A stretch of 64,000 nt of DNA from Parcubacteria group bacterium Gr01-1014_3. Its GTDB lineage: Bacteria > Patescibacteriota > Minisyncoccia > UBA6257 > WO2-44-18. The translations under genes were made by a program, and so were the position numbers. The first letter of the stretch is position 1, and every line of letters begins with the position of its first letter. The DNA lies in the NCBI GenBank assembly GCA_007376445.1, contig VMGF01000002.1, forward strand, positions 13,673 to 77,672, read 5' to 3'. Positions 1 through 64,000 of this stretch are shown here, one piece after another. The notes below the pieces were generated by a model. That model did no database searches and had not been told where the DNA came from. It was given only the letters and a program-made list of their open reading frames with translations.

Positions 1-123
1 CCGCGAGCGCAGTTTTCCGCTGAAGACCTGGAAAAAGAAAAACGGCTGGTTAAGGATTTTGACTGGGTGAACACATTTATTGAGAAAGAAGTCAGGGACA
101 TAGAGAAATATGTAGGCAACTAA
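1..123 (+). CDS. C-terminal fragment of unidentified protein (gene starts upstream of window)
   Basis: Frame 1 is open from the window edge to TAA at 121-123 (…DFDWVNTFIEKEVRDIEKYVGN*). No family motif recognised. Confidence 0.3.
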   Translation, partial: PRAQFSAEDLEKEKRLVKDFDWVNTFIEKEVRDIEKYVGN

Positions 124-240
124 AATATAATTTTAAATGCTAAATTTTTAATTTTAATTTAATGACCAAATGTTAAATTTCAAAAATTAAGTCATTGAAA
201 ATTAATTTAAAATTTATAATTAAAAATTTAAAATTACTTT
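124..240. repeat. AT-rich ~110-bp intergenic repeat, copy A
   Basis: Near-identical to 13414-13524 and 52944-53052, and to the reverse complement of 46072-46185. Shared core: aatgaccaaatgttaaatttcaaaa…tcattgaaaattaatttaaaatttataatt. Confidence 0.6.
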
Positions 241-241
241 T

Positions 242-1027
242 ATGACTTTCTGGGATCTAATTTTGGTCTGGTTCGCGCCGATAGCGATTGGTATCGGCAT
301 CGCTTTTTACTACGCGAAAAGAAAAAAAGATCCTTCGGCTGGCGGAGAAGAATCTCACCCAGAACTTTTATCTATGATCGCGCACCAGCTCCGGTCTCCG
401 CTTACTTCCGTTAAATGGATCAGTGAGCGGCTGGCTACTACAAAATTGGAAGCCGATCAGCGGGATAAAGTTTTAGAAATCCAAAAAGTTAATCAGCATC
501 TGATCGATCTCCTGGAAAATCTGAAAAAAATCGGCAAGGAGAAGCTGAACGGCGAAGCTGAAGGCCGCGAGTATTTTTTAGCGAATCTGGTTAATGAAAT
601 TACAGGTTTATTTAAATCTCCAGCCGAACGTAAAAATATCCGCATTGTTCTCGGCGTTCATCCCGGCATCGGCAAGATCAGGACGGATAAATTTCTGCTC
701 ACTGAGGCTATGAAAAATATCCTTGAGAACGCTATCGATTACTCTCCGGCTGGTTCGACTATCGATATTTCGGTTCGCCAGGACGGAGGGCGCTATGCAA
801 TCGCTATCAGTAACGACAAGGCTTGTCCTGAGCAATTCGACCTTGCTCACTGTAAACTTGCCGAAGGAGGAGGTATTTCGGAGAAAGACGGGGGAGGCTT
901 GGGTTTATTGATCGCGCAAACTGCTATTCGGGCGAATCGAGGAGAGTTAGCGATGAAATCTCCAAATGGACAGGGAGCGTCGTTCGTTATATCCTTGCCA
1001 GGCAGTGAAAATTCGACTGCTCGCTAA
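242..1027 (+). CDS. small sensor histidine kinase (HisKA + HATPase_c, one N-terminal TM)
   Basis: H-box MIAHQLRSPLTSV. G-rich ATP-lid motifs (DGGGLGLLIAQ, GQGASF) are at the C-terminus. Hydrophobic N-terminus. Confidence 0.75.
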   Translation: MTFWDLILVWFAPIAIGIGIAFYYAKRKKDPSAGGEESHPELLSMIAHQLRSPLTSVKWISERLATTKLEADQRDKVLEIQKVNQHLIDLLENLKKIGKEKLNGEAEGREYFLANLVNEITGLFKSPAERKNIRIVLGVHPGIGKIRTDKFLLTEAMKNILENAIDYSPAGSTIDISVRQDGGRYAIAISNDKACPEQFDLAHCKLAEGGGISEKDGGGLGLLIAQTAIRANRGELAMKSPNGQGASFVISLPGSENSTAR

Positions 1028-1065
1028 TGCGAGCCCAGCAACACGGTCGAATTTCTACTTCCTGG
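998..1065. repeat. conserved 20-bp-stem hairpin element, copy R1 (ccaggNagtgaaaaYtcgaS…StcgaRtttctactNcctgg)
   Basis: Inverted repeat around a 28-nt loop. Homologous copies lie at 29760-29817 and 46961-47023 and carry compensatory changes. Confidence 0.6.
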
Positions 1066-1093
1066 CTTGCCAGTGAACTAAGTGCGGGGATAC

Positions 1094-1159
1094 TAAATTC
1101 AATTTTAAATTTTGTAATTAATTCATTAAATTAAAATTGAAAATTTAGATTTTAAAATT
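1094..1159. repeat. diverged partial copy of AT-rich intergenic repeat (F)
   Basis: aattttaaattttgtaattaattcattaaattaaaattgaaaattt resembles the core of copies A-D and abuts the start codon at 1160. Confidence 0.35.
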
Positions 1160-1873
1160 ATGAATATTCATTACCCGGTCCGAATTAACCGCTACCTCGC
1201 GCTTCAAAATATTTGCAGCCGAAGAGAGGCGGATAAGTTAATTTCGGCCGGGCAGGTAAAAATCAATAATAGGATCGCCAAGCTGGGGGATCTGGTAAAA
1301 GAAGGCGACGAGGTCAGCCTGAGTGAAGCCGCAAAGAAGCGGGAGGAGTCGTTGGTTTACATCGCGTATAACAAGCCTTTTGGCGTTGTAACTCACAGCG
1401 CGCAAGACGATGAGTCCGAGATACTTGATGATCCGGCGCTTCAAAAATTTGGCCGACTTTTTCCCGTGGGCAGGCTGGACAAGGAGTCTCATGGCCTGAT
1501 CATACTGACCAACGACGGCAGGATCACTGGAAAATTACTGGAGCCGGAGCGGGAGCATGAAAAAGAGTATCTGGTAAAAACTGATCGGGATGTTGCTGAA
1601 GGTTTTTTAAGGAAAATGGGGAAAGGAGTGCAGCTAGAGGACTTTCGAACAAAAAATTGCGAAGTAGAGCCGGCCGGCCCTAAGTCTTTCCGGATCATTC
1701 TTACCGAAGGCAAGAAGCATCAGATCCGGAGAATGTGCGCGGCGCTCGGTTATCAGACGGTGGACTTAAAAAGGATCCGGATAATGAATATCAAATTAGA
1801 CGGACTCAAAGAAGGAAAATTCAGGATAATTATCGGACAGGAGCTGAAGACTTTACTAAATAGCTTAAAATAG
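1160..1873 (+). CDS. 16S/23S rRNA pseudouridine synthase, RsuA/RluB family (S4 domain + catalytic domain)
   Basis: S4-like N-terminus (RINRYLALQNICSRREADKLISAGQVKIN). Catalytic motif GRLDKESHGLIILTNDG. Confidence 0.8.
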   Translation: MNIHYPVRINRYLALQNICSRREADKLISAGQVKINNRIAKLGDLVKEGDEVSLSEAAKKREESLVYIAYNKPFGVVTHSAQDDESEILDDPALQKFGRLFPVGRLDKESHGLIILTNDGRITGKLLEPEREHEKEYLVKTDRDVAEGFLRKMGKGVQLEDFRTKNCEVEPAGPKSFRIILTEGKKHQIRRMCAALGYQTVDLKRIRIMNIKLDGLKEGKFRIIIGQELKTLLNSLK

Positions 1874-1887
1874 GCATAATTGGGTCT

Positions 1888-3363
1888 ATGACCGCGAATT
1901 GGGGAGACGTCGTTTTGAAATTTAATAAAGTCAGCTTTGCCTATGGACCGAAGAAAACCATTTTGGATTCGGTTGATTTTGTTATCCGCGAAAGAGCCAA
2001 GCTTACCCTGATGGGGCAGAACGGCGCCGGCAAGTCCACTATTTTTAAATTGATCTCTAAAGAGATTCAGCCGGAGGAGGGTTCGATCAATATTAAAACC
2101 GGCGCCACGATTGCTACTTCGATGCAGGTGATACCAAAAGATTGGATGAATGACACCGTGATCCAGTACTTTGAGCGCGCTTTTTCTAAAAAAGTTTATG
2201 ACATTGAGCCTCGCATCAATAAGATATTGAATGTAGTTAACCTGAAAGCGGACCTGAAGAAAAAAATGAATCAGTTCTCCGGCGGCCAACAGGCTCGTTT
2301 GCTTTTGGCTTTCGCCCTCATTCAGAACCCAGACATTCTTTTATTGGATGAGCCTACTAATAATCTCGATAAAGTCGGCATTGAGCATCTGACCAAATTT
2401 TTGATTGAGTATTCTAAGACCTGCGTGGTTATTTCTCACGACGCGCACTTTCTGAACTCATTCACCCACGGAGTTTTATATTTAGATAATTTTAGCGGTA
2501 AGGTTGAGCAGTATGTCGGTGACTATATGAAAGTAGTAGCGGAAATCGCTATACGAATCGAGCGTGAGCGGAAAAAGAACGCGATGTTAAAAAAGGATAT
2601 AGAGAACCGCAAAGAGCAGATGAATTATTTCGCGCAAAAAGGTGGAAAAATGCGTGATGTCGCGAGGAAAATGCGGGAAGCTATCCAAGAACTCGAATCC
2701 CAGCTGGTGGATCTCCGTCAAGAAGATAAAACCATCAAAGATTTCATTATTCCAGTGCAGTCTTTTGAGGGATCGGAGCGTCCGGACTGGAAGATTGTGG
2801 AGATAAAGGCGGTGAATATCATGACGACCGGCAAGCCGTCGGCGAAGAAGGTAAATATCGTTTTAAAGCGGAAAGAGAAGCTTTTGATATCTGGCCCTAA
2901 TGGTATCGGCAAAAGCACTCTACTGGAGGCTTTAGCGAGTGGTAAGGCTAAGGGTATGGGTATCTCCGATGACATTAAGATCGGATATTATAAGCAGGAC
3001 TTTTCCGGTCTGGATTTTGACGAGACGGTTTACAAAACCCTCTCGGACGCGATGACCGGCGGTTCGGATCAGGAACTACGTTCGGCGGCCGCCCAATTTT
3101 TACTGGACGCTGATCTATTGAATAATAAAGTGGGCTCGCTTTCCGAAGGTCAAAAAGGACTGCTTTCTTTCGCACGATTTGTTCTGCAGCGACCTGGCTT
3201 ATTGATCATGGATGAGCCGACTAATCACATCAACTTCCGCCACTTGCCAGCGGTCGCCAAGGCTTTAGATAAGTTTGAAGGCGCGTTGATTCTCGTTAGT
3301 CACTCGCCAGAGTTTATCAAGCAGATCAATATTGATCATAAATTGGACCTTGGGGATTTATAA
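1888..3363 (+). CDS. ABC-F family ATPase (two tandem ABC domains, no TMD)
   Basis: Two Walker A motifs (GQNGAGKST, GPNGIGKST). Two signature motifs (FSGGQQARL, LSEGQKGLL). Two Walker B motifs (LLLDEPTN, LIMDEPTN). Confidence 0.8.
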   Translation: MTANWGDVVLKFNKVSFAYGPKKTILDSVDFVIRERAKLTLMGQNGAGKSTIFKLISKEIQPEEGSINIKTGATIATSMQVIPKDWMNDTVIQYFERAFSKKVYDIEPRINKILNVVNLKADLKKKMNQFSGGQQARLLLAFALIQNPDILLLDEPTNNLDKVGIEHLTKFLIEYSKTCVVISHDAHFLNSFTHGVLYLDNFSGKVEQYVGDYMKVVAEIAIRIERERKKNAMLKKDIENRKEQMNYFAQKGGKMRDVARKMREAIQELESQLVDLRQEDKTIKDFIIPVQSFEGSERPDWKIVEIKAVNIMTTGKPSAKKVNIVLKRKEKLLISGPNGIGKSTLLEALASGKAKGMGISDDIKIGYYKQDFSGLDFDETVYKTLSDAMTGGSDQELRSAAAQFLLDADLLNNKVGSLSEGQKGLLSFARFVLQRPGLLIMDEPTNHINFRHLPAVAKALDKFEGALILVSHSPEFIKQINIDHKLDLGDL

Positions 3364-3365
3364 AA

Positions 3366-3497
3366 CCGAAACTAACTCTTTTTCAGAACCAGAATAACCG
3401 GCCTCCAGCGGGCCGGTTTTCTTCTCTCTCGGTGGTTTTTAAACCAAGCAAAACCGCCTCCGAGATGTTCCGAAAAAGAGTTAGTTTCGGTTTTTTT
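3366..3497. repeat. structured ~130-nt repeat / candidate ncRNA, copy 1 (long closing helix, internal hairpins, 3' T-run)
   Basis: ccgaaactaactcttttt at 3366-3383 pairs with aaaaagagttagtttcgg at 3473-3490. Internal hairpin ccggcctccagcgggccgg. Homologous copy at 39574-39724. Confidence 0.5.
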
Positions 3498-4437
3498 ATT
3501 TAAGCAGTCCTTTAAGATTTTCCAGCGCGGATTTTAGTGCGTCGAGAAGCGAGGCGGTGGCGTTTTGAGTATTTGCAGAAGAGCAAAGACTGGCGAAGTT
3601 GGTGCCGCCGGATTCATCGTACCAGTACCGATAATGCAGAGTTCCATCCGGGTCCATAAGCTCCGGATCGAAACCGCCATACATCCCTCCTTGCTTAAAT
3701 AGCAAAATATCTTTATAGCAGACGGCGCCTGGCGCGTTGGAGTTAGACGCTGTTTTATCATAGAACCTAATTGGCTTGGTATGATCCGTGAAGGTGTATT
3801 TAGCAGGGTCTGTGAATTCGCAGATGTTTTTAATGCCAATATAATTCAATTCATTAATATCCTCACAAGGTGAGTAGCCAGTGATCGGGTTAACATTAGC
3901 TACTGTATTAGCTGGATCTCCGGCATAAAGAAAGGCGCGTTTGTCCCTGGGCGATACTCCAGCATACAAGAAACTGCCGGTGCCAAAGTTAATGTATCGG
4001 TTAGGAAGAACGGTGCCGGTACCAGTTTTAATGACCGGCTTTGGGGCTGGAGCGGGCGCCGGAGCTGTAGCTGGTGATGGAATCGGCGTTGGCGTTGGCT
4101 GAGGCGCTGGAGCTGGCGTACCCGCCTGGGCTCGAATTGTGGTGAATTTTGCCCTTGTTATTGGCCCAACTATACCAACGGCTTCAATTCCATTTTTAGC
4201 CTGCCATCTTTTAACGGCCGCTTCAGTCAGTAAGCCAAAGTATCCGGTTACCAAACCTTCTGGATAAACATCTTTATACTGCGCCAAGAAAGTTTGGAGC
4301 AGGCGAACGTTCTCGCCGCGGATGCCTACGTATAATGGAGTGGTTAATACTGGTGGCAATATTGATGAAGCAGTCTGCGCGGAGGCTATCGTGGCCAAAC
4401 CCAAAAACAACGAGCTCAAAAGTGTTTTTTTTACCAT
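3496..4437 (-). CDS. secreted protein with peptidoglycan-binding (PG_binding_1-like) domain and Pro/Ala-rich linker
   Basis: Signal peptide MVKKTLLSSLFLGLATIASAQ. Start trimmed to ATG at 4437 (complement of 4435-4437). PG-binding-like LLQTFLAQYKD…GYFGLLTEAAVKRWQAKNG. Linker PAPAPQPTPTPIPSP. Confidence 0.6.
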   Translation of the reverse strand: MVKKTLLSSLFLGLATIASAQTASSILPPVLTTPLYVGIRGENVRLLQTFLAQYKDVYPEGLVTGYFGLLTEAAVKRWQAKNGIEAVGIVGPITRAKFTTIRAQAGTPAPAPQPTPTPIPSPATAPAPAPAPKPVIKTGTGTVLPNRYINFGTGSFLYAGVSPRDKRAFLYAGDPANTVANVNPITGYSPCEDINELNYIGIKNICEFTDPAKYTFTDHTKPIRFYDKTASNSNAPGAVCYKDILLFKQGGMYGGFDPELMDPDGTLHYRYWYDESGGTNFASLCSSANTQNATASLLDALKSALENLKGLLK

Positions 4438-4528
4438 AGTTAAATTATAGCATCCCATACATAATTTGTTATGTGTGGGATAGCAAATTGAATAAAAATA
4501 AGCCGCTGATTGCGGCATTCGGTCTTGT

Positions 4529-4602
4529 TGGCTGGGGGGCTAGGAATCGAACCTAGATCTGCTGCTCCAAAGGCAGCCGTGTTACCATTGCACTACCCCC
4601 CA
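4529..4602 (-). tRNA. tRNA-Gln (anticodon UUG)
   Basis: The reverse complement folds as a cloverleaf. Acceptor stem UGGGGGG/CCCCCCA with U1-A72, G73 and encoded CCA. Anticodon stem GCUGC/GCAGC with loop CUUUGGA. T-arm CUAGG-UUCGAUU-CCUAG. Confidence 0.85.
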
Positions 4603-5268
4603 ATAATTACAGATGTGGTCTACCCAGGCGGAAATTTTTCTATTTAGATTCGTGCTTTTCCGCACTATGATTCTCAGTAATCCATTATAGGCGATTCCCG
4701 TATTTTTTCGACCAGTCTTTAGTTTATGCTCCTTGAAATATACTTTAATTTTTCTCTTATCGCAAGACACTGTTTTTGCCCAAAAACTCAACGCCTTTTC
4801 GATATCCGCGGTGTTATGTATATATAAAGCGAAGGCGATTTCATTTTTCGGTATTTTTATAATTGTTAACAACCAGCCTAAAAATACCTTTATCATTTTT
4901 GGATCAGAATTATTAAAATTTACTTGCTGGCTGACCAGGTGTTCCTTTGCTTTTGAGCCCTCAGCCCAATAGAGCATAATACCGGCAAGCCATAAATGAT
5001 CATTGTTGAGTTCTCGCATTTCTTGAAAAGCCTCATTTTTAATTTGATCCATAAGAGTAAGGCGTTGCTGATGTCTGGCAATCGCGCCCCTTTGTTGAGC
5101 AAGAATTTTCTTTTTAGTTAGGCGCCGATGTGTTTGTTTTGCTAATGCAACCGAATGTAGCCATGACGATAATGTTGATTTTGCAACCGGAATTTGCGCC
5201 AAAATTTCGGAGTAGGTTAGCCCCCGCCTTCTTAGGATTATTGCCTGCGTTTTTGGATCACTTTTCAT
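4582..5268 (-). CDS. hypothetical protein with N-terminal HTH; weak LAG…EG-like motif (possible homing-endonuclease-like)
   Basis: HTH-like GLTYSEILAQIPVAKSTLSSWL. Motif WLAGIMLYWAEGSK. The last ~20 nt overlap the 5' end of tRNA-Gln. Confidence 0.4.
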   Translation of the reverse strand: MKSDPKTQAIILRRRGLTYSEILAQIPVAKSTLSSWLHSVALAKQTHRRLTKKKILAQQRGAIARHQQRLTLMDQIKNEAFQEMRELNNDHLWLAGIMLYWAEGSKAKEHLVSQQVNFNNSDPKMIKVFLGWLLTIIKIPKNEIAFALYIHNTADIEKALSFWAKTVSCDKRKIKVYFKEHKLKTGRKNTGIAYNGLLRIIVRKSTNLNRKISAWVDHICNYWGVVQW

Positions 5269-5336
5269 ACTGACATGAACACCAAACGTCTTTTTTAGTA
5301 TAACATACCGCTATTCAATTTAAAACACTTCATTTT

Positions 5337-6233
5337 TTACTTCATAATCAAATAAAGTCCGATACCCATGATCGCGAAGAGAATTGTCTTTTTTATAATA
5401 CTAAAAGCATCCGTTTTCTCTCGAAACATCCCGTCAGGAGATTTTTTCGAGAAAATAACCGCGTTTAAAAGAACAAAAAATGGCTGGATTGAAACAATAC
5501 CGGCAATCACAGTTACCGGCGCCATGGAGAGCGCGTAAGTGCCAATGAGCGATCCAATAATACTTAACAAATCTTCCAGGAATATCCATTTAAAAGATTT
5601 TTTAAAGTTGGGGTAATCTTCGGCAACATCCCTTCTAAATGCCGGAATTACGAGAAGCGTGAAACAAAATACGATAGCTATTAACGAGGTGCCGATATAT
5701 CCGGTCGTCCAGCTAACGTCATTTAAAATAAATTTGTACATTACCCAATCAATGGTGCCGATTAACGAGGCTAAAATCATGTAAAAAAATGACTTATTCA
5801 ACCGCAGCTTTCCTTTGGCGCCGTTAAGCGAAAGGAGCACGCTGCTTAATATTATGGTGAAAAATCCCACGTATTGGGTAGTTTTCAGAGTTTCTCCAAT
5901 GATAAAGTAGGCGAGAATTGGTATAAAAATTTTTCCGATCGAGAAAAGAGAACTAACCACGGCGGTATCTTCATTTTGGAGGGCCTTATAATAAGGGAAT
6001 ACATAAAGCACTTCGGCCAAACCGACGATTAAAAATGCCAGCAAAAGCCCCACCGGCGGAATAGACGGTTTTTCCAGTAGCGCGACAAAAGGAATAAATA
6101 TCGGCGCGATTAAAAATCCATAAAAAATACCCGCGTTAATCTTTTTAAACAACTTTCCGGCTATGTAGTTATCTACAACATACGCCCAGGAATGAAAAAC
6201 CGGATTGAGAAGGGTTAAGAGAAGAAGCCCCAT
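5337..6233 (-). CDS. polytopic membrane protein, DMT/EamA-like transporter
   Basis: About 10 hydrophobic segments in ~300 aa with a two-halves pattern. Call is by composition and topology only. Confidence 0.45.
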   Translation of the reverse strand: MGLLLLTLLNPVFHSWAYVVDNYIAGKLFKKINAGIFYGFLIAPIFIPFVALLEKPSIPPVGLLLAFLIVGLAEVLYVFPYYKALQNEDTAVVSSLFSIGKIFIPILAYFIIGETLKTTQYVGFFTIILSSVLLSLNGAKGKLRLNKSFFYMILASLIGTIDWVMYKFILNDVSWTTGYIGTSLIAIVFCFTLLVIPAFRRDVAEDYPNFKKSFKWIFLEDLLSIIGSLIGTYALSMAPVTVIAGIVSIQPFFVLLNAVIFSKKSPDGMFREKTDAFSIIKKTILFAIMGIGLYLIMK

Positions 6234-6235
6234 AA

Positions 6236-7345
6236 TTATTTCTTCAGATTTTCAATAATGGCGATCTCGAGAGGTACGATCGCGAAGGGGGAGTAGCGCA
6301 TCTCTCCGTAAGCGCGAATCAGGGATTTTATAAAGGGAAGATGTTTTTCCGGAATGATCTGACCGCTTTGACTTTTAATCTGCTCTAATTCTTTTTTTGT
6401 TAATTCATGTTGAAAAAGTTCTTCGAGCTTCGGATCAAATTTTAAACTCAATATCCGCCGCCAATAATGAATAAGTTCTTTGGCGAAGTCCACCAGGTTA
6501 TATCCGCCCTCATCCAACTTGGAGATATAAGCCAGAGCCTCACTTAAATTAGAATCCAAAATCAATCGGGAAAATTCCGAGGTCCGGGTAAAGCCGACTT
6601 TACCGATGATCTTTTCCACATTCTCCACTTCTACCTTTTCTTCCAGGCTAGCCAGCTGATCCAGCAGAGATTCCGCGTCACGCGCGCTACCATCGGCGGA
6701 AGCGGCGATAAGTTCGATAGCTTCCTCCGAGACATTCATTTTTTCTTCTTTGACCACTCGCGTGAGTTTCTGCGCGATCGATTCTACGGACAATTTTTTA
6801 AAATGGAATCTTTGCGCGCGAGAACTGATGGTCGACGGAATTTTTTCGTATTCGGTTGTGGCGAGAATAATGATCGTGTACGCCGGCGGTTCTTCCAGGG
6901 TTTTGAGAAGCGCGTTGAAAGCTTCCCGGGTCAACATGTGCGCTTCATCAATAATAAAAATTTTATACGGATAGGAGCTAGGGGAGAGGCGGATGCTTTC
7001 TTTGAGATCGCGCATTTCATCGATGCCCCGGTTGGAAGCGGCATCAATTTCCACCACGTCCAGCGCTCTGCCGGCGTCAATATCTTCGCATCGGCCGCAT
7101 TTATTGCAGGGTTCGCCTTTGTCTTTAAATTTTTTATCCTTGATCCGGGTTTCGCAGTTAGCGATCTTGGCGAGCAGTCGAGCAGTCGTGGTTTTGCCGG
7201 TGCCCCGAGGACCATAGAAAAGATAAGCATGCGCCAACTTGTCCTGGCGGCCGGCGTTTTTTAATATTTCGGCCACGGACTGTTGGCCTAAAACCTCCTC
7301 GAAATTCTTCGGACGGTACTTTCGGTAGATAGCTAATGACATCAA
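6236..7345 (-). CDS. dnaX: DNA polymerase III subunit gamma/tau (short form)
   Basis: YRPKNFEEVLGQ, HAYLFYGPRGTGKTT, Zn module CNKCGRCEDI, VVEIDAASNRGIDEMR. Confidence 0.9.
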   Translation of the reverse strand: MMSLAIYRKYRPKNFEEVLGQQSVAEILKNAGRQDKLAHAYLFYGPRGTGKTTTARLLAKIANCETRIKDKKFKDKGEPCNKCGRCEDIDAGRALDVVEIDAASNRGIDEMRDLKESIRLSPSSYPYKIFIIDEAHMLTREAFNALLKTLEEPPAYTIIILATTEYEKIPSTISSRAQRFHFKKLSVESIAQKLTRVVKEEKMNVSEEAIELIAASADGSARDAESLLDQLASLEEKVEVENVEKIIGKVGFTRTSEFSRLILDSNLSEALAYISKLDEGGYNLVDFAKELIHYWRRILSLKFDPKLEELFQHELTKKELEQIKSQSGQIIPEKHLPFIKSLIRAYGEMRYSPFAIVPLEIAIIENLKK

Positions 7346-7386
7346 CTTTATTTTAGCCCAGTTTTGGCATAAAATGTATATATACG

Positions 7387-8607
7387 ATGCGCCGATATAT
7401 ATTCCTTACTCTTTTAGCCTGCGGTTTAGTAGCGGCGTTTTTATTTATTAGCACGAGCAATATCATTGAACTTCCAATACTAAGAAGCATCGCCAGCTTC
7501 GCGGATCAGGCGCCGGTCAATTTTGACATAGAACCCCAGCGACCACTTGTCATACCCCCGGAACCGATCAAGGCTATTTATCTTACGAGTTATTCTGGCG
7601 GGAATGCCACGAAGATCGCTTCGGTTATTAAGCTGATCAAAGAAACAGAGCTTAATGCGGTGGTAGTAGATATGAAGGATTACTCCGGTTTCGTGGCTTA
7701 CAATACTGACCTGGAACTTCCGAAAGAATATAAAGCGGTGGATCCAAGGATCCCGGCCTTGAATAAACTGGTTAAAAAATTCCACGACGAAAATATTTAT
7801 ATCATCGCGCGCGTGTCGGTTTTTCAGGATCAGCAGCTCGCGAAGGCCAGGCCGGACCTCGCGCTGATCAGTTCTAGCACGCAACAATCCTGGAAAGACT
7901 ATAAGGGTTTGATGTGGATGGATACCTCCTCTCAAGAAGTCTGGGATTACAACATCGCCATCGCGGAAGAGTTGGCGGCTCGCGGCGTGGACGAGATCAA
8001 CTTTGATTACATCCGCTTTGCCTCCGACGGAAACTTAGCGGATATCAAATACCCATTCTGGGATGGCAAGACTTATAAAACCGCGGTATTAAAAAGCTTC
8101 TTTCAATATCTGCGCGAGAAATTAGCTGACGCGGTTCTGTCCGCCGATCTTTTTGGTCTGGTCACAGTGAATACGGACGGACTGGGAATAGGTCAGCACT
8201 TGGAATACGCTTTGCCGTATTTTGACGCGATCGCGCCGATGACTTATCCGTCGCATTATTACAAAGGCTTCATTGGTATTGAGAAACCAGCCGAAGAGCC
8301 ATACAAGGTGATTAAATATTCCATGGATTCCGCCTTGCTTCGCGTTAAGGCGCATGAAAACGCCTTACGAGCGGCGATTGGCAATAGCACGACGACTCCT
8401 ATGCCAAGAATTGCCAAGCTTCGGCCATGGTTCCAGGACTTTGATCTCGGGGCGGATTATGACGAGAAGAAGGTGCGCGCGCAGATCCAAGCTTGGTACG
8501 ACTCCTCGGCCAATCAAGGATATACGAGCGGCGGCTGGATGCTCTGGAATGCTTCCAACAACTACACCAGGGCGGCGCTAGAGCCAGCATCATTCGTAAA
8601 CAACTAA
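7387..8607 (+). CDS. membrane-anchored TIM-barrel glycoside-hydrolase-like protein (GHL10/DUF4015-like)
   Basis: N-terminal TM. IKAIYLTSYSGGN…NAVVVDMKDYSG…WMDTSS…DEINFDYIRF pattern is typical of this family. Confidence 0.5.
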   Translation: MRRYIFLTLLACGLVAAFLFISTSNIIELPILRSIASFADQAPVNFDIEPQRPLVIPPEPIKAIYLTSYSGGNATKIASVIKLIKETELNAVVVDMKDYSGFVAYNTDLELPKEYKAVDPRIPALNKLVKKFHDENIYIIARVSVFQDQQLAKARPDLALISSSTQQSWKDYKGLMWMDTSSQEVWDYNIAIAEELAARGVDEINFDYIRFASDGNLADIKYPFWDGKTYKTAVLKSFFQYLREKLADAVLSADLFGLVTVNTDGLGIGQHLEYALPYFDAIAPMTYPSHYYKGFIGIEKPAEEPYKVIKYSMDSALLRVKAHENALRAAIGNSTTTPMPRIAKLRPWFQDFDLGADYDEKKVRAQIQAWYDSSANQGYTSGGWMLWNASNNYTRAALEPASFVNN

Positions 8608-8608
8608 A

Positions 8609-9367
8609 TTGATGTTTGAAGTTAAACTAGAAAAATTCGCGGGTCCGATGGAGAAGCTTCTCGAACTGATCGAGGAGCGTCAGCTAGAGATCACCCAGCT
8701 TAGTCTTTCACAGGTTACGGACGCCTTTTTGAGTTATATAAAATCTTTGGATAAGCAGATCGAGTCCGGCGTGCTGGCGGATTTTTTGGTGGTCGCGTCC
8801 AAGTTAGTTTTGATAAAGTCCAAGACTTTATTGCCTAGCCTAGAGCTCACCAAAGATGAAGAGACGGAAATTCATGACCTTGAGACTCGGCTTAAAATAT
8901 ATCGCGAGTTTTCTTGGAAAGGTCAGTCCGCGGATGGAGGAAAAACTGCCAGTCAGCACATTCTCTCGCTTTGGAATAAAAAATCGCCGGCCTTCTCCAG
9001 GCAGTTTTTGGCTAATTTTGAGGCCAAGATATTTTATCCGCCGGTGGGATTGGCGATCAGCGATTTGACCAGGTCGGTTATGAATTTAATTTCCGTTTTA
9101 CAATCGATTACGCCGGATACAAAAGAGATCAAAAAAGCGATAATTTCTATCGAAGAAAAGATGCAGGAGTTGGTTAAACGATTTAGCGAATCGGCATCAC
9201 ACAGTCTTCGGTCTTTGGCGAAAACCGGTAATAAATCGGAGGTTATCGTGGTTTTTCTCGCCATCCTTCATCTTCTCAAAGATAAAATGATCCAGGTTAA
9301 ACAGGGGGAGCGGTTTAGTGATATATTAGTAGAAAAGGCAGATGCCAAAAATAATTATGCCAACTAA
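8609..9367 (+). CDS. scpA: segregation and condensation protein A
   Basis: N-terminus FEVKLEKFAGPMEKLLELIEERQLEITQLSLSQVTDAFLSYI. Immediately followed by scpB. Confidence 0.8.
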   Translation: MMFEVKLEKFAGPMEKLLELIEERQLEITQLSLSQVTDAFLSYIKSLDKQIESGVLADFLVVASKLVLIKSKTLLPSLELTKDEETEIHDLETRLKIYREFSWKGQSADGGKTASQHILSLWNKKSPAFSRQFLANFEAKIFYPPVGLAISDLTRSVMNLISVLQSITPDTKEIKKAIISIEEKMQELVKRFSESASHSLRSLAKTGNKSEVIVVFLAILHLLKDKMIQVKQGERFSDILVEKADAKNNYAN

Positions 9368-9893
9368 TAAGCAACTTAGCGCCAAAATTGAAGCCCTTCT
9401 ATTCATCTACGGAGAGGCGATGACCTATAAAAAAATGGCCGAGACCTTGGATTGTTCCGAAGTGGAGTTAAAATCCGCTATTCAAGAACTGGAGGAAAGT
9501 ATTAAGTCGGACCAACGCGGTTTAATTTTAGTTTCGGACAAGGACAAGGTACAGTTGACGACCAAGCCGGATTTTGCCGGCCTTTTTGAACAGCTAATTA
9601 AGGAAGAGATGAGCGAGAATCTTACGCCGTCGGCGCTGGAGACTCTTTCGATCGTTACTTACGCCGGGCCAATCTCTCGGGCGGAGGTTGATTATATCCG
9701 GGGCGTAAATTCGAGTTTTACCCTGCGCAATCTATCTATCCGCGGACTCGTAGAACGTCTTATCGATCCGCATCGGGCCAATGCCTATATTTATTCTCCG
9801 AGTATGGAATTCTTAAAACTTCTCGGTATTTCCAAGAAAGAAGATCTGCCGGAGCACGAAAAATTTAGCCAGTTGGTTAAAAAACTCCACTAA
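9342..9893 (+). CDS. scpB: segregation and condensation protein B
   Basis: LEALLFIYGEAMTYKKMAE… and SPSALETLSIVTYAGPISRAEVDYIRGVNSSFTLRNL (tandem winged-helix). Confidence 0.85.
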   Translation: MPKIIMPTNKQLSAKIEALLFIYGEAMTYKKMAETLDCSEVELKSAIQELEESIKSDQRGLILVSDKDKVQLTTKPDFAGLFEQLIKEEMSENLTPSALETLSIVTYAGPISRAEVDYIRGVNSSFTLRNLSIRGLVERLIDPHRANAYIYSPSMEFLKLLGISKKEDLPEHEKFSQLVKKLH

Positions 9894-9964
9894 TATGGCT
9901 AATCTAGCACTAATATACCAATATACAGATACACGAATTAGTATATTCGCGCTCGATTCGTATA

Positions 9965-10867
9965 TTGGTGGAGTATAAAACTATGACAAAGTTTAATTTG
10001 CAAAGCTTCGCTTTTGCCGCGGTCGTTTTATTTGCGGTTTTAGTTAATTTTTCCGGACGGGAAAATACCAAAGAGACAATATCCGCGGCCGAAATTTCCG
10101 ACACCAATCTCACCGCCAATATCGCGGTGATTTCTGATATCGATCCCACGCCGCCAATTTTCAAGGTTTTACCGAATGTTAAGGCGGTTACGGCTTACGC
10201 CAAGGAACTCTTTGGATCGCAGGTATTTTTTGAAAAGAATATTCATCAGCAATGGCCGGTTGCTTCACTGACTAAATTGATGACCGCCGCGGTTGCGCTG
10301 GAAAAGATCGGAATCAATCAAGAAGTTGTGGCGAGTGAAAATGCCGTCGCCACCGAAGGTATCGCTGGCGGCTTGCTGGTAGGAAGATCGTACCCGGTCC
10401 GCGAGCTTATAAATGTATTGATGGGTGTTTCCAGTAATGACGCCGCGGTCGCGCTGGCCGAATCTTATGGCGTTAAGCGTTTCGTGGCCACGATGAATTC
10501 TAGGGCGGGGAATATCGGAATGCTGGACACGGTTTTCGCCGATCCAACCGGACTCACTTCTTTGAACCAGTCCAATGTTTTGGATCTGGAAAAATTAGTG
10601 AAGCACGTCTTTAATAATTATCCGGAAATTCTAACTGCCAGCCGCCAGCCCGATGTAAAAATCGCTGGGCAAGTGTTTAAAAACATCAACGCCTTCGCGG
10701 GCCGACCGGATTTTCTCGGCGGTAAAACTGGATTTATAGATGAGGCGAGTGGTAATCTTATTTCATTGTTCAATGTTGGTGGTCAGCCTGTTTTAATAAT
10801 CGTTCTTGGGAGCGACGACCGCTTCGGCGACACGCGAAAAATCTATGATCACATTACAGGCAGTTAG
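9965..10867 (+). CDS. D-alanyl-D-alanine carboxypeptidase (S11, PBP5/6-like)
   Basis: SxxK (ASLTKLM), SxN (SSND), KTG (GGKTGF). N-terminal signal/TM. Confidence 0.8.
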   Translation: MVEYKTMTKFNLQSFAFAAVVLFAVLVNFSGRENTKETISAAEISDTNLTANIAVISDIDPTPPIFKVLPNVKAVTAYAKELFGSQVFFEKNIHQQWPVASLTKLMTAAVALEKIGINQEVVASENAVATEGIAGGLLVGRSYPVRELINVLMGVSSNDAAVALAESYGVKRFVATMNSRAGNIGMLDTVFADPTGLTSLNQSNVLDLEKLVKHVFNNYPEILTASRQPDVKIAGQVFKNINAFAGRPDFLGGKTGFIDEASGNLISLFNVGGQPVLIIVLGSDDRFGDTRKIYDHITGS

Positions 10868-11891
10868 AATTATCGGACTTTCCATGGCCGCTTTTCTGGT
10901 GGCTTTCGCGGCTACGCCGTTAGTCAGTAAATTACTGACGCGATTTAACGCGAACAAACAGCTCCGTTCCAGCGAACAGGCGCCGATCTTTGCTAAGTTG
11001 CATCAAAAGAAATCTGGCACACCGACGATGGGCGGCGTGATCATCTGGGGCACCGTGCTGGGCCTGGCTTTATTGTTCATGCTGTTGGATTTCTTTTTTG
11101 ATGGATTTTGGAGTTATTTGAATTTCGTGGATCGCGCGCAGACCTATCTGCCGATCACGGCAATGTTAGTCGCGGCTCTGATCGGACTCGCGGATGATAT
11201 TCTGGGCGTGTTAAAGATCGGTCCAAATGGCGGCGGTCTGAGGATCAGCCAGAAGCTGGTGGTTTATATGGTTATCGCTCTTGTCGGCGCGCTTTGGTTT
11301 TATTATCGGCTAGGCTGGGATACGCTTTCCGTGCCATTTATCGGCAATATCACGATCGGTTGGTGGTACATTCCGTTATTTATTTTCATAATCGTGGCTA
11401 GCGCTTTTTCCTCCAATGAAACTGATGGCCTGGATGGTTTGGCGGGTGGAGTTTTGCTTTTTGCTTTCGCGGCGCTGGTGGTAGTGGCTTTCGCGATTGG
11501 CCGGTATCACTTAGCCGCTTTCGGCGGCATGACCATCGGCGCGCTACTGGCCTTTCTCTGGTTCAATATCTATCCGGCCAGATTTTTCATGGGGGACACT
11601 GGCTCAATGTCCCTGGGCATTACCATGGGCGTGATCGCTATGCTGACCAATACGACCTTACTCTTGCCGTTATTCGCGCCGATCTTAGTTTTAGAATCCC
11701 TCTCGGTAATTATTCAGATCGCCAGTAAAAAATTGCGTAAAGGCAAAAAAGTATTTTTATCCGCCCCTATCCACCATCATTTTGAGGCGATTGGCTGGCC
11801 GGAGACGCAGATCACGATGCGCTTTTGGATTATCTCCGTGGTCTTCAGCGCTCTTGGCTTGACCATTTTCTTCTTGACGAAATATCTATAG
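10844..11891 (+). CDS. mraY: phospho-N-acetylmuramoyl-pentapeptide transferase
   Basis: MGGVIIWG, NETDGLDGLAGG, GDTGSMSLG, APIHHHFE. Start trimmed to ATG at 10844 (MITLQAV…). Confidence 0.9.
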
Positions 11892-11936
11892 AGACGATAA
11901 TTAAATACAGTTGTTTGAAAGGAAAGGAGCACAACA

Positions 11937-13070
11937 ATGCGTACTAGGTTTTTGATTTTCGCGACGCTGATGACTTTTAGTTTGATTGGAAGTAATTCCT
12001 TTGTTATCGCCCAGGAGAAGAAACAGGAAGAGCCGTCGAAGAGCGGTAAAGAAATTGCCGAGATGTTTGAAGACGCGGTGGTTCAGATCGAGACGACTGC
12101 CAAGTGGGATAATGGCATGGAGACTGGCGGATCCGGCAGTGGATTCTTTATTGATGACAAGGGGCATATTTTGACCTGCGCTCACGTGGTCAAGGAAATG
12201 GATGAGGTTATGAAAAATCCGTTTAACGGCCAGAGCGCTAAGGTATTGAGCTACTCTTACTGGGTCATCCTGCCGGAAAAACAAAAAAAGATTCGCGCTG
12301 AAGTCGTTGGTTGGAATAAGCATGTCGATATCGCGCTGATGAAGGCTAAGATCGACGCGCGTGATTATAAATACGCGAAGCTCGGTGATCCGAACAAACT
12401 CAAGAGGGGTGATAAGGTTTACGCGATCGGCAGTCCTTATGATCTCCAGAATACTCTTACCGCGGGATCCGTGAGCGGATTGCACCGTTATCTCGATATG
12501 AATTATGTTGAAGATTTCATTCAGACTGACGCGGCTATCAATCCCGGAAACTCCGGCGGCGTCCTGATCAATGATCGGGGCGAGGTGGTCGGGCTTACGG
12601 CGGCCAAGTACATGATGGCTGATAATCTTGGATTCGCGATTTCTATCGAGCTTGCGAATATCGATCGGCTGATGAAAGGCGAAGTAAAACTTGGAGAACT
12701 TGGAGCTGGCGTAATGTTGGATAATTTCCCGCGGACCAGCGGATTTGAAGATTTGCGGCGACTGAATGAAATTACCGATATTGATGATCTGGAATCTTTG
12801 ATGACCCTGGCTCGTTTGACGAAAGACAACTGCTCGCTGGTTACCAAGGTTGATAGAGAATCTCCGGCCGCTAAGGCGGATCTCCAGCGAGGTGACCTGA
12901 TAAATTCCGTTAACGGCAAAGTTGTGAAGAATGGACGTGAAATCCGGATTCATTTACTGGCCACGGAAATCGGAAAAGAAGTCGCGGTTAAGATCACCCG
13001 CCTAGAGAAGGGCGTGGCAAAGGAGCTGACCGTTACGGTCACGCTGGCTGAACCTAAGAAGGACAAGTAA
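11937..13070 (+). CDS. HtrA/DegP-family serine protease with C-terminal PDZ
   Basis: Catalytic triad context TCAHVV, DIALMK, GNSGGVL. PDZ-like C-terminus. Signal peptide. Confidence 0.8.
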   Translation: MRTRFLIFATLMTFSLIGSNSFVIAQEKKQEEPSKSGKEIAEMFEDAVVQIETTAKWDNGMETGGSGSGFFIDDKGHILTCAHVVKEMDEVMKNPFNGQSAKVLSYSYWVILPEKQKKIRAEVVGWNKHVDIALMKAKIDARDYKYAKLGDPNKLKRGDKVYAIGSPYDLQNTLTAGSVSGLHRYLDMNYVEDFIQTDAAINPGNSGGVLINDRGEVVGLTAAKYMMADNLGFAISIELANIDRLMKGEVKLGELGAGVMLDNFPRTSGFEDLRRLNEITDIDDLESLMTLARLTKDNCSLVTKVDRESPAAKADLQRGDLINSVNGKVVKNGREIRIHLLATEIGKEVAVKITRLEKGVAKELTVTVTLAEPKKDK

Positions 13071-13072
13071 AT

Positions 13073-13378
13073 GTGGAGATGGCTACCATGCTCAAGCGTA
13101 GATGGAATTCTGCCAAGAATGCCTTTACTAGATTGGTCGTGGTCAGTTCGCGCTTTTCTTTCTCACTTTGCGTTGGGTTTTGGTGTGGGGTTATCGCTCT
13201 GTGCGTTGATCTGGATCATATTACGATGCTGTGGGGCCACCCCCATGGAAGAGTGGCGCATACGCCGCTCTTTGTTCTGGCTTGCCTTGTCTGTATCTAT
13301 TATGGTGCACGTCTTGGAAGACTACTTGTTGGGTTGGTTTTGAGAAAAATACGCAAAAATAATCAAGGACCGTCTTAA
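13073..13378 (+). CDS. small hydrophobic hypothetical protein
   Basis: 101-aa ORF with two predicted TM segments. An overlapping alternative frame (13071-13343) also exists. No homology recognised. Confidence 0.3.
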   Translation: MEMATMLKRRWNSAKNAFTRLVVVSSRFSFSLCVGFWCGVIALCVDLDHITMLWGHPHGRVAHTPLFVLACLVCIYYGARLGRLLVGLVLRKIRKNNQGPS

Positions 13379-13413
13379 TTGATGGTCCTTTTACTTTATA
13401 CGCTCGTATACTC

Positions 13414-13524
13414 TAATTTTAAATTCTAAATTTTTAATTTTAATTCAATGACCAAATGTTAAATTTCAAAATTAAATCATTGAAAATTAATTTAAAATTT
13501 ATAATTCAAAATTTAAAATTATTC
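13414..13524. repeat. AT-rich ~110-bp intergenic repeat, copy B
   Basis: taattcaatgaccaaatgttaaatttcaaaattaaatcattgaaaattaatttaaaatttataattcaaaatttaaaatta matches copy A almost base for base. Confidence 0.6.
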
Positions 13525-13616
13525 TGAATTAGGTTAATTTATTCGACCGACAGGATCCTTCGCTGCGTTCAGGATGACAGGATGGTAGTTGTCAAAATGG
13601 TATAATAAATGTATAA

Positions 13617-15125
13617 ATGGTTCTCATTAAAAGCGCACAAATTATAGATGGCACCGGCAAGCCGGCGTATAAGGCTGATGTTCTTTTAAGAGGCGATAAG
13701 ATTTCCGCCATCGGAACTTTTCCCAATAAAAAAGCTGATATCGTGATCGATGGGCTTGGGTTGTTTTTGACCCCGGGGTTTATAGATGTGAACACCGACT
13801 CTGACCATTATCTGAGCTTGTTCACGGAACCATATCAAAAAGATTTCGTCCGTCAGGGCGTCACCACGATTTTCGGCGGACATTGTGGTTCTTCATTAGC
13901 GCCGTTACTTTATGGCGGTCTGGAGTCAATTAGAAAATGGAGTGATATCAATCAGATCAATGTTGACTGGCACAGTGTTGGAGAATTTTTAAAAGTTTTG
14001 GACCGTCGCGGGCTTGGCGTCAACTTCGGCACCTTGATCGGCCACTCCACCTTGCGCCGCGCTTTGATCGGAGAAGGACTTCGCGATCTTACGATCAGCG
14101 ATCTGGAGATTTTTAAAAAATACATCAATGACTCTATGAAGGAGGGAGCCTTCGGTATTTCCACCGGATTAAGTTATGCTCACTCCCGCCAGGTTCCGTA
14201 TTCAGAGATCAAAGAACTGGTTCAGGTCGTGGCTGAGCATAAGGGAGTTTACGCTACGCACCTTCGCAATGAGAAAGAGGGTCTGCTTCCATCTATTTAT
14301 GAAACGTTGAAGGTCGCGGAGGAAACGGGCGCGGAAACTTTGATCAGCCACTTTAAGCCGATCTATGGCTATGAGCGCGACTACCAAGCGAGCTTGGAAA
14401 TACTAACCCCGGCCAATGTCCACTATGACACCTATCCATTCGATACCAGCGTCATTCCGATCTACACACTTCTGCCGGATTGGGCGCAGGTTGGGGGTTT
14501 CGAGGTGATCCGCACATATCTGACCACTCCCGGAACCAGGGAAAATGTGGTCAAAGCTATTAGCGCCACTAAAGGTGATGAGATCGGAGACATTCGTATC
14601 GCTCAAGCTCCGGGGTTTTCTCACCTGATCGGAAAAACTATCCGGGAACTCGCCGAAAATGAAGGGTTATCGTTGCCGGAAACCTTGATCAAAATGATTC
14701 TTCTGACCAATTTCCGAGCAGTTGTATTTTATAAAAATATCGCGCTTTCACTGGCGATCGCCGCTTTGATGAGAGAGCAGGCGATGGTGTCGTCAAACGG
14801 AGCCAGTTTGCCGGACGATCCGGATATTTTGAAGCAGGAAAGATTTTACAATACCTTTCCGAAATTCCTTGAAGTAGTGAATTCACAGAAGCCGATATCG
14901 CTGGAAAAGGCCATCAAAAAGATCACTTCCGATGCCGCCAAAAAATTCGGTTTGAAACAGCGCGGAATTATCCAGGCGGATAATTTTGCGGATCTGACTA
15001 TGTTTTCTTTCACGCCAGCCGGAAAGATGAAAGTTGATTTTGTTTTTGTGAACGGAGAGATGGCGGTCCAGGAAGGGGAGGCGCGATCTAGCTTAAGTGG
15101 CACGATATTGCGTCACAATCACTAA
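13617..15125 (+). CDS. amidohydrolase-superfamily protein (D-aminoacylase-like)
   Basis: SAQIIDGTGKPAYKADVLLRGDKISAIG…GFIDVNTD resembles the N-acyl-D-amino-acid deacylase N-terminus. The usual HxH metal motif is replaced by NTDSDH. Confidence 0.6.
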   Translation: MVLIKSAQIIDGTGKPAYKADVLLRGDKISAIGTFPNKKADIVIDGLGLFLTPGFIDVNTDSDHYLSLFTEPYQKDFVRQGVTTIFGGHCGSSLAPLLYGGLESIRKWSDINQINVDWHSVGEFLKVLDRRGLGVNFGTLIGHSTLRRALIGEGLRDLTISDLEIFKKYINDSMKEGAFGISTGLSYAHSRQVPYSEIKELVQVVAEHKGVYATHLRNEKEGLLPSIYETLKVAEETGAETLISHFKPIYGYERDYQASLEILTPANVHYDTYPFDTSVIPIYTLLPDWAQVGGFEVIRTYLTTPGTRENVVKAISATKGDEIGDIRIAQAPGFSHLIGKTIRELAENEGLSLPETLIKMILLTNFRAVVFYKNIALSLAIAALMREQAMVSSNGASLPDDPDILKQERFYNTFPKFLEVVNSQKPISLEKAIKKITSDAAKKFGLKQRGIIQADNFADLTMFSFTPAGKMKVDFVFVNGEMAVQEGEARSSLSGTILRHNH

Positions 15126-15127
15126 CA

Positions 15128-16225
15128 ATGTTGCGTACCCGCTCCGGCACCCCGGATTATCTGATCATGTTTTGTTTGATTTTCCTGGTGGTTTTCGGCT
15201 TGGTAATGCTGGCAAGCAGTTCTTCATATCTTGGCCAGGCTAAGTTTGGCGACAGTCTTTTTTATCTGAAGCATCAGATCTGGTATGGATTACTGCCTGG
15301 TTTGATCGGGTTTTTCTTGGCGTACTTCTTTTATTACCGGCATTGGGAAAAGCTGGCGATCATTCTTCTACTAGTCAATATAGTTTTTCTGATCTTGATT
15401 TTTACGCCACTTGGCTTGCAAGCTGGAGGCGCGGATCGCTGGCTCTACCTTGGCCCTCTGCGATTTCAACCGGCTGAATTATTAAAATTAACTTTCGTGG
15501 TCTATCTGGCCGCCTGGCTTTCTGGCCGGCTTGAGCGTCGGAAAACTTTTTGGCAGGGATATGTGCCATTCCTGATATTATCCGGCATTGTTTCTGCCCT
15601 AGTCGTATTGCAACCGGCTACTACTATCGTGGTTATTTTGATGCTAACCGCGCTGACGGTTTATTTTGTGAGTGGAGCCAAGCTTAAATATATCTTTGGG
15701 ACGATTTTACTTGGAGCGCTTATCCTAGCGACGATTGTTTATATAACGCCATATCGCTGGCAAAGAATTCAAAGCTTTTTGAATCAGACAGCCAACCCGC
15801 AAGCCGGCGGTTATCATTTAAATCAGGCGAAGATCGCGATCGGATCTGGCGGATTAACTGGCGTAGGGTATGGTGAGTCGACGACCAAGATCGGCTATCT
15901 GCCGGAACCAATTGGCGACTCGATCTTCGCGGTAATCGGCGAAGAGTTGGGGTTCATCGGATCAATGGGTTTGATAACGGTATTTTTTGTTTTAATTTTG
16001 AAAATATTTTTACTCGCGAAAAAATCTCGGGATCATTTCGCTAGGTTCTTGCTGGTTGGCTTTGGTACGCTGATCGCCTTGCAGGTTTTCATCAATATCG
16101 GAGCTATTTCCGGACTTTTACCTCTGACCGGTGTTCCGCTGCCGTTTATTAGCTATGGCGGCACCGCCTTGGCCACCTTTCTCACGATAAGTGGGGTTAT
16201 CGCGAATATCTCGAAATATAATTAA
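15128..16225 (+). CDS. ftsW: SEDS-family peptidoglycan glycosyltransferase FtsW/RodA
   Basis: GGADRWL, QPAELLK, IGDSIFAVIGEELGFIGS. Ten TM segments. Adjacent to murG. Confidence 0.85.
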   Translation: MLRTRSGTPDYLIMFCLIFLVVFGLVMLASSSSYLGQAKFGDSLFYLKHQIWYGLLPGLIGFFLAYFFYYRHWEKLAIILLLVNIVFLILIFTPLGLQAGGADRWLYLGPLRFQPAELLKLTFVVYLAAWLSGRLERRKTFWQGYVPFLILSGIVSALVVLQPATTIVVILMLTALTVYFVSGAKLKYIFGTILLGALILATIVYITPYRWQRIQSFLNQTANPQAGGYHLNQAKIAIGSGGLTGVGYGESTTKIGYLPEPIGDSIFAVIGEELGFIGSMGLITVFFVLILKIFLLAKKSRDHFARFLLVGFGTLIALQVFINIGAISGLLPLTGVPLPFISYGGTALATFLTISGVIANISKYN

Positions 16226-16274
16226 ACATGGTATCTAATTTTCAATTTTGCAATTTTCAATTTACAATTAAGGC

Positions 16275-17414
16275 ATGGCAAAGATTAGAATCGCGATGGT
16301 TGGCGGGGGAACCGGCGGGCATATTTATCCGATCGTTTCTGTCGCGGAAAAACTGAAAACTTGGTCTCAAAAGAGCGGAGTGGATATGGATATCCGCTAT
16401 TTTGGTCAGCCCGAGTCGTACGGCCAGCTTCTGGATATTTATGGTGTTCGCGTGGTGAAGATCGCCTCCAGCAAGCTTCGCCGGTATTTTTCTGTATTGA
16501 ATATCCTGGATTTCTTTAAATTTTTCATCGGCTTCGCGCAGAGTTTGGTTAAATTATATTTTTATATGCCGGACGTGCTTTTCTCCAAGGGCGGCCCGGG
16601 ATCTTTTTCGGTGATTTTGGCAGCCCGATGTTATTTTATTCCGATCGTCGTGCATGAATCTGACGCTATTCCTGGCTTGGCGAATAAATTGGCGAGCCGG
16701 TTCGCTAAAGTCATTGATCTGGCTTTCGCGAACGCCCGGCCACATTTTCAAGGCCGTAAGGCCCAGGTCAATCTGGTTGGAAATCCGGTCAGAGAGGATG
16801 TCTTAACAGAAATGCCCCGAGAACAAGCAAAGGTAGCCTTTGGGTTTGATCCGCAAAAACCGCTGATCTTCGTGATCGGTGGTTCGCAGGGCTCTACGAG
16901 ATTAAATGAGTTCATTTTAGATAATCTGGAGCCGCTTTTATTTAAATTCCAGGTATTGCATCAAGTAGGAAAAGATAATTTGAATGATTATCAAAAACAG
17001 TATAATTTTGTTACCAAAAACTTTTCTCCAGCTTTGACGCAAAACTATAAATTTGTTGGGTATTTGGAAAAAGATCAGTCTAAGGCCTTAGACGCGGCCG
17101 ATATGGTGATCTCGCGAGGTGGAGCTGGGGCAATTTTCGAGATCGCCGCTAAGGGTAAGCCATCTATTTTAGTTCCGCTTCCGGAATCCGCGGCGGATCA
17201 TCAACGACAGAATGCTTATGAGTATTCAGAAAAAGGCGCCGCCATTGTCATCGAAGAGAGTAATCTTTTACCGACCGTTCTCATCGGCCAGATCGAAAAG
17301 ATATTGCAAAATCCGGAACAAATCGCCAGAATGTCGGCAGCGGCGAAAAGCTTCTATCAACCGGAGTCCGCTAACCAGATCGCCATGCATATTTTGGAAC
17401 AATGGGTGGAGTAA
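16275..17414 (+). CDS. murG: UDP-GlcNAc:lipid I N-acetylglucosaminyltransferase
   Basis: GGGTGGHIYP N-terminal motif. GT28 C-terminal domain (ISRGGAGAIFE). Confidence 0.9.
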   Translation: MAKIRIAMVGGGTGGHIYPIVSVAEKLKTWSQKSGVDMDIRYFGQPESYGQLLDIYGVRVVKIASSKLRRYFSVLNILDFFKFFIGFAQSLVKLYFYMPDVLFSKGGPGSFSVILAARCYFIPIVVHESDAIPGLANKLASRFAKVIDLAFANARPHFQGRKAQVNLVGNPVREDVLTEMPREQAKVAFGFDPQKPLIFVIGGSQGSTRLNEFILDNLEPLLFKFQVLHQVGKDNLNDYQKQYNFVTKNFSPALTQNYKFVGYLEKDQSKALDAADMVISRGGAGAIFEIAAKGKPSILVPLPESAADHQRQNAYEYSEKGAAIVIEESNLLPTVLIGQIEKILQNPEQIARMSAAAKSFYQPESANQIAMHILEQWVE

Positions 17415-17453
17415 TCGCGAATATACAAATAAAAGATTAATATTGCGAATAAT
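17408..17453. repeat. conserved 46-nt intergenic element, copy a (GGAGTAATCGCGAATATACAAATAAAAGATTAATATTGCGAATAA)
   Basis: Near-identical to 30198-30245 and to the reverse complement of 63542-63588. Contains GCGAATA twice, ~30 nt apart. Confidence 0.6.
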
Positions 17454-17461
17454 ATATAGAA

Positions 17462-18907
17462 ATGGTGGCTAAAAAGATAAAACCTGTACGTGTAAGAATT
17501 GCCCCGAGTCCCACGGGGTATTTGCATATCGGCACGGCCCGGACGGCGCTTTTTAATTATCTTTTCGCGAAACAAAATAATGGCAGTTTTATTTTGAGGA
17601 TCGAAGACACCGATCTTGAGCGCTCGGAGAAAAGATTTGAGGAAGATATTATCAATAGTTTGCAGTGGCTTGGTTTGGATTGGGATGAAGGCCCGGTTGC
17701 CGGTAAAAAAACTTATAAGGGAAAGTTTAAGCCTTATCGGCAAACTGAGCGGCTGGACACGTATGAAAAATATATTAATAAACTCTTAGAAGATCACGCG
17801 GCGTATTATTGTTTTTGCACCAAAGAAGAGCTGGAAAATCAGCGTCAGGCGGCCTTAGCCGAAGGCAGGGCGCCGAAATATAGCGGAAAATGCCGATCTT
17901 TAAGCGCTGAAGAGGTGAAGCAGAACATGGCCATCAATCAAGGCCATGTGATCCGTTTTAAAGTTCCGGAAGTCACCGTGTCCTTTAAAGACCTGATCCG
18001 CGGCGAAATATCATTTGATGCCACCCTGATAGGGGATATCGTGATCGCGAAAGATCCAAGAGTCCCGCTTTATAATTTCGCGGTGGTAGTGGACGACTCG
18101 GAGATGGAGATTTCGCACGTAATTCGCGGCGAAGACCATATCGCTAATACCCCCAAGCAGATCTTAATTCAGCGGGCCCTGGGTCTTGATCAGCCTGAGT
18201 ACGCTCACTTGCCGCTGATCTTAGATCCTGACCGAAGCAAGATGTCCAAGCGATATTCCGCGACCTCGATCAATGAGTATAAAGAGCAAGGATTTCTACC
18301 CGAAGCCATGGTTAATTTTATGGCGCTTCTAGGCTGGCATCCGCAAGGGGATAAAGAGACCTTCACGATCGAAGAATTGGCGAAAGAATTTGATCTTACT
18401 AGGATTCAAAAAGCCGGCGCGGTTTTTAATATCGCTAAATTAAAATGGGTCAACGGGCAATATATCAAAAAACTCCAGCCCGAACAGTTAATGCTTCGTT
18501 TGGGTCTTCCAGAAACGAAAGAAAACCTACGCGTTGGCGCTATTGTAAAAGACCGGCTCGAGACTTTGCAGGATTTTGCCGCTCTGACCGATTTTTTATT
18601 CAAATTGCCGGAATACGAAGCTGGGTTGCTTGTCTGGCAAACCAACACGAAAGAAAAAACTAAAGAAAACCTGGAGTCCGCGCGAAAGATCCTCTCAAAT
18701 ATCGAGGAGGCTGACTATAATAAAAAATATCTTGATGAAGTATTAATGCCGACAGCGATCGCGCAAGGAAAAGGGGATTATCTTTGGCCGCTTCGGGTCG
18801 CGGTTTCCGGACAAAAAGCTTCGCCTGGTCCATTTGAGATCATTGAGGCCTTAGGCAAGGAAAAAACCCTGGAGAGGATTCAGATCGCGATAGACAAGCT
18901 TATCTAA
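17462..18907 (+). CDS. gltX: glutamyl-tRNA synthetase
   Basis: HIGH motif SPTGYLHIGTART. KMSKS motif KMSKR. The -ARTALFNYLFA- context is typical of GluRS. Confidence 0.95.
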   Translation: MVAKKIKPVRVRIAPSPTGYLHIGTARTALFNYLFAKQNNGSFILRIEDTDLERSEKRFEEDIINSLQWLGLDWDEGPVAGKKTYKGKFKPYRQTERLDTYEKYINKLLEDHAAYYCFCTKEELENQRQAALAEGRAPKYSGKCRSLSAEEVKQNMAINQGHVIRFKVPEVTVSFKDLIRGEISFDATLIGDIVIAKDPRVPLYNFAVVVDDSEMEISHVIRGEDHIANTPKQILIQRALGLDQPEYAHLPLILDPDRSKMSKRYSATSINEYKEQGFLPEAMVNFMALLGWHPQGDKETFTIEELAKEFDLTRIQKAGAVFNIAKLKWVNGQYIKKLQPEQLMLRLGLPETKENLRVGAIVKDRLETLQDFAALTDFLFKLPEYEAGLLVWQTNTKEKTKENLESARKILSNIEEADYNKKYLDEVLMPTAIAQGKGDYLWPLRVAVSGQKASPGPFEIIEALGKEKTLERIQIAIDKLI

Positions 18908-18911
18908 AAAA

Positions 18912-20147
18912 ATGACGAAGCCGATCAAATTCTTATCAGTAGCCATTCTGCTGATGTTGGCTTTAGTCATCGCGCCGGATTCGCGCGCGGCATCCGTGGA
19001 TCTCCTCAAGGAAGCCATCCAGGCTAAAACCAAGTCGCTTCAGGAGATAAACAATCAGATATTGGCGGTTCAAAGGCAACTAGAGCTTAAGCAGGGCGAA
19101 AAAAGCACGCTCGAAAAAGAACTGAAGAAGCTTCAATATACCGCTAGCCAGCTTGATCTCAGCATCAAGGCCAGTCAAATTTCTATTGAAAAGCTCGGGT
19201 TGGAGTTAGGCTCACTCAGGTCAGACATCGATAAGACTCAAAGCTCCATAGGAATTAAAAGAAGCTCGGTGCTTCAGCTGGTCCGGGAAATGGCCGAGCG
19301 GGCCCGGAGCGGACTTCTTTTGGCGCTTCTCCAAAATAAAAATCTTTCGCAGGCGGTCGCCAAAAGCCAAACTATTAAAAGTCTGAATGGTCAGCTGGCA
19401 CTAGAGGTGGTGTCTCTGAAGGAGTTGAATAGCAAGCTGGATGGACAGTTCAAACAAACCAATTCGAAAAAACAGGAGATCGAATATGAAAACAAGAATC
19501 TTAAGAATCGCCGATCGATCCTGGAGAATGTTAAAACCGAACAGCAAACTTTATTGGCTCAGACTAAAAATCAGGAAAAGCTTTATCAGCAGCAGCTGAC
19601 CGACCTTGAGAAAAAACAAGCTGGAATCAGCGATGAGATCGATGTGATCGAAGACGAATTAAGAAAAAACTTTGATCCGACCCTGCTTCCGGTAAAGCGT
19701 CCCGGCGTGCTTGCCTGGCCGGTAAGAAGTCCGATCATTACTCAAAAATACGGTGAGGTTTCTTATCTATATCGTGGTAAAGCGCACAATGGCATGGATC
19801 TTGGTATGCCGATCGGCACGGAAATTGTGGCGGCCGATGATGGTGAAATCATGGCGGTTGGCAATAACGGCCGCTATCAGTACGGAAAATATGTCCTGAT
19901 AAAACACCCCAACAGCCTCGTGACGCTTTACGCCCATCTTTCTAATAATCTGATTGTGAAGGCTGGCCAACAAGTAGAGAGGGGGCAGTTGATCGGTTAT
20001 AGCGGAAATACCGGCTACACGGTTGGCCGCGGGCATCTTCACCTAGGATTATATTGGGAGCCGAGCGTTCGCTTGGAGAATTTCCCGGCTTGTAACTGTG
20101 GCTTAGTGCCTATTGGCATCACCTTAAACCCACAGGATTATCTGTAA
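18912..20147 (+). CDS. M23 (LytM-type) peptidase with long N-terminal coiled coil (EnvC-like)
   Basis: Signal peptide. ~250-aa coiled coil. HNGMDLGMPIGTEIVAADDG and GNTGYTVGRGHLHLGLY motifs. Confidence 0.8.
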   Translation: MTKPIKFLSVAILLMLALVIAPDSRAASVDLLKEAIQAKTKSLQEINNQILAVQRQLELKQGEKSTLEKELKKLQYTASQLDLSIKASQISIEKLGLELGSLRSDIDKTQSSIGIKRSSVLQLVREMAERARSGLLLALLQNKNLSQAVAKSQTIKSLNGQLALEVVSLKELNSKLDGQFKQTNSKKQEIEYENKNLKNRRSILENVKTEQQTLLAQTKNQEKLYQQQLTDLEKKQAGISDEIDVIEDELRKNFDPTLLPVKRPGVLAWPVRSPIITQKYGEVSYLYRGKAHNGMDLGMPIGTEIVAADDGEIMAVGNNGRYQYGKYVLIKHPNSLVTLYAHLSNNLIVKAGQQVERGQLIGYSGNTGYTVGRGHLHLGLYWEPSVRLENFPACNCGLVPIGITLNPQDYL

Positions 20148-20180
20148 TACTTAGCCTCGTTAGAGTGTTATAATAGGTGT

Positions 20181-20348
20181 ATGGAGCTATTAGGCCAGGT
20201 TTGGAGCGTATTTTTAGCCGTGGCGGCTAAATTAACCCACTGGGTGTTGGTTTTAGTGGGGCCTATTTATGAAGGAATCGCCGGCCTAATAATCGCGTTT
20301 TTGAAACTTTTATTGTCGATTGGTAAGACTTTATTAACACTTTTGTAA
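20181..20348 (+). CDS. small hydrophobic protein (55 aa), below the ORF-track cutoff
   Basis: ATG at 20181 is preceded by AGGTG. Product MELLGQVWSVFLAVAAKLTHWVLVLVGPIYEGIAGLIIAFLKLLLSIGKTLLTLL. Stop is in TAATATG context with the next gene. Confidence 0.35.
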   Translation: MELLGQVWSVFLAVAAKLTHWVLVLVGPIYEGIAGLIIAFLKLLLSIGKTLLTLL

Positions 20349-20349
20349 T

Positions 20350-21078
20350 ATGGCTAAACCTTTTTTGTCGGTTATCATTCCGGCTTACAACGAAGCGGAT
20401 CGTTTGCCCATCACCCTGATCGACATAGATAAACATCTTTCCCAGCAGGAATATGACTACGAAATTATCATAGTTAACGACGGATCAAAAGATCAGACCG
20501 CGGAAGTGGTGGCCAAGTTCGTGAATCTTATAAACAATCTACGGATCATCAATAATCCGGACAATCGTGGCAAGGGCGCGGTGGTGCGGCAGGGGATGCT
20601 CGCGGCCAAAGGAAACTGGCGGGTGTTTATGGACGCGGACAATTCAACTTCGGTCATCGAATTCAATAAAATGCTGCCGTATCTGAAAGAAGGTTACGAG
20701 ATCGTGATTGGTTCTCGCGGCGTGCGGGGCGCTAAGCTGCAACCGGCTCAGCCGATCTATCGGCAGATCTTCGGAAAACTGGGTAATATCTTTATTCAGC
20801 TGGTTCTTTTACGGGGTATCTGGGATAGCCAGTGCGGATTTAAATGTTTTTCGGAAGAATCGGCCAACCGGATCTTTCCGAGAATGAAGATTAATCGGTG
20901 GGGGTTTGATGTCGAAGCTTTGGCGCTGGCACGAGCGATGGGATATAAAATCAAAGAGTTGCCAATAACTTGGGCTAATGATCTGCGTTCGCACGTTACC
21001 ACCAAGGCGTATTTCCAGGTTCTGTGGGACACTGTGAAGGTTAGATGGTGGCTCAAGAAGAAGAGGTATCAAAGTTGA
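20350..21078 (+). CDS. family-2 glycosyltransferase (polyprenyl-phosphate sugar synthase-like)
   Basis: LSVIIPAYNEADRL, IIVNDGSKD, DAD motif. ~240-aa GT-A domain. Confidence 0.8.
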   Translation: MAKPFLSVIIPAYNEADRLPITLIDIDKHLSQQEYDYEIIIVNDGSKDQTAEVVAKFVNLINNLRIINNPDNRGKGAVVRQGMLAAKGNWRVFMDADNSTSVIEFNKMLPYLKEGYEIVIGSRGVRGAKLQPAQPIYRQIFGKLGNIFIQLVLLRGIWDSQCGFKCFSEESANRIFPRMKINRWGFDVEALALARAMGYKIKELPITWANDLRSHVTTKAYFQVLWDTVKVRWWLKKKRYQS

Positions 21079-21134
21079 CGATTTTGTACATTATCGAGTA
21101 TCATTTATACTTAATACTAAATAAACACAGAACA

Positions 21135-21235
21135 ATTTTAAGTTTACAATTTTAAATTTTAATTTAATGTTCAAATTACAAAATTTAGAAATTAATCATT
21201 AATTAAAAATTGATAATTAAAAATTGAAAATTTCT
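21135..21235. repeat. diverged copy of AT-rich intergenic repeat (E)
   Basis: ttttaatttaatgttcaaattacaaaatttagaaattaatcattaattaaaaattgataattaaaaattgaaaattt aligns with the core of copies A and D. Ends at the greA start. Confidence 0.4.
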
Positions 21236-21244
21236 TAAAAACAT

Positions 21245-21700
21245 ATGCCTTACTATCTGACACCAGAACGTTTTGAAGAATTGAAAAGTGAATTGAATAA
21301 TTTAAAGACTGTCCGCCGCATCGAAGTAGCGGATCGTTTGAAGCGCGCCAAAGAACTTGGTGATCTTTCTGAAAACGCGGAATACACCGAAGCTCGCGAG
21401 GAGCAAACGGCTATTGAGACCCGTATTGTGGAGCTGGAGGAGATGGTGAAAAATGCCAGCGTGATACAGGGTGGCGTCGGCAAGGACAAGGTCCGCATTG
21501 GTTCAACCGTGGAAGTAGAGAAAAATAAGCAGCCGGCAAAATATAAAATTGTCGGTCCCGAAGAAGCAAACCCCGCGAGCGGTTTAATTTCCAATGAATC
21601 TCCGCTTGGTAAATCCTTTTTGGATAAAAAAGTTGGCGACACAGTTAAGGTCAAAACTCCTTCAGGCGAGGTTGCCTATAAAATACTCAATATTGAGTAA
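21245..21700 (+). CDS. greA: transcription elongation factor GreA
   Basis: YLTPERFEELKSELNNLK…ELGDLSENAEY. The C-terminal FKBP-like domain is present. Confidence 0.9.
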   Translation: MPYYLTPERFEELKSELNNLKTVRRIEVADRLKRAKELGDLSENAEYTEAREEQTAIETRIVELEEMVKNASVIQGGVGKDKVRIGSTVEVEKNKQPAKYKIVGPEEANPASGLISNESPLGKSFLDKKVGDTVKVKTPSGEVAYKILNIE

Positions 21701-23037
21701 TGTTAGACGATATTCTCAAAGAACGTTTTAAGAGAAGGGAACAGCTCATCGCGGCTGGCAGTGATCCATATCCGGCTACTATAAAACGCACAGCTTTAGC
21801 CGAGGCTGTGTTAAAGGATTTCGCGGCGCTTCTTAAAAAGAAAACGAAACTTACTTTAGCCGGTCGTGTCATCGGTTCGCGGGATCAGGGCAATCTGATC
21901 TTTGCTGACCTTTCCGATGCTTCCGGAAAGATTCAGATCATTCTCAAAAAAGATAATCTGAAAAATTATAAAGAGATAAAAGCCGGGATGGATATCGGAG
22001 ATTTTCTGGAAGTTTCCGGCATTGCCTTTAAGACAGCTCGGGGTGAGAAGAGTCTGGAGGTTAAATCCGCTCGGATTATCACCAAATCCATCCGCCCTCT
22101 TCCTTCGGGATGGCATGGATTTAAAGATGTCGAGGAACGCTTCCGTAAGCGTTATTTGGATCTTTTATTTAATCCAGACGTAAAAGACAAGGCGATCCGC
22201 CGTTCAGAAATTATCCGGGAACTGCGCGATTTGTTGGCTAAGGAAGGATTTTTAGAAGTAGAGACGCCGATACTTCAACCGGTTCCTGGCGGGGCGAAGG
22301 CTAGACCATTTGTCACGCATCACAACGCGCTCGATACCGATCTTTACCTTCGGATCGCTCCGGAGCTTTATTTAAAACGTCTATTGGTTGGCGGTCTGGA
22401 AAAGATCTTCGAGATAGGCCGGAATTTTAGAAATGAAGGCATGGATCGGGATCACAATCCGGAGTTCACGATGCTGGAGATGTACTGGGCCTACCAGGAC
22501 TATAAAGGCCTGATGAAGTTCGTCCAAAAGATGCTTAAAAAATATATTCCGGGCAAATGGAGCGTGGTAACTTTCGCGGAAATTTTCAAAAAACATTCCG
22601 GTAAAGATTATAAATCGGTTGACGCTAAAATCCTGGATGAAGTTTTTAAACACGAAGTCCGGCCAAAGATCATAAGTCCAACTTTTGTTATCGATTATCC
22701 GGAGTCGATTATGGCTTTAGCCAAGCTTAAACCAGAAAATTCCAGCCTCACGGAAAGCTTCCAGCTGATCGTGGATGGCGCGGAGATCGTAAAAGGCTTT
22801 TCGGAGATGAATGATCCGGTGATTCAACGCGCGCAGATGGAGAGGCAGGAAAAGGCTTTCCGGGCAGGAGATCAGGAATCAACGCGCGTAGACGAAGATT
22901 TTTTAGAGGCTCTGGAATATGGGATGCCGCCGGCCGCTGGTTTGGGTATTGGCATTGATCGTCTAATCGCGGTAGCCACGAAGACCAACGCGGTAAAAGA
23001 GATCATTCTTTTTCCGATGCTTAAGCCGAAGGAATAG
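21700..23037 (+). CDS. lysS: lysyl-tRNA synthetase, class II (short)
   Basis: OB-fold N-terminus. Class II motifs FRNEGMDRDHNPEFTMLE and GLGIGIDRL. Confidence 0.9.
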   Translation: MLDDILKERFKRREQLIAAGSDPYPATIKRTALAEAVLKDFAALLKKKTKLTLAGRVIGSRDQGNLIFADLSDASGKIQIILKKDNLKNYKEIKAGMDIGDFLEVSGIAFKTARGEKSLEVKSARIITKSIRPLPSGWHGFKDVEERFRKRYLDLLFNPDVKDKAIRRSEIIRELRDLLAKEGFLEVETPILQPVPGGAKARPFVTHHNALDTDLYLRIAPELYLKRLLVGGLEKIFEIGRNFRNEGMDRDHNPEFTMLEMYWAYQDYKGLMKFVQKMLKKYIPGKWSVVTFAEIFKKHSGKDYKSVDAKILDEVFKHEVRPKIISPTFVIDYPESIMALAKLKPENSSLTESFQLIVDGAEIVKGFSEMNDPVIQRAQMERQEKAFRAGDQESTRVDEDFLEALEYGMPPAAGLGIGIDRLIAVATKTNAVKEIILFPMLKPKE

Positions 23038-23097
23038 CTCTTGCTTTTTATTAGGAAGTTGCTATAATATAGCTCAGTTCTTTTATGGAGGTGGCGA

Positions 23098-23442
23098 ATG
23101 CCCAGTGAGCGGCAGAAGCATCTTTTGACTCTTTTTATGACGCAGAATATTTTATCCGCGGAAATTGCCGAAAAATCTAACGGCACCATCCTTATCAAAT
23201 TCGAGGACGGATCGTTTGTGGTTTTGCCTGAAGGAACGGAATACAGTTTATCTGAAAGATTCCTTAAGGCAATGCTCCCTCAACCGGTTGATAGGGTCGC
23301 CCATGCCGGACACTTGATCAATCCGTTCGAAATGCCAGAAATGAAGCTGGGAAAAGAGGCGTCATCGACACCAGCCTGCCTTGGCGGAGGCAATACCTGC
23401 CATCCCGAAGCCACGGAATCATATCCTGGCCCCGGCGTCTAA
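23098..23442 (+). CDS. hypothetical protein
   Basis: RBS GGAGGTG upstream and an intrinsic terminator downstream. No recognisable domain. Confidence 0.4.
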   Translation: MPSERQKHLLTLFMTQNILSAEIAEKSNGTILIKFEDGSFVVLPEGTEYSLSERFLKAMLPQPVDRVAHAGHLINPFEMPEMKLGKEASSTPACLGGGNTCHPEATESYPGPGV

Positions 23443-23452
23443 AACACCAAAA

Positions 23453-23477
23453 CCCCGAGCAATCGGGGTTTTTTTAT
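23453..23477 (+). terminator. rho-independent terminator
   Basis: ccccgagcaatcgggg hairpin followed by a T-run. Confidence 0.7.
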
Positions 23478-23502
23478 TTCCAGCCTCTGATATAATAGAC
23501 CT

Positions 23503-24804
23503 ATGCTCGACGTTAATTTGTTAAGAACTAATTCCGAAGAACTTAAGAAAAAACTTGCCACAAAAAACGTTGACCCGAAGATGGTTGATGATTTTTTAGG
23601 ACTAGATACAAAATGGCGCGAAGCGGTTAAGGCTACCGAAGCCTTGCGCGCTCAATTAAATAAATTAAGCAAAGAAAGGAAAATTGATGAAGCTAAAGTC
23701 GTTAAGGAAAAATTAAAAGCCTCAGAGCAGTCCTATCCGGAGTTAGAAAAGCAAAGATTGGCCGCGCTAAAAGCTTTACCGAATCCACCGCTTCCGGATG
23801 TTCCGGTGGGTGACGAATCTAAAAGCGTGGTTTTACGAGAAGTTGGCGATAAGCCCAAATTCGATTTTCCAGTTAAAAATTACATCGAGATCGGTCAGTC
23901 CTTGGATATTATCGATACTGAAAGAGCCGGAAAAGTCTCCGGAAGCCGCTTTGGCTACCTAAAAGGCGCTGGCGCCCTGCTCGAATTCGGTCTAATCCAG
24001 CTGGTGGTTGATTTCGTGACTAACGAGAAAAATATCGCGAAAATTATTAAAGAACAGAAGCTTTCCATCAAGCCGTCGGCTTTTGTGCCGGTCATTCCGC
24101 CGGTGCTTATTAAGCCGGAATCTATGCAGGCGATGGGTTACGTGGAAAGAGGGGGCGATGAGATCTATTTCCTAGAGAAAGATCAACTCTACCTAGTTGG
24201 TACTTCGGAGCAGTCTATTGGCCCAATGCACATGAATGAGACGCTAGATAAAGAAGCCTTACCGGTTCGCTACCTAGGCTTTTCTACCTGTTTCCGCCGC
24301 GAAGCCGGGTCTTATGGTAAAGACACAAAGGGCATTCTCCGTGTTCATCAGTTCGATAAACTGGAGATGTTCACTATCTGCCTTCCGGAAAATTCCGGAG
24401 AGGAGCATAAGCTTTTGTTAGCCATCGAGGAAAAACTGATGCAGATGTTGGAACTGCCTTATCATGTGCTTCACATCGCCACTGGTGACCTCGGCGATCC
24501 CGCGGCGGCAAAGTACGACATCGAAGCCTGGTTACCAGGTCAGCGGGAAGGCGCTGGTGAGTATCGCGAGACCCACTCCACTTCCAATACCACCGACTAT
24601 CAAGCCCGAAGACTAAATATAAGAATTAAGAATCAGGAATCAGGAATTAAGAATGAGTACGCCCATATGCTTAATGGCACCGCCTTCGCGATTGGCCGTA
24701 TTATTATCGCTATTTTGGAAAATTATCAGACCAAAACTGGTTCGGTTAAGGTTCCTAAGGCTCTGCGGGATTATTTGCATCTTAAAGAAATCGGCGTAAA
24801 GTAG
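23503..24804 (+). CDS. serS: seryl-tRNA synthetase
   Basis: N-terminal coiled-coil arm. Class II motifs (FRREAGS, GSGLAVGR-like NGTAFAIGRIIIAILENYQ). Confidence 0.9.
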   Translation: MLDVNLLRTNSEELKKKLATKNVDPKMVDDFLGLDTKWREAVKATEALRAQLNKLSKERKIDEAKVVKEKLKASEQSYPELEKQRLAALKALPNPPLPDVPVGDESKSVVLREVGDKPKFDFPVKNYIEIGQSLDIIDTERAGKVSGSRFGYLKGAGALLEFGLIQLVVDFVTNEKNIAKIIKEQKLSIKPSAFVPVIPPVLIKPESMQAMGYVERGGDEIYFLEKDQLYLVGTSEQSIGPMHMNETLDKEALPVRYLGFSTCFRREAGSYGKDTKGILRVHQFDKLEMFTICLPENSGEEHKLLLAIEEKLMQMLELPYHVLHIATGDLGDPAAAKYDIEAWLPGQREGAGEYRETHSTSNTTDYQARRLNIRIKNQESGIKNEYAHMLNGTAFAIGRIIIAILENYQTKTGSVKVPKALRDYLHLKEIGVK

Positions 24805-24828
24805 AAAAGTACCTTCAAATAAAAAGAG

Positions 24829-25182
24829 GTGGCCGTGAGAAAGATGCTTCACTGGCTTTTTTCCCGAAAAGTAGTCATCTTCTGGGTGTGTTTTTCGACG
24901 ATCTATGACCTGATCTTCACTTACGTGGTTTTTCGCCTGCATCCGGAGCTTCTCCAGAATAATGGAGAATATAACACTTTCGTCCGCGACCTAATTCAGA
25001 CCTACGGACTGGACTACGCCTTGCTGGTGATCATGCCGCTGATCATGGCGTTCGTGATCTTGATGGGATACCGGTTCTGGAATTTTAAACTCGTAAGATT
25101 TTATATGTACTTTCTCTTCGTGGCTAGAATCGGACTCTTTATTTATAACTTCTTCGTGATCTATACTCTCGCGAAATATTAA
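24829..25182 (+). CDS. hypothetical membrane protein
   Basis: 117-aa ORF with 3-4 hydrophobic segments. Confidence 0.4.
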   Translation: MAVRKMLHWLFSRKVVIFWVCFSTIYDLIFTYVVFRLHPELLQNNGEYNTFVRDLIQTYGLDYALLVIMPLIMAFVILMGYRFWNFKLVRFYMYFLFVARIGLFIYNFFVIYTLAKY

Positions 25183-25210
25183 AGCCCTGCTAGTTAAAGC
25201 AGGGCTTTTT
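25182..25210. terminator. bidirectional hairpin terminator
   Basis: aaagccctgctagttaaagcagggcttttt. The hairpin overlaps the stop codons of the two convergent genes. Confidence 0.6.
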
Positions 25211-25819
25211 ATTCATCCTATACCAATCAATCAAACCTTCCACGGCGATCCAGGCGTCTGTCGCGTACTTCTTGCCAAACCGGACAGGAATCATCAGGTT
25301 CACCAGATTCTGAAAGACGACCAGCGAAAACGCGAGGACCAGTGAAAGCGGCGCCTCGATTCCGGAAATGGCTTTCAGGGTCTGATAGCCCAGCCAGATC
25401 ACTAGGCAAGGGATCAGCACCGCTAACGGACCGGCGATGGCAATAATAAACCGCTCACGAGGATGTCGCCGTGGGTAATAAAACGCGTCCGCCCGGTTTT
25501 TCTCATCTTCGGAATCGCCCAGCTCGCCGACACTTCTCGATTCCGCCATAAGGGTCGGAATACCGAGGATAAGCCGAGTGCCATTCGAAAGAACGCGGGA
25601 ATAGAGGTTCAGGAAACCAAACTTTAGGAAGCGAACCCCAACCCCGAATTTCCGCTGAAAGTAGAAGTGGCCCATCTCATGAATCAGCATCTCCAGCATC
25701 ATAAAAAACACAATATAAATAAAAACCGCTTCCCAGTAATAAGGGGACACACCGTCCCACCACTTGCAAAACGCGTCGAGCAAGCGAAATAGCGGCGTGT
25801 TGAGAGTGAGCATAGGCAC
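25190..25819 (-). CDS. membrane zinc metalloprotease-like protein (HExxH, M50-like)
   Basis: LIHEMGHFYF lies within a hydrophobic segment. Multiple TM segments. No clear LDG motif. Confidence 0.45.
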   Translation of the reverse strand: MPMLTLNTPLFRLLDAFCKWWDGVSPYYWEAVFIYIVFFMMLEMLIHEMGHFYFQRKFGVGVRFLKFGFLNLYSRVLSNGTRLILGIPTLMAESRSVGELGDSEDEKNRADAFYYPRRHPRERFIIAIAGPLAVLIPCLVIWLGYQTLKAISGIEAPLSLVLAFSLVVFQNLVNLMIPVRFGKKYATDAWIAVEGLIDWYRMNKKPCFN

Positions 25820-25888
25820 CTTTCCAAGTTAGGGGTTTTGTGAGATTATTAAGGAACTTAGCGATAAATATACCATAAAATAAGTAAA

Positions 25889-27007
25889 ATGTCCACACCA
25901 AATCTTAAAGTCTGGGTTGAGATCGATAAAGCGGCCGCGAAACATAACTATCAGAAAGTCCGCTCGCTGATCGATAAAAAAACCAAATTATGGTCAGTAG
26001 TTAAGTCCAATGCTTATGGTCATGGCCTGGCGGCTTTCGCGTCTTTAATAAATGAGCTTGGCGCGGATGGTTTCTGTGTTGATAGCGTGATCGAAGGCGT
26101 GAAGCTCCGTGAGCAGGGGATTCGAAAGCCAATTTTAGTACTTGGACCGACCTTCCCGGGTCTTTTGGCTGATGCTGTGGCAAACGATATCATGATCACA
26201 ATTTCTAACTTTGATGCGCTCGACGAGCTAAACAAGAGCAAGTTCAAACCGAAGTTTCATTTAAAGCTTGATACCGGCATGCACCGCCAAGGATTCTATT
26301 TAGACGAATTACCGGAGGTAATTTCCACAATTAAAAATTTAAAATTTAAAATTGAAAATTGCCTGACGGGTGCCTACACGCATTTCGCTTCTGCCAAGGA
26401 CATTAACTACCCAACCTTTACCGATCTTCAATTCGCGGCTTTTCGCGCGGGAATTGAACAGCTAGAAAAAGCTGGTTTCAAAAATCTGATCAGGCATTGC
26501 GCGGCCAGTGGCGCCACTGTGATAGATAAAAAGTATCACCTGGACGCCGTACGTACCGGTATCGCTCTTTATGGTCTCTGGCCGTCAAAGGAGTTGGATG
26601 TCCAGCTTAGCGATGAGATTGAATTGAAGCCAGTATTGTCCTGGCATGCCTTAGTCAGCGAAGTTAAAGATGTAGAGGTTGGAGATTATGTTGGTTATGA
26701 CCTGACAGAAAGAATGGTTAAGGATGGTAAAATCGCGGTTATCCCGATCGGTTATTGGCATGGTTTTCCGCGCGCGCTTTCGGGTGTCGGTGAAGTTTTG
26801 ATCAATGGCGATAAAGCTAAAGTGCTTGGTCGCGTCTCGATGGATATGATCGTGGTGGATGTGAGCGATATTAAGTGCGAAAGAGGGGATGTGGCAACCT
26901 TGATCGGAAAAAACCTCCCTGTTTATAAGATGGCTGAGAAGATTGGCGCCTCCCATTATGAGCTTATTACCCGGATAAACCCGCTTATCGAAAGAGTGGT
27001 ACAATAA
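25889..27007 (+). CDS. alr: alanine racemase
   Basis: PLP-lysine motif VVKSNAYGHG. C-terminal beta domain with the conserved Tyr region. Confidence 0.9.
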   Translation: MSTPNLKVWVEIDKAAAKHNYQKVRSLIDKKTKLWSVVKSNAYGHGLAAFASLINELGADGFCVDSVIEGVKLREQGIRKPILVLGPTFPGLLADAVANDIMITISNFDALDELNKSKFKPKFHLKLDTGMHRQGFYLDELPEVISTIKNLKFKIENCLTGAYTHFASAKDINYPTFTDLQFAAFRAGIEQLEKAGFKNLIRHCAASGATVIDKKYHLDAVRTGIALYGLWPSKELDVQLSDEIELKPVLSWHALVSEVKDVEVGDYVGYDLTERMVKDGKIAVIPIGYWHGFPRALSGVGEVLINGDKAKVLGRVSMDMIVVDVSDIKCERGDVATLIGKNLPVYKMAEKIGASHYELITRINPLIERVVQ

Positions 27008-27013
27008 TGGTGA

Positions 27014-27805
27014 GTGGACTATTCATTCCTCAAAAACAGGCAAAAAGCACGCCGTAGGCTTAGGATAAAGCTATATTTATGGATTGGGGCAGCTGTTTTA
27101 GTCCTGGTTTTAGGCGTTTGGGCTTTTTTAAAAGCGCCTTTTTTTATTATTAAAGAAATTGAGGTTACGGGCCTTACTAAGCTTACCAGCGAGGATGTTT
27201 TGGACGAACTCCAGGCGTCTATTTTACAAACCGGATGGGCCAGGGCACTAGGCGTACGGCACTTCGCGGCTTGGCCGACTCAAATGCAAATACCTAATCC
27301 ATTGATCGCGAAAGTTGATATAGCGAAGCACTATTTGAATAATCGCCTTGAAATTAAAGTTCAGGAGCAGGAATATTTTTCGGTTTGGTGCCGTATTAGC
27401 CAGAATAATGGAACTAACTGCTTCTGGTTAAATGAAAATGGTGTCACGGTGGCTCCCGCGCCTGATACTGAAGGCGCATTGATCTACCGGGTCGTTGAAA
27501 AAAACGAAAATGAAGCCGCGCTTGGTGAAGAAATCATTAATCAGCGCGAATGGCCAAATATTAAAAATATTTTAGAAAGTTTGTCAGATCTTTCGTTAAA
27601 AATTAAAGAGTTTGTTTATAATGGGCGTCTGCAAGAACTGATTGCTTACGGCACGGCCGGAGAAAAGCTGATTTTTAGCACTCGCTTAAACTACGGCGAA
27701 AAAGTCTTAGGCTACATCAAAACCTCCGCCGAGAAAGGGGATTTGAAGCGTTCCGAATATCTCGATCTGACGGTGGAGAATAGGATTTATTTAAAACCTA
27801 GATAA
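27014..27805 (+). CDS. ftsQ: cell-division protein FtsQ/DivIB-like (TM + POTRA)
   Basis: N-terminal TM followed by IKEIEVTGLTKLTSEDVLDEL POTRA-like start. Size ~260 aa. Confidence 0.55.
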   Translation: MDYSFLKNRQKARRRLRIKLYLWIGAAVLVLVLGVWAFLKAPFFIIKEIEVTGLTKLTSEDVLDELQASILQTGWARALGVRHFAAWPTQMQIPNPLIAKVDIAKHYLNNRLEIKVQEQEYFSVWCRISQNNGTNCFWLNENGVTVAPAPDTEGALIYRVVEKNENEAALGEEIINQREWPNIKNILESLSDLSLKIKEFVYNGRLQELIAYGTAGEKLIFSTRLNYGEKVLGYIKTSAEKGDLKRSEYLDLTVENRIYLKPR

Positions 27806-27860
27806 CCCACTACCCTACTTGTCATTGCGAGGGTAAACCCGAAGCAATCTTACTTTGAAG

Positions 27861-29714
27861 TTATAGTTTATAAATAAAGATCGAAGTTCCGGCTCGAGCA
27901 AAAGGTTCGTCCGGATTTAGCAGCCAACGATATTCATCTTCGGGTTTACGGGTTGATCCGTCGGTAAGTTCACCCTTGGATACCTGGAGAGTATTCGCGG
28001 AAAGAGCCAGCCATTGAATGCCCTGAACTCGTGGATTGCCGCGAGCTGACCACCAGTTTTCTGCAAGATCTCCAAGATAATATTTCGGGTCTCCGCCGCC
28101 GAAATAATCTACTGCGATCCGATCAATATCGTTTTCTGGATCATCATCGCGATTAACATTATCTATATAGGTAGCGAGACGGCGGAGATCCTGCCCCCAG
28201 TCATAGTTAGAATCCACCACATTTTTATAGCCATTAGTTAAACCGCCACCGGCAAAATTAAAATAGGATAGGTAGCTTGGAGTAGCCAAAATTACCGAGG
28301 TGGCATACCAAAGCAGGAGGACGACTAGAATGGTGGTTTTTAGAGAGAGGCTGAATAATTCTTTTGATACGATAATAATTTTTAAAACTAAATTGCTTCC
28401 ACGCGCCATATTCTCAGAGCTGAGCCAGCGCTTAATCACACCAGCGGTAAGAATGTAAATAAACGGCAGGGTAGGGAGAATGTGGCGGAAGCCGATATTT
28501 AAATTTCCAAGCATCGCGTAAGTCCAATAAATAACCACGAACGACCCCATCGCGAACTCGGTGAAGTGAGTAGTTAAATACTCTTTGATCTTTACTGACA
28601 AGCTACTGCCCGACTTGAAGGTGGAGCGCAGAAGATCCCAAAACGCCAAAGCTCCGGCTAAAATAATCAAAACGAGGGAAGCGATTGGTTCCTTCAAGAG
28701 AAAAACAACTGGGAAATAATACCAGTAAGCGCTACCTGTGGTGAGCGTAGCCGAACCAGTGGAGGTTTCGCCGAGGAAATAGAGCGTGTTTCCATTCATA
28801 GACCGCTCATAGGTCATAAAAAGGCCAAGCAAATAATGACCAATCGGCCGTAAAACCGGATTTTGAATGATCCAGGCGGGGAATGAACTTAAGATGTGTT
28901 GGGTGTCGGCTAACTGGCGATCTACCGGATAGTGGAGTGTGGTGATGAAATAAGCCACATAAACGACTAATAAGGCCACTAAAGCCAACAGAATCCCGAG
29001 TTTGAAGTACCGGCCACGATCTCCGCGCCAGGCTTCCACGCTGGTATAAACCAAGGCTAAAAATAAAAAATAAGGAATTAAAATAACTGCCGAGAATTTC
29101 ATCAATAACGCCAAACCCAAAACCAAACCGGCCAACGCGGCCATTTTTTTAGTTGGGTGAAATAAAAATCGCAGAAACATCGCGGTGGCCCCGACAATAC
29201 CAAGTGTCGCCCCGATGTCGGTGGTCACATAGTGACCATGCGAAAGTACCAGCGGTGATAACCCAAATAGAAAAGTTGGCAGTAAAGCCCACCAGCGGCC
29301 GATAATCTCCTTGGCCCAAAAATAAATTATTAAAATTAACAGAAGCGTAAGGAGGATCGGCCCAAGCCTAGCCCATAGCAATATCTGATCGGCGTTATTT
29401 CCGGACTTATATAAAAACTCATCACCCAGATTCCATTCATCGTTAGCGCCCTGATTCCAGGCTAAAGATTGGAGAGGAAAATTGATTGGCTGAAAGAGTA
29501 GGGGCGCCGCGGCCAACATTTTAACCAGCGGCGGGTGTTCTGGGTTTAGCCGGTAGTCTAAAAACTTAAGATAACTATAGCCAGCGGAAATATGGGCCAC
29601 CTCATCCACAATCGCGGAGTCACTGATAGCGGCGTTAAGCATTAATACGGCCGATACAATGACTATAACCATGACAATTGACCAGCGAGCAAGGGAAATG
29701 AGCCTATCAATCAT
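27861..29714 (-). CDS. GT39/ArnT-like polyprenyl-phosphate-dependent glycosyltransferase (PMT_2 family)
   Basis: DEVAHISAGYSYLKFLDYRLNPEHPPLVK motif. About 12 TM segments. C-terminal soluble domain. Confidence 0.75.
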   Translation of the reverse strand: MIDRLISLARWSIVMVIVIVSAVLMLNAAISDSAIVDEVAHISAGYSYLKFLDYRLNPEHPPLVKMLAAAPLLFQPINFPLQSLAWNQGANDEWNLGDEFLYKSGNNADQILLWARLGPILLTLLLILIIYFWAKEIIGRWWALLPTFLFGLSPLVLSHGHYVTTDIGATLGIVGATAMFLRFLFHPTKKMAALAGLVLGLALLMKFSAVILIPYFLFLALVYTSVEAWRGDRGRYFKLGILLALVALLVVYVAYFITTLHYPVDRQLADTQHILSSFPAWIIQNPVLRPIGHYLLGLFMTYERSMNGNTLYFLGETSTGSATLTTGSAYWYYFPVVFLLKEPIASLVLIILAGALAFWDLLRSTFKSGSSLSVKIKEYLTTHFTEFAMGSFVVIYWTYAMLGNLNIGFRHILPTLPFIYILTAGVIKRWLSSENMARGSNLVLKIIIVSKELFSLSLKTTILVVLLLWYATSVILATPSYLSYFNFAGGGLTNGYKNVVDSNYDWGQDLRRLATYIDNVNRDDDPENDIDRIAVDYFGGGDPKYYLGDLAENWWSARGNPRVQGIQWLALSANTLQVSKGELTDGSTRKPEDEYRWLLNPDEPFARAGTSIFIYKL

Positions 29715-29733
29715 ATAATCAAATTATACATCC

Positions 29734-30204
29734 TTGTCATCGTTATCGTCATTTGCATACCAGGTAGTGAAAACTCGAGTGATGCATGGTGGTCTTGCTC
29801 GAGTTTCTACTACCTGGCATAGTTTCCGTATAATGATGCGCTTTCCAAAGAATAGTCGGGAATACCACTGGACCAGCCACATCAAGGGCAAGATGGTTTT
29901 TTACCAGATCTCCGAGCAGAAAATTAAGACTATTTTAAAGTCTCCTAGCCGGAAAGAGATCGGCATCGCGCCGGAGACTTCGGCCTTTATGAAAAGAAAT
30001 GATACTCCAAAGCGAAAGCAAGAGATATGGGTGATGTTCGCGAACAATAAAAATTCCAAGCTGGAAAAAGTTAGCGCCAAAACTATTATGATCAGCGCTT
30101 GGCGGTATCCGGGCATTAGCAAGGCAGGCGATGCGATTCCTGTGCCGGAAGATATTTTGGCGGAATTAAGAGATCAGAATACTTGGCTTGGGCATCTGGA
30201 GTAA
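29734..30204 (+). CDS. hypothetical protein (start codon uncertain)
   Basis: The ORF spans hairpin R3. A downstream Met (MMRFPK… or MVFYQ…) is the more likely start. No domain recognised. Confidence 0.35.
   Translation: MSSLSSFAYQVVKTRVMHGGLARVSTTWHSFRIMMRFPKNSREYHWTSHIKGKMVFYQISEQKIKTILKSPSRKEIGIAPETSAFMKRNDTPKRKQEIWVMFANNKNSKLEKVSAKTIMISAWRYPGISKAGDAIPVPEDILAELRDQNTWLGHLE
29760..29817. repeat. conserved 20-bp-stem hairpin element, copy R3
   Basis: ccaggtagtgaaaactcgag…ctcgagtttctactacctgg. Both arm positions are substituted together relative to R1 and R2. Confidence 0.6.
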
Positions 30205-30245
30205 TCGCGAATATACAAATAAAAGATTTAATATTGCGAATAATA
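30198..30245. repeat. conserved 46-nt intergenic element, copy b
   Basis: ggagtaatcgcgaatatacaaataaaagatttaatattgcgaataata. Includes the stop codon of the upstream ORF. Confidence 0.6.
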
Positions 30246-30247
30246 AT

Positions 30248-30273
30248 AAAACCGCTCATTTCTGAGCGGTTTG
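30248..30273. terminator. bidirectional hairpin terminator
   Basis: aaaccgctcatttctgagcggttt lies between convergent genes, with T-runs on both strands. Confidence 0.6.
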
Positions 30274-30282
30274 TGTTAATTG

Positions 30283-32298
30283 TCACAGATCCTTTTGATT
30301 ATCCTTTGTTTGTTCGTATCCCTTTTTTATAGAGTCTTCCACATCTTTCTCGAACTTTTCTGATGCTAGATAGGCCTCTCGGTCGGATTTCGACTTCTCC
30401 AGTCCGAGCTGATCAACGAGCGAGATAATATCTTTCTTCAGCCAGTCGTCGTAGGTGTTTTTCAGCAGGTCTTCCGCGACCTTCCGAGCCTGGTCGTCAT
30501 TGTTGCGACCAATCTCCTTGAACCAGCCTGCGATCCGTAGACGAGCTTCGGCGCAGTAATAATCGGCGAGATGGATGAAGCGATGCTTGTTGGGATTCTG
30601 CTTCAGCGCGTCAACCATATTCAAATCGTTCGCGTAGAAGCAGGCAGCGGTCATGGCGTAAAGTTCGGTAGCGATATTCGCCAGCCGCATAAAGAGCAGC
30701 TGCTTGTGCGGAAGCTTCGCGCGGTATTTGGCCGAAGACCAGATGACGGTTTTGGCTAGCTTACGAGCCATGCCGTCCACATAATCGAGGTGTCGCTTTA
30801 GTGTTCTCGTGTGAATCTGTGTATCGGTCTTGCGGCGGAAGGTGAGTCGGAATAGATCCCAGCCGAAGCCAAGAGCCGCGCCAAACTTCTTAAGCCACTG
30901 TCCCTTTTCCAGGAACACTTCGCCGCGCTTCTTATATTCATCGATACCTTCACGGATGATCCACTGACTCAAAATTTCAGACGAGCCTTCGAATATCCGA
31001 TTCGGGCGGAAATTCCGGTGAATCGCTTCGGTCGGAATCGGCGGTTCCCCGCGATTCTCCAGCGACTTCGCCGTTTCATACCCGCGTCCGCCGCGCATCT
31101 GCATCAGGTCGTCCACGATCTTCCAACCGCGTTCAGAGGCGTACACCTTGCAGGCAGCCGCTTCCATCCGGGCGTCGAGCTTATGGTCCACGCGATAAGT
31201 CGCGTACCAGCACATCGCTTCCATCGCGAAGGAATTAGCGAGACCGGGAGCGAGCATACCACTTCCAACTGCTTCGTGCTTTCCGATCTGCTTGCCCCAC
31301 TGACGACGTTCATTGCCCCACCACTTGCCGATCAGCAAGCACTGGCGGGAGATCGCCGCGCAGGATCCGGCCACCGCGAGACGTCCTGTATTCAGGGCCT
31401 CCATCGCAATCTTAAATCCGAGACCTTCCTTTTCACCAACGAGCTGTTCCTTGGGAACGTGCACGTTATTGTAGGTGATCTCGCTATTGTACATACCGCG
31501 AAGTCCTTCGAACTGACAACGCTCCCACGAAAGGCCTTCGCTGTTAGTCGGGATAATGAAGGCGCTGAAACAGGGCTTGTAGCCTTTTTCGTGAATTTCT
31601 TCAGGTTTATCGACGGTTTTCACGATCAGGCAGATGAGAGGGGAGACGCACTCCGAATCATTCTTCGCGCCGTTGGTCATCCACCACTTCTTTCCGGTGA
31701 TATGATAGCCGGTCACAACGCCGGATTCATCCTTTATCCGTACCGCGACTGTCTCCATATTTGCCGGATCGGATCCGGCACCGGATTCTGTGAATGAAAA
31801 TCCGGAGGGTGAGCTCGCGACCTTCGGCAAATACTTTTTCTTCTGTTCGTCCGTGCCGTAACCCTTGAGCGGCCATCCAAGACCGATAGAGTTCGAGGCC
31901 GAAAGCAGGGCCACTAAGGCGCCACAATAACTGGCAGTCAGCGACATTAGGCGCATGTAATCGCTCTGCGAAAGATTCTTGCCGCCGTATTCGACGGGGA
32001 TCTTCAGGCCAAAAAAGCCCTCTTCACAAAGCCACTCCATCGCGCGATTGGAAATACGATCGGTATCTTCGACGTTCTGCGGGTCAACTTCGGTCATCAA
32101 GAAATGACGAAGCTTCGCCAGCATCTTCTCGCCTTCTCGCTTTTCATCCGCGGTTTCGAAATTCTGACAAGAAGCAAAAAGTTCAAAGTTCGCTCTGCCG
32201 CGGAAAAGATCCGCCATAAAACCATCGTGCCGCTTCTTATCGCGCTGCTCTTCAGCGATCATTACGCCCTGTCCGAGCTTGGACATGTCCATGGCCAT
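30283..32298 (-). CDS. acyl-CoA dehydrogenase, long form with C-terminal extension
   Basis: ACAD N-, middle and C-terminal domains. Active-site region GGRGYETAK…IFEGSSEIL. ~670 aa. Confidence 0.85.
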   Translation of the reverse strand: MAMDMSKLGQGVMIAEEQRDKKRHDGFMADLFRGRANFELFASCQNFETADEKREGEKMLAKLRHFLMTEVDPQNVEDTDRISNRAMEWLCEEGFFGLKIPVEYGGKNLSQSDYMRLMSLTASYCGALVALLSASNSIGLGWPLKGYGTDEQKKKYLPKVASSPSGFSFTESGAGSDPANMETVAVRIKDESGVVTGYHITGKKWWMTNGAKNDSECVSPLICLIVKTVDKPEEIHEKGYKPCFSAFIIPTNSEGLSWERCQFEGLRGMYNSEITYNNVHVPKEQLVGEKEGLGFKIAMEALNTGRLAVAGSCAAISRQCLLIGKWWGNERRQWGKQIGKHEAVGSGMLAPGLANSFAMEAMCWYATYRVDHKLDARMEAAACKVYASERGWKIVDDLMQMRGGRGYETAKSLENRGEPPIPTEAIHRNFRPNRIFEGSSEILSQWIIREGIDEYKKRGEVFLEKGQWLKKFGAALGFGWDLFRLTFRRKTDTQIHTRTLKRHLDYVDGMARKLAKTVIWSSAKYRAKLPHKQLLFMRLANIATELYAMTAACFYANDLNMVDALKQNPNKHRFIHLADYYCAEARLRIAGWFKEIGRNNDDQARKVAEDLLKNTYDDWLKKDIISLVDQLGLEKSKSDREAYLASEKFEKDVEDSIKKGYEQTKDNQKDL

Positions 32299-32436
32299 AG
32301 GCCATCTCCTTAAAAGAATTTGTTAAATAACCGAGTAAATTGTACAACAAAAATTTAACTTTGACAATATTCCGAAAGGGTTGCTTTTATGGCCATACGG
32401 TCATAAAAGCAACCGGGGGAAATAAACATAGAGAAT

Positions 32437-32468
32437 AAAAAAATCCTGTTAGGTTTTCTAACAGGATT
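32437..32468 (-). terminator. rho-independent terminator after the hydratase/dehydrogenase gene
   Basis: On the minus strand, aatcctgttagaaaacctaacaggatt is followed by TTTTTTT. Confidence 0.65.
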
Positions 32469-32503
32469 TATTGGCCACTAGTGGCTAGTCGCTAACTACT
32501 ATT

Positions 32504-34543
32504 TTAATGTTCAGCTCGGCCGATGACTCCTCGGCGATTGGGCATCATGCCACCACCGAGGATCAGGCTCAAGTCGATCATGTCAATTGATGCAATGCCA
32601 TTTTCATATATATCCATCGCCTCAAGCCACATCTTTGACAAAATAGTTTCTCTAATCGCGACTATTTCGCCGTGTAGTGAATGTTTCTTTTTTGGCATAA
32701 TATCGAGTCGCTTTGCGAATTCATAGTTAGGCTTCACGGGCTTGCCGTTCTTCCAAATATAGAATCCCTTGCCGGTCTTCGTTCCAAGCGTGGACTTATC
32801 ATCCGCGATCTTGAAGTCTTTCAGATCAGGCAAGCTCTTCGGATAAGCTGCCTGCATCATCTTCATTACATGAGCTCCCGTATCAAAGCCAATCAGGTCG
32901 AGGGTCTTAAACGGCCCCATCATCATGCCACACATCTCGAACGCCTGATCTAACATCCAAAGATTCGGTCTACTCGGCCAATAACTGACATTAAAGATGC
33001 TTTGCATCAGATACTGCGTCATCACGCGATTCACCAGAAGGCCGACGCATTCTTTATTCAGAACCACCGGCGTTTTGCCCATCGCTCGCGTCAGATTTAA
33101 AACCTTCGCGATAATTTCAGGATTCGTCTGCTTGATGCCGGCGATCTCTACCAGGTCCATTTTGTGGGCCGGATTGAAGAAGTGCATCGCGCAGAAATTT
33201 TCCGGATGCAATAACACCGACGCGATCTCGCTGGGAAGAAGCGAAGAGGTGTTGCTAACAAGTATCGCGCCAGGGCGAGTCAATTCTTCAAGCTTCGTGA
33301 ACAGTTTATGCTTTTCCGCCATATCTTCCACAATCGCTTCGATCACTATATCGCAACGACTCAGAAGGCTATGGAAAGTCTCGCCGTAACCGACCGTCAG
33401 CCGGTTGCGTGTTTCTTCTGCCACTCCCTTAATCATTTTTCCCTTCTTAACTTCACGCGCCAGCTCGTCTTCAATGAAGCGGACTGCTTTGTGAATCGAG
33501 GGGACATAGGTGTCGTGGAGATAAACTTGCTTGTTATGAGCGGTCAGCGCGGCATAAGCGATGGTGCTACCCATCACGCCCGCGCCGATAACTCCAACGA
33601 CATCCAGAGGATAAACCTTAGCCTCAAGTGGCGTCGCTTTCCTCGCGTCCTTACGGACAAAGAAAAGATCGATCAGATTTTTCGCTTCGGGGGTATTGGC
33701 CGCCTTGACGAAAAGATCGCTTTCCTCGTTCAGTCCCCGAGACAATGACTTAGAGCTAGCGCAAACCGCTTCAAGAGCAAGTAGCGGAGCAGGGTAAACG
33801 CCCTTCGTCGCTTTCAATGTCGCTTTGCGAGCCATTGAACAAACCAGCTTCTTTCCAAAAGGTAACCGTTCTAAGAATGAGACCTTACGCTTCACCGGAA
33901 GGAAAAAGTCCAGTATAACTGTTCCGAAATCGAGCTCTTCGATTGCTAATGCTTCCCATTTATCAACCAGAGAGTCGGCTAAGCCATACTGCTTCGCTTC
34001 CTTCGCCGAAAGCTTTTTGCCTCCGACGATCACCTTGATAGCATTTTGCATGCCAACGAGGCGCGGGAGAATTTGAGTTCCGCCAAAGCCAGGAATAATT
34101 CCCAGCTGGGTTTCAGGAAGTCCCAAACGAGTCTTCGGATGATCAATCACGAACCGGTAATGGCAAGCCATAGCCAGTTCCAAACCACCGCCCAGACACT
34201 CGCCAGCAATCAATGCGATGATCGGATAAGGAGCTTGCCGGATCTTCATCAGAATCTCATGCGCGCGATTTAGGAGTTGTTTGAGGTTAGAGGGATCATT
34301 AACGATCTCGCGTATCTCATCCACGTCCATACCGGCGCAAAAACTTTCAAACTTACTGGACCGGATAACCATTACTCTGGGATGATCCGTTAAGTTCACA
34401 TCCAGAACCTGATTTAGTTCCTCAAGAGCTTGCTTAGAAAGCGTATTTTGTTTTGCCTCCGGACCGCAATCAAGAGAAAGAATCCGTAGTCCTTCGCGTA
34501 TCGAAGTTCGGTATTGCCATTTCGTCAGCTTTAAGTCTTCCAT
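32504..34543 (-). CDS. fatty-acid oxidation alpha subunit: enoyl-CoA hydratase + 3-hydroxyacyl-CoA dehydrogenase (FadB/FadJ-like)
   Basis: Crotonase fold at the N-terminus. NAD-binding VIGAGVMGSTIAYA. 3HCDH C-terminal repeats. Confidence 0.9.
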   Translation of the reverse strand: MEDLKLTKWQYRTSIREGLRILSLDCGPEAKQNTLSKQALEELNQVLDVNLTDHPRVMVIRSSKFESFCAGMDVDEIREIVNDPSNLKQLLNRAHEILMKIRQAPYPIIALIAGECLGGGLELAMACHYRFVIDHPKTRLGLPETQLGIIPGFGGTQILPRLVGMQNAIKVIVGGKKLSAKEAKQYGLADSLVDKWEALAIEELDFGTVILDFFLPVKRKVSFLERLPFGKKLVCSMARKATLKATKGVYPAPLLALEAVCASSKSLSRGLNEESDLFVKAANTPEAKNLIDLFFVRKDARKATPLEAKVYPLDVVGVIGAGVMGSTIAYAALTAHNKQVYLHDTYVPSIHKAVRFIEDELAREVKKGKMIKGVAEETRNRLTVGYGETFHSLLSRCDIVIEAIVEDMAEKHKLFTKLEELTRPGAILVSNTSSLLPSEIASVLLHPENFCAMHFFNPAHKMDLVEIAGIKQTNPEIIAKVLNLTRAMGKTPVVLNKECVGLLVNRVMTQYLMQSIFNVSYWPSRPNLWMLDQAFEMCGMMMGPFKTLDLIGFDTGAHVMKMMQAAYPKSLPDLKDFKIADDKSTLGTKTGKGFYIWKNGKPVKPNYEFAKRLDIMPKKKHSLHGEIVAIRETILSKMWLEAMDIYENGIASIDMIDLSLILGGGMMPNRRGVIGRAEH

Positions 34544-35813
34544 TACTCACCCCTTTCCAGGCAAGCGGCGACACCCTGGCCGCCGCCAACACAAAGAGTA
34601 ACCAATCCGCTCGTCGCGCCGGTAAGCTCAAGTTCCTTGGCGCAGGTAAGCACCAGGCGAGCGCCACTCGCGGAAATCGGATGGCCAAGCGCGATCGCGC
34701 CGCCGTTCCGGTTAACTTTTTCCGGCGAAAGCCGGCCGAAGTTATCCTTAACCAATTCAAATTCTTTCTGCTGGGCCAAAACGACCGCGGCAAAAGCTTC
34801 GTTGGTCTCGATCACATCAATATCGTCGAGAGTGCTCCAGTCATGGCTAAAGATTTGCTTGATAGCCTGAACCGGGCCAAGGCCCATTCTTTCGGGCACA
34901 CATCCACCAATCGAAGAAAATCTTGAGTACATAGTCGCCAGGAGCGGCCAGCCATTTTTCTTGGCCAGCTCTTCGTTAACCACCATCAGCGCGACCGCGC
35001 CGTCCGTGATCTGAGAAGAATTTCCTGGCGTAACTGTGCCGCCCTTGTGGAGAGGTCGCAGTTTACTAAGAGCCGACAGATTCTGGTCGAAACGAATTCC
35101 GTTGTCCTGATCGATACCGCGGAACGGTACGATCTCGTGCTTCAGACGGCCGGAAAGCGTTGCCGCCTTCGCGCGCCGCTGAGATTCGAGAGCGAACAAG
35201 TCCTGCTCTTCGCGAGAAATCTTGTACTCCTCGGCAATCTGATCCGCGATCTCGTCCATACCCAGTTTACAAACCGGATCGGTCAGACCGATCTTGATCG
35301 ACCACTCCGGCTTATGCGGCATCATTTTCATTTTTGTCCACTCCTTCATTAAAGAAGGAAGGCGGCGCCACATCGGCGCCTTCTTGCGCGAAACCTCGTA
35401 AAGTTTCGCGAATTGGGCTCGCTGTTGGCGATTGTAGACCGCGACGTAGTCCGACATCACTTCTGATGCCACCACTAGGATGCATTTGTACAAACCAAGC
35501 TCAACATTCTTTACCGCGTCGAGCACGGCGTGAAGCCCGCTCCCGCAGTTAATGTTAACCGTCCAGGCCGGAATTCTTGGGTCGAGTCCTGCCTTGAGCA
35601 AGATCACTCGCGCCAGATTCGAGCCGTCCGGGTGAAGCACCTGATTGCCAATATTGGCGCCAACCACGCAATCACAAGATTCCTTCAGCTTCGGATAACG
35701 CTTAAAAAGCTCGCCAACCGGCGTCAAAGCCATCTCGCTCGCGGAAAGATCAGGAATTGTTCCCGCCTTCAAAAACGGCGTCCGCACTCCATCAACGATC
35801 ACTGCCTTGTTCA
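34543..35813 (-). CDS. acetyl-CoA C-acyltransferase (thiolase, FadA-like)
   Basis: GTG start at complement 35811-35813 after AAGGAG (MNKAVIVDGVRTPF). Active-site Cys context NINCGSGL. C-terminal GGGQGVA. TAATG overlap with the next gene. Confidence 0.85.
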
Positions 35814-35935
35814 CAAGGCGTCTCCTTAAATAGGTTTTTAAAATGTTAAAAAACCAGATAAATAGTACTAAAAATAACCCCTTTTGGCAAACCGGGAAAA
35901 TAGTGATATATTGTACTCGGTTCTTTAAGAGGTGA

Positions 35936-36427
35936 ATGATGACCGACCCAAAGCTTCGTGAGCTTGAGAAGAAGGTTAATGAACGCAAGAAGCTCGTTGA
36001 ACGGATCATGGTTTTTGTGGAAAAAGTCCTTGTAAAGCATGGCAAGGAGACATACCGCTATGAGGGGTCTTGCCATACCAACACGAAATACGAATTAAAA
36101 GCAGGGAAGTTTTTACTAAAGGGTAGTTTTGGCCAAACCCAAATGGGAGGTAATAATGTTTACATTCTTTATAAAGATAAAGAGGTTTTCCAGGTTTACT
36201 ATCAAGCCAACCTGGATGAATGTCGGGTTGATGTTTTTGAAAATGGAGCTTGGTTACCAGCCTTCCAGAAGTTGATGCATAATTTCAAAGAGGTGATTGC
36301 GAGAGTTAATAAGAAACAGAAAGACAGCGCCAGTAAATTAGAAAATAAATCGTTGATTGAAGAAAAGCGCAAGCAACTTCTAATCAAAGCTAAGCGACTT
36401 GGCTTGCCTACCGACGGGCAAGCCTGA
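35936..36427 (+). CDS. hypothetical protein
   Basis: RBS GAGGTG. Own terminator at 36427-36452. No domain recognised. Confidence 0.4.
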   Translation: MMTDPKLRELEKKVNERKKLVERIMVFVEKVLVKHGKETYRYEGSCHTNTKYELKAGKFLLKGSFGQTQMGGNNVYILYKDKEVFQVYYQANLDECRVDVFENGAWLPAFQKLMHNFKEVIARVNKKQKDSASKLENKSLIEEKRKQLLIKAKRLGLPTDGQA

Positions 36428-36499
36428 CCGCGGAATAATCCGCGGTTTTTTTATTTCAAAAATAAAACCGCCTACAAAAAGTAGGCGGTTAATTTTTTT
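36427..36499. terminator. pair of hairpin terminators (gaccgcggaataatccgcggtttttt and aaccgcctacaaaaagtaggcggtt) between convergent genes
   Basis: Two GC stems, each followed by T-runs; the second has T-runs on both strands. Confidence 0.65.
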
Positions 36500-36833
36500 A
36501 TTCCTTAATTCCGAAAAGTGTTTTAAATTCTTCTTCCGTTAAACCAAGCTTCTGCAGAATTTCTTTCTTCTTCCTTTTTATTTCAGCCGCTTTCTGCTCG
36601 GCGACAAGCTTCGCCTTGGCATCATCAGCCTCCGCTTTTTCCTTGGTCTTCTTATTTTCCTTATATTCGTCCCACCACTTCTTCAACCCCGGAGAAAACA
36701 GCTTTTCAAGTTTAAGTAATTCCAATTGTTCACAGAGAGGCGCTAGCAGATCATGATATTCCTTAGACAACTCCCGACACGCTTGGCCGACCGCGCGCCG
36801 CTCATTGCTTTCCCGACTAACACCGAAAGCCAT
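36498..36833 (-). CDS. hypothetical protein, Lys/Glu-rich C-terminal half
   Basis: Preceded by a gccgaaaggc hairpin plus AAGGAG leader. No domain recognised. Confidence 0.4.
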   Translation of the reverse strand: MAFGVSRESNERRAVGQACRELSKEYHDLLAPLCEQLELLKLEKLFSPGLKKWWDEYKENKKTKEKAEADDAKAKLVAEQKAAEIKRKKKEILQKLGLTEEEFKTLFGIKE

Positions 36834-36861
36834 ACCTGCTCCTTTCTGCCTTTCGGCTCAG

Positions 36862-37613
36862 TTAAGAACTAAACTCCGATTTGATGTAGTTTTCGAGAGT
36901 GGTCAAATCAAAGCTCGCGATTAATCTACATTCCTTACCATCCCAGCCGATAACTAAGGGGTCTATATTTAGACGACCCTCTTCCCAGGCGGCTTCTGTG
37001 ACGACAAAAACTTTATGCACATGCCATTTAGTATGTCCATTCGTTGTACACTCAGTAAAATCAAGTTGTTTAAATTCTTCTCTCGCAGTAAGAATTTTTT
37101 CACGAATTTCATATGGAATAAGCCCCTTGAATTCCATTGCCAAGTTCAATCCTCTACTTTTAGAGGGTACTATTTGAACTAAACCATCCAACATAGCCTC
37201 GCGGATAGCGTATGGCAGTCCCATGGGATATCTGATATAACTACTATTCTCTATTTGGCATACTGCTTCATAGTCATGTTCGGCGAATGGATCAAAAATC
37301 GCCAAACTTGGGAATCCCTTTTTATTTCTCCACTTAAAAACATGCGTGGAAAGCTTAGTGGGATACTTGAGTGAAATCTTTTGTTTAATTAGCTTCGGCA
37401 GGCGATTATCTATGGATTCAATACTCTTTCTGATTTTTGTTTTAGCGTGGAATTCAATTGCTAATAGCTGGTCGAGCTTCCTCTCTAAAAATTGCTTTTC
37501 TTTTATCAACTTATCGATTTCATCAATAACTTCTTCTAACTTCTCTTTCTGACTAACTTCTTTTGAGCAATACTTCAATGCCTCTTTAATAGGATTAGTA
37601 GTAATTTCGGTCA
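36862..37613 (-). CDS. hypothetical protein (~250 aa), N-terminal coiled coil
   Basis: Start trimmed to ATG at complement 37611-37613 after a gccgaaaggcagaagggagc leader (MTEITTNPIKE…). Confidence 0.4.
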
Positions 37614-37917
37614 TCGCTAGCTCCCTTCTGCCTTTCGGCATGTAAATGAACTTGCAATAAAATACCATTTTATATGGATTACGTCAATTCAAAGAAAACG
37701 CCCATCTCCACAAGGGGACAGGCGTTTTCTAAGAATAAAATATTCACAACGAGAAATTATCTGTCCCTAATGGGTTGGATTTAGCACCTTACGGTAAAGC
37801 AGGTTGCTGGAGCTTCATAGGGCCAAGACCCTCGGCTCACTCTTGATAATATTTCGTTGTCAAAGTTCAAGTGCTTATTACAACCGCTATCCTATCAGAT
37901 TGGTTTCCTTAGGTCAA

Positions 37918-37945
37918 TTGACAAACTTAGTTTATATGATATAAT
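37918..37945 (+). promoter_or_regulatory. near-consensus sigma70-type promoter (TTGACA-N16-TATAAT)
   Basis: ttgacaaacttagtttatatgatataat lies 45 nt upstream of the ATG at 37990. Confidence 0.5.
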
Positions 37946-37989
37946 ACACGGAGTTCAAAAAAAGAATCCAAAACACAGGAGGTGACGCG

Positions 37990-38358
37990 ATGGAATTATT
38001 CGAGAGACTTTGGGAAGAAATGCAGGAAGCATTTCGCCGTCGTAATCTCTTTGCGGCGATCAAGGTTTTGAGGTTTTCCACGCCAATAACGATGGGGTTA
38101 AAGGAAACCAAGAATTATGTCGAGCGCTATTGGAATATGGATGGTGGACTAGAGGCCATGAAAGCCGACCTCATGATCCAGCTCGGCATTGAGTCTCCTG
38201 CCACGGAAGAGAAGAAAAGTGTTGAGGAAATCGCTGCCATACTTCAGGGCATAAAGGTCGTACAAGATGAGAACTTCGCTCTGACAGTAAAGAAGGAAGT
38301 TTCCTGGGATCAGATGAACGAGTTTTTTGCCAAAGCAGCTCGAGAATTGGGATTCTAG
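37990..38358 (+). CDS. hypothetical protein with ribosomal L7/L12 C-terminal-domain-like motif
   Basis: AAIKVLRFSTPITMGLKETKNYVE matches the L7/L12 CTD signature (vIKvvReiTGLGLKEAKDLVd). RBS AGGAGGTG. Confidence 0.4.
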   Translation: MELFERLWEEMQEAFRRRNLFAAIKVLRFSTPITMGLKETKNYVERYWNMDGGLEAMKADLMIQLGIESPATEEKKSVEEIAAILQGIKVVQDENFALTVKKEVSWDQMNEFFAKAARELGF

Positions 38359-38423
38359 CATCCAGCGGCGAAGATTAATCTTCGCCGCTTTTATTTTTCT
38401 AATTTTTTGGTATAATCAAGCGA

Positions 38424-39494
38424 ATGAAATTAAGTATCGGCATCGTGGGGTTGCCAAACGTCGGTAAGTCCACCTTGTTTAAAATCCTCACGAAAAACGA
38501 GGTAAATATCGCCAATTATCCATTCTGCACCATTGATCCGAATGTGGGTGTGGTTAGCGTACCCGATGAACGGCTGGATCAGCTCGCCAAGATGAGTAAG
38601 TCGGCTAAGATCATCCCAGCGATCGTGGAATTTTATGATATTGCCGGTCTGGTCAAAGGCGCTAACAAAGGCGAAGGTTTAGGTAATCAGTTTTTAACTC
38701 ACATCCGCGAAACCGACGCGATCGTAATGGTACTCCGGGTATTTAAAAATGAAGAAATCATCCACGTGGAAAATTCCGTGGATCCGATCCGCGATATGGA
38801 AATCATCAACACCGAGCTAGCCCTGAAGGACTTGGAATCGGTGGAAAAACTTTATAAAAAAGCGGAAGGCGAGTCTAAGATCGGCGGTACGCCGGCGCAA
38901 AAACAAGCAATTAAAGATTTTGAAGCCGTCAAAAAAATTAAATCAGTCCTGGAAGCCGGTCAAAATTTAAATACTCCGGAATTTGCCGAAGCCTTGGAGA
39001 ACGAAAAAGTTGCCGCGTTAAATTTGCTCTCCGGAAAAAAGCAGATCTATTTACTCAACGGAAAACTCGAAGATGTCTCCGAAGAATTAAAAAAGAAGAT
39101 CGCGGAGAGGCTTGCCCGCAGTAGCTTCAGCGAAGGCGGGGGAGGATATGTGATTATGGATTTATCTATAGCCACCGATATACCGGAGCTAGTTAAAAAG
39201 GCCTACGAAGTGCTCGGCCTAATCAGCTTCTTTACCACGGGCGAAGATGAGACCCGCGCCTGGACTATTAAGAAAAACAGCAAAGCTTCGCAAGCCGCTG
39301 GCGCGATCCATACTGATTTTGAAAAGAAATTCATCCGCGCGGAAGTAGTTAACTGGCAAAAATTACTCGAAGCCCATTCGGCGAGCTCAGGGCAAGCCGG
39401 TTGGTCCGCCGCCAAACAAAAAGGCTGGATGCGTTTAGAGGGTAAGGACTATATCGTACAGGATGGCGATGTTATGGAGATTAGGCATGGCTAG
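38424..39494 (+). CDS. ychF: ribosome-binding ATPase YchF (Obg family)
   Basis: GIVGLPNVGKSTLF. TGS-like C-terminus. ~356 aa. Confidence 0.9.
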   Translation: MKLSIGIVGLPNVGKSTLFKILTKNEVNIANYPFCTIDPNVGVVSVPDERLDQLAKMSKSAKIIPAIVEFYDIAGLVKGANKGEGLGNQFLTHIRETDAIVMVLRVFKNEEIIHVENSVDPIRDMEIINTELALKDLESVEKLYKKAEGESKIGGTPAQKQAIKDFEAVKKIKSVLEAGQNLNTPEFAEALENEKVAALNLLSGKKQIYLLNGKLEDVSEELKKKIAERLARSSFSEGGGGYVIMDLSIATDIPELVKKAYEVLGLISFFTTGEDETRAWTIKKNSKASQAAGAIHTDFEKKFIRAEVVNWQKLLEAHSASSGQAGWSAAKQKGWMRLEGKDYIVQDGDVMEIRHG

Positions 39495-39503
39495 ACTTAT
39501 TGG

Positions 39504-39539
39504 GTCTATAGGCTAATTCGCACGAATTAGCCTATAGAC
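39504..39539. repeat. perfect 36-bp palindrome (gtctataggctaattcg·cac·gaattagcctatagac)
   Basis: Read directly from the sequence. No flanking T-run on the + strand. Confidence 0.6.
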
Positions 39540-39573
39540 GGGGTAATGGAAATCCGTCATGGATAAGGGCTCC

Positions 39574-39724
39574 AGCCAACTATTTTTTCGGAAACAGAAT
39601 AATCCGGCTCCAGCAGCCGGATTTTCTTCGCCCTCGGCACGCCGCTCCGACCTAATAGGTCGGAGACCGATTATAGGATAGTCCAGCCGGCGCGCCTCCG
39701 GGATGTTCCGAAAAATTAGTTGTC
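39574..39724. repeat. structured ~150-nt repeat / candidate ncRNA, copy 2
   Basis: The 5' 60 nt and 3' 25 nt align with 3366-3497. Stem-preserving changes in the ccggcYccagcRgccgg hairpin. Variable middle. Confidence 0.5.
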
Positions 39725-39764
39725 CTCCGCCTTGTTAAATAAAGGAAAATTTTTAAATTAAAAA

Positions 39765-39801
39765 GACCCGCAAGGCTGTGATACAGCTAACCTTGCGGGT
39801 C
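39765..39801 (-). terminator. rho-independent terminator
   Basis: gacccgcaagg…ccttgcgggtc followed by a T-run on the minus strand. Confidence 0.65.
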
Positions 39802-39820
39802 TCACCGGGTTGGAGGCGGT

Positions 39821-40093
39821 TTAGGCGACTTGCCGGGTCGATTCGTCTTCGTCGAGAAGGCTCTTCACGTCCTCGACGCTCTTGAAATCGGTCACCAGAG
39901 TCGTCCAGCCTTCGAGTTCGGAAAGGGTGATCAACACCCTCTTGCCGAGCTTCTCTTCGATGTACGGCGGATACTCTCGATCCTTGGGCTTGCGGAACGT
40001 CATCGTCACCGGCCTCGACCTGTTGTCCTTGTCACCGGCGTCGCGGCCACCACAAAGTAGCACTTCCAGCGCGCCAAACATGAGCTTCTTCAT
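39821..40093 (-). CDS. small secreted/lipoprotein-like hypothetical protein
   Basis: MKKLMFGALEVLLCGG signal/lipobox-like N-terminus. RBS GGAGGT. Terminator downstream. Confidence 0.4.
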   Translation of the reverse strand: MKKLMFGALEVLLCGGRDAGDKDNRSRPVTMTFRKPKDREYPPYIEEKLGKRVLITLSELEGWTTLVTDFKSVEDVKSLLDEDESTRQVA

Positions 40094-40296
40094 CTGAAAC
40101 CTCCAAAAAAAGTTCTGCCTGTATTATAGACTAGAACTGTTATTCTGTCAAGCGCCATTCTTACGGCCTAATTCGTGCAAATATGTCCTACGTCTTATGG
40201 TCTAATTCCCGCCAGAGGCGGGCAAGCGTACGAATGGGCGAATAAGGAGGGGATAGTGGAATTTCGACTTTACGAAGTTTCGATTATAATGAATAC

Positions 40297-40701
40297 ATGC
40301 CCAAAGAAGTTTCACCAGAACATTTAGCGATCGAACAGGATATCGCGGCTATATCGGCCGATCTTAAAGCCCGCCGCGGCGGGCAAGCTCGCAAAAACGC
40401 GGAGCAAGGAATATCAAAAGAAGATATGAAGTCCGCCGTGAGCACGAGGATTGAAAGTTCACCCGCCCCTGGCGCTAGTTCGTCCTCACAAAGCTCGGCC
40501 TCCACGCTTCCTTCATACACTCAAAACGCTCCGGAAGAGGTGCGTCTCAAAATAGAGAAGCTTATTGATCTCGCCTGGCATAAAGGAATCTGGCGGGCGG
40601 TTCAGGAAGCTAAGAACAGCGACCCGCTGACCTTGGACGCGTTGCACGACGCGTTAACGGATAAGATCTACGAAGAATTCAAAAAGCGGGGATTACTATG
40701 A
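40297..40701 (+). CDS. hypothetical protein with Ser/Ala-rich low-complexity centre
   Basis: 134-aa ORF. No domain recognised. Confidence 0.35.
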   Translation: MPKEVSPEHLAIEQDIAAISADLKARRGGQARKNAEQGISKEDMKSAVSTRIESSPAPGASSSSQSSASTLPSYTQNAPEEVRLKIEKLIDLAWHKGIWRAVQEAKNSDPLTLDALHDALTDKIYEEFKKRGLL

Positions 40702-40744
40702 ATAGTCGAAAGTTCGTAAAGTCAAAAGTCCTTAAAGCACATTA

Positions 40745-43075
40745 ATGTATAACGCACTTTTAATTTCTTTCGGAATTCCGCTGGTAGTTTTTCTGATCGG
40801 AATCGGCGTAGCCGTGGCGGTTAAAAATCACCGGAAAAGATTTCTTGGAGTTTTAAATTTAAAACCCCTGATTGTCACGCTACGTCAGAAAACCGATGGT
40901 GATAAAAAAGATCCACTCGCTGAAATCAGCCTTTCCAGTCAGCTTTTTAGTTTACTGACCAACCTCAAAAATCCCTTCTCACTCGAACTTGCCGTGCATA
41001 ATGTTGGCGAAGACATTCATTTTTATATTTCCGTGCCGGAAGATTCGATCGATTCGGTGAGCCGTCAAATTCAAGGACTATGGTCCGAGGCGGATGTGCG
41101 GAAAGCGGGGGATTACACTATTTTTAATTCCGGCGGAGTGGCCCGCGTGGCATTTTTAAAACAAAAGAATCATTACGCTCTTCCGGTCCGGACTTATACT
41201 GAAGCTGGTCTGGACACCTTTTTAACTATCCTGAATAATTTTTCCAAGGTAGAGATGGTAGGGGAGGGTTTGGCTCTCCAGGTAGTGGCGAAACCGGCTC
41301 AATCCAGCACGGTAAAAAATATAGACAGGATGATCATGGGGCTTAAAAAAGGCGTGAAGTTATCCGATGCCTTGAATGGCAAAGTTTCACTGCCAACGCC
41401 GAAAAAAGATGAAGTAGCGCCACAAATCATTGTTGATGAAGAAGCAGTCAAAAATCTGATCTCCAAGATCTCTAAACCGCTTTTTGAGGTGAATGTGCGC
41501 CTAGTCGCGTCCGCTATGTCGGCTTATCGCTCAGAGGAACTTTTAAATAACTTAAGCGCCGCCTTTTCTCAGTTTACCGCCCCAAACCGGAATGAATTCA
41601 AGGTTAATGAACCGGCCAATCCTTCCAAGCTGATTTTTAAATATATATTCCGCCAGTTCGATTCCTCAGAATCGATGACTCTAGGCGCCGATGAATTAGC
41701 GAGCATATTTCATTTCCCAACTTCCACCACCGAAGTTCCGAAGGTTAAATGGCTTAAATCTAAAGAGGCCCCACCGCCAGCCGTCTTGCCGGAAAATGGC
41801 GTGGTGATCGGCGAAAGCCGCTTCCGAGGCGAAGTTAAAACCGTCAGAATAACCGACGAAGACCGCCGGCGCCATGTTTATATCATCGGTCAGACGGGTA
41901 CCGGTAAATCCACCCTGCTTATCGAAATGGCCGCTTCCGATATCGCGGCTGGAAAAGGTTTGGCCGTCATCGATCCACACGGCGATCTGATTGATTCTAT
42001 CCTTGCCCACATCCCAAAGAATCGGGTGGATGATGTGGTGGTATTTGATCCGGGTGATACCGACCGGCCACTTGGTTTGAATATGCTTGAGTACAACCCA
42101 GCGCGACCGGAGGAGAAAACTTTTATCGTCAACGAGATGCAGAGTATTTTCAATAGACTTTTCACCGCTGAAACCATGGGCCCGATGTTTGAACAGTACA
42201 TGCGGAACGCGCTTTTGCTTTTAATGGATGACCCAAATGAAAAAGCGACCTTAATGGAAATTCCCCGCGTGTTTACCGATGCCGAATACCGGAAACGGCT
42301 GATCGCCAAGGCGAAAAATCCGGCGGTGATTGATTTCTGGGAAAAGGAAGCCGTGAAAGCCGGTGGTGATGCTTCGCTCGCGAATATGACGCCTTACATC
42401 ACTTCGAAATTCAACAATTTCACATCCAACGACTACATCCGGCCAATCATTGGCCAGCCGGTGTCAGCCTTTAATTTCCGGAAGATCATGGATGAAGGCA
42501 AAATCCTTTTAGTTAATCTTTCGAAGGGCAAGATAGGGGATATCAACTCCAATCTTCTGGGCATGGTAATCGTTGGTAAAATTCTGATGGCCGCGCTGTC
42601 CCGCGTGGATCTGCCACAAGAGCAGAGAAAGGACTTTAACCTGTACATAGATGAGTTCCAGAATTTCACCACGGATTCTATTTCCACGATTCTTTCCGAG
42701 GCCCGGAAATATCGTCTGAACTTGATAATCGCGCACCAATTTATCGGCCAATTAAATGAAAAAATCCGGAACGCGGTGTTTGGCAACGTAGGGGCGCAGA
42801 TAGTCTTCCGGGTAGGGGCCGAAGATGCTGATTTTCTCATAAAACAGTTCGAGCCGGTCTTTTCCAAGCAGGATCTGCTTAATATTGACAATTTTAATAG
42901 TTATGTTAAAATGCTCGTGAACGGTCAGACAACCAAGCCGTTCAACATAGCGCTATTGGCGCCTAATAAGGGAATCCCCGGTTTAAGCTCAAAATTAAAG
43001 GAATTATCGAGATTAAGATATGGTAAGCAAAGAGCGGAAGTAGAGGGGGATATCCTGGGGCGTTTAAGGGGCTAA
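40745..43075 (+). CDS. membrane-anchored P-loop ATPase of the FtsK/HerA superfamily (VirD4/TraG/DUF87-like)
   Basis: N-terminal TM. Walker A YIIGQTGTGKSTLL. DPHGDL. Walker B-like LYIDEFQNF followed by ARKYRLNLIIAHQFIGQL. ~370-aa N-terminal region of unknown function. Confidence 0.55.
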   Translation: MYNALLISFGIPLVVFLIGIGVAVAVKNHRKRFLGVLNLKPLIVTLRQKTDGDKKDPLAEISLSSQLFSLLTNLKNPFSLELAVHNVGEDIHFYISVPEDSIDSVSRQIQGLWSEADVRKAGDYTIFNSGGVARVAFLKQKNHYALPVRTYTEAGLDTFLTILNNFSKVEMVGEGLALQVVAKPAQSSTVKNIDRMIMGLKKGVKLSDALNGKVSLPTPKKDEVAPQIIVDEEAVKNLISKISKPLFEVNVRLVASAMSAYRSEELLNNLSAAFSQFTAPNRNEFKVNEPANPSKLIFKYIFRQFDSSESMTLGADELASIFHFPTSTTEVPKVKWLKSKEAPPPAVLPENGVVIGESRFRGEVKTVRITDEDRRRHVYIIGQTGTGKSTLLIEMAASDIAAGKGLAVIDPHGDLIDSILAHIPKNRVDDVVVFDPGDTDRPLGLNMLEYNPARPEEKTFIVNEMQSIFNRLFTAETMGPMFEQYMRNALLLLMDDPNEKATLMEIPRVFTDAEYRKRLIAKAKNPAVIDFWEKEAVKAGGDASLANMTPYITSKFNNFTSNDYIRPIIGQPVSAFNFRKIMDEGKILLVNLSKGKIGDINSNLLGMVIVGKILMAALSRVDLPQEQRKDFNLYIDEFQNFTTDSISTILSEARKYRLNLIIAHQFIGQLNEKIRNAVFGNVGAQIVFRVGAEDADFLIKQFEPVFSKQDLLNIDNFNSYVKMLVNGQTTKPFNIALLAPNKGIPGLSSKLKELSRLRYGKQRAEVEGDILGRLRG

Positions 43076-43199
43076 GGCCCGCCGAAGGCGGACAGGTAGA
43101 GATAAAAATCGCGACCTTGTGTGAGGAAGCGGTTAAAAATATAGGAAGTTCTTTTCAAAACAAAAAACCCACGCCGATGGCTGGGTAAAGGAGGAAGGT

Positions 43200-44297
43200 A
43201 TGATCACGTGCAGAGAGGCGCTGAGTACGCCTGGCTTCACTCACTGGTTGGTGAGAAACTTCGCGGACCACGCATCTCTGGATTACAGTAATCCAGCGGA
43301 TGAGGAGAGGATCGTGAAGTGGTTCCTGGCGCGCGTTGCCTGCAGAGAAGCAGCTCCGCTGATGCGCCAGATGTACCGCGAAATGTTCCTCGGCGACATT
43401 GGGCTTTGCCTGTCGAATTCCATCCTGGGATCGGTCGAGAAGTATCTCGATCGTCTGGCGATCGAGAATCCGGAAGGCGCGGCCTACTACTGTGAGCGGG
43501 CCAAGCGCTGGCATGAGATCCCGCGCGAGATCCAGAGGCTGACGGAAGAGTACGCGCAGGCAGGCGGTGAAGGCCGCCGCGACCAGGCGAGTCTCGACCT
43601 CGCTTCCACTCAGCGCGACTGCGAACTTCGCAAGCGCGTGGGTCGCTTCCTTCCCCTCTGGCGTTCTGCCGAAGAGAAAGAGGTGATGCAGTACCCGTTC
43701 GGCGCACTGGAGAGTTCGATCCAGACGTTCAAGGTTGAGTTGAACAGGTTCGCCCAAATCGAACAGCAGATCCCGGCTCTTCAAAAGGAGCGTTGGGATC
43801 TCAAGCGTGAGTTCCTCACGGTCATGGATATCGTAAAGGAACTGCTTGTTGAGATTCGCATGGAGGTGAGCTCCAAGCTCATTGAAATGGTGAGCAGGGT
43901 TCGGGTCAAGAAGGACTGGCGGGATCGCTCGGTTGAGGAACTCGAAGTGGCGCAGAGCTATCTCGAGAAGATGCAGGCGGCGGGAGCGGAGTTCGGATTG
44001 GATTACCTGGCCGATATCGACAATGTGGTGGGTTTCCAGAAAAATCTGGATGACGCCATCTCCCGGAGCCTGTATGAAGATCTGAAGAAGCGGATGGTCG
44101 CGCAAAACAAGCAGCCGGCCTCCGTTGCTCTTCCGGCCGTCGAGAACCTGATCAATCAGGCGCTCGCCCGCACTCAGTTGGGATCCCTCCGGGATTACCA
44201 AGCTCGCGAGGCCGTGGTCAAAACGCTGCAGGATCTCCACAGAGATGGAGCCATCAGCGGAGCTCACAAGCTCTTGTTTCGACCCATGGCCCGATAG
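43200..44297 (+). CDS. hypothetical all-alpha protein, GC-anomalous (~58 percent GC)
   Basis: Strong RBS AAGGAGG 6 nt upstream. Intrinsic terminator at 44341-44378. The antisense 413-aa ORF is rejected. Confidence 0.5.
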   Translation: MITCREALSTPGFTHWLVRNFADHASLDYSNPADEERIVKWFLARVACREAAPLMRQMYREMFLGDIGLCLSNSILGSVEKYLDRLAIENPEGAAYYCERAKRWHEIPREIQRLTEEYAQAGGEGRRDQASLDLASTQRDCELRKRVGRFLPLWRSAEEKEVMQYPFGALESSIQTFKVELNRFAQIEQQIPALQKERWDLKREFLTVMDIVKELLVEIRMEVSSKLIEMVSRVRVKKDWRDRSVEELEVAQSYLEKMQAAGAEFGLDYLADIDNVVGFQKNLDDAISRSLYEDLKKRMVAQNKQPASVALPAVENLINQALARTQLGSLRDYQAREAVVKTLQDLHRDGAISGAHKLLFRPMAR

Positions 44298-44340
44298 CAG
44301 CCCCTCCTCCAGCCCTAGCCGCCAACAGGCGGCAGGGCAG

Positions 44341-44378
44341 CCCCTAGACGACACACATCGTTTAGGGGTTTTTTTAAT
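44341..44378 (+). terminator. rho-independent terminator
   Basis: cccctagacgacacacatcgtttagggg followed by a T-run. Confidence 0.65.
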
Positions 44379-44615
44379 TCCGGTCTGAATTTTCAAGCTG
44401 ATAAGCGTAGAAAATTAAGCCACCGGAATTAAACCCCACACTAATTTTGCAGATATATAAGAAGCGCTACGCGGGCGGCGAATAGCCGTGATCCCTAGCG
44501 TATCGCTGTTTTAATTTAGAAAAGACTTAAAGATATAAAAATTTAAATATTGAAAATGCAAAATTAGTGCGGGGTAATCTAGCTATACTTTTAATGATTT
44601 TATATAATTAATAAT

Positions 44616-45131
44616 ATGAAAGAAGTAATGCCTAAAATACACCCAGAAAAGCAGGAAGTCATTGTCCGCCATCCGGAGCCGATTAAAATACCCAAAAGAT
44701 TCACGAAGCCGCCAGAAAAAAAGATGGCGCCAACGGTAGAGAAAAAAATGGAAAAAGACGCCCTGGATAAAGTCTTAGATATCCTAGAAGACGCGGAAAA
44801 TAAGCTAATAAAAGAAGGTCCGGTGAAATTAGCGGGCAAAGGCTTGCGTAAAAGTTCGGAAGTTCTTGTTGAAAGGCCCATTAAAAATATTTTCAGTGGC
44901 GTATGGGAAGGAATAAAAAAGATGTTTTCTTCCACTGAGTCGGAAACGATGGCAATGCCTAAAGGATCGACGATCGAGACCGAAGCCGAGAATGTTTTAG
45001 ATCTTTCACGCTCGGGAGCGACCAGAAAAGAATTGAAGGAGGAGGTAGGCAAGATAGAAAAGCAAGGGTTAACCACCAAAGAAAAGGAGGTGGTCGCGTT
45101 CAACCGGTTAAAGCAAAAGAAAGGTAAGTAG
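44616..45131 (+). CDS. Lys/Glu-rich, probably disordered hypothetical protein
   Basis: 171 aa, about 35 percent K+E. No domain recognised. Confidence 0.35.
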   Translation: MKEVMPKIHPEKQEVIVRHPEPIKIPKRFTKPPEKKMAPTVEKKMEKDALDKVLDILEDAENKLIKEGPVKLAGKGLRKSSEVLVERPIKNIFSGVWEGIKKMFSSTESETMAMPKGSTIETEAENVLDLSRSGATRKELKEEVGKIEKQGLTTKEKEVVAFNRLKQKKGK

Positions 45132-45240
45132 TTATTTATAAATAACCGATCTTCCGGAGCCAAAATTCGTTCTCCCACTCCCACCGAGTCAAACTCGGTT
45201 AGAGTTTGTGAGGTGAGCCGAGTCTGACTCGGCTACTATA

Positions 45241-46014
45241 TTATAAATAGCCAATTTTTTGTAACCAAAAAACATTTTCCCATTCCCACAATTTCTTAGC
45301 CGCTAAAAATGCCTGAAAATCCTCCCGCCAATAAGGGAATTCTTTTAATTCCACGATACCTTTGAGTTCTGACCAATCATGGCCATCTTCCGGGCAAGCG
45401 GGAACTGTGCCGCGCCAAGCGGTCTTAATCTTGTCCTGGCCGCCCTTTGGCCGAAGAGTAGCCTTACAGCGCTGACAATCTTTTTGCTGATCAATGCGCA
45501 GGATCCAGCGAGTTTCCAGACCGGCAAACTCCGGTTCGCGCTTTAAGGCGTCCATATAGGCAGAGGTTTGGAGATTGTAATCGCGATAGATTGATTGCGA
45601 TGTCTTAATATCCAACACGCCGAACTTACCACCAATCGTCGCCATCGCGTCGATCGTGCCGGAATACCGATGGGCAAAGTTAATGATCCGGCGCTCAACA
45701 TGCGGCGCCTCAACTTTAATATCGTTATTCTTTAAAAAATTAATCGTGGCTTCAACGGCTGGAGCAATCTCCGGGGGTATGACAGGGGATTCACCAACCA
45801 TGAATTTTTCCACGATTTCATGGACGAGCGTGCCTTCTTCGGCTGATTTTTTGGTTTTCGCTTCGGCTTCTTCAAAATTCTTCGCGGCGGCGTAATAGCG
45901 GTAAAGCGCTGGTTTGGATTTAATTTCTAAAATTTTAGTAACACGCGGGAGCCACTGACCATCAATTTCATATCCGGCCGCGGCTTTAAATTCTTCCGCT
46001 GTTTTGTAATACAT
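45241..46014 (-). CDS. PD-(D/E)xK nuclease, RecB/Cas4-like, with C-terminal Cys3-His cluster
   Basis: Motif I GTLVHEIVE. Motif II YSGTIDAM. Motif III VLDIKTS. QxxxY as LQTSAYMDAL. C-terminal CQRC…CPEDGH. Confidence 0.55.
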   Translation of the reverse strand: MYYKTAEEFKAAAGYEIDGQWLPRVTKILEIKSKPALYRYYAAAKNFEEAEAKTKKSAEEGTLVHEIVEKFMVGESPVIPPEIAPAVEATINFLKNNDIKVEAPHVERRIINFAHRYSGTIDAMATIGGKFGVLDIKTSQSIYRDYNLQTSAYMDALKREPEFAGLETRWILRIDQQKDCQRCKATLRPKGGQDKIKTAWRGTVPACPEDGHDWSELKGIVELKEFPYWREDFQAFLAAKKLWEWENVFWLQKIGYL

Positions 46015-46071
46015 GAGAATACTATAAAGTATGCCATGCCCGCCGACGAGCGGGAAGCTAGAATGATAACT

Positions 46072-46185
46072 TAATTTTAAATTTTTGAATTATAAATTTT
46101 AAATTAATTTTTAATGATTTAATTTTGAAATTGAATATTTAGTCATTAAATTAAAATTAAAAATTTAGCATTTAAAATTATTAAA
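46072..46185. repeat. AT-rich ~110-bp intergenic repeat, copy C (inverted orientation)
   Basis: Reverse complement matches copy A nearly base for base. Confidence 0.6.
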
Positions 46186-46261
46186 GATAGAGATGAATTA
46201 GTAATTCTTGATTCTGCGCTTACAGGAGAGTACAATCGAGACAGTTATTTGAAGGTGGCAA

Positions 46262-46930
46262 ATGGCTCTAAAGGGCGATGAAGTCGCGTATCTGATAGCT
46301 GATTTGAGAAAACAAAGAGAAGAGCTGGCGCTACAAGATTTTCACTATAAGATTGGCTGGAATGAAGCTGATCTTTATGATCTCTTCAAGCAGTTCGAGG
46401 ATACAATTATGCAAGTGGCTTACAGCGAATTATTTACGCTGACACCGGGCCGGTTGCCATTTTTGGTGGTCTTTCCGCCATCTAGCGCGGCAAACGAAGA
46501 CAAGCTCAAGGAGCGTCTGGCTATGCTTGGTTTTTCGGCAACAATGAATCAGATTCAGGTTAAGTTGTCTCAGATTGAAGACATAGAAAAAGAGGGGAGT
46601 TATCCTTATATAATTTTTGATGTTGACCCGGGATATCTCATGAAAGACACGCGCTATTCCGCGGTTGTTCTTCAACAAATGAAACCGGTTCGTAGGCGGC
46701 TAACATTCTTTGAAGCAGTTTCGATGGCGCCTAAAATCAAGGTGAACTTTCAAATCGTGATAACTGGAGCTCGTTACATAGACGAAGACACCTCTCCGGC
46801 AATTGATTTTGCCATGTCAAAAGCGGCGCCAATCATTAACCACTTCGATCTGAACAATACTAGCGCCCGCATCGGAATACCTTCTTGCGTGGAACCAGAG
46901 GTTTATAAATCCAAAACTGCCGTCTATTAA
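46262..46930 (+). CDS. hypothetical protein
   Basis: 222-aa ORF with a terminator at 46929-46952. No domain recognised. Confidence 0.4.
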   Translation: MALKGDEVAYLIADLRKQREELALQDFHYKIGWNEADLYDLFKQFEDTIMQVAYSELFTLTPGRLPFLVVFPPSSAANEDKLKERLAMLGFSATMNQIQVKLSQIEDIEKEGSYPYIIFDVDPGYLMKDTRYSAVVLQQMKPVRRRLTFFEAVSMAPKIKVNFQIVITGARYIDEDTSPAIDFAMSKAAPIINHFDLNNTSARIGIPSCVEPEVYKSKTAVY

Positions 46931-46952
46931 CTGCCCCAATGGGCAGTTTTTA
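46929..46952 (+). terminator. rho-independent terminator
   Basis: ctgccccaatgggcag followed by TTTTTATTT. Confidence 0.7.
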
Positions 46953-46960
46953 TTTGCTTG

Positions 46961-47023
46961 CCAGGAAGTGAAAATTCGACTGTTTTGGACTCATTTCCGG
47001 ATGGTCGAATTTCTACTTCCTGG
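46961..47023. repeat. conserved 20-bp-stem hairpin element, copy R2
   Basis: ccaggaagtgaaaattcgac…gtcgaatttctacttcctgg. Both arms and the cttgccagg/cctggcttg flanks are near-identical to R1. Confidence 0.6.
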
Positions 47024-47090
47024 CTTGAATCCCGATGTAAACCAGAGTAAGATTATCTTTATCCGTTCCTTGAAAATAAAGGAGAAACAT

Positions 47091-48884
47091 ATGAAGGAAG
47101 AGAAAATCATCTCTTTCGGCGAGTATTTGGATCGCGTTAAAAAGGATCCGCAAATCGTTACGACGGCGCATCAGCTAATCTATAACGCCATTATGAAGAA
47201 GGGTGTCGAGAAGGTGTTCGGAGAGCTTTACGGCATAGATTCGGTGATTGAAGAGGTCGTGGACTACTTCGGCAAGGCTAGTTTGGGTGGCGGACGATCG
47301 AAACGATTCTTGTTCTTGCTTGGCCCTCCGAGTTCTGGAAAGAGCACGATCGCGCGAGCGATTGCCTGGGCTATTGATGATGAGCCAATCTATTGCATTG
47401 AAGGCTGTCCAATCCGTGATCAGCCTATTTATCTTTTGAAGCGGCGTGATCGTTTGGCGCTGGCCAAAGAACTTGGCATCTATCTCCCAGAAGGGGATAT
47501 CTGCCCGGTTTGCCGGAAGCGGCTAAAAACCGAGTTCGACTATGATTACACGAAGTTCAAGGTTAAGATCGATAAAATTTCTGTCCGATCGTTCAATGGT
47601 TTTGCCTCGGTAGATCCCACGGATCCGATGTCATTTGATAAAGCGCGGCTGATCGGTTCGGTAACTCTTGGCGAAAAAGAAGGTAATCCGGACAACTTTG
47701 AGTTGGACGGCGCGATTCTTCGCGGTAATCGTGGCGCGCTTGAATTAGTGGAAATCTTAAAGAATCTGACTGAAGCTCTGTACGTTCTTATCGAAGCAAC
47801 CCAGAGTAAGACTATCGAATCTCCCGCGGGCCGCACTGAAAAGATCTATGTCGATCTCGCGATCATCAGCCATTCCAATGAAGCGGAGTGGGTAAAGTTT
47901 TATTCCGATAAAAAGAACGAAGCCCTGCTGGATCGCATGCACGTGATCAATGTGCCGCATAATATCCGGCTCGACGATCAGATTAGAGTTCTGAAGGGTA
48001 TGAGTATCGCGACACCACGCCAGAGCCTTAATTATCATGTTAATCCGCTTAGTCTTAAGTTGGTCGCGGCCTTTACGGTCATGACGCGCTTACAGATTGG
48101 CGGTGAAACTGATGCTGATGAAGCGTTAGCGCGGATGCTGGCCTACAACGGCTTGATTGCCGAAGGGTCGGATGCAACACCCGCGACGCTGATGAAGCAA
48201 TATCCTCGCGATGGCTGGCAAGGCATTTCTAACCGGGATGGCGCGGAAATCTTGGAAATGTCCCTGTCTATGAAACAGTCGGATAAAGAGATGTGCATTG
48301 ATCCGATCTCTGTCCTGGATGCAATTGATAAGTTCATCTCACAAGACACGAATAAGAAATTTTCAGTTAAAGAAAAGGCTAATTGGCCGCCTCTTGCTAC
48401 CATCCTCAAAAAGGACTTTGCGCGGGAAGCCGCCAAGCAATTCTGCACGATCGCTGAAGAATCTACCCAGCTTTGCACCGATACTTTTGAAAAGTATCTG
48501 GAAGCTATCCGTAATTTGCTGAATCGCGTTGAGCTGAATGATCAGCAAAAAGACCTGGTAACTTATGTCGAGAACGGCTGGCGCGATAAAAGTGACGACG
48601 AAAAAAACGATAAACGCTCTGATATCAGTCGCCATATCCACTCATTCACGGAAGCCTCCGAGGATATGAAAACCGGTGTTTATAACTATATCAACAGCAC
48701 CGTCATTATTGATGTCATCAGCCGGCTCCTCTTGAGCGAGCAGGAGCTGACCAGTTTAGATAAACAGAACGACTGGCTCAATCTGGATCAGTTCGTAAAA
48801 GAAAAGTTCGAAAAGCTGAACTATTGTCCGAAGTGCCTGCGCCGAGTAGCGCATTGGCTCAAGGATAATCAGAAGTTTCCTTAA
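47091..48884 (+). CDS. prkA: PrkA-family serine protein kinase (AAA ATPase + kinase-like)
   Basis: Start trimmed to ATG at 47091 after AAGGAG. P-loop LLGPPSSGKST. C-terminal PrkA_C region. Followed by yeaH- and spoVR-like genes. Confidence 0.8.
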   Translation: MKEEKIISFGEYLDRVKKDPQIVTTAHQLIYNAIMKKGVEKVFGELYGIDSVIEEVVDYFGKASLGGGRSKRFLFLLGPPSSGKSTIARAIAWAIDDEPIYCIEGCPIRDQPIYLLKRRDRLALAKELGIYLPEGDICPVCRKRLKTEFDYDYTKFKVKIDKISVRSFNGFASVDPTDPMSFDKARLIGSVTLGEKEGNPDNFELDGAILRGNRGALELVEILKNLTEALYVLIEATQSKTIESPAGRTEKIYVDLAIISHSNEAEWVKFYSDKKNEALLDRMHVINVPHNIRLDDQIRVLKGMSIATPRQSLNYHVNPLSLKLVAAFTVMTRLQIGGETDADEALARMLAYNGLIAEGSDATPATLMKQYPRDGWQGISNRDGAEILEMSLSMKQSDKEMCIDPISVLDAIDKFISQDTNKKFSVKEKANWPPLATILKKDFAREAAKQFCTIAEESTQLCTDTFEKYLEAIRNLLNRVELNDQQKDLVTYVENGWRDKSDDEKNDKRSDISRHIHSFTEASEDMKTGVYNYINSTVIIDVISRLLLSEQELTSLDKQNDWLNLDQFVKEKFEKLNYCPKCLRRVAHWLKDNQKFP

Positions 48885-48963
48885 TTATATAACCCCGATT
48901 TACATCGGGGTTATTTTTGTTAAGATTATGGCAGTCTTTTCATAACTAAATAAGAGGTGCTAA

Positions 48964-50067
48964 ATGACTCTCAAAGACAGCCGTAACGACAAAGTTACGC
49001 CGCAAACAAGCTGGGATATTCATCGCCATCAGTCCAAATTAAGACGCGCGCTACGTGAACAGATCGAGGAGATCATTCTAAGCCAACCGGTGATAACTGG
49101 TAATCCCGATAAAGTCATTCAGATACCAGTCCGATCGTTACAAGAATTTACTTTTCAATTCAAAGACGGCGGGGGAGCGGGTAAGTTCGTGGAAGGCATT
49201 CCCAAAAAAGCCGGCACTAAGGCTGGTCAGGAAATGATCGAAGCGGACATTCGTCTACAACTCGCGATCGAACTGATGATGGAAGATCTGGAGATCCTCG
49301 ACTTATTCCGCGCTATTGAAGAGGGAGAGCGGGTCCCTAGAAGCCGCACACGGCCATGGGGAAAGAAACATTATGGTAACCGGGCTCGTCTGATGAAGCG
49401 GGAAACCGTAAAAAATAAATTGGCCAGAGTACGAGCGACCAAGTCTCAATCCAAGGCATTCAAAGCGGAAGATAGCCGTTATCGGCACTTCAAAGAAACA
49501 CCAGACGGCGATTACCGCGCGGTGATATTCTATATTATGGATATTTCGGGCTCCATGGATGGCCGAAAACTCTATCTTTGCCGGGCGCTTAATTACTGCA
49601 TTAACCAGTATCTCAGGCAGATATATAGCGAAGTGCAGGCGCGATTTATCGTCCATGAAGCGAAGGCCGAAGAAAAGACTGAGGAAGAATTTTTCCGGAC
49701 AAAATCGAATGGCGGCACGCAACTATCCACCGGGACCGAAGAAGCCCTAAAAATCATCGATCGGGATTATTCTAATGGGGATTGGGACATTTATGCCTGG
49801 CATGCCACGGATGGCGATAATTCTTCGCAAGATAACCCCATGTTCGCGAAAGAACTTGGTAAACTATCAGAAAAAGCCCGCGCTATCATGCTTTGTGAAA
49901 CTGATACATCGATCGGATCGGCTAGTCAGTCGGATGCCCTGAAAGAACTGCGCGAAAAGGTTAACAACTTTTTTGTGTTCTTATTGGACCGGAAAGAAGG
50001 CATCCGCGACACCTTAAAAGGTATGCTGGAAGTCCTTAAAGAAAGGAGCGGGGTCAATGAAAGATAA
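48964..50067 (+). CDS. YeaH/YhbH (DUF444, vWA-like) protein
   Basis: FYIMDISGSMDG metal-ion-site-like motif. Conserved position between prkA and spoVR. Confidence 0.75.
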   Translation: MTLKDSRNDKVTPQTSWDIHRHQSKLRRALREQIEEIILSQPVITGNPDKVIQIPVRSLQEFTFQFKDGGGAGKFVEGIPKKAGTKAGQEMIEADIRLQLAIELMMEDLEILDLFRAIEEGERVPRSRTRPWGKKHYGNRARLMKRETVKNKLARVRATKSQSKAFKAEDSRYRHFKETPDGDYRAVIFYIMDISGSMDGRKLYLCRALNYCINQYLRQIYSEVQARFIVHEAKAEEKTEEEFFRTKSNGGTQLSTGTEEALKIIDRDYSNGDWDIYAWHATDGDNSSQDNPMFAKELGKLSEKARAIMLCETDTSIGSASQSDALKELREKVNNFFVFLLDRKEGIRDTLKGMLEVLKERSGVNER

Positions 50068-51358
50068 TGAATTCAAGAAGCTCGATAAATGGATCATTAA
50101 GATCGAAGATCGGGCCAGGGAATTCGGGCTTAAATTCCGCGCCCAAAACTTCACGGTATGCAGCGCGGAAAAAATGTTGGAGAAAGAAGCCCAGCTCGGC
50201 GGCTACGATCTTTATTCGCATTGGAGCTTTGGTAAACGATTTGCGAAGAGCAAGACGCTTTACACGTATAAGTATCACTTCTTACCATATGAAATGGTCA
50301 TTAATACTGATCCTTGCGATGCCTGCTTGTTAGACAGCAATCCGCTGACATACAACCTGCTGGTTGCCGCGCATGTCTATGGGCACAACGATTTTTTCTG
50401 CAATAATCTGATGTTTAAGGATACGGAGCCAAAATACATTCAGATGTATCTCCGTGAAGGCGGCCGAAGGATCGAGGAATATATCCGGAACCCCAGGATC
50501 GGGCTCGAGAACGTGGAGAGCTTGCTGGACGCGGCTCACGCAGTTTGGATGATTAATGACTCGGCCGGAAGGAGTTTCTTGGACTTCGTGCTTCGTGATT
50601 TTGAGCATCTTAGCGATTATGAACGGGATATTTTAAAAACCGTTGATACCTGGTCCAGGCATGTCCGCGGGAATATGAAAACCAAAGTCATGAACGAAGG
50701 GTGGGCGACTTACTGGCACTGGAAGATCGTCGAAAGCTTTTCCAGCGAGATCAAGAGCGAATTCGGTCCGTCAGCCTATGTTGATGAGATGCTGGAGATG
50801 CATAGAGGGGTCGTCAGGCTTCCCAATAATCTCAAAAGCCTTAATCCATACCGGGTTGGGCTTCTCACTTGGGAAAAGATCTGGAATGATCTTATGTGGA
50901 ATCAAAAATTTTCGCCCGTGGATTTTTTCAACATCCGGGCCGGAAAAACGGATGTTGAGTTCATCTCGGAACATTTCCGCGGTGAACCACTGATCTACGA
51001 GAAATTCTTAAAACCGATCCTCAAGGCTAACGGAGTTAGTCAAAAGATTGATGTTGCCGGCGAAACAGAAAAATACCGTAAAATGATTATTGGATCCTGC
51101 GGAGAAATTCTGATCCCGAGATTCAATTTCTACATTGATAAAACACCTTCCGGAAGATCACTCATGCTGATTCATGTTTTTGATGGCAGAGAGTTGGAAA
51201 GGGGAGTAATACTCCATAATACCGTTAAATTGATCCATCGTATTTGGCCAGGGGAAATTATTCTCAAAACCGTTGGATCCGAAAAAGGCGGTAAAAAGAA
51301 CATCGCGCTGGTCTGGCGCAATGGAGAATTCCAGAAAATTGAAATGCCGGCGAGTTAG
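50057..51358 (+). CDS. SpoVR/YcgB-family protein
   Basis: Size and position as the third gene of the prkA-yeaH-ycgB trio. Confidence 0.7.
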   Translation: MKDNEFKKLDKWIIKIEDRAREFGLKFRAQNFTVCSAEKMLEKEAQLGGYDLYSHWSFGKRFAKSKTLYTYKYHFLPYEMVINTDPCDACLLDSNPLTYNLLVAAHVYGHNDFFCNNLMFKDTEPKYIQMYLREGGRRIEEYIRNPRIGLENVESLLDAAHAVWMINDSAGRSFLDFVLRDFEHLSDYERDILKTVDTWSRHVRGNMKTKVMNEGWATYWHWKIVESFSSEIKSEFGPSAYVDEMLEMHRGVVRLPNNLKSLNPYRVGLLTWEKIWNDLMWNQKFSPVDFFNIRAGKTDVEFISEHFRGEPLIYEKFLKPILKANGVSQKIDVAGETEKYRKMIIGSCGEILIPRFNFYIDKTPSGRSLMLIHVFDGRELERGVILHNTVKLIHRIWPGEIILKTVGSEKGGKKNIALVWRNGEFQKIEMPAS

Positions 51359-51363
51359 ATAAC

Positions 51364-51395
51364 GGCCGCGTAGCCCTAGGGGAGCGCGGCCTTTT
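51364..51395 (+). terminator. rho-independent terminator
   Basis: ggccgcgtagccctaggggagcgcggcc followed by TTTT. Confidence 0.65.
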
Positions 51396-51537
51396 AATTT
51401 TCCTACGGAAAATTACCCCGCCATAGGCGGTGGTTTCTCCTTATGTACCTGTCGCACAAGATATATTTTGCGACATATGTCATAGGGATGTTCGGGAGTA
51501 CTAAAAAGACCCCTTCTCAGGGGCCTCTTTAGTTAAC

Positions 51538-51984
51538 TTACGGAGTCTGCTGACCTTCCTTGTATCGCTTGATGGCTTGTACTACCTGGGAGTCGTCTAC
51601 TAGATTCTCCACGAAAATTATGTGATCTTTGTTAATTTTCATTAAGTCATCCGGACGATGTAATTCCACGGTGCCAAGCTTCACCAGGCTCAACTGCTGG
51701 GTCGGCTGAGGGGTCTTTTGGCCCTGAACCGGCTGCAATACCTGATTAACCTGCAGATAGTAGATATCGGTCAATCTTGGGAAATTCGAGTTCAGATCGG
51801 ATAATTTACCGAAATAAACCTGTCCATTAGACAAGAATACCGCCTGGAAACTGGATCCTGAACCGAGTATCGGTAAGGAAAAACCATTCTGCCAGAGATA
51901 ACCGCCTAAGGCGACCAAGAACACTACCGCAAGCAATAAAACGACCCAGAAAACCTTTTTTGAAGACTTTGCTGATGATTCCAT
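51538..51984 (-). CDS. hypothetical protein with one N-terminal TM
   Basis: VFWVVLLLAVVFLVALGGYLW hydrophobic anchor. Terminator hairpin at 51508-51531 on the minus strand. Confidence 0.4.
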   Translation of the reverse strand: MESSAKSSKKVFWVVLLLAVVFLVALGGYLWQNGFSLPILGSGSSFQAVFLSNGQVYFGKLSDLNSNFPRLTDIYYLQVNQVLQPVQGQKTPQPTQQLSLVKLGTVELHRPDDLMKINKDHIIFVENLVDDSQVVQAIKRYKEGQQTP

Positions 51985-52165
51985 TGTAAAATATTAATTC
52001 AAAAAGCCGACCTTTTATTAAGTTTGTACCACTTAATTATATTACTCTGGCGCAAGCCGTCAAATCGGCCGTGTGAATAAGTTTATTGTTTTCTCTGAGC
52101 GAAGCTCAGTCAGAAACAATAAACCCCGCCTTTTTGCGCGCAGCGAAAAGGGAGGGGTAAATTCA

Positions 52166-52930
52166 TTATATTAGCGTTAAAATCTCAGCTCCATCATCTG
52201 TTATAACCACCGTATGTTCAAAGTGGGCCGACAAGCTGCCGTCTTCCGTGGAATAACTGTCATCGTCATTCATAACTATCTCGGATGTTCCGGCGCTGAC
52301 CATCGGCTCGATCGCAAGAACCATTCCAGCTTTCAATTCTAATCCCTTGCCTCTTTCTCCTTCATTAAAGACGCTCGGATCTTCGTGAAGTTCACGGCCA
52401 ACGCCATGGCCGGTCAAGCCCTCAACCACCTTAAATCCAGCTTTTTTTACAGTAGAGCTGATAGCCCAACCGATATCGCCAAGGTGATTGCCCGGCTTAA
52501 CCTGTTTAATACCCTCAAAAAGGGCTTTTTCGGTCGTTTTAAGCAGCTTTTGGGCTGTATTAGTAGTTTCACCAATACCTATCGTCCAGGCCGCGTCAGC
52601 GTAAAATCCTTCATAAATCACCCCAAAATCTAGCTTGAGTAAATCCCCGCTTTTTAATTTATAATTTATCGGCACACCATGGACAACGACATCATTTAAA
52701 GATGTACAAATAGTGCATGGATATGGTTTTTCCGCGCCGTATGGTTTGTATCCCAGGAAAGCTGGCCGGCCACCTTCTTTGGTAATCAATTTCTTGGCGA
52801 GAGCATCCAGGGTCTTTAAGCTGACGCCTTCTTTCGCTTCGGCTAACACAACCTTGGCGACTTTCGCCAAAATCTGCCCAGCCGCTCTGATTTTAGCTAT
52901 TTCGTCTTTGGTTTTTATGAGGACAGACAT
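52166..52930 (-). CDS. map: methionine aminopeptidase type I
   Basis: Metal-binding Asp and His residues in conserved contexts (DAAWT, HGVGRELHE, AIEPM). Confidence 0.9.
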   Translation of the reverse strand: MSVLIKTKDEIAKIRAAGQILAKVAKVVLAEAKEGVSLKTLDALAKKLITKEGGRPAFLGYKPYGAEKPYPCTICTSLNDVVVHGVPINYKLKSGDLLKLDFGVIYEGFYADAAWTIGIGETTNTAQKLLKTTEKALFEGIKQVKPGNHLGDIGWAISSTVKKAGFKVVEGLTGHGVGRELHEDPSVFNEGERGKGLELKAGMVLAIEPMVSAGTSEIVMNDDDSYSTEDGSLSAHFEHTVVITDDGAEILTLI

Positions 52931-52943
52931 ATAAAGTTATGGG

Positions 52944-53052
52944 GAATTTTAAATTTCCAATTTTAAATTTTAATTGAATGAATAAATTACAAAATTTGAG
53001 ATTTAATCATTGAAAATTAATTTAAAATTTATAATTAAAAATTGAAAATTAT
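52944..53052. repeat. AT-rich ~110-bp intergenic repeat, copy D (between adk and map)
   Basis: tcattgaaaattaatttaaaatttataattaaaaattgaaaatta is identical to the 3' half of copy A. Confidence 0.55.
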
Positions 53053-53774
53053 CTGTTTAGTAGTTTAATTACTTTCTTATGTACTTCGTACGGAGCCGGT
53101 TCGCCGTCGATTTCGTTAACTTTGTATCCCCGCTTTTTTATTTCGGAAATGATCGGCGCCGTGCGCTTTTCGTACTCTATAAGCCGAGCCTTGATAACCT
53201 CCGGATCATCTAATGTCCGCTTCCGTAAATGCCCGCCGCAAACTGGGCAGGTCGTGTGGTGATGAGTTGTGTCATTGTACATTATCACCGTCCCGCATGC
53301 CGAGCAGATCTTTCGGTTGCTATTGCGCTGAATCGAGCTGGCTGACTTAACCTTAAGTAAGATCACGGAAATATTTTTCTTCCCATAAACATTTTCAAGA
53401 AACGCGATCAGGCCACCAGTCGAAGACTTTGGAGAAGTTTTTTCTCCGGAATCCGGGTCATACATGCTCCCGAAAGCCTCATAGAGCGTCCTTGGCGAAC
53501 CGCTATAAACCACGCTAAAACCCGCCTTAGCTATCTCCCCTGTCTTTTCTTTAACGATTTTCAAAACCCAGGTTGGTGAAAGTAATTTACCGGTATCAAA
53601 TAATTTCGCTTCTTTTTTAATTTCCGGATTTTTTTGCTTGTCTTCGTCATGAACTATTAACTCCAGAAATTTCCCGGTATCAAAATGGATCAAGCCTTTG
53701 GCGGCTGATAGCAAATTCGCCTGTGTCCCCTTCCCTGCCCCAGGAGCTCCGTAGATTATGACCGCTTTCTTCAT
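53049..53774 (-). CDS. adk: adenylate kinase with zinc-ribbon lid
   Basis: GAPGAGKGTQ P-loop. Lid CSACG…CPVCG. Confidence 0.9.
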   Translation of the reverse strand: MKKAVIIYGAPGAGKGTQANLLSAAKGLIHFDTGKFLELIVHDEDKQKNPEIKKEAKLFDTGKLLSPTWVLKIVKEKTGEIAKAGFSVVYSGSPRTLYEAFGSMYDPDSGEKTSPKSSTGGLIAFLENVYGKKNISVILLKVKSASSIQRNSNRKICSACGTVIMYNDTTHHHTTCPVCGGHLRKRTLDDPEVIKARLIEYEKRTAPIISEIKKRGYKVNEIDGEPAPYEVHKKVIKLLNR

Positions 53775-53795
53775 AAAAAAATTCTAACGTTTTAA

Positions 53796-53824
53796 AATTA
53801 AAAATACCAGCTATAAGCTGGTAT
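53796..53824 (-). terminator. intra-operon hairpin (terminator/attenuator-like) between the small ORF and adk
   Basis: On the minus strand, ataccagcttatagctggtat is followed by TTTTTAATTTT. Confidence 0.45.
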
Positions 53825-53836
53825 TACGAAATTAGA

Positions 53837-54139
53837 CTAATCGATGGTTCTCACGGTGGCTGACTTGAAAAGCCAACCAGAAAACACATAGATCTTGACG
53901 CGCTTTCCCGCGGGGTTGATAGCATCAGCGGTAAACCGAACGACATCCTCTTTGCTCCCGCCTTTTAAAGGTACAAACCAGACATCTCGATCTAATATCT
54001 TGATATTAGTGAAACCGAAATTATCAAGCGCCTTAACAGCCACGCTCTCATCTACAAAAATTCCGGTCGGGAAAATGAACAGTACGAAGAAAATCAGCGT
54101 GATAAGCAAGTAAAACCACCCGACTCTTTTTTCGGACAT
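53837..54139 (-). CDS. small membrane hypothetical protein between secY and adk
   Basis: 100-aa ORF with an N-terminal TM (WFYLLITLIFFVLFIF). Confidence 0.4.
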   Translation of the reverse strand: MSEKRVGWFYLLITLIFFVLFIFPTGIFVDESVAVKALDNFGFTNIKILDRDVWFVPLKGGSKEDVVRFTADAINPAGKRVKIYVFSGWLFKSATVRTID

Positions 54140-54206
54140 AACACCCCCCTATCAAGGAACACACTAAATACTAACAAAATATCTTAAGGTTGTCAATAAC
54201 GCTATC

Positions 54207-55475
54207 TTAGACTCCGTCGTATTCGCGGAGAGCTAGCTGGGCGTCAATCTGCTTCATCGTTTCTAAGACTACTGAAACCACGATCAACAAAGCCGTGCCA
54301 CCGATGGCGAGAGTTTGAACACCGGTTAAGTATTGCGTAATCGTCGGCAAGACCGCGATAAGACCCAAGAAAAGCGCGCCGAACAGAGTGATCCTGTGAG
54401 TCAGTTTCGATAAGAAATCCGCCGTCGGCTCACCGGGACGAATACCCGGCACGAACCCACCGCCTTGCTGAAGATTCTTAGAAATTGCTTTTGGATCAAA
54501 GGAGATTGAAGTGTAGAAGTAGGTAAAAACCACAACCAATCCAAAATAAACCAGTCCGTAAACCAGCTGATTACCCAGGAAGTTGGTCACGATGGTTTGC
54601 AAGCGGACGGAAAGATCCACGTTAAAAAGCGCTACGATCTGGCTGGCGAACTGCGGGAATAGTAATAGCGAAATCGCGAAGATGATCGGAATCACACCGG
54701 CCTGATTGATCTTCAACGGAAGATAGCTGGCCACACCACCGAAGACACGATTACCACGAATACGCTTAGCATAAGAAACCGGCACCTTGCGCTCGCCTTC
54801 GTTAATAAAGACTACGCCAGCGATGATCGCTAACGCTAACGCCAAGAAAGCTATGTAAATCGGTATTTGAGACGGGGTGTAGCTCAAAAACAAATTACGA
54901 ACCGCCGATGGAACTCCTTGGACGATGCCCGCGAAAATAATAAGTGAAATACCGCTACCGAGTTTTTGCTCGTTGATCAGCTCACCGATCCAGGTCAGGA
55001 TCATACTGCCAGTCGCGATGATTAAAACATTGTGAAGTAATTCAAAATTACTCAAGGTAGTCACGATCTGCTGGCTCTTCAAAAGATTTAAAAAGGCGTA
55101 AGACTGCAAGGCCGCGAGCGGAACAGTCAGGTAGCGGGAATACCGATTAAACTTTGCCCGGCCGGCCGAGCCTTCTTCTTGGTACATCTGCTTCAAAGAA
55201 GGAAAGATCATCGTCAAAAGCTGCATGATGATCGAAGCCGTGATGTATGGGCCGACACCCAACATCATGATCGAAAGGTTGCTCAAACCGCCGCCGGAGA
55301 ACAAATTAAAAAAACCGAAGATTTGGCTGGAGTTCAAAAAAGCCGCTAAACGGACAGAGTCGATACCCGGGATCGGAATCGCGGCCAGTAAACGAAAAGC
55401 CACTAGACCGAGAGCGATCAGGAGGACCTTATTCCGGATTTCTTTTACTTTAAAAAGCTGTGCGAGCTTATTCAT
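54207..55475 (-). CDS. secY: preprotein translocase subunit SecY
   Basis: Ten TM segments. Conserved SecY motifs (GxGxSLIIFAGIV-like). Position after rplO. Confidence 0.95.
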   Translation of the reverse strand: MNKLAQLFKVKEIRNKVLLIALGLVAFRLLAAIPIPGIDSVRLAAFLNSSQIFGFFNLFSGGGLSNLSIMMLGVGPYITASIIMQLLTMIFPSLKQMYQEEGSAGRAKFNRYSRYLTVPLAALQSYAFLNLLKSQQIVTTLSNFELLHNVLIIATGSMILTWIGELINEQKLGSGISLIIFAGIVQGVPSAVRNLFLSYTPSQIPIYIAFLALALAIIAGVVFINEGERKVPVSYAKRIRGNRVFGGVASYLPLKINQAGVIPIIFAISLLLFPQFASQIVALFNVDLSVRLQTIVTNFLGNQLVYGLVYFGLVVVFTYFYTSISFDPKAISKNLQQGGGFVPGIRPGEPTADFLSKLTHRITLFGALFLGLIAVLPTITQYLTGVQTLAIGGTALLIVVSVVLETMKQIDAQLALREYDGV

Positions 55476-55490
55476 GAGTAATGTCTAAGT

Positions 55491-55886
55491 TTACTCTACT
55501 TTACCACCAGCGGCGATAATTTTCTTTTTGGCCGACTCGGAAACCGGCAAACCCTTCACGGTAACGGCTTTTTTGATCTCTCCGCCACCCAATATTTTAA
55601 ACTTCGCGCCCAAAATTTCCTGGCTAATAATGCCGTCCACGGCCCTTTTTTCCAGATCATTCACATTCAAAACATCCAGTTTATCCGACTTCGGTTTATT
55701 TTTGTGACCGCGTAACTTCGGCAAACGCCTAATTAATTCACGTATGGCCGGACGGATCCTGTGACCGGAACGAGAACGCTGACCCTTCTGACCGCGGCCG
55801 GAAGTATGGCCTCGTTTACCGCCGCGGGCTACTCTCGGGGCTGCCTCCTTTAACGGATTATTTCGTTTTAATGTATGAAGCTGCAT
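55491..55886 (-). CDS. rplO: 50S ribosomal protein L15
   Basis: MQLHTLKRN…GGKRGHTSGRGQKGQ. Confidence 0.9.
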   Translation of the reverse strand: MQLHTLKRNNPLKEAAPRVARGGKRGHTSGRGQKGQRSRSGHRIRPAIRELIRRLPKLRGHKNKPKSDKLDVLNVNDLEKRAVDGIISQEILGAKFKILGGGEIKKAVTVKGLPVSESAKKKIIAAGGKVE

Positions 55887-55890
55887 ATAT

Positions 55891-56400
55891 TTATTTGATC
55901 GTGATCTTATTTCTCTTCTCTTTTAATTGTTTCAAGGCTTCCATCGTCGCCATCGCGTTGGTCAGCTTATTCGGCGTACGGCCAAGACACTTCGCCGTCG
56001 CGTCTTTAATACCGGCCAACAACAAGACAGCTCGGACAGCGCCACCAGCCTTCAAACCATGACCGACGATCGCTGGCTTAATGACAACCTCCGCGGCGCT
56101 GAATTTCGCGTATACCTGATGAGGAATAGTGCGTCCTTTCAACTGCAGTGAAATGATGTTTTTCATGGCGTTATTTTTCGCTTTAGCCACGGACATAGCC
56201 ACATCGGCCCCTTTGCCGATACCCACGCCAACCCTCCCCTTCTCGTCACCAAGAATGATTGTTACCCGAAAACGCATACGCTTACCGCCGGCGACAACGC
56301 GAGTAACACGGCGAAGATCCAGTACCTTCTCCTTGAATCCGGTATCCTCTTTTTTAAACCGGCTAAACTTATTAAATTTTCTATCTCTCTGTTGTTCCAT
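55891..56400 (-). CDS. rpsE: 30S ribosomal protein S5
   Basis: VVAGGKRMRFRVTIILGDEKGRVGVGIGKG. rplO follows directly, with no rpmD. Confidence 0.9.
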   Translation of the reverse strand: MEQQRDRKFNKFSRFKKEDTGFKEKVLDLRRVTRVVAGGKRMRFRVTIILGDEKGRVGVGIGKGADVAMSVAKAKNNAMKNIISLQLKGRTIPHQVYAKFSAAEVVIKPAIVGHGLKAGGAVRAVLLLAGIKDATAKCLGRTPNKLTNAMATMEALKQLKEKRNKITIK

Positions 56401-56404
56401 GTTT

Positions 56405-56752
56405 TTATATCTTTAAACCGGCTTCACGCGCGGCTTCAGCGATAGCTTTCACCCGACCATGATAGCGGTAAAATGACCGATTGAAAACTGCCGCCTTAAC
56501 TCCAAGCTTTTTAGCCTTTTCAGCGATCGCCGCGCCAAGCTTCTTGGCAGAGTCGCTCTTTTTGCCCTTTTCTCCTTTGGTAGAAGCCGCGGCGAGAGTG
56601 TGGCCCTTGCTGTCATCGATCAGTTGAACATAGGTGAACTTATTGCTGCGGAATACGGATAAACGAGGACGTTCGGTGGTGCCAAAAATCTTCGCCCGGC
56701 TGCGCGCCTGCCTCAAAGTTCTATTTAAGCTTTTTTTATTTTTCTTTTGCAT
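56405..56752 (-). CDS. rplR: 50S ribosomal protein L18
   Basis: Conserved L18 fold sequence and operon position. Confidence 0.85.
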
Positions 56753-56754
56753 AT

Positions 56755-57330
56755 TTATTTAGCAGCTCCGGCGGCAGTTCCCGCGCCAGCGACTTTCTTA
56801 CCGGCCTTGCGGCGCACAACTTCGCCGCGATAACGGATGCCCTTGCCTTGGTATGGTTCCGGTTCTTTAACCTTACGGATCTGCGCGGCAACTTGACCAA
56901 CTAAGGCGCGATCAATACCGGAGACCTTAATAGAGCTCTTCTCAACGACGATCTTGATACCGGCCGGAGTAGTGTACTTTACCGGGTGAGAGAAGCCAAC
57001 ATTCAACACTAGATTGTTACCATCCAGCGAAGCCTTAAATCCGATACCTTCGATATCCAAGGTTTTTGTAAAACCTTTACTGACACCTTCAATAGCATTT
57101 TTAATCAAAGCGGCCATCGTGCCCCAGTTGGAGCGGCCGTATTTATTGGTGGACTCAGTGGTAACCGCTAACTCTTTTTCCTTTATCTCTATTTTAGTGT
57201 GCTCCAAAACCGGAATTGATAAAGAACCTTCCTTGCCTTTGAAATCCAAAACCGCGACGTCGTCTTTCTGGCCTAACTTGACCTCGACGCCTTCCGGAAT
57301 AACTATTGGTTTTTTACCGATTTTAGACAT
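56755..57330 (-). CDS. rplF: 50S ribosomal protein L6
   Basis: [19 protein letters not shown]. Two-domain L6. Confidence 0.9.
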
Positions 57331-57347
57331 AGTTTTGTTTTATTGAA

Positions 57348-57731
57348 CTACCAAATTTCGAATAATAGTTGACCACCGACTTTATCTTTGCGGGCCTGCA
57401 AATTAGACATCACTCCTTTTGGCGTGGAAAGCGCGGAAATACCATACCCCTGACGGACGGCTTTCAGGTCTTTATAGCCCAAGTAAATGCGGCGGGAAGG
57501 CTTACTGATAAATCGGACACCGCCGATGGCGCCTTGGCCCTTATCGTCGTATTTCAGCTTGATCTCAATAACCCTCTTTGGCATGCGGCCCTTCTTGGAC
57601 ACATTTTCCACAAAGTTATATTTACCCAATAATTCAGCCACGGCAAAATCCATGTTGGAAAATGGCAATTTCAACATTTCCTTCCGAGCCTTCTGGGCAT
57701 TCCTTAATTTTGTGAGTAAATCAGTATACAT
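57348..57731 (-). CDS. rpsH: 30S ribosomal protein S8
   Basis: MYTDLLTKLRNAQKARKE… and operon position. Confidence 0.9.
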   Translation of the reverse strand: MYTDLLTKLRNAQKARKEMLKLPFSNMDFAVAELLGKYNFVENVSKKGRMPKRVIEIKLKYDDKGQGAIGGVRFISKPSRRIYLGYKDLKAVRQGYGISALSTPKGVMSNLQARKDKVGGQLLFEIW

Positions 57732-57740
57732 GTGTTTGTT

Positions 57741-57926
57741 TTACCAGGAAGATTTCTTAACACCCGGAATTTCACCACGACCGGCTAACTCGCGGAAGCA
57801 AATACGGCAGATTCCGAACACTCGCATAAAACCGCGTTTCCGGCCGCAACGAAAACATCTCCGGACAATCCGGCTAGAAAACTTCGGTTTCTTTTGTGAG
57901 CGCGCTATGACGGAATCTTTTGCCAT
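57741..57926 (-). CDS. rpsZ: 30S ribosomal protein S14, type Z (zinc-binding)
   Basis: 61 aa. [22 protein letters not shown]. Confidence 0.9.
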
Positions 57927-57953
57927 ATGTTTATTTATAGTGAGTTTATCGAA

Positions 57954-58463
57954 CTATTTCTTAGACTCTTCCTTTTGGAAAGGAATTCCTAATTCTTTAT
58001 ATAATTCGACGGCTTCTTTGTGATCCCGGCCACGCTTCGGAACTATAGTGATCTCCATGCCGAAAGTAACCTTGGAATGCTCTGGGTTAATTTCCGGAAA
58101 GACCACGTGATCCTTTATCCCGAAATTCAAATTGCCACCTTTGTCGATATTGCGCGGGTTGATGCCACGGAAATCACGAACGCGAGGCAAAGCGACGCGA
58201 ACCACTTTTTCCAGGAATTTCTGCATGCGAGTACGACGTAATGTGGCTTTCAAACCAACAACCGTGCCGGCGCGAAGTTTGAATCCGGAAATAGACTCGG
58301 TAGCCGGACGGCCCGCCGGTCTCTGGCCAACGATCGCCGAAAACTCTTTGATGACTTCCGGCAAAACCTTGTCGGAAAAATTTGGCTGTGTGGAAAGTTT
58401 GCCAATGCCGGTATTGACCACGATCTTTTCCAACTCTTTAAATTTACTTACAGCTTTAGTCAT
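57954..58463 (-). CDS. rplE: 50S ribosomal protein L5
   Basis: Conserved L5 sequence (NTGIGK…) and operon position. Confidence 0.9.
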   Translation of the reverse strand: MTKAVSKFKELEKIVVNTGIGKLSTQPNFSDKVLPEVIKEFSAIVGQRPAGRPATESISGFKLRAGTVVGLKATLRRTRMQKFLEKVVRVALPRVRDFRGINPRNIDKGGNLNFGIKDHVVFPEINPEHSKVTFGMEITIVPKRGRDHKEAVELYKELGIPFQKEESKK

Positions 58464-58467
58464 TGTT

Positions 58468-58773
58468 TTAAATTATTGCTTTGCAGCTACGGCAAATCCG
58501 ACGTTTAGCGGTGGCATCGATCTGGAAACCAACCCGAACTGGCTCTTTACAGCTAGGACATACTAACATAACTTTTGAAGCATTTAAAGGCCGCGGGAGG
58601 CTGACGATCTCGCCTTTTTCACCCTGTTTTTTCGGGCGCATGTGCTTTTTTACCATATTCAAACCATCCACCAATACCCTGCTTTCGGCGGTGTCCACGT
58701 TTAATACCTTGCCGTTCTTTCCACGGTCTTTTCCTACCATAACTTGAACTGTGTCGCCCTTGTGAATTTTCAT
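58468..58773 (-). CDS. rplX: 50S ribosomal protein L24 (KOW) with C-terminal Cys4 extension
   Basis: MKIHKGDTVQVMVGKDRGKNGKV. C-terminal CPSC…CRSC. Confidence 0.85.
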   Translation of the reverse strand: MKIHKGDTVQVMVGKDRGKNGKVLNVDTAESRVLVDGLNMVKKHMRPKKQGEKGEIVSLPRPLNASKVMLVCPSCKEPVRVGFQIDATAKRRICRSCKAII

Positions 58774-58777
58774 ATAT

Positions 58778-59146
58778 TTATACGAGTTCCTCTGCTAATG
58801 AGGCAATGCTCTCAAAGCCTTTTTCTTTAACTTCTCTTGGAATCGGCCCGAAAACACGGGTACCCTTCGGCTCGTTTTTTTCGTCAATCAATACGACCGC
58901 GTTTTCATCGAAGCGAACATAAGAACCATCCGACCGGCGCATAGCTTGGCGCTGGCGAACCACCAAGACCCTTACAATATCTTTTTTCTTGACCGGCTTT
59001 CTCGGCTCGGCAGTCTGCACGGAAGCAACGACAATTTCCCCTACTCTAGCATAACGCTTCTTGGAACCTCCAAGAACCCTAAAACAGCGAACGGTTTTCG
59101 CTCCGCTGTTGTCCGCTACTTTTAAAATGGATCGTTCTTGAATCAT
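58778..59146 (-). CDS. rplN: 50S ribosomal protein L14
   Basis: MIQERSILKVADNSGAK. Confidence 0.9.
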   Translation of the reverse strand: MIQERSILKVADNSGAKTVRCFRVLGGSKKRYARVGEIVVASVQTAEPRKPVKKKDIVRVLVVRQRQAMRRSDGSYVRFDENAVVLIDEKNEPKGTRVFGPIPREVKEKGFESIASLAEELV

Positions 59147-59196
59147 ATATTTGTTTTATTTATAGTGAGCTTGTTTGGTTTATTAAATAAGTCGAA

Positions 59197-59514
59197 CTAT
59201 TCGGCGTCCTGCAAAGTTACCGGAACTTCCGCGACCGGATTCGTCGACACGATCTTGCCGATCACAACCCACCGCTTGTCGCGGGAGATCGGACGAGTTT
59301 CCTGAATAGTGACTTGGTCGCCAGTTTTATATTCCCCTTTCTCATCGTGAGCCTTTAAGCGGGTTGAAAGCTTGTAATATTTTAAATATTTTGGGTGTTT
59401 GCGGGTGTGATCAACTTGAACTACCACGGTTTTTCTCATTTTGTCGGAAACGACAACGCCGCTCAACTTCCGGCCCATTTTCGGTTTTTCCTGAACTGGT
59501 TTATTCATAGACAT
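59197..59514 (-). CDS. rpsQ: 30S ribosomal protein S17
   Basis: OB-fold S17 sequence and operon position. Confidence 0.85.
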
Positions 59515-59714
59515 TATTTAGTTCCCATATTATTCAATAAAGTAAGCATTTGCGCAATGTCCTTCTTGACCGAGCGGATCTCGCGGACATTCTTAACCTT
59601 TCCCGAAGCAAGGTCGGTTTTTAAGGTCCAAAGCTTATCCTTCAGCTCTAAAACGCTCTTTCTGAGAGCTTCCGGCTGCTGAGTCTTCAATTGAGCGAAT
59701 TCTTTCTTTTTCAT
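59514..59714 (-). CDS. rpmC: 50S ribosomal protein L29
   Basis: 66-aa helical protein. [13 protein letters not shown]. Confidence 0.85.
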
Positions 59715-59715
59715 A

Positions 59716-60126
59716 TTATTTAGTAACCATCCTGGTTCTTACTGGTAACTTGAAGCCAGCCAATCGCAAAGCTTCTTTAGCGACTTCCGGTTTTACACCG
59801 TCCATTTCAAATAAAATGCGGCCTGGTTTAACCGGAAAAACATAGTGATCCACTGGGCCTTTTCCGCCACCCATGGTGAGTTCCGGAGGACGCTTAGTGA
59901 TCGGTTTATCGGGGAAAATGCGGATCCAAAGCTTGCCTTCGCGCTTAATGAAGTTGCTGATGGTCTTTCGAGCGGACTCGATCTGCCGGGAGTTAACCCA
60001 AGCGGCGCTTTCGGCTTTCAAGCCATAAGAACCGTACTCCAGCTTGGTGCCGCGGGTTTCCACGGTACGGCTCAAAGAACGTCCCTTGTGCCACTTTCTA
60101 TGTTTTACTTTCTTTGGTACTAACAT
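59716..60126 (-). CDS. rplP: 50S ribosomal protein L16
   Basis: Start trimmed to MLVPKKVKHRKWHKG (complement 60124-60126) to avoid overlap with rpsC. Confidence 0.9.
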   Translation of the reverse strand: MLVPKKVKHRKWHKGRSLSRTVETRGTKLEYGSYGLKAESAAWVNSRQIESARKTISNFIKREGKLWIRIFPDKPITKRPPELTMGGGKGPVDHYVFPVKPGRILFEMDGVKPEVAKEALRLAGFKLPVRTRMVTK

Positions 60127-60134
60127 ATATTTGT

Positions 60135-60863
60135 TTATTTGCTCCTGGGGCCCCCTTCCGAAACTTTTCCTCCGAAGGAGGATCCGCCTCCGGCGGAAAA
60201 GACCATACCTTTGAATATCCAAACTTTGACGCCAACCGTGCCGTAGGTGTTAAAAGCGGTGGCTTCACCATAGTCGATATTCGCGCGAAGAGTCGACAAG
60301 GGAAGCTTGCCCTTCGCCAGCCATTCCCGGCGGGAAATTTCCGCGCCATCTAAGCGGCCGGAAAGCCTTATTTTCGCGCCCTTAACTTCACGGTTCTGCA
60401 TTGCCATCTCCAGATACTTTTTCATCGTCCGGCGCATCGGTAAACGCTTCTCCAAGTCCCAAGCGGCCAATTGAGCCACATACTGGGCGGAAACATCGGT
60501 GCGCTTCAACTCTTCGATATTCAAACTCAAAGAAACTTTCGGCACGGCTACACCGCGCTTTTTAAGCATCTTTTTGAGAGATTCATTGATTGCTTTGGAA
60601 AGCTCCTCGATACCCTTACCGCCACGGCCGATGATCAAACCCGGCTTCGCGGCCTTAATGAACACTTTAAAAGAATTATCCGTGCCGCGCTCGATCTCGA
60701 TCTTCACGATACCGGACAAAGCGATCTTGGCCTTGACGATCTTGCGGATCAAAACATCCTCCTGGAGCTGATCCTTGAAGTTTTTCTTTTTCGGGAACCA
60801 TCGTGAACTCCAATTACCGATGATGCCTAAGCGGAATGAATCTGGTCTAATTTTATTTCCCAT
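60135..60863 (-). CDS. rpsC: 30S ribosomal protein S3
   Basis: KH domain followed by the S3 C-terminal domain. Gly-rich tail. Confidence 0.9.
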   Translation of the reverse strand: MGNKIRPDSFRLGIIGNWSSRWFPKKKNFKDQLQEDVLIRKIVKAKIALSGIVKIEIERGTDNSFKVFIKAAKPGLIIGRGGKGIEELSKAINESLKKMLKKRGVAVPKVSLSLNIEELKRTDVSAQYVAQLAAWDLEKRLPMRRTMKKYLEMAMQNREVKGAKIRLSGRLDGAEISRREWLAKGKLPLSTLRANIDYGEATAFNTYGTVGVKVWIFKGMVFSAGGGSSFGGKVSEGGPRSK

Positions 60864-60889
60864 GGTCGTAGTTTAATATATTAAATGTT

Positions 60890-61405
60890 TTAAGCGCTCT
60901 TGCGTTGGAACATTTTCTTAAAGAAACCGCCCTTTTCCCGCGCCTTATTTGCCTGGGATTCCTCTCCGGGCATTTTTGGCTTCTTGATTTCGGTAGATTT
61001 CTTAGTAGTGGATTTTTTAGCTTTCGGCACGAACACAAACCGTTCCTTTCTTGAGGTGGACTCAGCTAAAGTAATGGTGACATGGCTCATCTTTTTCAGG
61101 AGCGGAGTAGCTCGGCCTTGGGCGCGAGGCAAAAATCTCTTCAAAACTGGGCCCTGATCAACCCGGATTTCCGAAATAACCAAGGTCTTTGGATCCATTT
61201 TCTGATTGTTTTTCGCGTTGGCGATAGCGGAACGCAATAACTTTAAAAGAGGCTTGGCGGAACGCTGAACACGCATCATCAGCTGAGCCTCGGCTTCCTG
61301 GACGGACAACCCGCGTAAAGTACCCGCGACTAGGCGGACTTTTCTAGGCGCTATGTGGAGATAGCGCAGAATAGCTGTTTGAGTTTTTACGTTGGTCGTA
61401 TCCAT
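60890..61405 (-). CDS. rplV: 50S ribosomal protein L22 with Lys-rich C-terminal extension
   Basis: AILRYLHIAPRKVRLVAGTLRG. The ~60-aa basic tail is unusual. Confidence 0.85.
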   Translation of the reverse strand: MDTTNVKTQTAILRYLHIAPRKVRLVAGTLRGLSVQEAEAQLMMRVQRSAKPLLKLLRSAIANAKNNQKMDPKTLVISEIRVDQGPVLKRFLPRAQGRATPLLKKMSHVTITLAESTSRKERFVFVPKAKKSTTKKSTEIKKPKMPGEESQANKAREKGGFFKKMFQRKSA

Positions 61406-61414
61406 ATAATTGCT

Positions 61415-61759
61415 TTATTTTTTGCCGGCTACCGGAGCGGTTTTCGCGGCCTGAGCCTTGGTGACCTCTGCCTGAGCCTGCGCGGTCTCCAATTCACGCT
61501 GCATCTTACCGCCGTGTTTGGTGAACTTACGGGTCAGTGAAAATTCTCCAAGACGATGTCCGACCATCTCTTCCTTGATCAAAACTTCATTGAAAACTTT
61601 GCCGTTGTGGACGCCAAATTTATAACCCACCATCTCAGGTGAGATTTCGGAAGCGCGAGACCAAGTTTTAATAACCGTGTTAGAACCAGACGGTAATTTA
61701 GATATCTTTTTGAGTAATTTTGGGTCAACGAATGGCCCTTTTTTTGCTGAGCGTGACAT
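61415..61759 (-). CDS. rpsS: 30S ribosomal protein S19
   Basis: [11 protein letters not shown]…VHNGK…[10 protein letters not shown]. Confidence 0.9.
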
Positions 61760-61792
61760 ATTTTTATTTTTATTTATAGTGAGCCCGTCGAA

Positions 61793-62629
61793 CTATCTGA
61801 CTTTCGGACGGCGCTGTAAAATAAACTTGGTCGACCACTTCTTGTGATGACGAGTCTTATGACCGCCGGTAACTTTACCCCAGATGGTCTTCGGACGCTT
61901 CGTGCCACGAGGCTGCGCGCCTTCACCGCCACCGTACGGATGGTCTACCGGGTTCATGGCGCTGCCACGAACGGTCGGGCGGATACCCAAATGCCGGGAT
62001 CTGCCGGCGCTTCCGACGTTCACCAAATTATAGTCAGGATTGGAAACTTGTCCAATTGAAGCCATACCAGACGAAGAAACGCGGCGGACTTCTTTTGAGC
62101 CGAGTTTAATGTCGGTCATACCGCCATCGTGCGCCAAAACCTCAGCGGAAGAACCGGCCGAGCGGGCTAATTTACCTCCACCACCGCCACGAATTTCTAC
62201 GTTATGAACCAGCTGACCAACCGGAATATTCTTTAACTTCATGCGATTACCCGGCTTGAGCGGAGCATTTTCAGCGGTAACAATCTCATCACCAACCTTG
62301 GTATCTTTAGTAGCCAAAACATAACGGCGATCGCCATCTTTGTATGAAATAAGCGCGATGAAACCGCTGCGATACGGATCGTATTCAATGGTCTCCACGC
62401 GTCCCGGAACATTCATTTTATTTTGTAAAAAGTCCACTTCGCGATAACGCTTTTTATTACCGCTACCCTGATGACGCATAGTAATAACACCGCGGTTATT
62501 GCGGCCAGACTGGGTCTTCAACCGGCTGGTTAATGGCTTATGAGGACGAGCGCCGCGCGTCAAAAGCGACCGGTATTCTACCACGGTCATTGCTCGCCTC
62601 GATGGACTTGTTGGTTTATAGGATTTCAT
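61793..62629 (-). CDS. rplB: 50S ribosomal protein L2
   Basis: Conserved L2 C-terminal GGGEG…HPYGGGEG-type region. 278 aa. Confidence 0.9.
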   Translation of the reverse strand: MKSYKPTSPSRRAMTVVEYRSLLTRGARPHKPLTSRLKTQSGRNNRGVITMRHQGSGNKKRYREVDFLQNKMNVPGRVETIEYDPYRSGFIALISYKDGDRRYVLATKDTKVGDEIVTAENAPLKPGNRMKLKNIPVGQLVHNVEIRGGGGGKLARSAGSSAEVLAHDGGMTDIKLGSKEVRRVSSSGMASIGQVSNPDYNLVNVGSAGRSRHLGIRPTVRGSAMNPVDHPYGGGEGAQPRGTKRPKTIWGKVTGGHKTRHHKKWSTKFILQRRPKVR

Positions 62630-62633
62630 ATGA

Positions 62634-62921
62634 TTAAGATGAATGCGGCATTATATCCAATTTTTGGCCTTCTTTCAACTGAACATAAGCTTTTTTGTAG
62701 TTCGAAGTCAGCGCTTCATGGCCCTTAACCCGGCGCGGCTTTCCTGGATTGTTGGATACATTTACGTCGGTCGCGTCCACTTTATAAATCTCTTTTAAAG
62801 CTTTTTTGATCTCCGGCTTAGTAGCGCTTTTTTCAACCAAAAACACATACTTACCCATCGCGCTAAGATCGTGGGCTTTTTCGCTGATTATTGGTCGTTT
62901 GATTAAAAATTTATTTGCCAT
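62634..62921 (-). CDS. rplW: 50S ribosomal protein L23
   Basis: Position between rplD and rplB. 95-aa basic protein. Confidence 0.85.
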   Translation of the reverse strand: MANKFLIKRPIISEKAHDLSAMGKYVFLVEKSATKPEIKKALKEIYKVDATDVNVSNNPGKPRRVKGHEALTSNYKKAYVQLKEGQKLDIMPHSS

Positions 62922-62925
62922 GGTT

Positions 62926-63537
62926 TTATTTTATTTCCACGAGAGCGTTCTTATCGATCACGACGGTTTTGTGTTTCAAAACATCCGAGACGTTCAAAGA
63001 AGTGGCTGGCAAGCTGGCAACCTTCGGAATATTCCGGGCGGCGCGGGCGGCATTCAGATTCTTCGCGGCCGGCACGATCAAAGAGCTGACGTTTTTACCG
63101 AGCAACATCTTCAAGCTGGCAAAAAACTGCTTGGTCTTTCCGGACATTTCCAACGAATCCACTATACGAACCTCGCCATCGGCAAGTTTCTTAGAAAGCG
63201 CGCTATGCACCGCGACGCGGGCCATTTTCTTGTTAACTTTTTGAGTAAAAATACGCTCTTTGGTTGGACCATGAGAAACACCGCCGCCTTTCCAGATCGG
63301 AGAGCGGATAGAGCCATGACGAGCGCGGCCAGTATGCTTCTGCTTCCACGGCTTTTTACCGCCGCCACGCACTTCACCGCGGCCCTTAGCATGCGCCCAT
63401 GGGTGATGTTGATTAGCGTCCTGAGCCAAAATAACCTGGTGAACCAAGTCCGGATTCCAAGGAGTAGCAAAAATCGCGTCCGGCAGATCAACTTCTCCGA
63501 CGCTCTCCCCTTTTAGATTGTATAGTTGAGTTTTCAT
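62926..63537 (-). CDS. rplD: 50S ribosomal protein L4
   Basis: Conserved L4 sequence and operon position. Confidence 0.9.
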   Translation of the reverse strand: MKTQLYNLKGESVGEVDLPDAIFATPWNPDLVHQVILAQDANQHHPWAHAKGRGEVRGGGKKPWKQKHTGRARHGSIRSPIWKGGGVSHGPTKERIFTQKVNKKMARVAVHSALSKKLADGEVRIVDSLEMSGKTKQFFASLKMLLGKNVSSLIVPAAKNLNAARAARNIPKVASLPATSLNVSDVLKHKTVVIDKNALVEIK

Positions 63538-63541
63538 TTTG

Positions 63542-63588
63542 TTATTCGCAATATTAAATCTTTTATTTGTATATTCGCGATTACTCCT
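63542..63588. repeat. conserved 46-nt intergenic element, copy c (reverse orientation, between rplC and rplD)
   Basis: Reverse complement reads aggagtaatcgcgaatatacaaataaaagatttaatattgcgaataac, then the rplD ATG. Confidence 0.6.
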
Positions 63589-64000
63589 TTATTTTTTATA
63601 AATTTCAACTCTGCCGCCAGGATTACCCGGTACGGCGCCCCTTAGCCAGATCATTTTTTCTTCCGGCTTGAGTTCAACCAAAGTTAAGTTCTTGATGGTC
63701 GCGCGAACCACACCCATGTGACCGGCCATTCTGCGGCCAGGCAAAACACGCTGAGGGGTAGTGTTGCCGATAGAACCAGGAGCGCGCTGACGGTTTTTCT
63801 GACCGTGAGTCGCCGGACCGCCGTGGAAACCATGGCGTTTGACCACACCGGCAAAGCCTTTTCCTTTGGTAATACCGCTGACGCGCACTAAATCACCGGC
63901 CTTAAAATCTCCGGTCTCTCCAGATACTAATTGCACGGGTGTAATTGGGACGACTTTGTCACCCTTATACATCTGCGTCATCCTCATTTTTTTACCAATC
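63589..64000 (-). CDS. rplC: 50S ribosomal protein L3 (C-terminal part; the N-terminus lies beyond the window)
   Basis: Conserved L3 sequence. The ORF runs off the window edge. Confidence 0.85.
   Translation of the reverse strand, partial: IGKKMRMTQMYKGDKVVPITPVQLVSGETGDFKAGDLVRVSGITKGKGFAGVVKRHGFHGGPATHGQKNRQRAPGSIGNTTPQRVLPGRRMAGHMGVVRATIKNLTLVELKPEEKMIWLRGAVPGNPGGRVEIYKK

Follow-up and report, generated by a model that had tools for sequence, protein, structure and literature searches.

A putative long-chain beta-oxidation cassette carried at one chromosomal site in a small clade of Parcubacteria

The window, a stretch of 64,000 nucleotides from the MAG 'Parcubacteria group bacterium Gr01-1014_3', carries three adjacent genes for a thiolase, a FadJ-like hydratase/dehydrogenase and an acyl-CoA dehydrogenase (ACAD), in the order thl-fadJ-ACAD (Table 1). 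The identities given to these genes in the original prediction, a thiolase, a hydratase/dehydrogenase fusion and an acyl-CoA dehydrogenase, are confirmed by Pfam domains and by the closest relatives of the proteins. As enzymes they are nothing out of the ordinary, and GenBank already has annotations for two of them. The predicted thiolase reading frame stands, except that its end at 35813 was one base short; the start codon is a GTG at 35814, with AGGAG at 35826–35822. The set had also been described as complete. This holds for the four core reactions and not for the acyl-CoA ligase and electron-transfer flavoprotein (ETF). No ligase, ETF or ETF dehydrogenase was found in the larger ORFs of the 64 kb, nor in the Pfam tables for up to 10 kb around the cassette in nine related loci.

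Table 1. Features of the cassette and its surroundings (positions are those of the window)
Feature	Positions	Strand	Basis
Small conserved gene, convergent with ACAD	29734–30204	+	No family assigned
Terminator-like hairpin, 3' of ACAD	30249–30272	-	10-pair stem, then T-rich tail
VLCAD/ACAD9-like ACAD, 671 aa, extra C-terminal helical domain	30283–32298	-	Three Pfam ACAD domains and PF21343
ACAD promoter-like sequence TTGTCA-N17-TACAAT (32367–32339) and downstream motif TTACTCGGTTATTTAACA	32321–32367	-	10/12 match
Palindrome, 16-nt arms, 4-nt loop, between fadJ terminator and ACAD promoter	32379–32414	-	Inverted repeat I8, 94% complementary
Intrinsic terminator, 3' of fadJ	32441–32469	-	12-pair stem and T run
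FadJ-like enoyl-CoA hydratase/3-hydroxyacyl-CoA dehydrogenase, 679 aa	32504–34543	-	Pfam ECH_1, 3HCDH_N, 3HCDH
TAATG stop/start overlap, thiolase/fadJ	34541–34545	-	Thiolase stop 34545–34543, fadJ ATG 34543–34541, read in the sequence
Thiolase, 423 aa	34543–35814	-	Pfam Thiolase_N and Thiolase_C
Promoter-like sequence TTGCCA-N17-TACTAT, upstream of thiolase	35862–35890	-	9/12 match

All four Pfam models on the ACAD score above their cutoffs, these being the N-terminal, middle and C-terminal domains of the family and PF21343, the ACAD9/ACADV C-terminal domain (33.2 bits against 27.8). Human VLCAD (ACADVL) and ACAD9 have the same three-domain core followed by a C-terminal helical domain, and match the window protein with E values of 1e-44 to 1e-49. 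The alignment with ACAD9 is nearly full-length (E 1.6e-49) and that with VLCAD covers residues 23–590. VLCAD and ACAD9 are also the top PDB matches in Foldseek of the AF2 model (pLDDT 88.6), with TM 0.85–0.89 over about 610 columns. Glu437, which we take to be the catalytic base, lies in a FEG(T/S)xEI motif (RIFEGSSEIL), is invariant in 26 relatives and aligns with IFEGTNEIL of ACAD9. However, identity to the human enzymes is only 23–26%, and the window protein differs from them in an N-terminal extension, in a charged tail, some 40 residues long, at the C-terminus, and in that an ETF partner was not found for it in the window or the nine related loci. From its likeness to VLCAD it is probably membrane-associated; a hydrophobic-moment scan of the segment 466–487 gave no outlying value.

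The FadJ-like protein has a crotonase domain at its N-terminus (ECH_1, 1.4e-34), in which the two catalytic glutamates lie in GGGLELAMACH and GLPETQLG, both aligned to the 6ysv FadJ chain. An NAD-dependent dehydrogenase follows (3HCDH_N, 8.5e-50; 3HCDH, 4.3e-15), in which the GxGxxG motif (GAGVMG) and HFFNP...LVEI also align with FadJ. This is the domain order of E. coli FadJ (YfcX) and of mitochondrial HADHA. The best solved relative is a fatty acid oxidation complex alpha subunit, PDB 6ysv/8bnu (E 1.4e-89), presumably the anaerobic FadJ of E. coli, and the top NCBIfam model is likewise FadJ (PRK11154). The score of 422.4 bits is less than half of the equivalog cutoff of 869, and FadB (PRK11730) is also below its cutoff, at 393 against 870. 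The solved FadJ chains, at 710–728 aa, are longer than the window protein. The protein would work like FadJ, of which it is no equivalog by the NCBI threshold.

The thiolase scores 341.7 bits with the family model TIGR01930 (cutoff 240.55), and its catalytic Cys, His and Cys residues, in the motifs NINCGSG, GHP and CVGGGQG, are matched in the alignments with solved thiolases. It aligns full-length and in a single stretch, central insertion included, with FadI (PRK08963), with PRK08170 and with the beta subunit of the mitochondrial trifunctional enzyme (6dv2_A), whereas FadA aligns in two stretches. By these alignments it is of the long type of FadI (YfcY) and HADHB, although its score with the FadI equivalog PRK08963 is 214 bits against a cutoff of 560. 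As in E. coli FadJ/FadI, the catalytic motifs of both proteins are intact, and the thiolase gene comes first, the order that we take E. coli fadIJ to have. The two proteins are named here as putative alpha (FadJ-like) and beta (thiolase) subunits of a trifunctional enzyme. Their genes adjoin and overlap by TAATG in the window, and the adjacency recurs in relatives. Pairing of such an enzyme with the ACAD gene resembles mitochondrial long-chain oxidation, and the window enzymes would prefer long acyl chains. All three proteins fall short of the NCBIfam equivalog cutoffs, which counts against assigning a substrate range.

The gene layout of the original prediction is upheld. The TAATG overlap of the thiolase and FadB-like genes can be read directly, and the operon structure drawn from it, with co-transcription of the two, is judged correct. 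The overlap is also present in L095, and the two genes are 68–155 nt apart in L084 and L087–L090. The terminator that the ACAD gene was said to follow is real, its hairpin being nearly identical in L095 although the coding DNA next to it has a dS of about 1.5. The promoter-like sequence claimed for the ACAD gene itself is the top match of the region. There are 9 promoter-like sites in the region against 6.7 +/- 3.0 in shuffled sequence, which is not above chance, and the argument for this promoter therefore comes only from its conservation: TTGCCA-N17-TAAAAT is found at the same place in L094 and TTGCCA-N17-TAATAT in L095.

This layout would give two transcription units, thl-fadJ, with translational coupling through the TAATG, and ACAD. 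Directly downstream of the promoter-like sequence of the thiolase is TTATCTGGTTTTTTAACA (35861–35844), which has a motif in common with the ACAD promoter. The shared downstream motif suggests that the two units are under joint control. In relatives, an element TAnAAT-N5-CGGTT is present upstream of thl, fadJ and ACAD. The palindrome that separates the ACAD promoter from the fadJ terminator could act as an operator or form a hairpin in the RNA. A different palindrome, CTATYC-N4-GRATAG, is at the equivalent place in L092, L094 and L095 and nowhere else in 96 loci. No riboswitch or leader was found with Rfam in front of the three genes.

The genes for S5 (55891–56400) and L15 (55491–55886) are 4 bp apart, leaving no place for an L30 gene, so that the host was rightly called L30-less, as is characteristic of CPR. 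The suggestion that the cassette might argue against a CPR assignment is not borne out, since the cassette lies within conserved Parcubacteria housekeeping synteny in six independent assemblies, the MAG is named as Parcubacteria, with all ten of the window proteins that were looked up deposited under its name, and L30 is missing. CPR generally lack a respiratory chain, and none is known in this host, which is a difference from the setting of E. coli FadJ/FadI. That beta-oxidation is generally not found in CPR-type genomes agrees with published reports of its absence from most CPR (PMC9166423, PMC11809585). A precedent is 'Candidatus Parcunitrobacter nitroensis', a Parcubacterium reported to have a full beta-oxidation set of sequences divergent from those outside the CPR, for which recent acquisition was argued against (Castelle et al. 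2017, PMC5220378). Its ACADs belong to the glutaryl-CoA and short/branched-chain types, whereas that of the window is VLCAD-like; its hydratase and dehydrogenase are mostly separate genes, whereas those of the window are fused; and it has co-located ETF and FeS oxidoreductase with a full electron transport chain, whereas there is no ETF near the window cassette (PMC5220378).

The cassette is at the same chromosomal site in five other Parcubacteria assemblies (L084 and L087–L090). The order YchF...thl-fadJ-ACAD-small gene-PMT_2-FtsQ-Alr-SerRS-AsnRS-GreA-GT2 is common to these and the window, with PMT_2 missing from that position in L084. Six flanking housekeeping proteins have 51–79% identity to those of the five relatives (62–79% without SerRS). 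The cassette proteins are more diverged, at 55–57% for the thiolase, 44–46% for FadJ and 45–49% for the ACAD (32% in L090). This greater divergence fits accessory genes, and some exchange within the clade would fit too. The pairwise patterns are broadly congruent, L084 and L089 being the closest pair in the cassette and the housekeeping sets alike. The L090 ACAD at this site has just 32–36% identity to the others, and in L083, L091 and L092 an ACAD gene is present without adjoining thl-fadJ. Hence the three need not occur together as a unit. Purifying selection acts on the cassette, with dN/dS of 0.07–0.12 (ACAD 0.07 against L094, FadJ 0.10, thiolase 0.12 against L095). The dS of the ACAD gene against L094 is 0.44, and that of its neighbours 1.2–1.8.

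The block had been described as several points richer in GC than its surroundings. At 0.511 it has the highest GC of all 5.5-kb windows in the stretch (mean 0.462, sd 0.014). The excess is due to the ACAD (0.531, z 2.1) and thiolase (0.547, z 2.6) genes only, and the description fails for FadJ (0.486, z 0.65). A synonymous GC excess is present in the same two genes (z 2.0–2.4), yet their codon-choice likelihoods are typical (ACAD z -0.7, thiolase z +0.2), so the proposed check of codon usage gave no sign of foreign genes. In six of six genomes the cassette is offset in GC by +5.0 to +7.0 points, and this moves with the GC of the flanks (r=0.994). The raised GC of the block alone is no proof of recent transfer, the offset being stable across the six genomes. 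Two findings had been named in advance as telling against the prediction, orthologues in close relatives and GC indistinguishable from the rest of the genome; the first was made and the second was not.

In gene trees the ACAD (n=39, bootstrap 100%), FadJ (n=25, 83.5%) and thiolase (n=43, 100%) sequences form discrete clades, all named or context-checked members of which are Patescibacteria/Parcubacteria, CPR status being judged by gene context and a few named matches. A profile search of genome contigs with the ACAD clade alignment gave, among the matches listed, only relatives from other phyla at 35–41% identity. Replacement of the window's ACAD from within the CPR was considered, this sequence being outside the subclade of four syntenic relatives, and was rejected: its own subclade has only 68.5% support, and the window is an outlier in housekeeping genes too.

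Vertical inheritance within the clade is therefore concluded from the orthologues at the same site, the discrete clades, the GC offset that tracks the host, the non-foreign codons and the low dN/dS. The reading preferred here, with a probability of roughly 0.7, is that of a working long-chain beta-oxidation core, fixed at one chromosomal site and passed down vertically in a small clade of Parcubacteria. The VLCAD-like flavoprotein, probably at the membrane, would make 2-enoyl-CoA from long-chain acyl-CoA. The FadJ/FadI-type trifunctional enzyme, presumably a complex, would then act through the hydratase and NAD-dependent dehydrogenase of its alpha subunit and the thiolase of its beta subunit, with release of acetyl-CoA. 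Unable to make fatty acids itself, the organism would most likely use the core to gain acetyl-CoA and reducing equivalents from fatty acids that it scavenges from the lipids of a host or of the environment. Counted against a working core are the lack of an ETF or ligase nearby and the general lack of a respiratory chain in CPR, so that the ACAD flavin would need some other route of re-oxidation.

How the cassette came to the clade is a separate matter, and an ancient origin elsewhere is compatible with vertical inheritance since. It is possible that thl-fadJ-ACAD was transferred en bloc from a bacterium outside the CPR, for example of the PVC group, into the ancestor of the clade, and the balance for and against this is about even. 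The cassette is confined to a small clade while most CPR are without it (PMC9166423, PMC11809585), and each CPR clade is on a long stem apart from all other sequences. Identical order and strand are found in at least nine Verrucomicrobiota and at least three Omnitrophota loci (among those compared were L007, L008, L031, L040, L041, L044, L050, L064, L078, L080 and L081), one of the three Omnitrophota loci, L024, having a 2-kb gap before the ACAD gene. The ACADs of these cassettes also have the C-terminal domain. Their identities to the window proteins are, however, 39–43% for the thiolase, 31–34% for FadB and 35–39% for the ACAD, and the sequences are outside the CPR clades in the trees. With midpoint rooting, the 80 named ACADs from outside the CPR together form the sister of the CPR ACAD clade, so no sister group is singled out, and the best non-CPR FadJ matches are labelled Proteobacteria rather than Verrucomicrobia. 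Transfer in the reverse direction, or common descent with loss elsewhere in the CPR, is equally allowed by the data.

The absence of a nearby ETF bears on how the enzymes of the proposed beta-oxidation core would be used. It is conceivable, if doubtful, that this clade has long kept a mitochondrion-like pair of VLCAD-type dehydrogenase and trifunctional enzyme, with neither ETF nor respiratory chain of the conventional kind, for feeding on or tailoring the fatty acids of host membranes by way of an unconventional electron acceptor, the shared motif and palindromes marking a lipid-responsive regulon. Candidates for the acceptor would be O2 directly or a hydrogenase-linked route, the latter hinted at by L091, in which the ACAD gene, alone as in some other relatives, adjoins NiFe hydrogenase and NAD-salvage genes. 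The same adjacency, a single case, could be taken for a role that is mainly one of editing lipids or of running reductively, with scavenged acyl chains shortened or elongated, or enoyl-CoA serving as an electron sink, rather than energy harvest. Both directions were considered by Castelle et al. for another Parcubacterium (PMC5220378), and CPR are without fatty-acid synthesis and thought to recycle host lipids, according to the part of PMC12455944 that cites Probst et al. 2020. This role, which the lack of an ETF or respiratory partner nearby would also suit, is rather improbable. To our knowledge, trifunctional enzymes of the FadI/FadJ type, like dehydrogenases of the VLCAD type, are degradative in every characterised system, and we know of physiological enoyl-CoA reduction by ACADs only together with a bifurcating ETF, none of which was found in the window or the nine related loci. 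CPR bacteria have been described as capable of neither synthesis nor oxidation of fatty acids, and their ways of obtaining and handling membrane lipids are an open question. The cassette offers a testable handle on lipid use by episymbionts, with three expressible enzymes and a candidate regulatory motif.

Lateral acquisition, as raised in the original prediction, is very unlikely if it is meant to be recent, with the cassette a foreign catabolic island and its high GC the unameliorated signature of a donor. Such an event could draw on the GC peak of the block, the synonymous excess in two of the genes, the rarity of beta-oxidation in CPR (PMC9166423) and the gene order shared with Verrucomicrobiota and Omnitrophota. 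However, an unameliorated insert would not keep an equal offset that follows the GC of its host in every genome, the codon choice is typical, and the site is shared with relatives that have diverged widely in housekeeping proteins. The nearest proteins outside the CPR are just 35–46% identical. The block is bounded by neither repeats nor mobility genes, and the sole tRNA of the window is at 4529–4602. Among the marks of a recent genomic island only the GC is present, and it is common to all the relatives.

The chance that a non-CPR cassette was wrongly joined to a CPR contig in binning or assembly is negligible, with nothing in its favour except the unusual gene content and raised GC, since the cassette is inside a contig of 242,713 bp with CPR genes on either side, a separate Logan assembly (L001, SRR8863434) agrees over 8.6 kb that span the two junctions, and the same junctions are present in five other assemblies from different projects.

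The small gene convergent with ACAD has no Pfam or NCBIfam match. Its true start is probably internal, since the versions in relatives are of about 110–127 aa. Its counterparts at that position in L084 and L087–L090 are 53–62% identical to it, and the one in L094 is 94% identical.

The three genes of the beta-oxidation cassette are long open reading frames on the minus strand between 30283 and 35814 in the ORF listing of the window. They are intact and encode the expected domains, in agreement with the original prediction, which placed the block correctly except that its end at 35813 is one base short of the GTG initiation codon. Two of the three genes are already correctly annotated in GenBank. 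The predicted TAATG overlap of the thiolase and FadB-like genes is present and is also found, with an almost identical fadJ terminator, in L095 from Hainich groundwater, the nearest relative with DNA available (thl 86%, fadJ 79%, and the ACAD N-terminus 78% identical). Likewise, TTGTCA-N17-TACAAT is found before the ACAD gene and after the fadJ terminator, as had been described, and is the top promoter-like match of the region at 10 of 12 positions. The number of promoter-like matches in the cassette region is not above that of shuffled sequences (9 versus 6.7 +/- 3.0), therefore the promoter claim rests on conservation: the same position has TTGCCA-N17-TAATAT in L095 and TTGCCA-N17-TAAAAT in L094, another near relative.

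Features of the cassette in the window and of a palindrome in related loci
Feature	Position	Strand	Description
Thiolase (thl)	GTG start 35814	-	423 aa; Thiolase_N 1.5e-47, Thiolase_C 1.1e-35
AGGAG before thiolase GTG	35826-35822	-	
Thiolase TAA stop	34545-34543	-	last A common to ATG of 679-aa protein
FadJ-like protein	32504-34543	-	679 aa; enoyl-CoA hydratase domain, then 3-hydroxyacyl-CoA dehydrogenase domain
Hairpin 3' of fadJ	32469-32441	-	12 pairs and T run
Palindrome, 16-nt arms	32379-32414	-	between fadJ hairpin and ACAD promoter-like site
TTGTCA-N17-TACAAT	32367-32339	-	promoter-like, 5' of ACAD
ACAD	ATG 32298	-	671 aa; AGGAG in front; extra ACAD9/ACADV C-terminal domain
Second hairpin	30272-30249	-	3' of ACAD stop
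CTATYC-N4-GRATAG	L092 917-932		
CTATYC-N4-GRATAG	L093 425-440		
CTATYC-N4-GRATAG	L094 117-132, 138-153		
CTATYC-N4-GRATAG	L095 1644-1659		

The FadJ-like protein best matches the alpha subunit of a fatty acid oxidation complex (PDB entries 6ysv and 8bnu; E 1.4e-89), which we take to be the E. coli anaerobic FadJ. The GGGLE, GLPE, GxGxxG, and HFFNP...LVEI motifs are all present and the top NCBIfam model is FadJ, at 422 bits, below the cutoff of 869. The thiolase is above the cutoff of the general acetyl-CoA C-acyltransferase model (341.7 versus 240.55), has the Cys/His/Cys motifs in place, and aligns full-length in a single stretch with FadI and the mitochondrial trifunctional-protein beta subunit; FadA-type models are interrupted at its central insertion. 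Human ACAD9 aligns with the ACAD nearly end to end (1.6e-49) and VLCAD over most of its length. These two are also the top PDB matches of an AlphaFold model of the ACAD made with 26 relatives as input (pLDDT 88.6), at TM 0.85-0.89 over approximately 610 columns. Glu437 in the FEG motif, presumably the catalytic base, is invariant in the 26 relatives. With its VLCAD-like ACAD and FadJ- and FadI-like partners, the set therefore mirrors the long-chain pair of VLCAD and trifunctional enzyme. By analogy, the cassette proteins may have a long-chain preference, form a complex, and bind the membrane. The window has no acyl-CoA ligase, ETF, or ETF dehydrogenase, and nine related loci have none within 10 kb of the cassette. 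Beta-oxidation was previously reported in one Parcubacterium, 'Ca. Parcunitrobacter', in which short-chain-type ACADs are accompanied by a co-located ETF and a complete respiratory chain (PMC5220378); the cassette here is a different, long-chain-type solution.

The block had been put forward as a possible argument against a CPR assignment. This is contradicted by the Parcubacteria deposit, the lack of L30, and synteny within a Parcubacteria clade. The ten window proteins looked up all carry the name 'Parcubacteria group bacterium Gr01-1014_3' in their deposits, on a contig of 242,713 bp. Only 4 bp separate S5 (55891-56400) from L15 (55491-55886), so the L30 gene is lacking, as had been noted from the sequence. 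The rest of the window contains genes for cell-wall synthesis, tRNA synthetases, ScpAB, a T4SS coupling protein, and ribosomal proteins. A PrkA/DUF444/SpoVR gene trio (46968-51358, +), which we take to be the yeaG-yeaH-ycgB stress module, is also present in this reduced genome. A 228-aa ORF (4582-5268, -), with the most atypical codon usage of the window (z -5.2) and a low GC content (0.389), has a listed start that overlaps the sole tRNA of the window, tRNA-Gln (4529-4602, -).

Within a small Parcubacteria clade, the block is an accessory trait passed on by vertical descent. Each cassette protein has a graded series of relatives and then a gap. Those of the ACAD are 94, 63, and 55% down to approximately 40% identical, beyond which are Verrucomicrobiota, Gemmatimonadota, and other phyla at 37-40%. 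FadJ relatives are 79% and next 51-41% identical, with bit scores dropping from 462 to 415 to 384, and thiolase relatives are 86-45% identical, with a drop from 371 to 311. In phylogenies of the three proteins, which had been proposed and were built by neighbour joining, each set forms one separate clade (ACAD n=39, bootstrap 100%; FadJ n=25, 83.5%; thiolase n=43, 100%), with 'Patescibacteria group bacterium' or 'Parcubacteria group bacterium' as the named members. Other projects contributed five long contigs (L084, L087, L088, L089, and L090) in which the gene order of the window recurs: T4SS coupling protein, YchF, thl, fadJ, ACAD, a small gene convergent with ACAD, PMT_2 glycosyltransferase (not in L084), FtsQ-like, alanine racemase, SerRS, AsnRS/AspRS, GreA, and GT2. 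Compared with the window, these contigs encode six flanking housekeeping proteins at 51-79% identity, or 62-79% without SerRS, which is 51-53% identical in four of the five relatives; the thiolase is 55-57%, FadJ 44-46%, and ACAD 45-49% identical, with 32% for the ACAD of L090. The window is the outlier among the six genomes for housekeeping and cassette genes alike, and the nearest housekeeping pairs are also nearest in the cassette (L084-L089, and L088-L090 for the thiolase). The cassette genes are intact and under selection: dN/dS is 0.07 for ACAD in the comparison with L094, and fadJ and thl have 0.10-0.12 relative to L095. Between the window and L094 (243-2255), dS is 0.44 for ACAD and 0.58 for the adjoining small gene, with much higher values in the neighbours (PMT_2 1.19, FtsQ-like 1.79). 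The low ACAD dS could reflect codon constraint or recent segment exchange between lineages.

The GC content of the block, 0.511, is unmatched by any other 5.5-kb window of the 64 kb (mean 0.462, sd 0.014). Relative to the 63 other window genes (mean 0.465, sd 0.032), ACAD (0.531, z 2.1) and thiolase (0.547, z 2.6) are outliers, but the FadJ-like gene (0.486, z 0.65) is not; the raised GC predicted for the block is thus confirmed, with two of its genes carrying the excess. When the GC expected from amino acids is separated from the synonymous residual, most of the ACAD excess proves synonymous (+4.9 points, z 2.4), that of the thiolase is half synonymous and half amino-acid, and the FadJ gene has none. 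Scored against the codon usage pooled over the other genes, the synonymous codons have a typical likelihood in ACAD (z -0.7) and thiolase (z +0.2) and a mildly low one in the FadJ gene (z -2.4), with several other window genes far more atypical. The suggested comparison of windowed GC and codon usage therefore gives the block the highest GC, but codon usage that is not foreign for ACAD and thiolase. In the five relatives the three genes are also 5.0-7.0 points above the flanks (0.458-0.531), and cassette GC follows flank GC across the six genomes (r=0.994). By composition, the window's best candidate for foreign DNA is the gene for a 365-aa hypothetical protein (43200-44297, +), with the top GC of the window (0.579), GC3 of 0.724, and a synonymous residual of z 3.6. 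It has no Pfam or NCBIfam match and is overlapped by a long antisense ORF.

It is plausible that the ancestor of the clade acquired the block by an old transfer. In CPR the cassette is rare (PMC9166423; PMC11809585), in keeping with the prediction that beta-oxidation is uncommon there, and none was found in freshwater CPR (PMC9166423). The thl-fadB-ACAD order is also present in at least nine Verrucomicrobiota and at least three Omnitrophota loci at approximately 33-43% identity, one of which, L024, has a 2-kb gap before ACAD; no donor stands out among these sequences. Recent lateral acquisition is rejected, because a recent foreign insert would retain donor GC rather than shift with each host, as the offset does in all relatives, and because there are no direct repeats, tRNA, or mobility genes at the block borders. 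The laterally acquired module of the original prediction is thus not upheld as a recent island, its GC offset tracking six hosts and its site being the same in five relatives. Assembly error is rejected on these same grounds, and 8.6 kb across the cassette is reproduced by a separate Logan assembly of SRR8863434, a sample of the source groundwater (Hainich H51, 0.1 um fractions). The block bears on CPR lipid biology.

The inherited cassette is not rigid within the clade. In L090 ('Parcubacteria group bacterium Gr01-1014_19'), the ACAD at the cassette site (12174-14093) shares just 32-36% identity with its counterparts in the other five genomes, is not matched by PF21343, and appears to have been replaced in situ. 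Among other relatives, L092 (ACAD 63%) has a DUF5701 gene upstream in place of fadJ, L083 has ACAD alone, and L082, a Patescibacteria single-cell genome, has an ACAD of 50% identity together with a different thiolase and a FadB whose domains are swapped. In the CPR-like genome L091 (10001-13804), a 43% ACAD directly precedes the genes for the small and large subunits of a NiFe hydrogenase, in a region near NAD kinase, NAPRTase, and NAD synthase genes.

Both window promoters have TTAYYYGGTTWTTTAACA directly 3' of the -10 box (32321-32338 and 35844-35861, both -). These are its only sites in the 64 kb with two mismatches tolerated; since the pattern was derived from them, the informative point is solely that no further sites occur. 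In relatives, TAnAAT-N5-CGGTT precedes the thl, ACAD, and (where separate) fadJ start codons by 35-45 nt. The fuller form of this element at the -10 box, TAnAAT-N5-CGGTT-N1-3-TT, is before these genes at the two window sites and in L084, L087-L090, L092, L094, and L095, and the window has a further copy (35907-35926, +) in front of the divergent gene at 35936. The element may serve as a shared operator or form a conserved leader. The three nearest relatives (L092, L094, and L095) have the palindrome CTATYC-N4-GRATAG upstream of their beta-oxidation promoters, and of the 96 loci searched, the 92 not in the table lack it; at the equivalent place the window has its different, 16-nt-arm palindrome. 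The shared promoter elements and palindromes suggest a small regulon, and no regulator was identified for this putative beta-oxidation regulon.

An AAA_28 (P-loop kinase) gene with a weak CYTH domain is just upstream of thl in L095 and four of the five syntenic relatives (L087-L090). In the window, this position has four unrelated small genes without assigned function (35936-38358), one of which (36498-36833, -) is similar by eye to the first ORF of L095. A 20-nt repeat, GCTCCYTTCTGCCTTTCGGC, spans the leaders of both minus-strand genes (36838-36857 and 37620-37639). A SAM-I riboswitch (RF00162; 37754-37852, -; E 6e-15, 69.7 bits versus a gathering threshold of 44.4) and its terminator-like hairpin directly precede the ORF for an uncharacterised 250-aa protein (36862-37614/37668, -), which has low GC (0.378) and codon usage among the window's most atypical. 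The family of this protein has approximately 278 representative sequences and no Pfam model. One homologue is on an IMG/VR viral contig (L097), and no riboswitch was found in L097 or the eight other loci scanned. The AF2 model of the 250-aa protein (pLDDT 87.5) has a coiled-coil hairpin and an alpha/beta domain, with PDB matches to the hairpin only.

Follow-up and report, generated by a model that had tools for sequence, protein, structure and literature searches.

Gene content and transcription units

The locus described here consists of four small genes within the window (the whole 64-kb stretch of DNA that was analysed). It is flanked on one side by genes for a thiolase, a FadB-like enzyme and an acyl-CoA dehydrogenase, and on the other by the gene for YchF, so that the first-pass annotation was right to place it between a beta-oxidation cluster and ychF. 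Two of the genes, here called gene 1 and gene 2, are on the minus strand and encode proteins of 250 and 111 residues; the other two, encoding proteins of 163 and 122 residues, are on the plus strand. The features are collected in Table 1.

Table 1 Genes and regulatory features of the locus, numbered from the start of the window. SD, Shine-Dalgarno sequence
Feature	Position	Strand	Description
163-aa (or 162-aa) gene	35936–36427	+	Own transcription unit; promoter TTGGCA-17-TATATT at 35884–35912, terminator at 36426–36447
Terminator	36426–36447	+	3' of the 163-aa gene
Bidirectional terminator	36466–36490	both	Ends the probable minus-strand operon; backs up the plus-strand terminator at 36426–36447
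Gene 2 (111 aa)	36498–36833	−	Lysine- and glutamate-rich soluble protein; second cistron
Leader stem-loop 2	36837–36870	−	AGUUC-N8-GCCGAAAGGC-AGAAA-GGAGC; holds the 20-mer at 36838–36857
Gene 1 (250 aa)	36862–37614	−	First cistron; start backed by the SD and by homologue alignment
Leader stem-loop 1	37611–37660	−	UUAUUGC-A-AGUUC-N8-GCCGAAAGGC-AGAAG-GGAGCU-A-GCGAUGA; predicted to mask the SD and AUG of gene 1; holds the 20-mer at 37620–37639
Promoter-like site	37659–37687	−	TTGACG-17-TATTTT, 9/12 positions, TG extension; downstream of the riboswitch terminator
Intrinsic terminator of the expression platform	37688–37730	−	Arms 37714–37730 and 37693–37709, then UUUUCUUUG; from inverted repeat and fold
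Antiterminator strand GGGACAGAUAAUUUCU	37752–37767	−	3' strand of P4 plus 3' strand of P1; can pair with the terminator 5' arm as 7 + 5 bp
SAM-I (S-box) riboswitch aptamer	37754–37852	−	Rfam RF00162
Candidate promoter of the riboswitch transcript	37889–37917	−	TTGACC-17-TAGGAT, 9/12 positions, TG present; weak
122-aa gene unit	37918–38389	+	Promoter 37918–37945, gene 37990–38358, terminator 38364–38389
Terminator	38364–38389	+ only	3' of the 122-aa gene

The four genes had been annotated as a single block. A scan for promoters and terminators instead divides the locus into three transcription units, each with a promoter and a terminator of its own. The 163-aa gene, for which the second ATG (35939, as called on an identical contig) is the more likely start, is convergent with the minus-strand operon and has nothing in common with it. 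The 122-aa gene is preceded by a promoter that matches at 12 of 12 positions and carries a TG extension, which bears out the earlier assignment of TTGACA-N16-TATAAT to the plus-strand gene at 37990. In a related contig (L223) a homologue of 53% identity immediately precedes ychF; its promoter and terminator are arranged in the same way, and no riboswitch operon is beside it. The 122-aa gene thus shares synteny with ychF where the operon is absent, and the four genes are not one module.

Terminators do lie between the convergent genes and 3' of the 122-aa gene, as the first-pass annotation stated, but they do not delimit the block as a bidirectional pair: its left edge is a divergent promoter region, and the terminator 3' of the 122-aa gene is on the plus strand only. 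No integrase, transposase or tRNA was found at the borders. The GC content of the block, 0.40, is the minimum for the window, which elsewhere is at about 0.45–0.47. An SD precedes all four genes of the block, though most genes in the genome are without one: an SD-like motif was found for only 14 of the 61 genes in the window, and many look leaderless. For this reason, genes with long leaders and internal cistrons would need an explicit, strong SD.

The proteins encoded at the locus

None of the four proteins reaches the curated cut-off of any family in Pfam or NCBIfam. PHROGs and PADLOC gave isolated marginal matches only. The best of them pairs the 163-aa protein, over 55 residues, with a PADLOC type II methyltransferase model at E 0.00097; as the sole PADLOC match, this does not place the locus among anti-phage defence systems. 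The 111-aa protein found only itself among 5.8 billion clusters, and is thus an orphan. For the 122-aa protein, a word-index search returned two proteins, one of them the query; a weak similarity to L7/L12 was discarded, as a search of the PDB did not support it.

The product of gene 1 (called by NCBI in a 268-aa form) is predicted to consist of an N-terminal helical hairpin and an α/β domain ending in DPLV(V/I)GWDG...FD.T..E. The word-index search again returned only two proteins including the query, and it was only an exhaustive profile search that revealed a large family, mostly from Patescibacteria, with 659 representatives at E ≤ 1e-3, or 254 cluster representatives when the limit is tightened to E ≤ 1e-10. 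The family motifs W-R-x3-G-x-P, F-x-G-x-IP...KI..A...F, AE, DPLV(V/I)GWDG and FD.T..E are all present, over approximately 165 C-terminal residues. In an alignment of 146 sequences the nearly invariant columns are W95, R96, G100, P102, G164, P167, I174, F181, E207, D218, P219, G223, F235, T238 and E241. An AlphaFold2 model built from these 146 sequences has a pLDDT of 86.7, compared with a useless 46 when only two sequences were used. The number of representatives and the quality of the model indicate that gene 1 encodes a genuine conserved protein.

The family has no counterpart among described families or folds. Pfam searches with the 146 members gave no consistent family, no fold match or PDB relative was found, and a profile search of PDB sequences returned coiled-coil noise only. 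The 111-aa and 163-aa proteins show no relation to the family profile in hhalign. The products of genes 1 and 2 are both soluble, with no transmembrane segments. At 34 loci that carry homologues of gene 1, tRNAs were the only Rfam matches, with no SAM riboswitch or other regulatory RNA; there were no partner genes, including homologues of the 163-, 111- and 122-aa proteins, and no conserved neighbour. The homologues are free-standing genes with their own promoters.

A SAM-I riboswitch upstream of gene 1

The spacer at 37614–37990, upstream of both minus-strand genes, contains a full-length SAM-I aptamer. The match to RF00162 scores 69.7 bits, well above the gathering score of 44.4 (E 3e-14 for the whole window), and covers model positions 1–108 of 108 without truncation. 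In the cmscan alignment every helix from P1 to P4 is present, P4 being short (CCC/GGG), and P1 can be extended by pairing of ACAACGA (37854–37860) with UCGUUGU (37746–37752). The core strings AUCAAGAG, GAGGG...CCCUAUGAAGC, GCAACC and GGUGCUAA fit the consensus. The architecture is that of the class, a four-way junction with a K-turn in P2 and a pseudoknot: the K-turn-type sequence GA...UGAAG is present in P2, and the P2 loop has UUGG, the complement of CCAA in J3/4. An independent minimum free energy fold recovers P1–P4 together with a terminator of about 16 bp, and is 4.5 standard deviations more stable than shuffled sequences. An aptamer of this sequence would be expected to bind SAM. The riboswitch is absent from the first-pass annotation, which treated the spacer as empty.

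The aptamer is followed by an expression platform in which terminator and antiterminator are mutually exclusive. The two conformers of the nascent RNA are nearly isoenergetic, at −35.7 kcal/mol for the aptamer-closed form and −35.2 kcal/mol for the antiterminator form (0.5 apart). We suggest that when SAM is bound, P1 and P4 would keep GGGACAGAUAAUUUCU within the aptamer, so that the hairpin at 37693–37730 would form and RNA polymerase would stop. When SAM is low, the same strand would pair with the 5' arm of the terminator, and transcription would continue past it into genes 1 and 2.

The −35 box of the candidate promoter for this transcript abuts that of the plus-strand promoter (GGTCAA next to TTGACA). 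Promoter-like sites of 9/12 quality were found 11 times, compared with 5.9 ± 2.2 in shuffled sequences. A second such site, at 37659–37687, could bypass the switch. Reading along the minus strand, the order is a promoter-like site, the aptamer, the terminator, about 80 nt, gene 1, 28 nt, gene 2 and a terminator, so that gene 1 is the first gene to follow the aptamer. As the riboswitch and its terminator/antiterminator are upstream of both minus-strand genes, these would form one SAM-repressed bicistronic operon.

Genes for the metabolism or transport of sulfur, methionine or SAM, which are typical of SAM-I riboswitches though not strictly defining, are not found downstream, where the weak sub-threshold matches in Pfam and NCBIfam are to other families. 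That the regulated genes are not recognisable as methionine, cysteine or SAM genes counts against the link to SAM.

A repeated leader containing a hairpin and SD

The 20-mer GCCGAAAGGCAGAARGGAGC is found in exactly two copies on the minus strand, at 36838–36857 before the 111-aa gene and at 37620–37639 before the 250-aa gene, each with a gap of 4–5 nt to the ATG. There are no further copies in the window, even with three mismatches allowed, and in 100 shuffles the mean number of matches was 0.01, with none of the 100 containing two or more. In a repeat search the two copies emerge as direct repeats of 20 nt that are 95% identical, have a spacing of 782 nt and bracket the 250-aa gene. The first-pass annotation had seen this near-verbatim leader, a GAAA hairpin joined to a ribosome binding site, before the genes that it placed at 36498–36833 and 36862–37613, and the observation is confirmed; the second range is however out of frame, the correct one being 36862–37614.

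The leader is a cassette in which a small GAAA-capped hairpin lies 5' of a 9-nt extended SD (AGAARGGAG), where the length of the match to the anti-SD assumes the canonical 16S rRNA tail and not the organism's own 3' end. The GCC/GGC hairpin is only 3–4 bp long (−3.4 to −5.0 kcal/mol). The SD half, AGAAAGGAGC, is also found before an unrelated gene at 50057, while within the window the hairpin half is limited to the two minus-strand genes. Both copies also have AGUUC at an identical offset of 8 nt upstream, giving the arrangement AGUUC-N8-hairpin-SD. The probability of sharing a block of at least 5 nt at equal offset by chance is about 0.011, and the shared AGUUC points to common descent of the two copies. 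The bracketing of gene 1 by the repeats suggests that the operon arose through recombination in which the initiation region was copied. The earlier view that shared leaders reflect co-regulation or common origin thus holds for the two minus-strand genes, which are in one probable operon with repeats on either side of the first cistron, but does not extend to all four.

In both leaders AGUUC is predicted to pair with GGAGC, which would hide the SD. Leader stem-loop 1 has a predicted stability of −16.5 kcal/mol (z −3.07), and none of 200 shuffled sequences was equally stable. The 34-nt elements of the two leaders have the same predicted architecture, at −9.8 kcal/mol with the SD paired, and the predicted stability of the masking increases strongly in the cold, from −9.8 kcal/mol at 37 °C to between −16 and −18 at 10 °C. 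In its wider context the fold of leader 2 is not distinctive (z −0.2); the helix predicted to mask gene 2 is formed by AGUUCUU with AGGAGC, and has 6 bp of which two are G-U pairs. There are no Rfam matches inside the leaders. SD masking as such is not especially unusual: random 14-nt genome segments placed upstream mask this SD at −9.8 kcal/mol or better in 16–22% of trials.

The sequence AGUUCUUAA in leader 2 constitutes the final two sense codons and the stop codon of gene 1. The strand that would mask the SD of gene 2 thus belongs to the end of the gene 1 coding sequence. A ribosome that finishes gene 1 there would free this SD, and translation of the two genes may be coupled.

Relationship to phages and plasmids

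The first-pass annotation proposed that the genes might derive from a phage or plasmid. This is not borne out: when 50,697 phage records were searched by tblastn with all four proteins, and 72,556 plasmids with the 250-aa and 163-aa proteins, there were no matches, and the proteins have no PHROG family and no fold match in BFVD. The exception is that relatives of the 250-aa domain are found on three IMG/VR contigs, one of them a genuine phage contig in which the globular domain of the family lies beside NinB and HNH genes.

The identical 20-mer is however present in 72 IMG/VR contigs (L034–L105), all from one gut-phage lineage of about 80 kb. It lies there 4–6 nt 5' of the ATG of a gene for about 160 residues, upstream of chaperone-like and tape-measure-like genes, and this is probably the major tail gene. 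Another member of the lineage (L111) has GCUGAAAAGC, in which both sides of the stem are changed and the hairpin is kept. Control 20-mers with the stem flipped or broken had no viral matches. Since the second half of the 20-mer is a common SD, the number of independent phage lineages expected by chance is about 0.1–1 (our own rough estimate), and the match is compatible with chance or convergence. A GNRA hairpin beside the SD as a general phage design was rejected for want of enrichment: a relaxed scan found hairpin-forming flanks in 6 of 76 contexts, with about 4 expected. It had been noted that occurrence of the leader before many unrelated genes would count against it as the marker of a module; this is not seen in the window, yet given its copy before an unrelated phage structural gene, the 20-mer is not a private marker of this locus.

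Interpretation and alternatives

On the basis of these observations, we hypothesise that the two minus-strand genes are a single bicistronic operon under the control of a SAM-I riboswitch of the transcription-termination type, with a duplicated translation-initiation cassette as the shared leader. We assign this explanation a probability of roughly 0.7. As to its role, our best guess is that the operon lets a host-dependent Parcubacterium respond to being starved of SAM or methionine.

It could be argued that the riboswitch is a relic, or acts mainly in trans as a terminated small RNA, as is reported for the Listeria riboswitch RNAs SreA and SreB, with the genes transcribed chiefly from the site at 37659–37687 independently of SAM. 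The position of that site just past the terminator, the dissimilarity of the downstream genes to known members of SAM regulons, and the existence elsewhere of free-standing homologues with no riboswitch would all fit. We nevertheless consider it unlikely, because decay would not preserve a full-length aptamer well above threshold or an intact and balanced terminator/antiterminator; in addition, promoter-like matches of this quality are frequent by chance, and the interval from aptamer to gene 1 is free of other genes. It is less likely still that the 20-mer is a generic or convergent context for strong initiation, a mini-hairpin on a maximal SD, whose copies arose by selection, with no duplication and no regulation specific to the operon. 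The phage copies at a similar distance from the ATG, the compensated stem in L111 and the recurrence of the SD half before gene 50057 are what such a context would produce; but the stem controls and the lack of enrichment show that this is no general design, a single independent phage lineage is close to the chance expectation, and the AGUUC common to the copies in the window argues for common descent.

That all four genes are regulated or inherited together as a single module, marked by the leader, bounded by terminators and probably of phage or plasmid origin, is very improbable and in our view largely refuted by the homologue next to ychF in L223. The SDs before all four genes, the low GC, the phage relative of the 250-aa domain and the 20-mer in a phage lineage can be cited in its favour. 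Against these, the leader is found on only two of the four genes, the genes are in three separately promoted and terminated units, the loci of the 250-aa relatives lack the other genes, and the searches of phage, plasmid, PHROG, PADLOC and BFVD collections give no support.

Comparison with known systems

The riboswitch operon resembles SAM-I systems such as the yitJ and metI leaders of Bacillus subtilis in having a full aptamer with a K-turn-type P2 and pseudoknot partners, followed by an intrinsic terminator whose 5' arm has the 3' side of the aptamer as its alternative partner, as is classic for an OFF switch of transcription. It differs in its host, a Parcubacterium of the Candidate Phyla Radiation, and in controlling two soluble proteins with no link to the metabolism or transport of methionine, cysteine or SAM. 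A search of the available literature found nothing that joins SAM riboswitches with the CPR, Patescibacteria or Parcubacteria.

Translational coupling by SD masking is known for the coat and replicase genes of MS2 and for the IF3-L35-L20 operon of E. coli. As there, the SD of the second cistron can pair with the closing codons of the first and would be unmasked by a terminating ribosome; here this is a prediction, involving a 6-bp helix with two G-U pairs that is not distinctive in its wider context. FourU and ROSE-type RNA thermometers, and 5' stabiliser stem-loops beside the SD, are also comparable in that a short helix containing wobble pairs covers the SD, with a capped hairpin immediately 5' and a higher predicted stability in the cold, although the sequences are unrelated and the likeness is a predicted one. 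The leader of the gut-phage tail gene has the identical 20-mer at an equal distance from the ATG, and its SD, too, has a predicted partner upstream, here a run of pyrimidines (−16.6 kcal/mol, z −2.5), but the downstream protein, flanks and host environment are unrelated, and the likeness ends at 20 nt.

Significance

Few regulators reveal their signal in the sequence itself, but riboswitches do, and one that precedes an uncharacterised gene offers a classic way to learn its function. In this case a SAM-I switch of textbook form is found in a Parcubacterium, an organism with a very small genome, few known regulators and a host-dependent lifestyle, where it would govern a member of a sizeable 'dark matter' protein family together with an orphan gene. 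The duplicated initiation cassette may represent a way of extending an operon where most genes in the window do without an SD. The association of the riboswitch with the family is limited to one genome, seen in two samples with identical DNA.

It is possible, if doubtful, that the riboswitch reports a real link, in which the 250-aa family belongs to the SAM and methionine economy of host-dependent Patescibacteria and is switched on when SAM runs out. If this link is physiological, the family would be wanted under SAM scarcity, and its role could lie in salvage, in acquisition from the host or in an arrest of growth. More radically, the 250-aa protein might be an effector whose induction follows the depletion of SAM by a SAM-degrading enzyme of a phage. 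In either case the locus would for the first time open a family with hundreds of sequence clusters to experiment.

Operon architecture and the limits of the gene block

The genes discussed here had been described as a single block of four, comprising genes for proteins of 163 aa (plus strand), 111 aa (gene 2, minus), 250 aa (gene 1, minus) and 122 aa (plus), and possibly derived from a phage or plasmid. The observation itself is correct except in one coordinate and in how the borders were described. Gene 2 was placed correctly, but the end given for gene 1, 37613, is out of frame and should read 37614. The terminators said to delimit the block bidirectionally do exist, but only that at 36466-36490 acts on both strands. 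The flanks are as described: the block is bordered by beta-oxidation genes (acyl-CoA dehydrogenase, a FadB-like enzyme, thiolase) and, at its far end, by the gene for YchF. The consensus promoter assigned to the 122-aa gene matches at 12 of 12 positions and has a TG extension.

Coordinates of the features analysed (window positions unless a contig is named)
Feature	Position	Strand	Details
Gene 1	36862-37614	-	250 aa
Gene 2	36498-36833	-	111 aa
SAM-I (S-box) riboswitch	37754-37852	-	69.7 bits (gathering score 44.4); all 108 model positions
Long hairpin downstream of aptamer	arms 37714-37730 and 37693-37709	-	followed by UUUUCUUUG
Promoter-like site TTGACC-17-TAGGAT	37889-37917		upstream of riboswitch
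Promoter TTGACA-16-TATAAT	37918-37945	+	122-aa gene
Copies of 20-mer GCCGAAAGGCAGAARGGAGC	37620-37639; 36838-36857	-	before genes 1 and 2
AGUUC blocks	37648-37652; 36866-36870	-	exactly 8 nt 5' of each hairpin
Terminators	36426-36447 (+); 36466-36490 (both); 38364-38389 (+)
Example sites, SD-less/leaderless survey	38407-38426; 13600-13619; 23489-23505; 27715-27730 (minus); 40281-40299
Shortened family member, 181 aa	L106 2510-3055		phage contig; no N-terminal helical hairpin; between NinB/Orf and HNH endonuclease

The block does not hold together as a unit. A single relative of the 122-aa protein, 53% identical, is encoded directly upstream of ychF on a 1.3-kb contig. This contig carries the same promoter (TTGACA-16-TACAAT), the same terminator and the same leaderless-type start of ychF; it has another gene as the divergent neighbour and no riboswitch. 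The 163-aa gene, transcribed convergently to the operon, is served by a promoter and a terminator of its own. The 122-aa and 163-aa genes are thus separate, and the block resolves into three independent units. An identical 7.9-kb contig is present in a second sample.

A SAM-I riboswitch with a terminator

The operon is preceded by an RNA element that was absent from the first-pass annotation. An Rfam scan of the window gave two matches, one a tRNA and the other a SAM-I (S-box) riboswitch, located in the 376-nt spacer between gene 1 and the divergent 122-aa gene. Its core strings agree with the SAM-I consensus, P1 can be extended by pairing of ACAACGA with UCGUUGU, and the P2 loop UUGG is complementary to CCAA in J3/4, which is the expected pseudoknot. 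We put the probability that this RNA is a SAM-I aptamer at about 0.95.

The aptamer is followed by a long hairpin, whose 5' arm can pair alternatively (7 + 5 bp) with GGGACAGAUAAUUUCU (37752-37767), the strand that forms the aptamer's 3' side. For nascent RNA in which the 3' arm has yet to be synthesised, the predicted folds have -35.7 kcal/mol (aptamer closed) and -35.2 kcal/mol (antiterminator), the near-equality that is required of a switch decided by its ligand. The predicted stability of the whole riboswitch leader is 4.5 sd above that of shuffled sequences. The arrangement is that of a standard S-box OFF switch, in which binding of SAM would lead to termination of transcription, and the riboswitch probably decides, through termination and antitermination, whether transcription continues into both genes. 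The main doubt arises from a weak promoter-like site at 37659-37687, past the terminator; matches of this quality are frequent by chance.

Two pairs of divergent promoters have their -35 regions in common. The -35 box of the 122-aa gene abuts that of the riboswitch operon (GGTCAA/TTGACA, 37912-37923), and the 163-aa gene and the divergent thiolase operon have overlapping TTGGCA/TTGCCA boxes (35884-35890). Either common region might serve in addition as the operator of a dimeric regulator.

The repeated leader

The two genes share a 20-mer, as first noted from the sequence. The region was inspected on both strands, and the 64-kb window has no further copy when up to three mismatches are allowed. 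None of 100 shuffles contained two matches. A repeat search recovers the pair as a direct repeat, 95% identical and spaced by 782 nt, so that the copies flank gene 1. An ATG follows 4-5 nt past the end of each. With -3.4 to -5.0 kcal/mol, GCC-GAAA-GGC makes a weak hairpin. It is restricted to the two leaders, while the 3' half, AGAAAGGAGC, is found also before an unrelated gene at 50057. AGAARGGAG can pair with the canonical 16S 3' tail, CUCCUUUCU, assumed here to apply to the host; in copy 1 one of the pairs is G-U.

The resemblance extends to an AGUUC block at the same distance from both hairpins, and the intervening 8-nt spacers are unrelated; a common block of at least 5 nt at the same offset in two 15-nt segments of this genome has P ~0.011. 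AGUUC(UU) is able to pair with (AG)GAGC, and each 34-nt element has the same predicted architecture (-9.8 kcal/mol) with its Shine-Dalgarno (SD) sequence paired. In leader 1, before gene 1, UUAUUGC/GCGAUGA pairing adds an outer enclosure that covers the AUG; its predicted fold has -16.5 kcal/mol (z -3.07), and none of 200 shuffles was equally stable. In leader 2, before gene 2, the masking strand consists of the last two sense codons and stop of gene 1 (AGU UCU UAA), so that a ribosome terminating there would open it, an arrangement matching that of classical translational coupling. Leader 2 is not distinctive in its wider context (z -0.2), and in 16-22% of trials a random upstream 14-mer masked this SD no less effectively. 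Masking of both SDs, with translational coupling of gene 2 to gene 1, is a tentative proposal that we regard as somewhat less likely than not. Descent of both leaders from one duplicated initiation cassette is moderately favoured; the simplest history would be that a second gene joined the operon and one cassette was copied.

The 20-mer is not a private marker of the operon. It occurs in 72 IMG/VR contigs of roughly 40-120 kb, all of one gut-phage lineage, in each case followed after 4-6 nt by the ATG of a ~160-aa gene, probably the major tail protein because it lies upstream of chaperone-like and tape-measure-like genes. Two control 20-mers in which the SD half was intact but the stem was either flipped or broken gave no matches, and the lineage member L111 (790-850) has GCUGAAAAGC, in which both stem sides are changed and the hairpin is kept. 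A relaxed scan for GAAA-N3-AGAAAGGAGC (at least 120 loci) showed no enrichment of hairpin-forming flanks outside the lineage, 6 of 76 against ~4 expected among the matches listed. By our estimate 0.1-1 independent matches to the 20-mer would be expected, its second half being a very common SD, and the phage match is on this account treated as chance or convergence and not as evidence of origin. The proposed phage or plasmid origin also finds no match by tblastn, either for the four proteins against 50,697 phage records or for the 250-aa and 163-aa proteins against 72,556 plasmids. In front of a probable phage structural gene, the 20-mer does function, or at least is accepted, as an initiation region.

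For the gut-phage lineage (e.g. L035 8185-8245), the predicted fold joins the extended SD to the upstream terminator, whose 3' arm and U-tract supply the pairing strand (-16.6 kcal/mol, z -2.5). The SD is hairpin-buried also before some homologues of gene 1 (contigs L005/L020 2840-2926, L012 2332-2417, L032 2190-2276), and in L005 AGCCUCUCUUU pairs with AAAGAGAGAGGCU directly 5' of the AUG (z -2.2); the leaders in L001, L003, L004 and L029 have no hairpin-buried SD.

Only 14 of the 61 window genes have an SD-like motif, and a -10-like hexamer ends 4-11 nt before the start codon in 18, which suggests that leaderless mRNAs are widespread in the window. Regions upstream of ribosomal-protein genes are A-rich and lack an SD. 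A strong SD is needed precisely behind a 270-nt leader or at an internal cistron.

The encoded proteins and their relatives

None of the four proteins reaches a curated cut-off in Pfam or NCBIfam or has a transmembrane segment, and PHROGs and PADLOC gave isolated marginal matches only. A search of 5.8 billion clusters with the 111-aa protein recovered nothing but the protein itself. Residues 19-48 of the 122-aa protein (37990-38358), AAIKVLRFSTPITMGLKETKNYVE, resemble an L7/L12 C-terminal domain motif (pairwise E 0.002), a likeness that found no support in PDB or Pfam searches.

NCBI annotates gene 1 as 268 aa, starting at an upstream in-frame ATG (37668) inside the riboswitch leader and without an SD; judged from its SD and the alignment of homologues, 37614 appears the better start and is favoured here. 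A word-index search with the 250-aa protein found the query and one 33%-identical relative, and with an exhaustive profile search the count rose to 659 cluster representatives at E<=1e-3 (254 at E<=1e-10). Conserved motifs include W-R-x3-G-x-P and DPLV(V/I)GWDG. AlphaFold2, run from 146 sequences, predicts a long helical hairpin (residues ~23-83) and an alpha/beta domain (pLDDT 86.7, pTM 0.84). No Pfam family is consistently matched across these 146 members, and the family is undescribed. A private 18-residue insertion with Cys and His residues, LDFTECTTNGHTKWHVH (residues 182-199, window 37020-37073), is missing from nine other aligned members and from a relative aligned separately.

Relatives come from Saccharibacteria, Paceibacterota, other Patescibacteria MAGs and metagenomes. 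Their genes are usually free-standing, with their own promoter, SD and terminator, and often adjoin tRNA genes. Positions vary among L001 (6001-6837), L003, L011, L012/L013 and L032, each with a strong promoter and terminator; one of the genes is flanked by secY and adk within the ribosomal-protein/secY cluster. None of the 34 relative loci has a SAM riboswitch or other Rfam regulatory RNA, and these loci share no conserved neighbour gene and encode no relatives of the 163-, 111- or 122-aa proteins. The shortened member, consisting of the globular domain only (hhalign probability 99.9%), is on a genuine, GC-rich phage contig among phage-specific genes, showing that this domain exists alone and outside Patescibacteria.

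Genomic setting and significance

The neighbouring complete beta-oxidation set (30283-35814; acyl-CoA dehydrogenase, FadB-like hydratase/dehydrogenase, thiolase) has a GC content of 0.51 against ~0.45 elsewhere and clear SDs in at least two of its three genes (acyl-CoA dehydrogenase, thiolase), and looks horizontally acquired. A PrkA-DUF444-SpoVR trio (46968-51358), equivalent to the starvation- or sporulation-associated yeaG-yeaH-ycgB, is unexpected in a reduced CPR genome; its DUF444 and SpoVR genes are SD-led. A 776-aa VirD4/TraD-like coupling ATPase (T4SS-DNA_transf, DUF87, TrwB; 40745-43075) is encoded ~2.4 kb past ychF.

A search of the available literature found no joint mention of SAM riboswitches with CPR, Patescibacteria or Parcubacteria, and a 2015 paper on a Parcubacteria genome touches on riboswitches only in noting that it found none of the FMN type. 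The association of riboswitch and protein family does not recur, which limits inference; a role of the proteins in responding to a lack of SAM or methionine is an unlikely reading, drawn from one genome. The RNA is a genuine SAM-I representative whose regulon is atypical and whose host is unusual.

Follow-up and report, generated by a model that had tools for sequence, protein, structure and literature searches.

The stretch of Parcubacteria DNA analyzed here (64 kb, hereafter the window) contains a 122-aa open reading frame on its plus strand at positions 37990-38358. An earlier note on this DNA had singled out this frame as a stand-alone gene whose product carries a motif resembling the C-terminal domain (CTD) of ribosomal protein L7/L12. 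The frame is present exactly where the note had placed it, and the peptide that the note quoted, AAIKVLRFSTPITMGLKETKNYVE, forms residues 22-45 of the protein (nt 38053-38124). The product is 100% identical to the MAG hypothetical protein G01um10143_464 of Parcubacteria group bacterium Gr01-1014_3, a member of the Candidate Phyla Radiation (CPR). We refer to it as the hairpin protein, and to its gene as the hairpin gene (Table 1).

Table 1. Features of the hairpin gene and its product in the window, and of the 47-aa ORF at related loci (positions in the window unless a locus is named).
Feature	Position	Strand	Remarks
Sigma-70-type promoter	37918..37945	+	TTGACA, 16-nt spacer, TATAAT, TG upstream of -10; 12/12 matches
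Shine-Dalgarno site AGGAGG	37978..37983	+	7 nt 5' of ATG
CDS, 122 aa	37990..38358	+	dN/dS 0.17-0.31 vs orthologues; 8-member family
N-terminal four-helix domain, residues 1-65	37990..38184	+	H2-16, H20-30, H37-48, H53-64 (AF2)
L12-type hairpin module, residues 10-45	38017..38124	+	end of helix 1, helix 2 (= L12 alpha4), loop with 2-residue insertion, helix 3 (= L12 alpha5)
Variable-length acidic hinge, residues about 66-87	38185..38250	+	predicted disordered; segment pI 4.3
C-terminal beta-beta-alpha mini-domain, residues 88-122	38251..38355	+	E89-93, E96-100, H106-119 (AF2)
Intrinsic terminator	38364..38389	+	11-bp stem, 7 G-C pairs, T-run; directly 3' of stop codon, between hairpin gene and ychF
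47-aa Cys-rich ORF	L004 444-587	+	downstream of family gene, tightly spaced
47-aa Cys-rich ORF	L005 399-542	+	upstream of family gene, own promoter and terminator
47-aa Cys-rich ORF	L010 529-660	+	upstream of family gene

The expression signals of the hairpin gene are strong and conserved. Perfect TTGACA/TATAAT promoters occur twice in the 64-kb window, compared to 0.02 expected by chance, and one of them precedes the hairpin gene, as expected from the earlier note's description of a strong promoter. A promoter of the form TTGACA / TGnTAtAAT is found before the gene at all seven orthologous loci that could be read, and the GGAGG core of the Shine-Dalgarno site is kept in all orthologues read. 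Terminator hairpins lie 3' of the gene in L001, L003, L005, L006 and L009, with stem sequences that differ between loci. Comparison of the gene with its orthologues gave dN/dS values of 0.17-0.31 where synonymous sites are unsaturated, indicating purifying selection (about 0.2). We conclude that 37990-38358 is a real, strongly signalled, monocistronic gene, because the open reading frame is accompanied by a Shine-Dalgarno site, a perfect promoter and a terminator, because these signals recur at seven orthologous loci and because the gene is under selection. It stands alone, as had been claimed, between its own promoter and terminator. Two minus-strand ORFs that overlap it (37932-38111 and 38149-38361) were rejected as spurious; the plus-strand frame is the one that fits purifying selection and the expression signals.

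The product is a small, mildly acidic, cytoplasmic protein, and it is probably abundant. All eight members of the family described below have a pI of 5.0-5.7, and inspection of the family sequences by eye shows neither a signal peptide nor a transmembrane segment. This acidity and the absence of visible membrane or export signals favor binding to protein over binding to nucleic acid.

Directly downstream of the hairpin gene is ychF (38424-39494; MMR_HSR1 and YchF-GTPase_C), the neighbor that the earlier note had named. The gene is directly 3' of the family gene in five of the six other members with a readable downstream flank (L001/L002, L003, L005, L006-L008 and L009), and this linkage is lost in L004, the most divergent member. 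The upstream neighbor of the family gene differs between loci although ychF stays downstream. A terminator always precedes ychF, which is driven by an extended -10 promoter of its own and is a separate transcription unit. The genomes in which the two genes are linked are close relatives (YchF 77-94% identical), and they share a broader synteny in which a FadB-like gene, a thiolase gene, the hairpin gene and ychF are followed further on by a gene for a T4SS-coupling-protein-like product. In E. coli, YchF contacts the 50S subunit at uL14, bL19 and H62 and does not bind the stalk (PMC11814078). Because the linkage occurs among close relatives with broad synteny, involves separate transcription units and is lost in L004, and because of where E. 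coli YchF binds, the ychF linkage is weak evidence for a functional connection.

Several other features of the region were observed. ychF is apparently leaderless: only 7 nt separate the end of its extended -10 element (TGgTATAAT, 38408-38416, plus strand) from the ATG at 38424, and the region (38408-38426) lacks a Shine-Dalgarno site. The same arrangement (..TATAATCAAGCGA(T)ATG) is kept in L001, L006 and L009. A role for E. coli YchF in regulating translation of leaderless mRNAs has been reported (PMC8138138). The other perfect promoter of the window (TTGACA-N17-TATAAT, 40123-40151, minus strand) drives a 90-aa ORF (39821-40093, minus strand) that is convergent with ychF and has no Pfam or NCBIfam match. 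Three genes 3' of the hairpin gene, past ychF and two small ORFs, is a gene (40745-43075, plus strand) for a 776-aa VirD4/TraG-like type IV coupling-protein ATPase (T4SS-DNA_transf, TrwB_AAD_bind and TraG-D_C). On the other side, 32504-35817 (minus strand) encodes a FadB-like fusion (enoyl-CoA hydratase and 3-hydroxyacyl-CoA dehydrogenase) and a thiolase, which look like a beta-oxidation or butyrate-type pair; such a pair is noteworthy in a Parcubacteria genome of reduced metabolism. Both the ATPase gene and the FadB-like/thiolase pair are kept in L003.

The divergent intergenic region beside the hairpin gene contains a full-length SAM-I riboswitch (RF00162; 37754-37852, minus strand; 69.7 bits, E 3e-14), followed by a G+C-rich, terminator-like hairpin with a T-run (~37735-37700, minus strand). 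The riboswitch-controlled ORF (36862-37614/37668, minus strand) encodes a hypothetical protein of ~250 aa that belongs to no Pfam or NCBIfam family, and beyond it lies a second ORF of unknown function (36498-36833, minus strand). Coupling of the hairpin gene to the riboswitch was considered and rejected, since the riboswitch, encoded on the other strand, acts on the divergent gene. Neither of the syntenic loci L003 and L006 has the riboswitch-controlled genes, and the G+C content of the stretch from ~36000 to 38000 is 0.37-0.42, versus ~0.45-0.55 in its flanks. In L006, a 158-aa gene that is homologous to the 163-aa gene of the window (35936-36427) sits directly upstream of the small gene. The stretch from ~36000 to 38000 is probably a recent insertion that carries the riboswitch-controlled genes.

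The hairpin-protein family is tiny and occurs only in close relatives of one Parcubacteria lineage. When 1.84 billion representative proteins were searched exhaustively with a two-member profile of the family, six relatives (107-120 aa) were identified. One further relative was found among 5.8 billion proteins by a word-indexed search, bringing the family to about eight members, and scans of genome and metagenome contigs with the family alignment yielded no confirmed further relatives. The family also evolves rapidly. Compared to L006, dN is 0.29 for the hairpin gene and 0.04 for the adjacent ychF, a difference of about 7-fold. Fast evolution, together with some eight members in 5.8 billion proteins, is more in keeping with an accessory, lineage-specific role than with a core role in translation.

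In one sub-clade of the family (P0006, P0007 and P0017), the gene adjoins an ORF for a 47-aa Cys-rich mini-protein (…HCSRCGGEKDxEGWCANYC…) that is 83-91% identical among these members. The ORF is directly 3' of the family gene in L004 and is on its other side in L005 and L010; the L010 contig stops 27 nt past the stop codon of the family gene. The ORF is absent from the 64-kb window and from L001, L003, L006 and L009. The mini-protein may be a partner of the family in this sub-clade.

The predicted structure of the hairpin protein has three parts (Table 1). An AF2 model based on the eight-sequence alignment (mean pLDDT 77.6, pTM 0.55) has an N-terminal domain of four helices, and a single-sequence model predicts the same helices. 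The mean pLDDT of 10-residue blocks is 73-93 for residues 1-60 and 69 for residues 61-70. The hinge that follows has pLDDT values below 50 at residues 70-85, and in the window protein it contains an insertion of ~8-10 residues that is unique in the family alignment. In the C-terminal beta-beta-alpha mini-domain, block means are 80-91 for residues 91-122 and 54 for the block 81-90, which includes strand 1. This mini-domain is the best-conserved segment of the family (VSWDQMNEFFAK), and a profile of it had no match in the PDB. Searches for relatives of the whole protein gave little: the best Foldseek match of the single-sequence model in the PDB had an E of 0.9, Foldseek against the viral BFVD and PADLOC on all eight members gave no matches, and PHROGs on all eight gave one weak match, for one member, to a family of unknown function (phrog_26927, E 0.007).

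The direct match between the hairpin protein and L12 is marginal. BLASTP against E. coli L12 gave 32% identity over 66 columns at a pairwise E of 0.002. The N-terminal domain matched positions 14-36 of the 67 positions of Pfam PF00542 with 12.5 bits (E 0.2), below the gathering cut-off of 25.9. The full-length protein had no PF00542 match at E<=10 and nothing significant in Pfam, NCBIfam or the PDB sequences. PF00542 is matched by three of the eight family members (best member, E 0.0085), and is the sole Pfam family matched by more than one of them.

Profile comparisons point more clearly to L12. Aligned to E. coli L12 with hhalign, the family covers L12 residues 63-91 at an E of 1.5e-4. A profile of the family N-terminal domain, compared to 177,635 PDB sequences, ranked bL12 first and second (E 0.07-0.09), and L12 accounts for 9 of the 18 matches listed, always at L12 residues ~63-90 and in the same register. 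Apart from the family itself, the search of 1.84 billion proteins returned nine proteins (E 2.4e-8 to 4e-4 for the whole library), all of which contain multiple copies of the L12-type hairpin. These 2-5 copies have the 35-residue consensus xExxxLLxxGxKIxAIKLVRExTGxGLKEAKxYVE. Five of the nine repeat proteins were scanned with PF00542 and scored 59-106 bits, at positions 9-40 of the 67 only. The repeat module serves as a bridge that links the family solidly to L12. The eight-member family aligns to it by hhalign with a probability of 97.7% (E 1.9e-12, 34 columns, query residues 10-45), and a profile of the module finds L12 in the PDB at an E of 3e-9, with L12 making up all of the top 14 matches.

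The ~35-residue module (a helix, G-x-K-I-x-A-I-K-L-V-R, a loop, and G-L-K-E-A-K-x-Y-V-E; in shorter form, a helix, N-K, a helix with AIKxxR, a loop and a helix with GLKEAKxYVE) is present in the hairpin protein. Among 692 ORFs of the window, a module HMM matched the hairpin ORF alone (31.5 bits, E 4.6e-9; runner-up, 4.1 bits), in a test that is not fully independent, as the sequences behind the HMM had been collected with the family profile; the same HMM independently matches L12 in the PDB. The best of 5000 shuffles of the hairpin protein scored 9.8 bits against it. Based on this chain of profile matches, from the family to the 35-aa repeat module and from there to L12, the hairpin is homologous to helices 4-5 of bL12, or at least related to them specifically, and its closest relatives are the 35-residue repeat modules. 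The L7/L12 motif noticed earlier thus reflects a relation beyond chance, as the profile chain and the shuffles indicate. It is not the position-by-position match that had been described, because the L12 alignment requires a 2-residue insertion in the loop between the helices. The Tyr of KxYVE is common to the hairpin protein and the repeat modules; L12 has Leu at this position.

The repeat proteins are frequent in Actinomycetes (Actinophytocola, Catellatospora and Thermomonospora), Chloroflexi and Cyanobacteria. Those that we collected (P0008-P0016 and P0020-P0116) are automatically named 'ribosomal protein L7/L12' by NCBI and JGI and have partial PF00542 matches, with or without PF20593 (DUF6793). 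Most of the proteins read among P0008-P0016 have an N-terminal transmembrane helix. The 'L7/L12' naming is likely a systematic mis-annotation of a module family, because each repeat matches only positions 9-40 of PF00542. A protein search found no informative fused domains in the repeat proteins. One repeat-protein locus (L011), with an HSP70-like gene upstream and rpsF-ssb-rpsR downstream, was uninformative. A literature search found no paper characterizing the multi-hairpin repeat proteins or DUF6793.

The factor-binding surface of L12 helices 4-5 includes residues K65, V66, I69, K70, R73, L80, K81, E82 and K84, and R73 and K84 are surface residues that face the factor. Arg28 and Lys41 of the hairpin protein, the equivalents of R73 and K84, are invariant across the eight-member family. 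The equivalents of I69 and L80 are conservatively kept across the family, and that of V87 is kept as well. The window protein additionally keeps the equivalents of K70, G79, K81 and E82, and is the only member with G-L-K-E-x-K, which explains why its motif stood out in the earlier note. In the family, the K70 equivalent is Ser in three of eight members, and the K81 and E82 equivalents vary, being kept in the window protein only. The L12-factor interface is therefore not preserved as such. The residues corresponding to V66, I69 and L80, which are exposed hydrophobics in L12, may be buried in the predicted four-helix domain.

We postulate that the hairpin protein is an adaptor between proteins, with two domains tethered by the hinge. 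Its hairpin domain would bind a partner using the face that contains the invariant Arg28, Lys41 and Tyr43, and the C-terminal mini-domain would bind something else or self-associate. We estimate the probability of this general adaptor reading at roughly 0.55. Helices 4-5 of L12 bind helix D of EF-Tu and other factors (Kothe et al. 2004; Diaconu et al. 2005, both as cited in PMC12179292). By analogy with these helices, the likeliest class of partner would be the P-loop NTPases that act in translation (EF-Tu, EF-G, IF2 or YchF), although we regard this specific class as less likely than not.

A rival reading, which takes up the earlier note's idea of competition for translational GTPases, makes the protein a soluble mimic of the stalk CTD that is abundant and acts as a decoy, competing with bL12 for EF-Tu, EF-G, IF2 or RF3, or as a regulator of YchF, and so tunes translation. 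The hairpin would contact the G domain either of a translational GTPase or of YchF, the neighboring ATPase, and the hinge-tethered beta-beta-alpha domain would anchor or dimerize the protein. The hairpin does correspond to the factor-binding helices of L12, the window protein keeps I, K, R ... G-L-K-E-x-K, the expression signals are strong, and adjacency to ychF is kept despite a rearranged upstream side. However, the AF2 fold is not that of the CTD, ychF is a separate transcription unit behind a terminator, its adjacency is lost in L004, and the ribosomal contacts of E. coli YchF lie elsewhere than the stalk. Factor mimicry is further weakened because the equivalents of K81 and E82 vary in the orthologues, and we consider the decoy unlikely. 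A better alternative to the adaptor, possible though clearly less probable than it, is that the hairpin is a structural building block only, derived from a common helical module, in a protein with a lineage-specific role unrelated to translation, such as partner of a small protein or regulator of a neighboring function. In favor of it are the lack of conservation of the contact residues K81 and E82, a best-conserved segment that is the family-specific beta-beta-alpha domain, and a family that is fast-evolving and very narrowly distributed. The 47-aa Cys-rich ORF, which always adjoins the gene in one sub-clade, suggests a different partner, but this ORF is missing from the window and from four of the other loci (L001, L003, L006 and L009), and the invariance of Arg28 and Lys41 speaks against the reading.

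Two further readings concern the hairpin itself. The alpha4-turn-alpha5 unit of L12 was reportedly likened to DNA-binding helix-turn-helix (HTH) motifs by Rice and Steitz in 1989, and some repeat proteins have weak MerR_1 matches, so the hairpin could serve as the DNA-reading HTH of a small regulator. But all members are acidic (pI 5.0-5.7), no Pfam HTH family scores above threshold, and the loop is variable and has a 2-residue insertion, making this reading less probable still than the decoy. That the motif arose by chance in a spurious or unrelated ORF would agree with the failure of the full-length protein to match Pfam, NCBIfam or the PDB significantly. This reading is refuted by the profile chain and the 5000-shuffle test, and the gene is conserved and under selection; we give it almost no credence.

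If the hairpin still binds translational GTPases, then the protein would be an off-ribosome user of the factor-recruiting surface of the stalk, and it would provide a pointer to the function of the multi-hairpin proteins that are automatically labelled 'ribosomal protein L7/L12'. If the protein were indeed a stalk mimic, it would allow a CPR bacterium with a small genome to titrate or to deliver translation factors away from the ribosome, for instance when growth is slow. The widespread membrane-anchored multi-hairpin proteins mislabelled 'L7/L12' might, in the same way, be factor-recruiting scaffolds. Apart from function, the eye-catching L12 motif reflects real but partial homology, and the family delimited here is tiny, restricted to Parcubacteria and new in its domain arrangement. 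Neither the hairpin protein nor the repeat proteins should be read as L12 paralogues.

How does the hairpin protein compare to known systems? With the bL12 CTD (PF00542; e.g., E. coli 1CTF and T. maritima 1DD3) it has in common a helix-turn-helix of ~25-29 residues, corresponding to L12 residues ~63-91. The bL12 CTD has a complete beta1-alphaA-alphaB-beta2-alphaC-beta3 fold of 67 positions, whereas the hairpin protein lacks this fold and matches only these ~25-29 positions. In the AF2 model, a long helix takes the place of strand beta1 before the hairpin, a fourth helix follows the hairpin, and there is no beta2-alphaC-beta3. The loop is 2 residues longer than in L12, and Tyr replaces L86. The predicted fold is all-helical up to the hinge and the beta-beta-alpha domain, unlike that of the CTD. 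The earlier note had spoken of a free copy of the CTD, a description that is not supported given the extent of the match and the different fold. The N-terminal L10-binding and dimerization domain of bL12 is also absent, in that hhalign aligned L12 residues 63-91 only and Pfam gave no Ribosomal_L12_N match. Similarly, the order of parts differs: in the AF2 model the hinge follows the hairpin domain, and in bL12 a hinge precedes the CTD. The gene for bL12 is located in an rplJ-rplL (rpoBC) cluster, whereas the hairpin gene is monocistronic and has ychF on one side and a hypothetical gene under SAM-riboswitch control on the other; no rplL was found within the 64-kb window by tblastn with E. coli L12. 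Because every alignment ends at the two helices and the AF2 fold differs, we conclude that the hairpin protein is neither an L12 C-terminal domain nor a stalk protein.

Phages also encode stand-alone proteins annotated as 'ribosomal protein L7/L12 C-terminus domain', for example gp258 and gp259 of Streptomyces phage Riptide (PMC12509530). Like the hairpin protein, these are non-ribosomal and stand-alone, and a role for them in translation is speculative (PMC12509530). The hairpin protein has no detectable relation to them by PHROGs or BFVD, and its gene is chromosomal and syntenic among relatives.

The repeat proteins of Actinomycetes, Chloroflexi and Cyanobacteria are the nearest comparison. 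They contain 2-5 near-consensus copies of the module, whereas members of the hairpin family have one divergent copy that is below Pfam detection. Most repeat proteins have an N-terminal transmembrane anchor, and the hairpin family has no hydrophobic N-terminal segment. Unlike the repeat proteins, the hairpin family has an additional fourth helix and a unique beta-beta-alpha C-terminal domain. The two groups have in common the 34-35-residue module, its preceding helix and the Tyr of KxYVE, and both have Pro/Ala/Glu-rich linkers between the modules and other parts. As to identity, it is well supported that the hairpin protein belongs to the L12-hairpin module class as a divergent, single-copy and lineage-restricted member with a new two-domain architecture.
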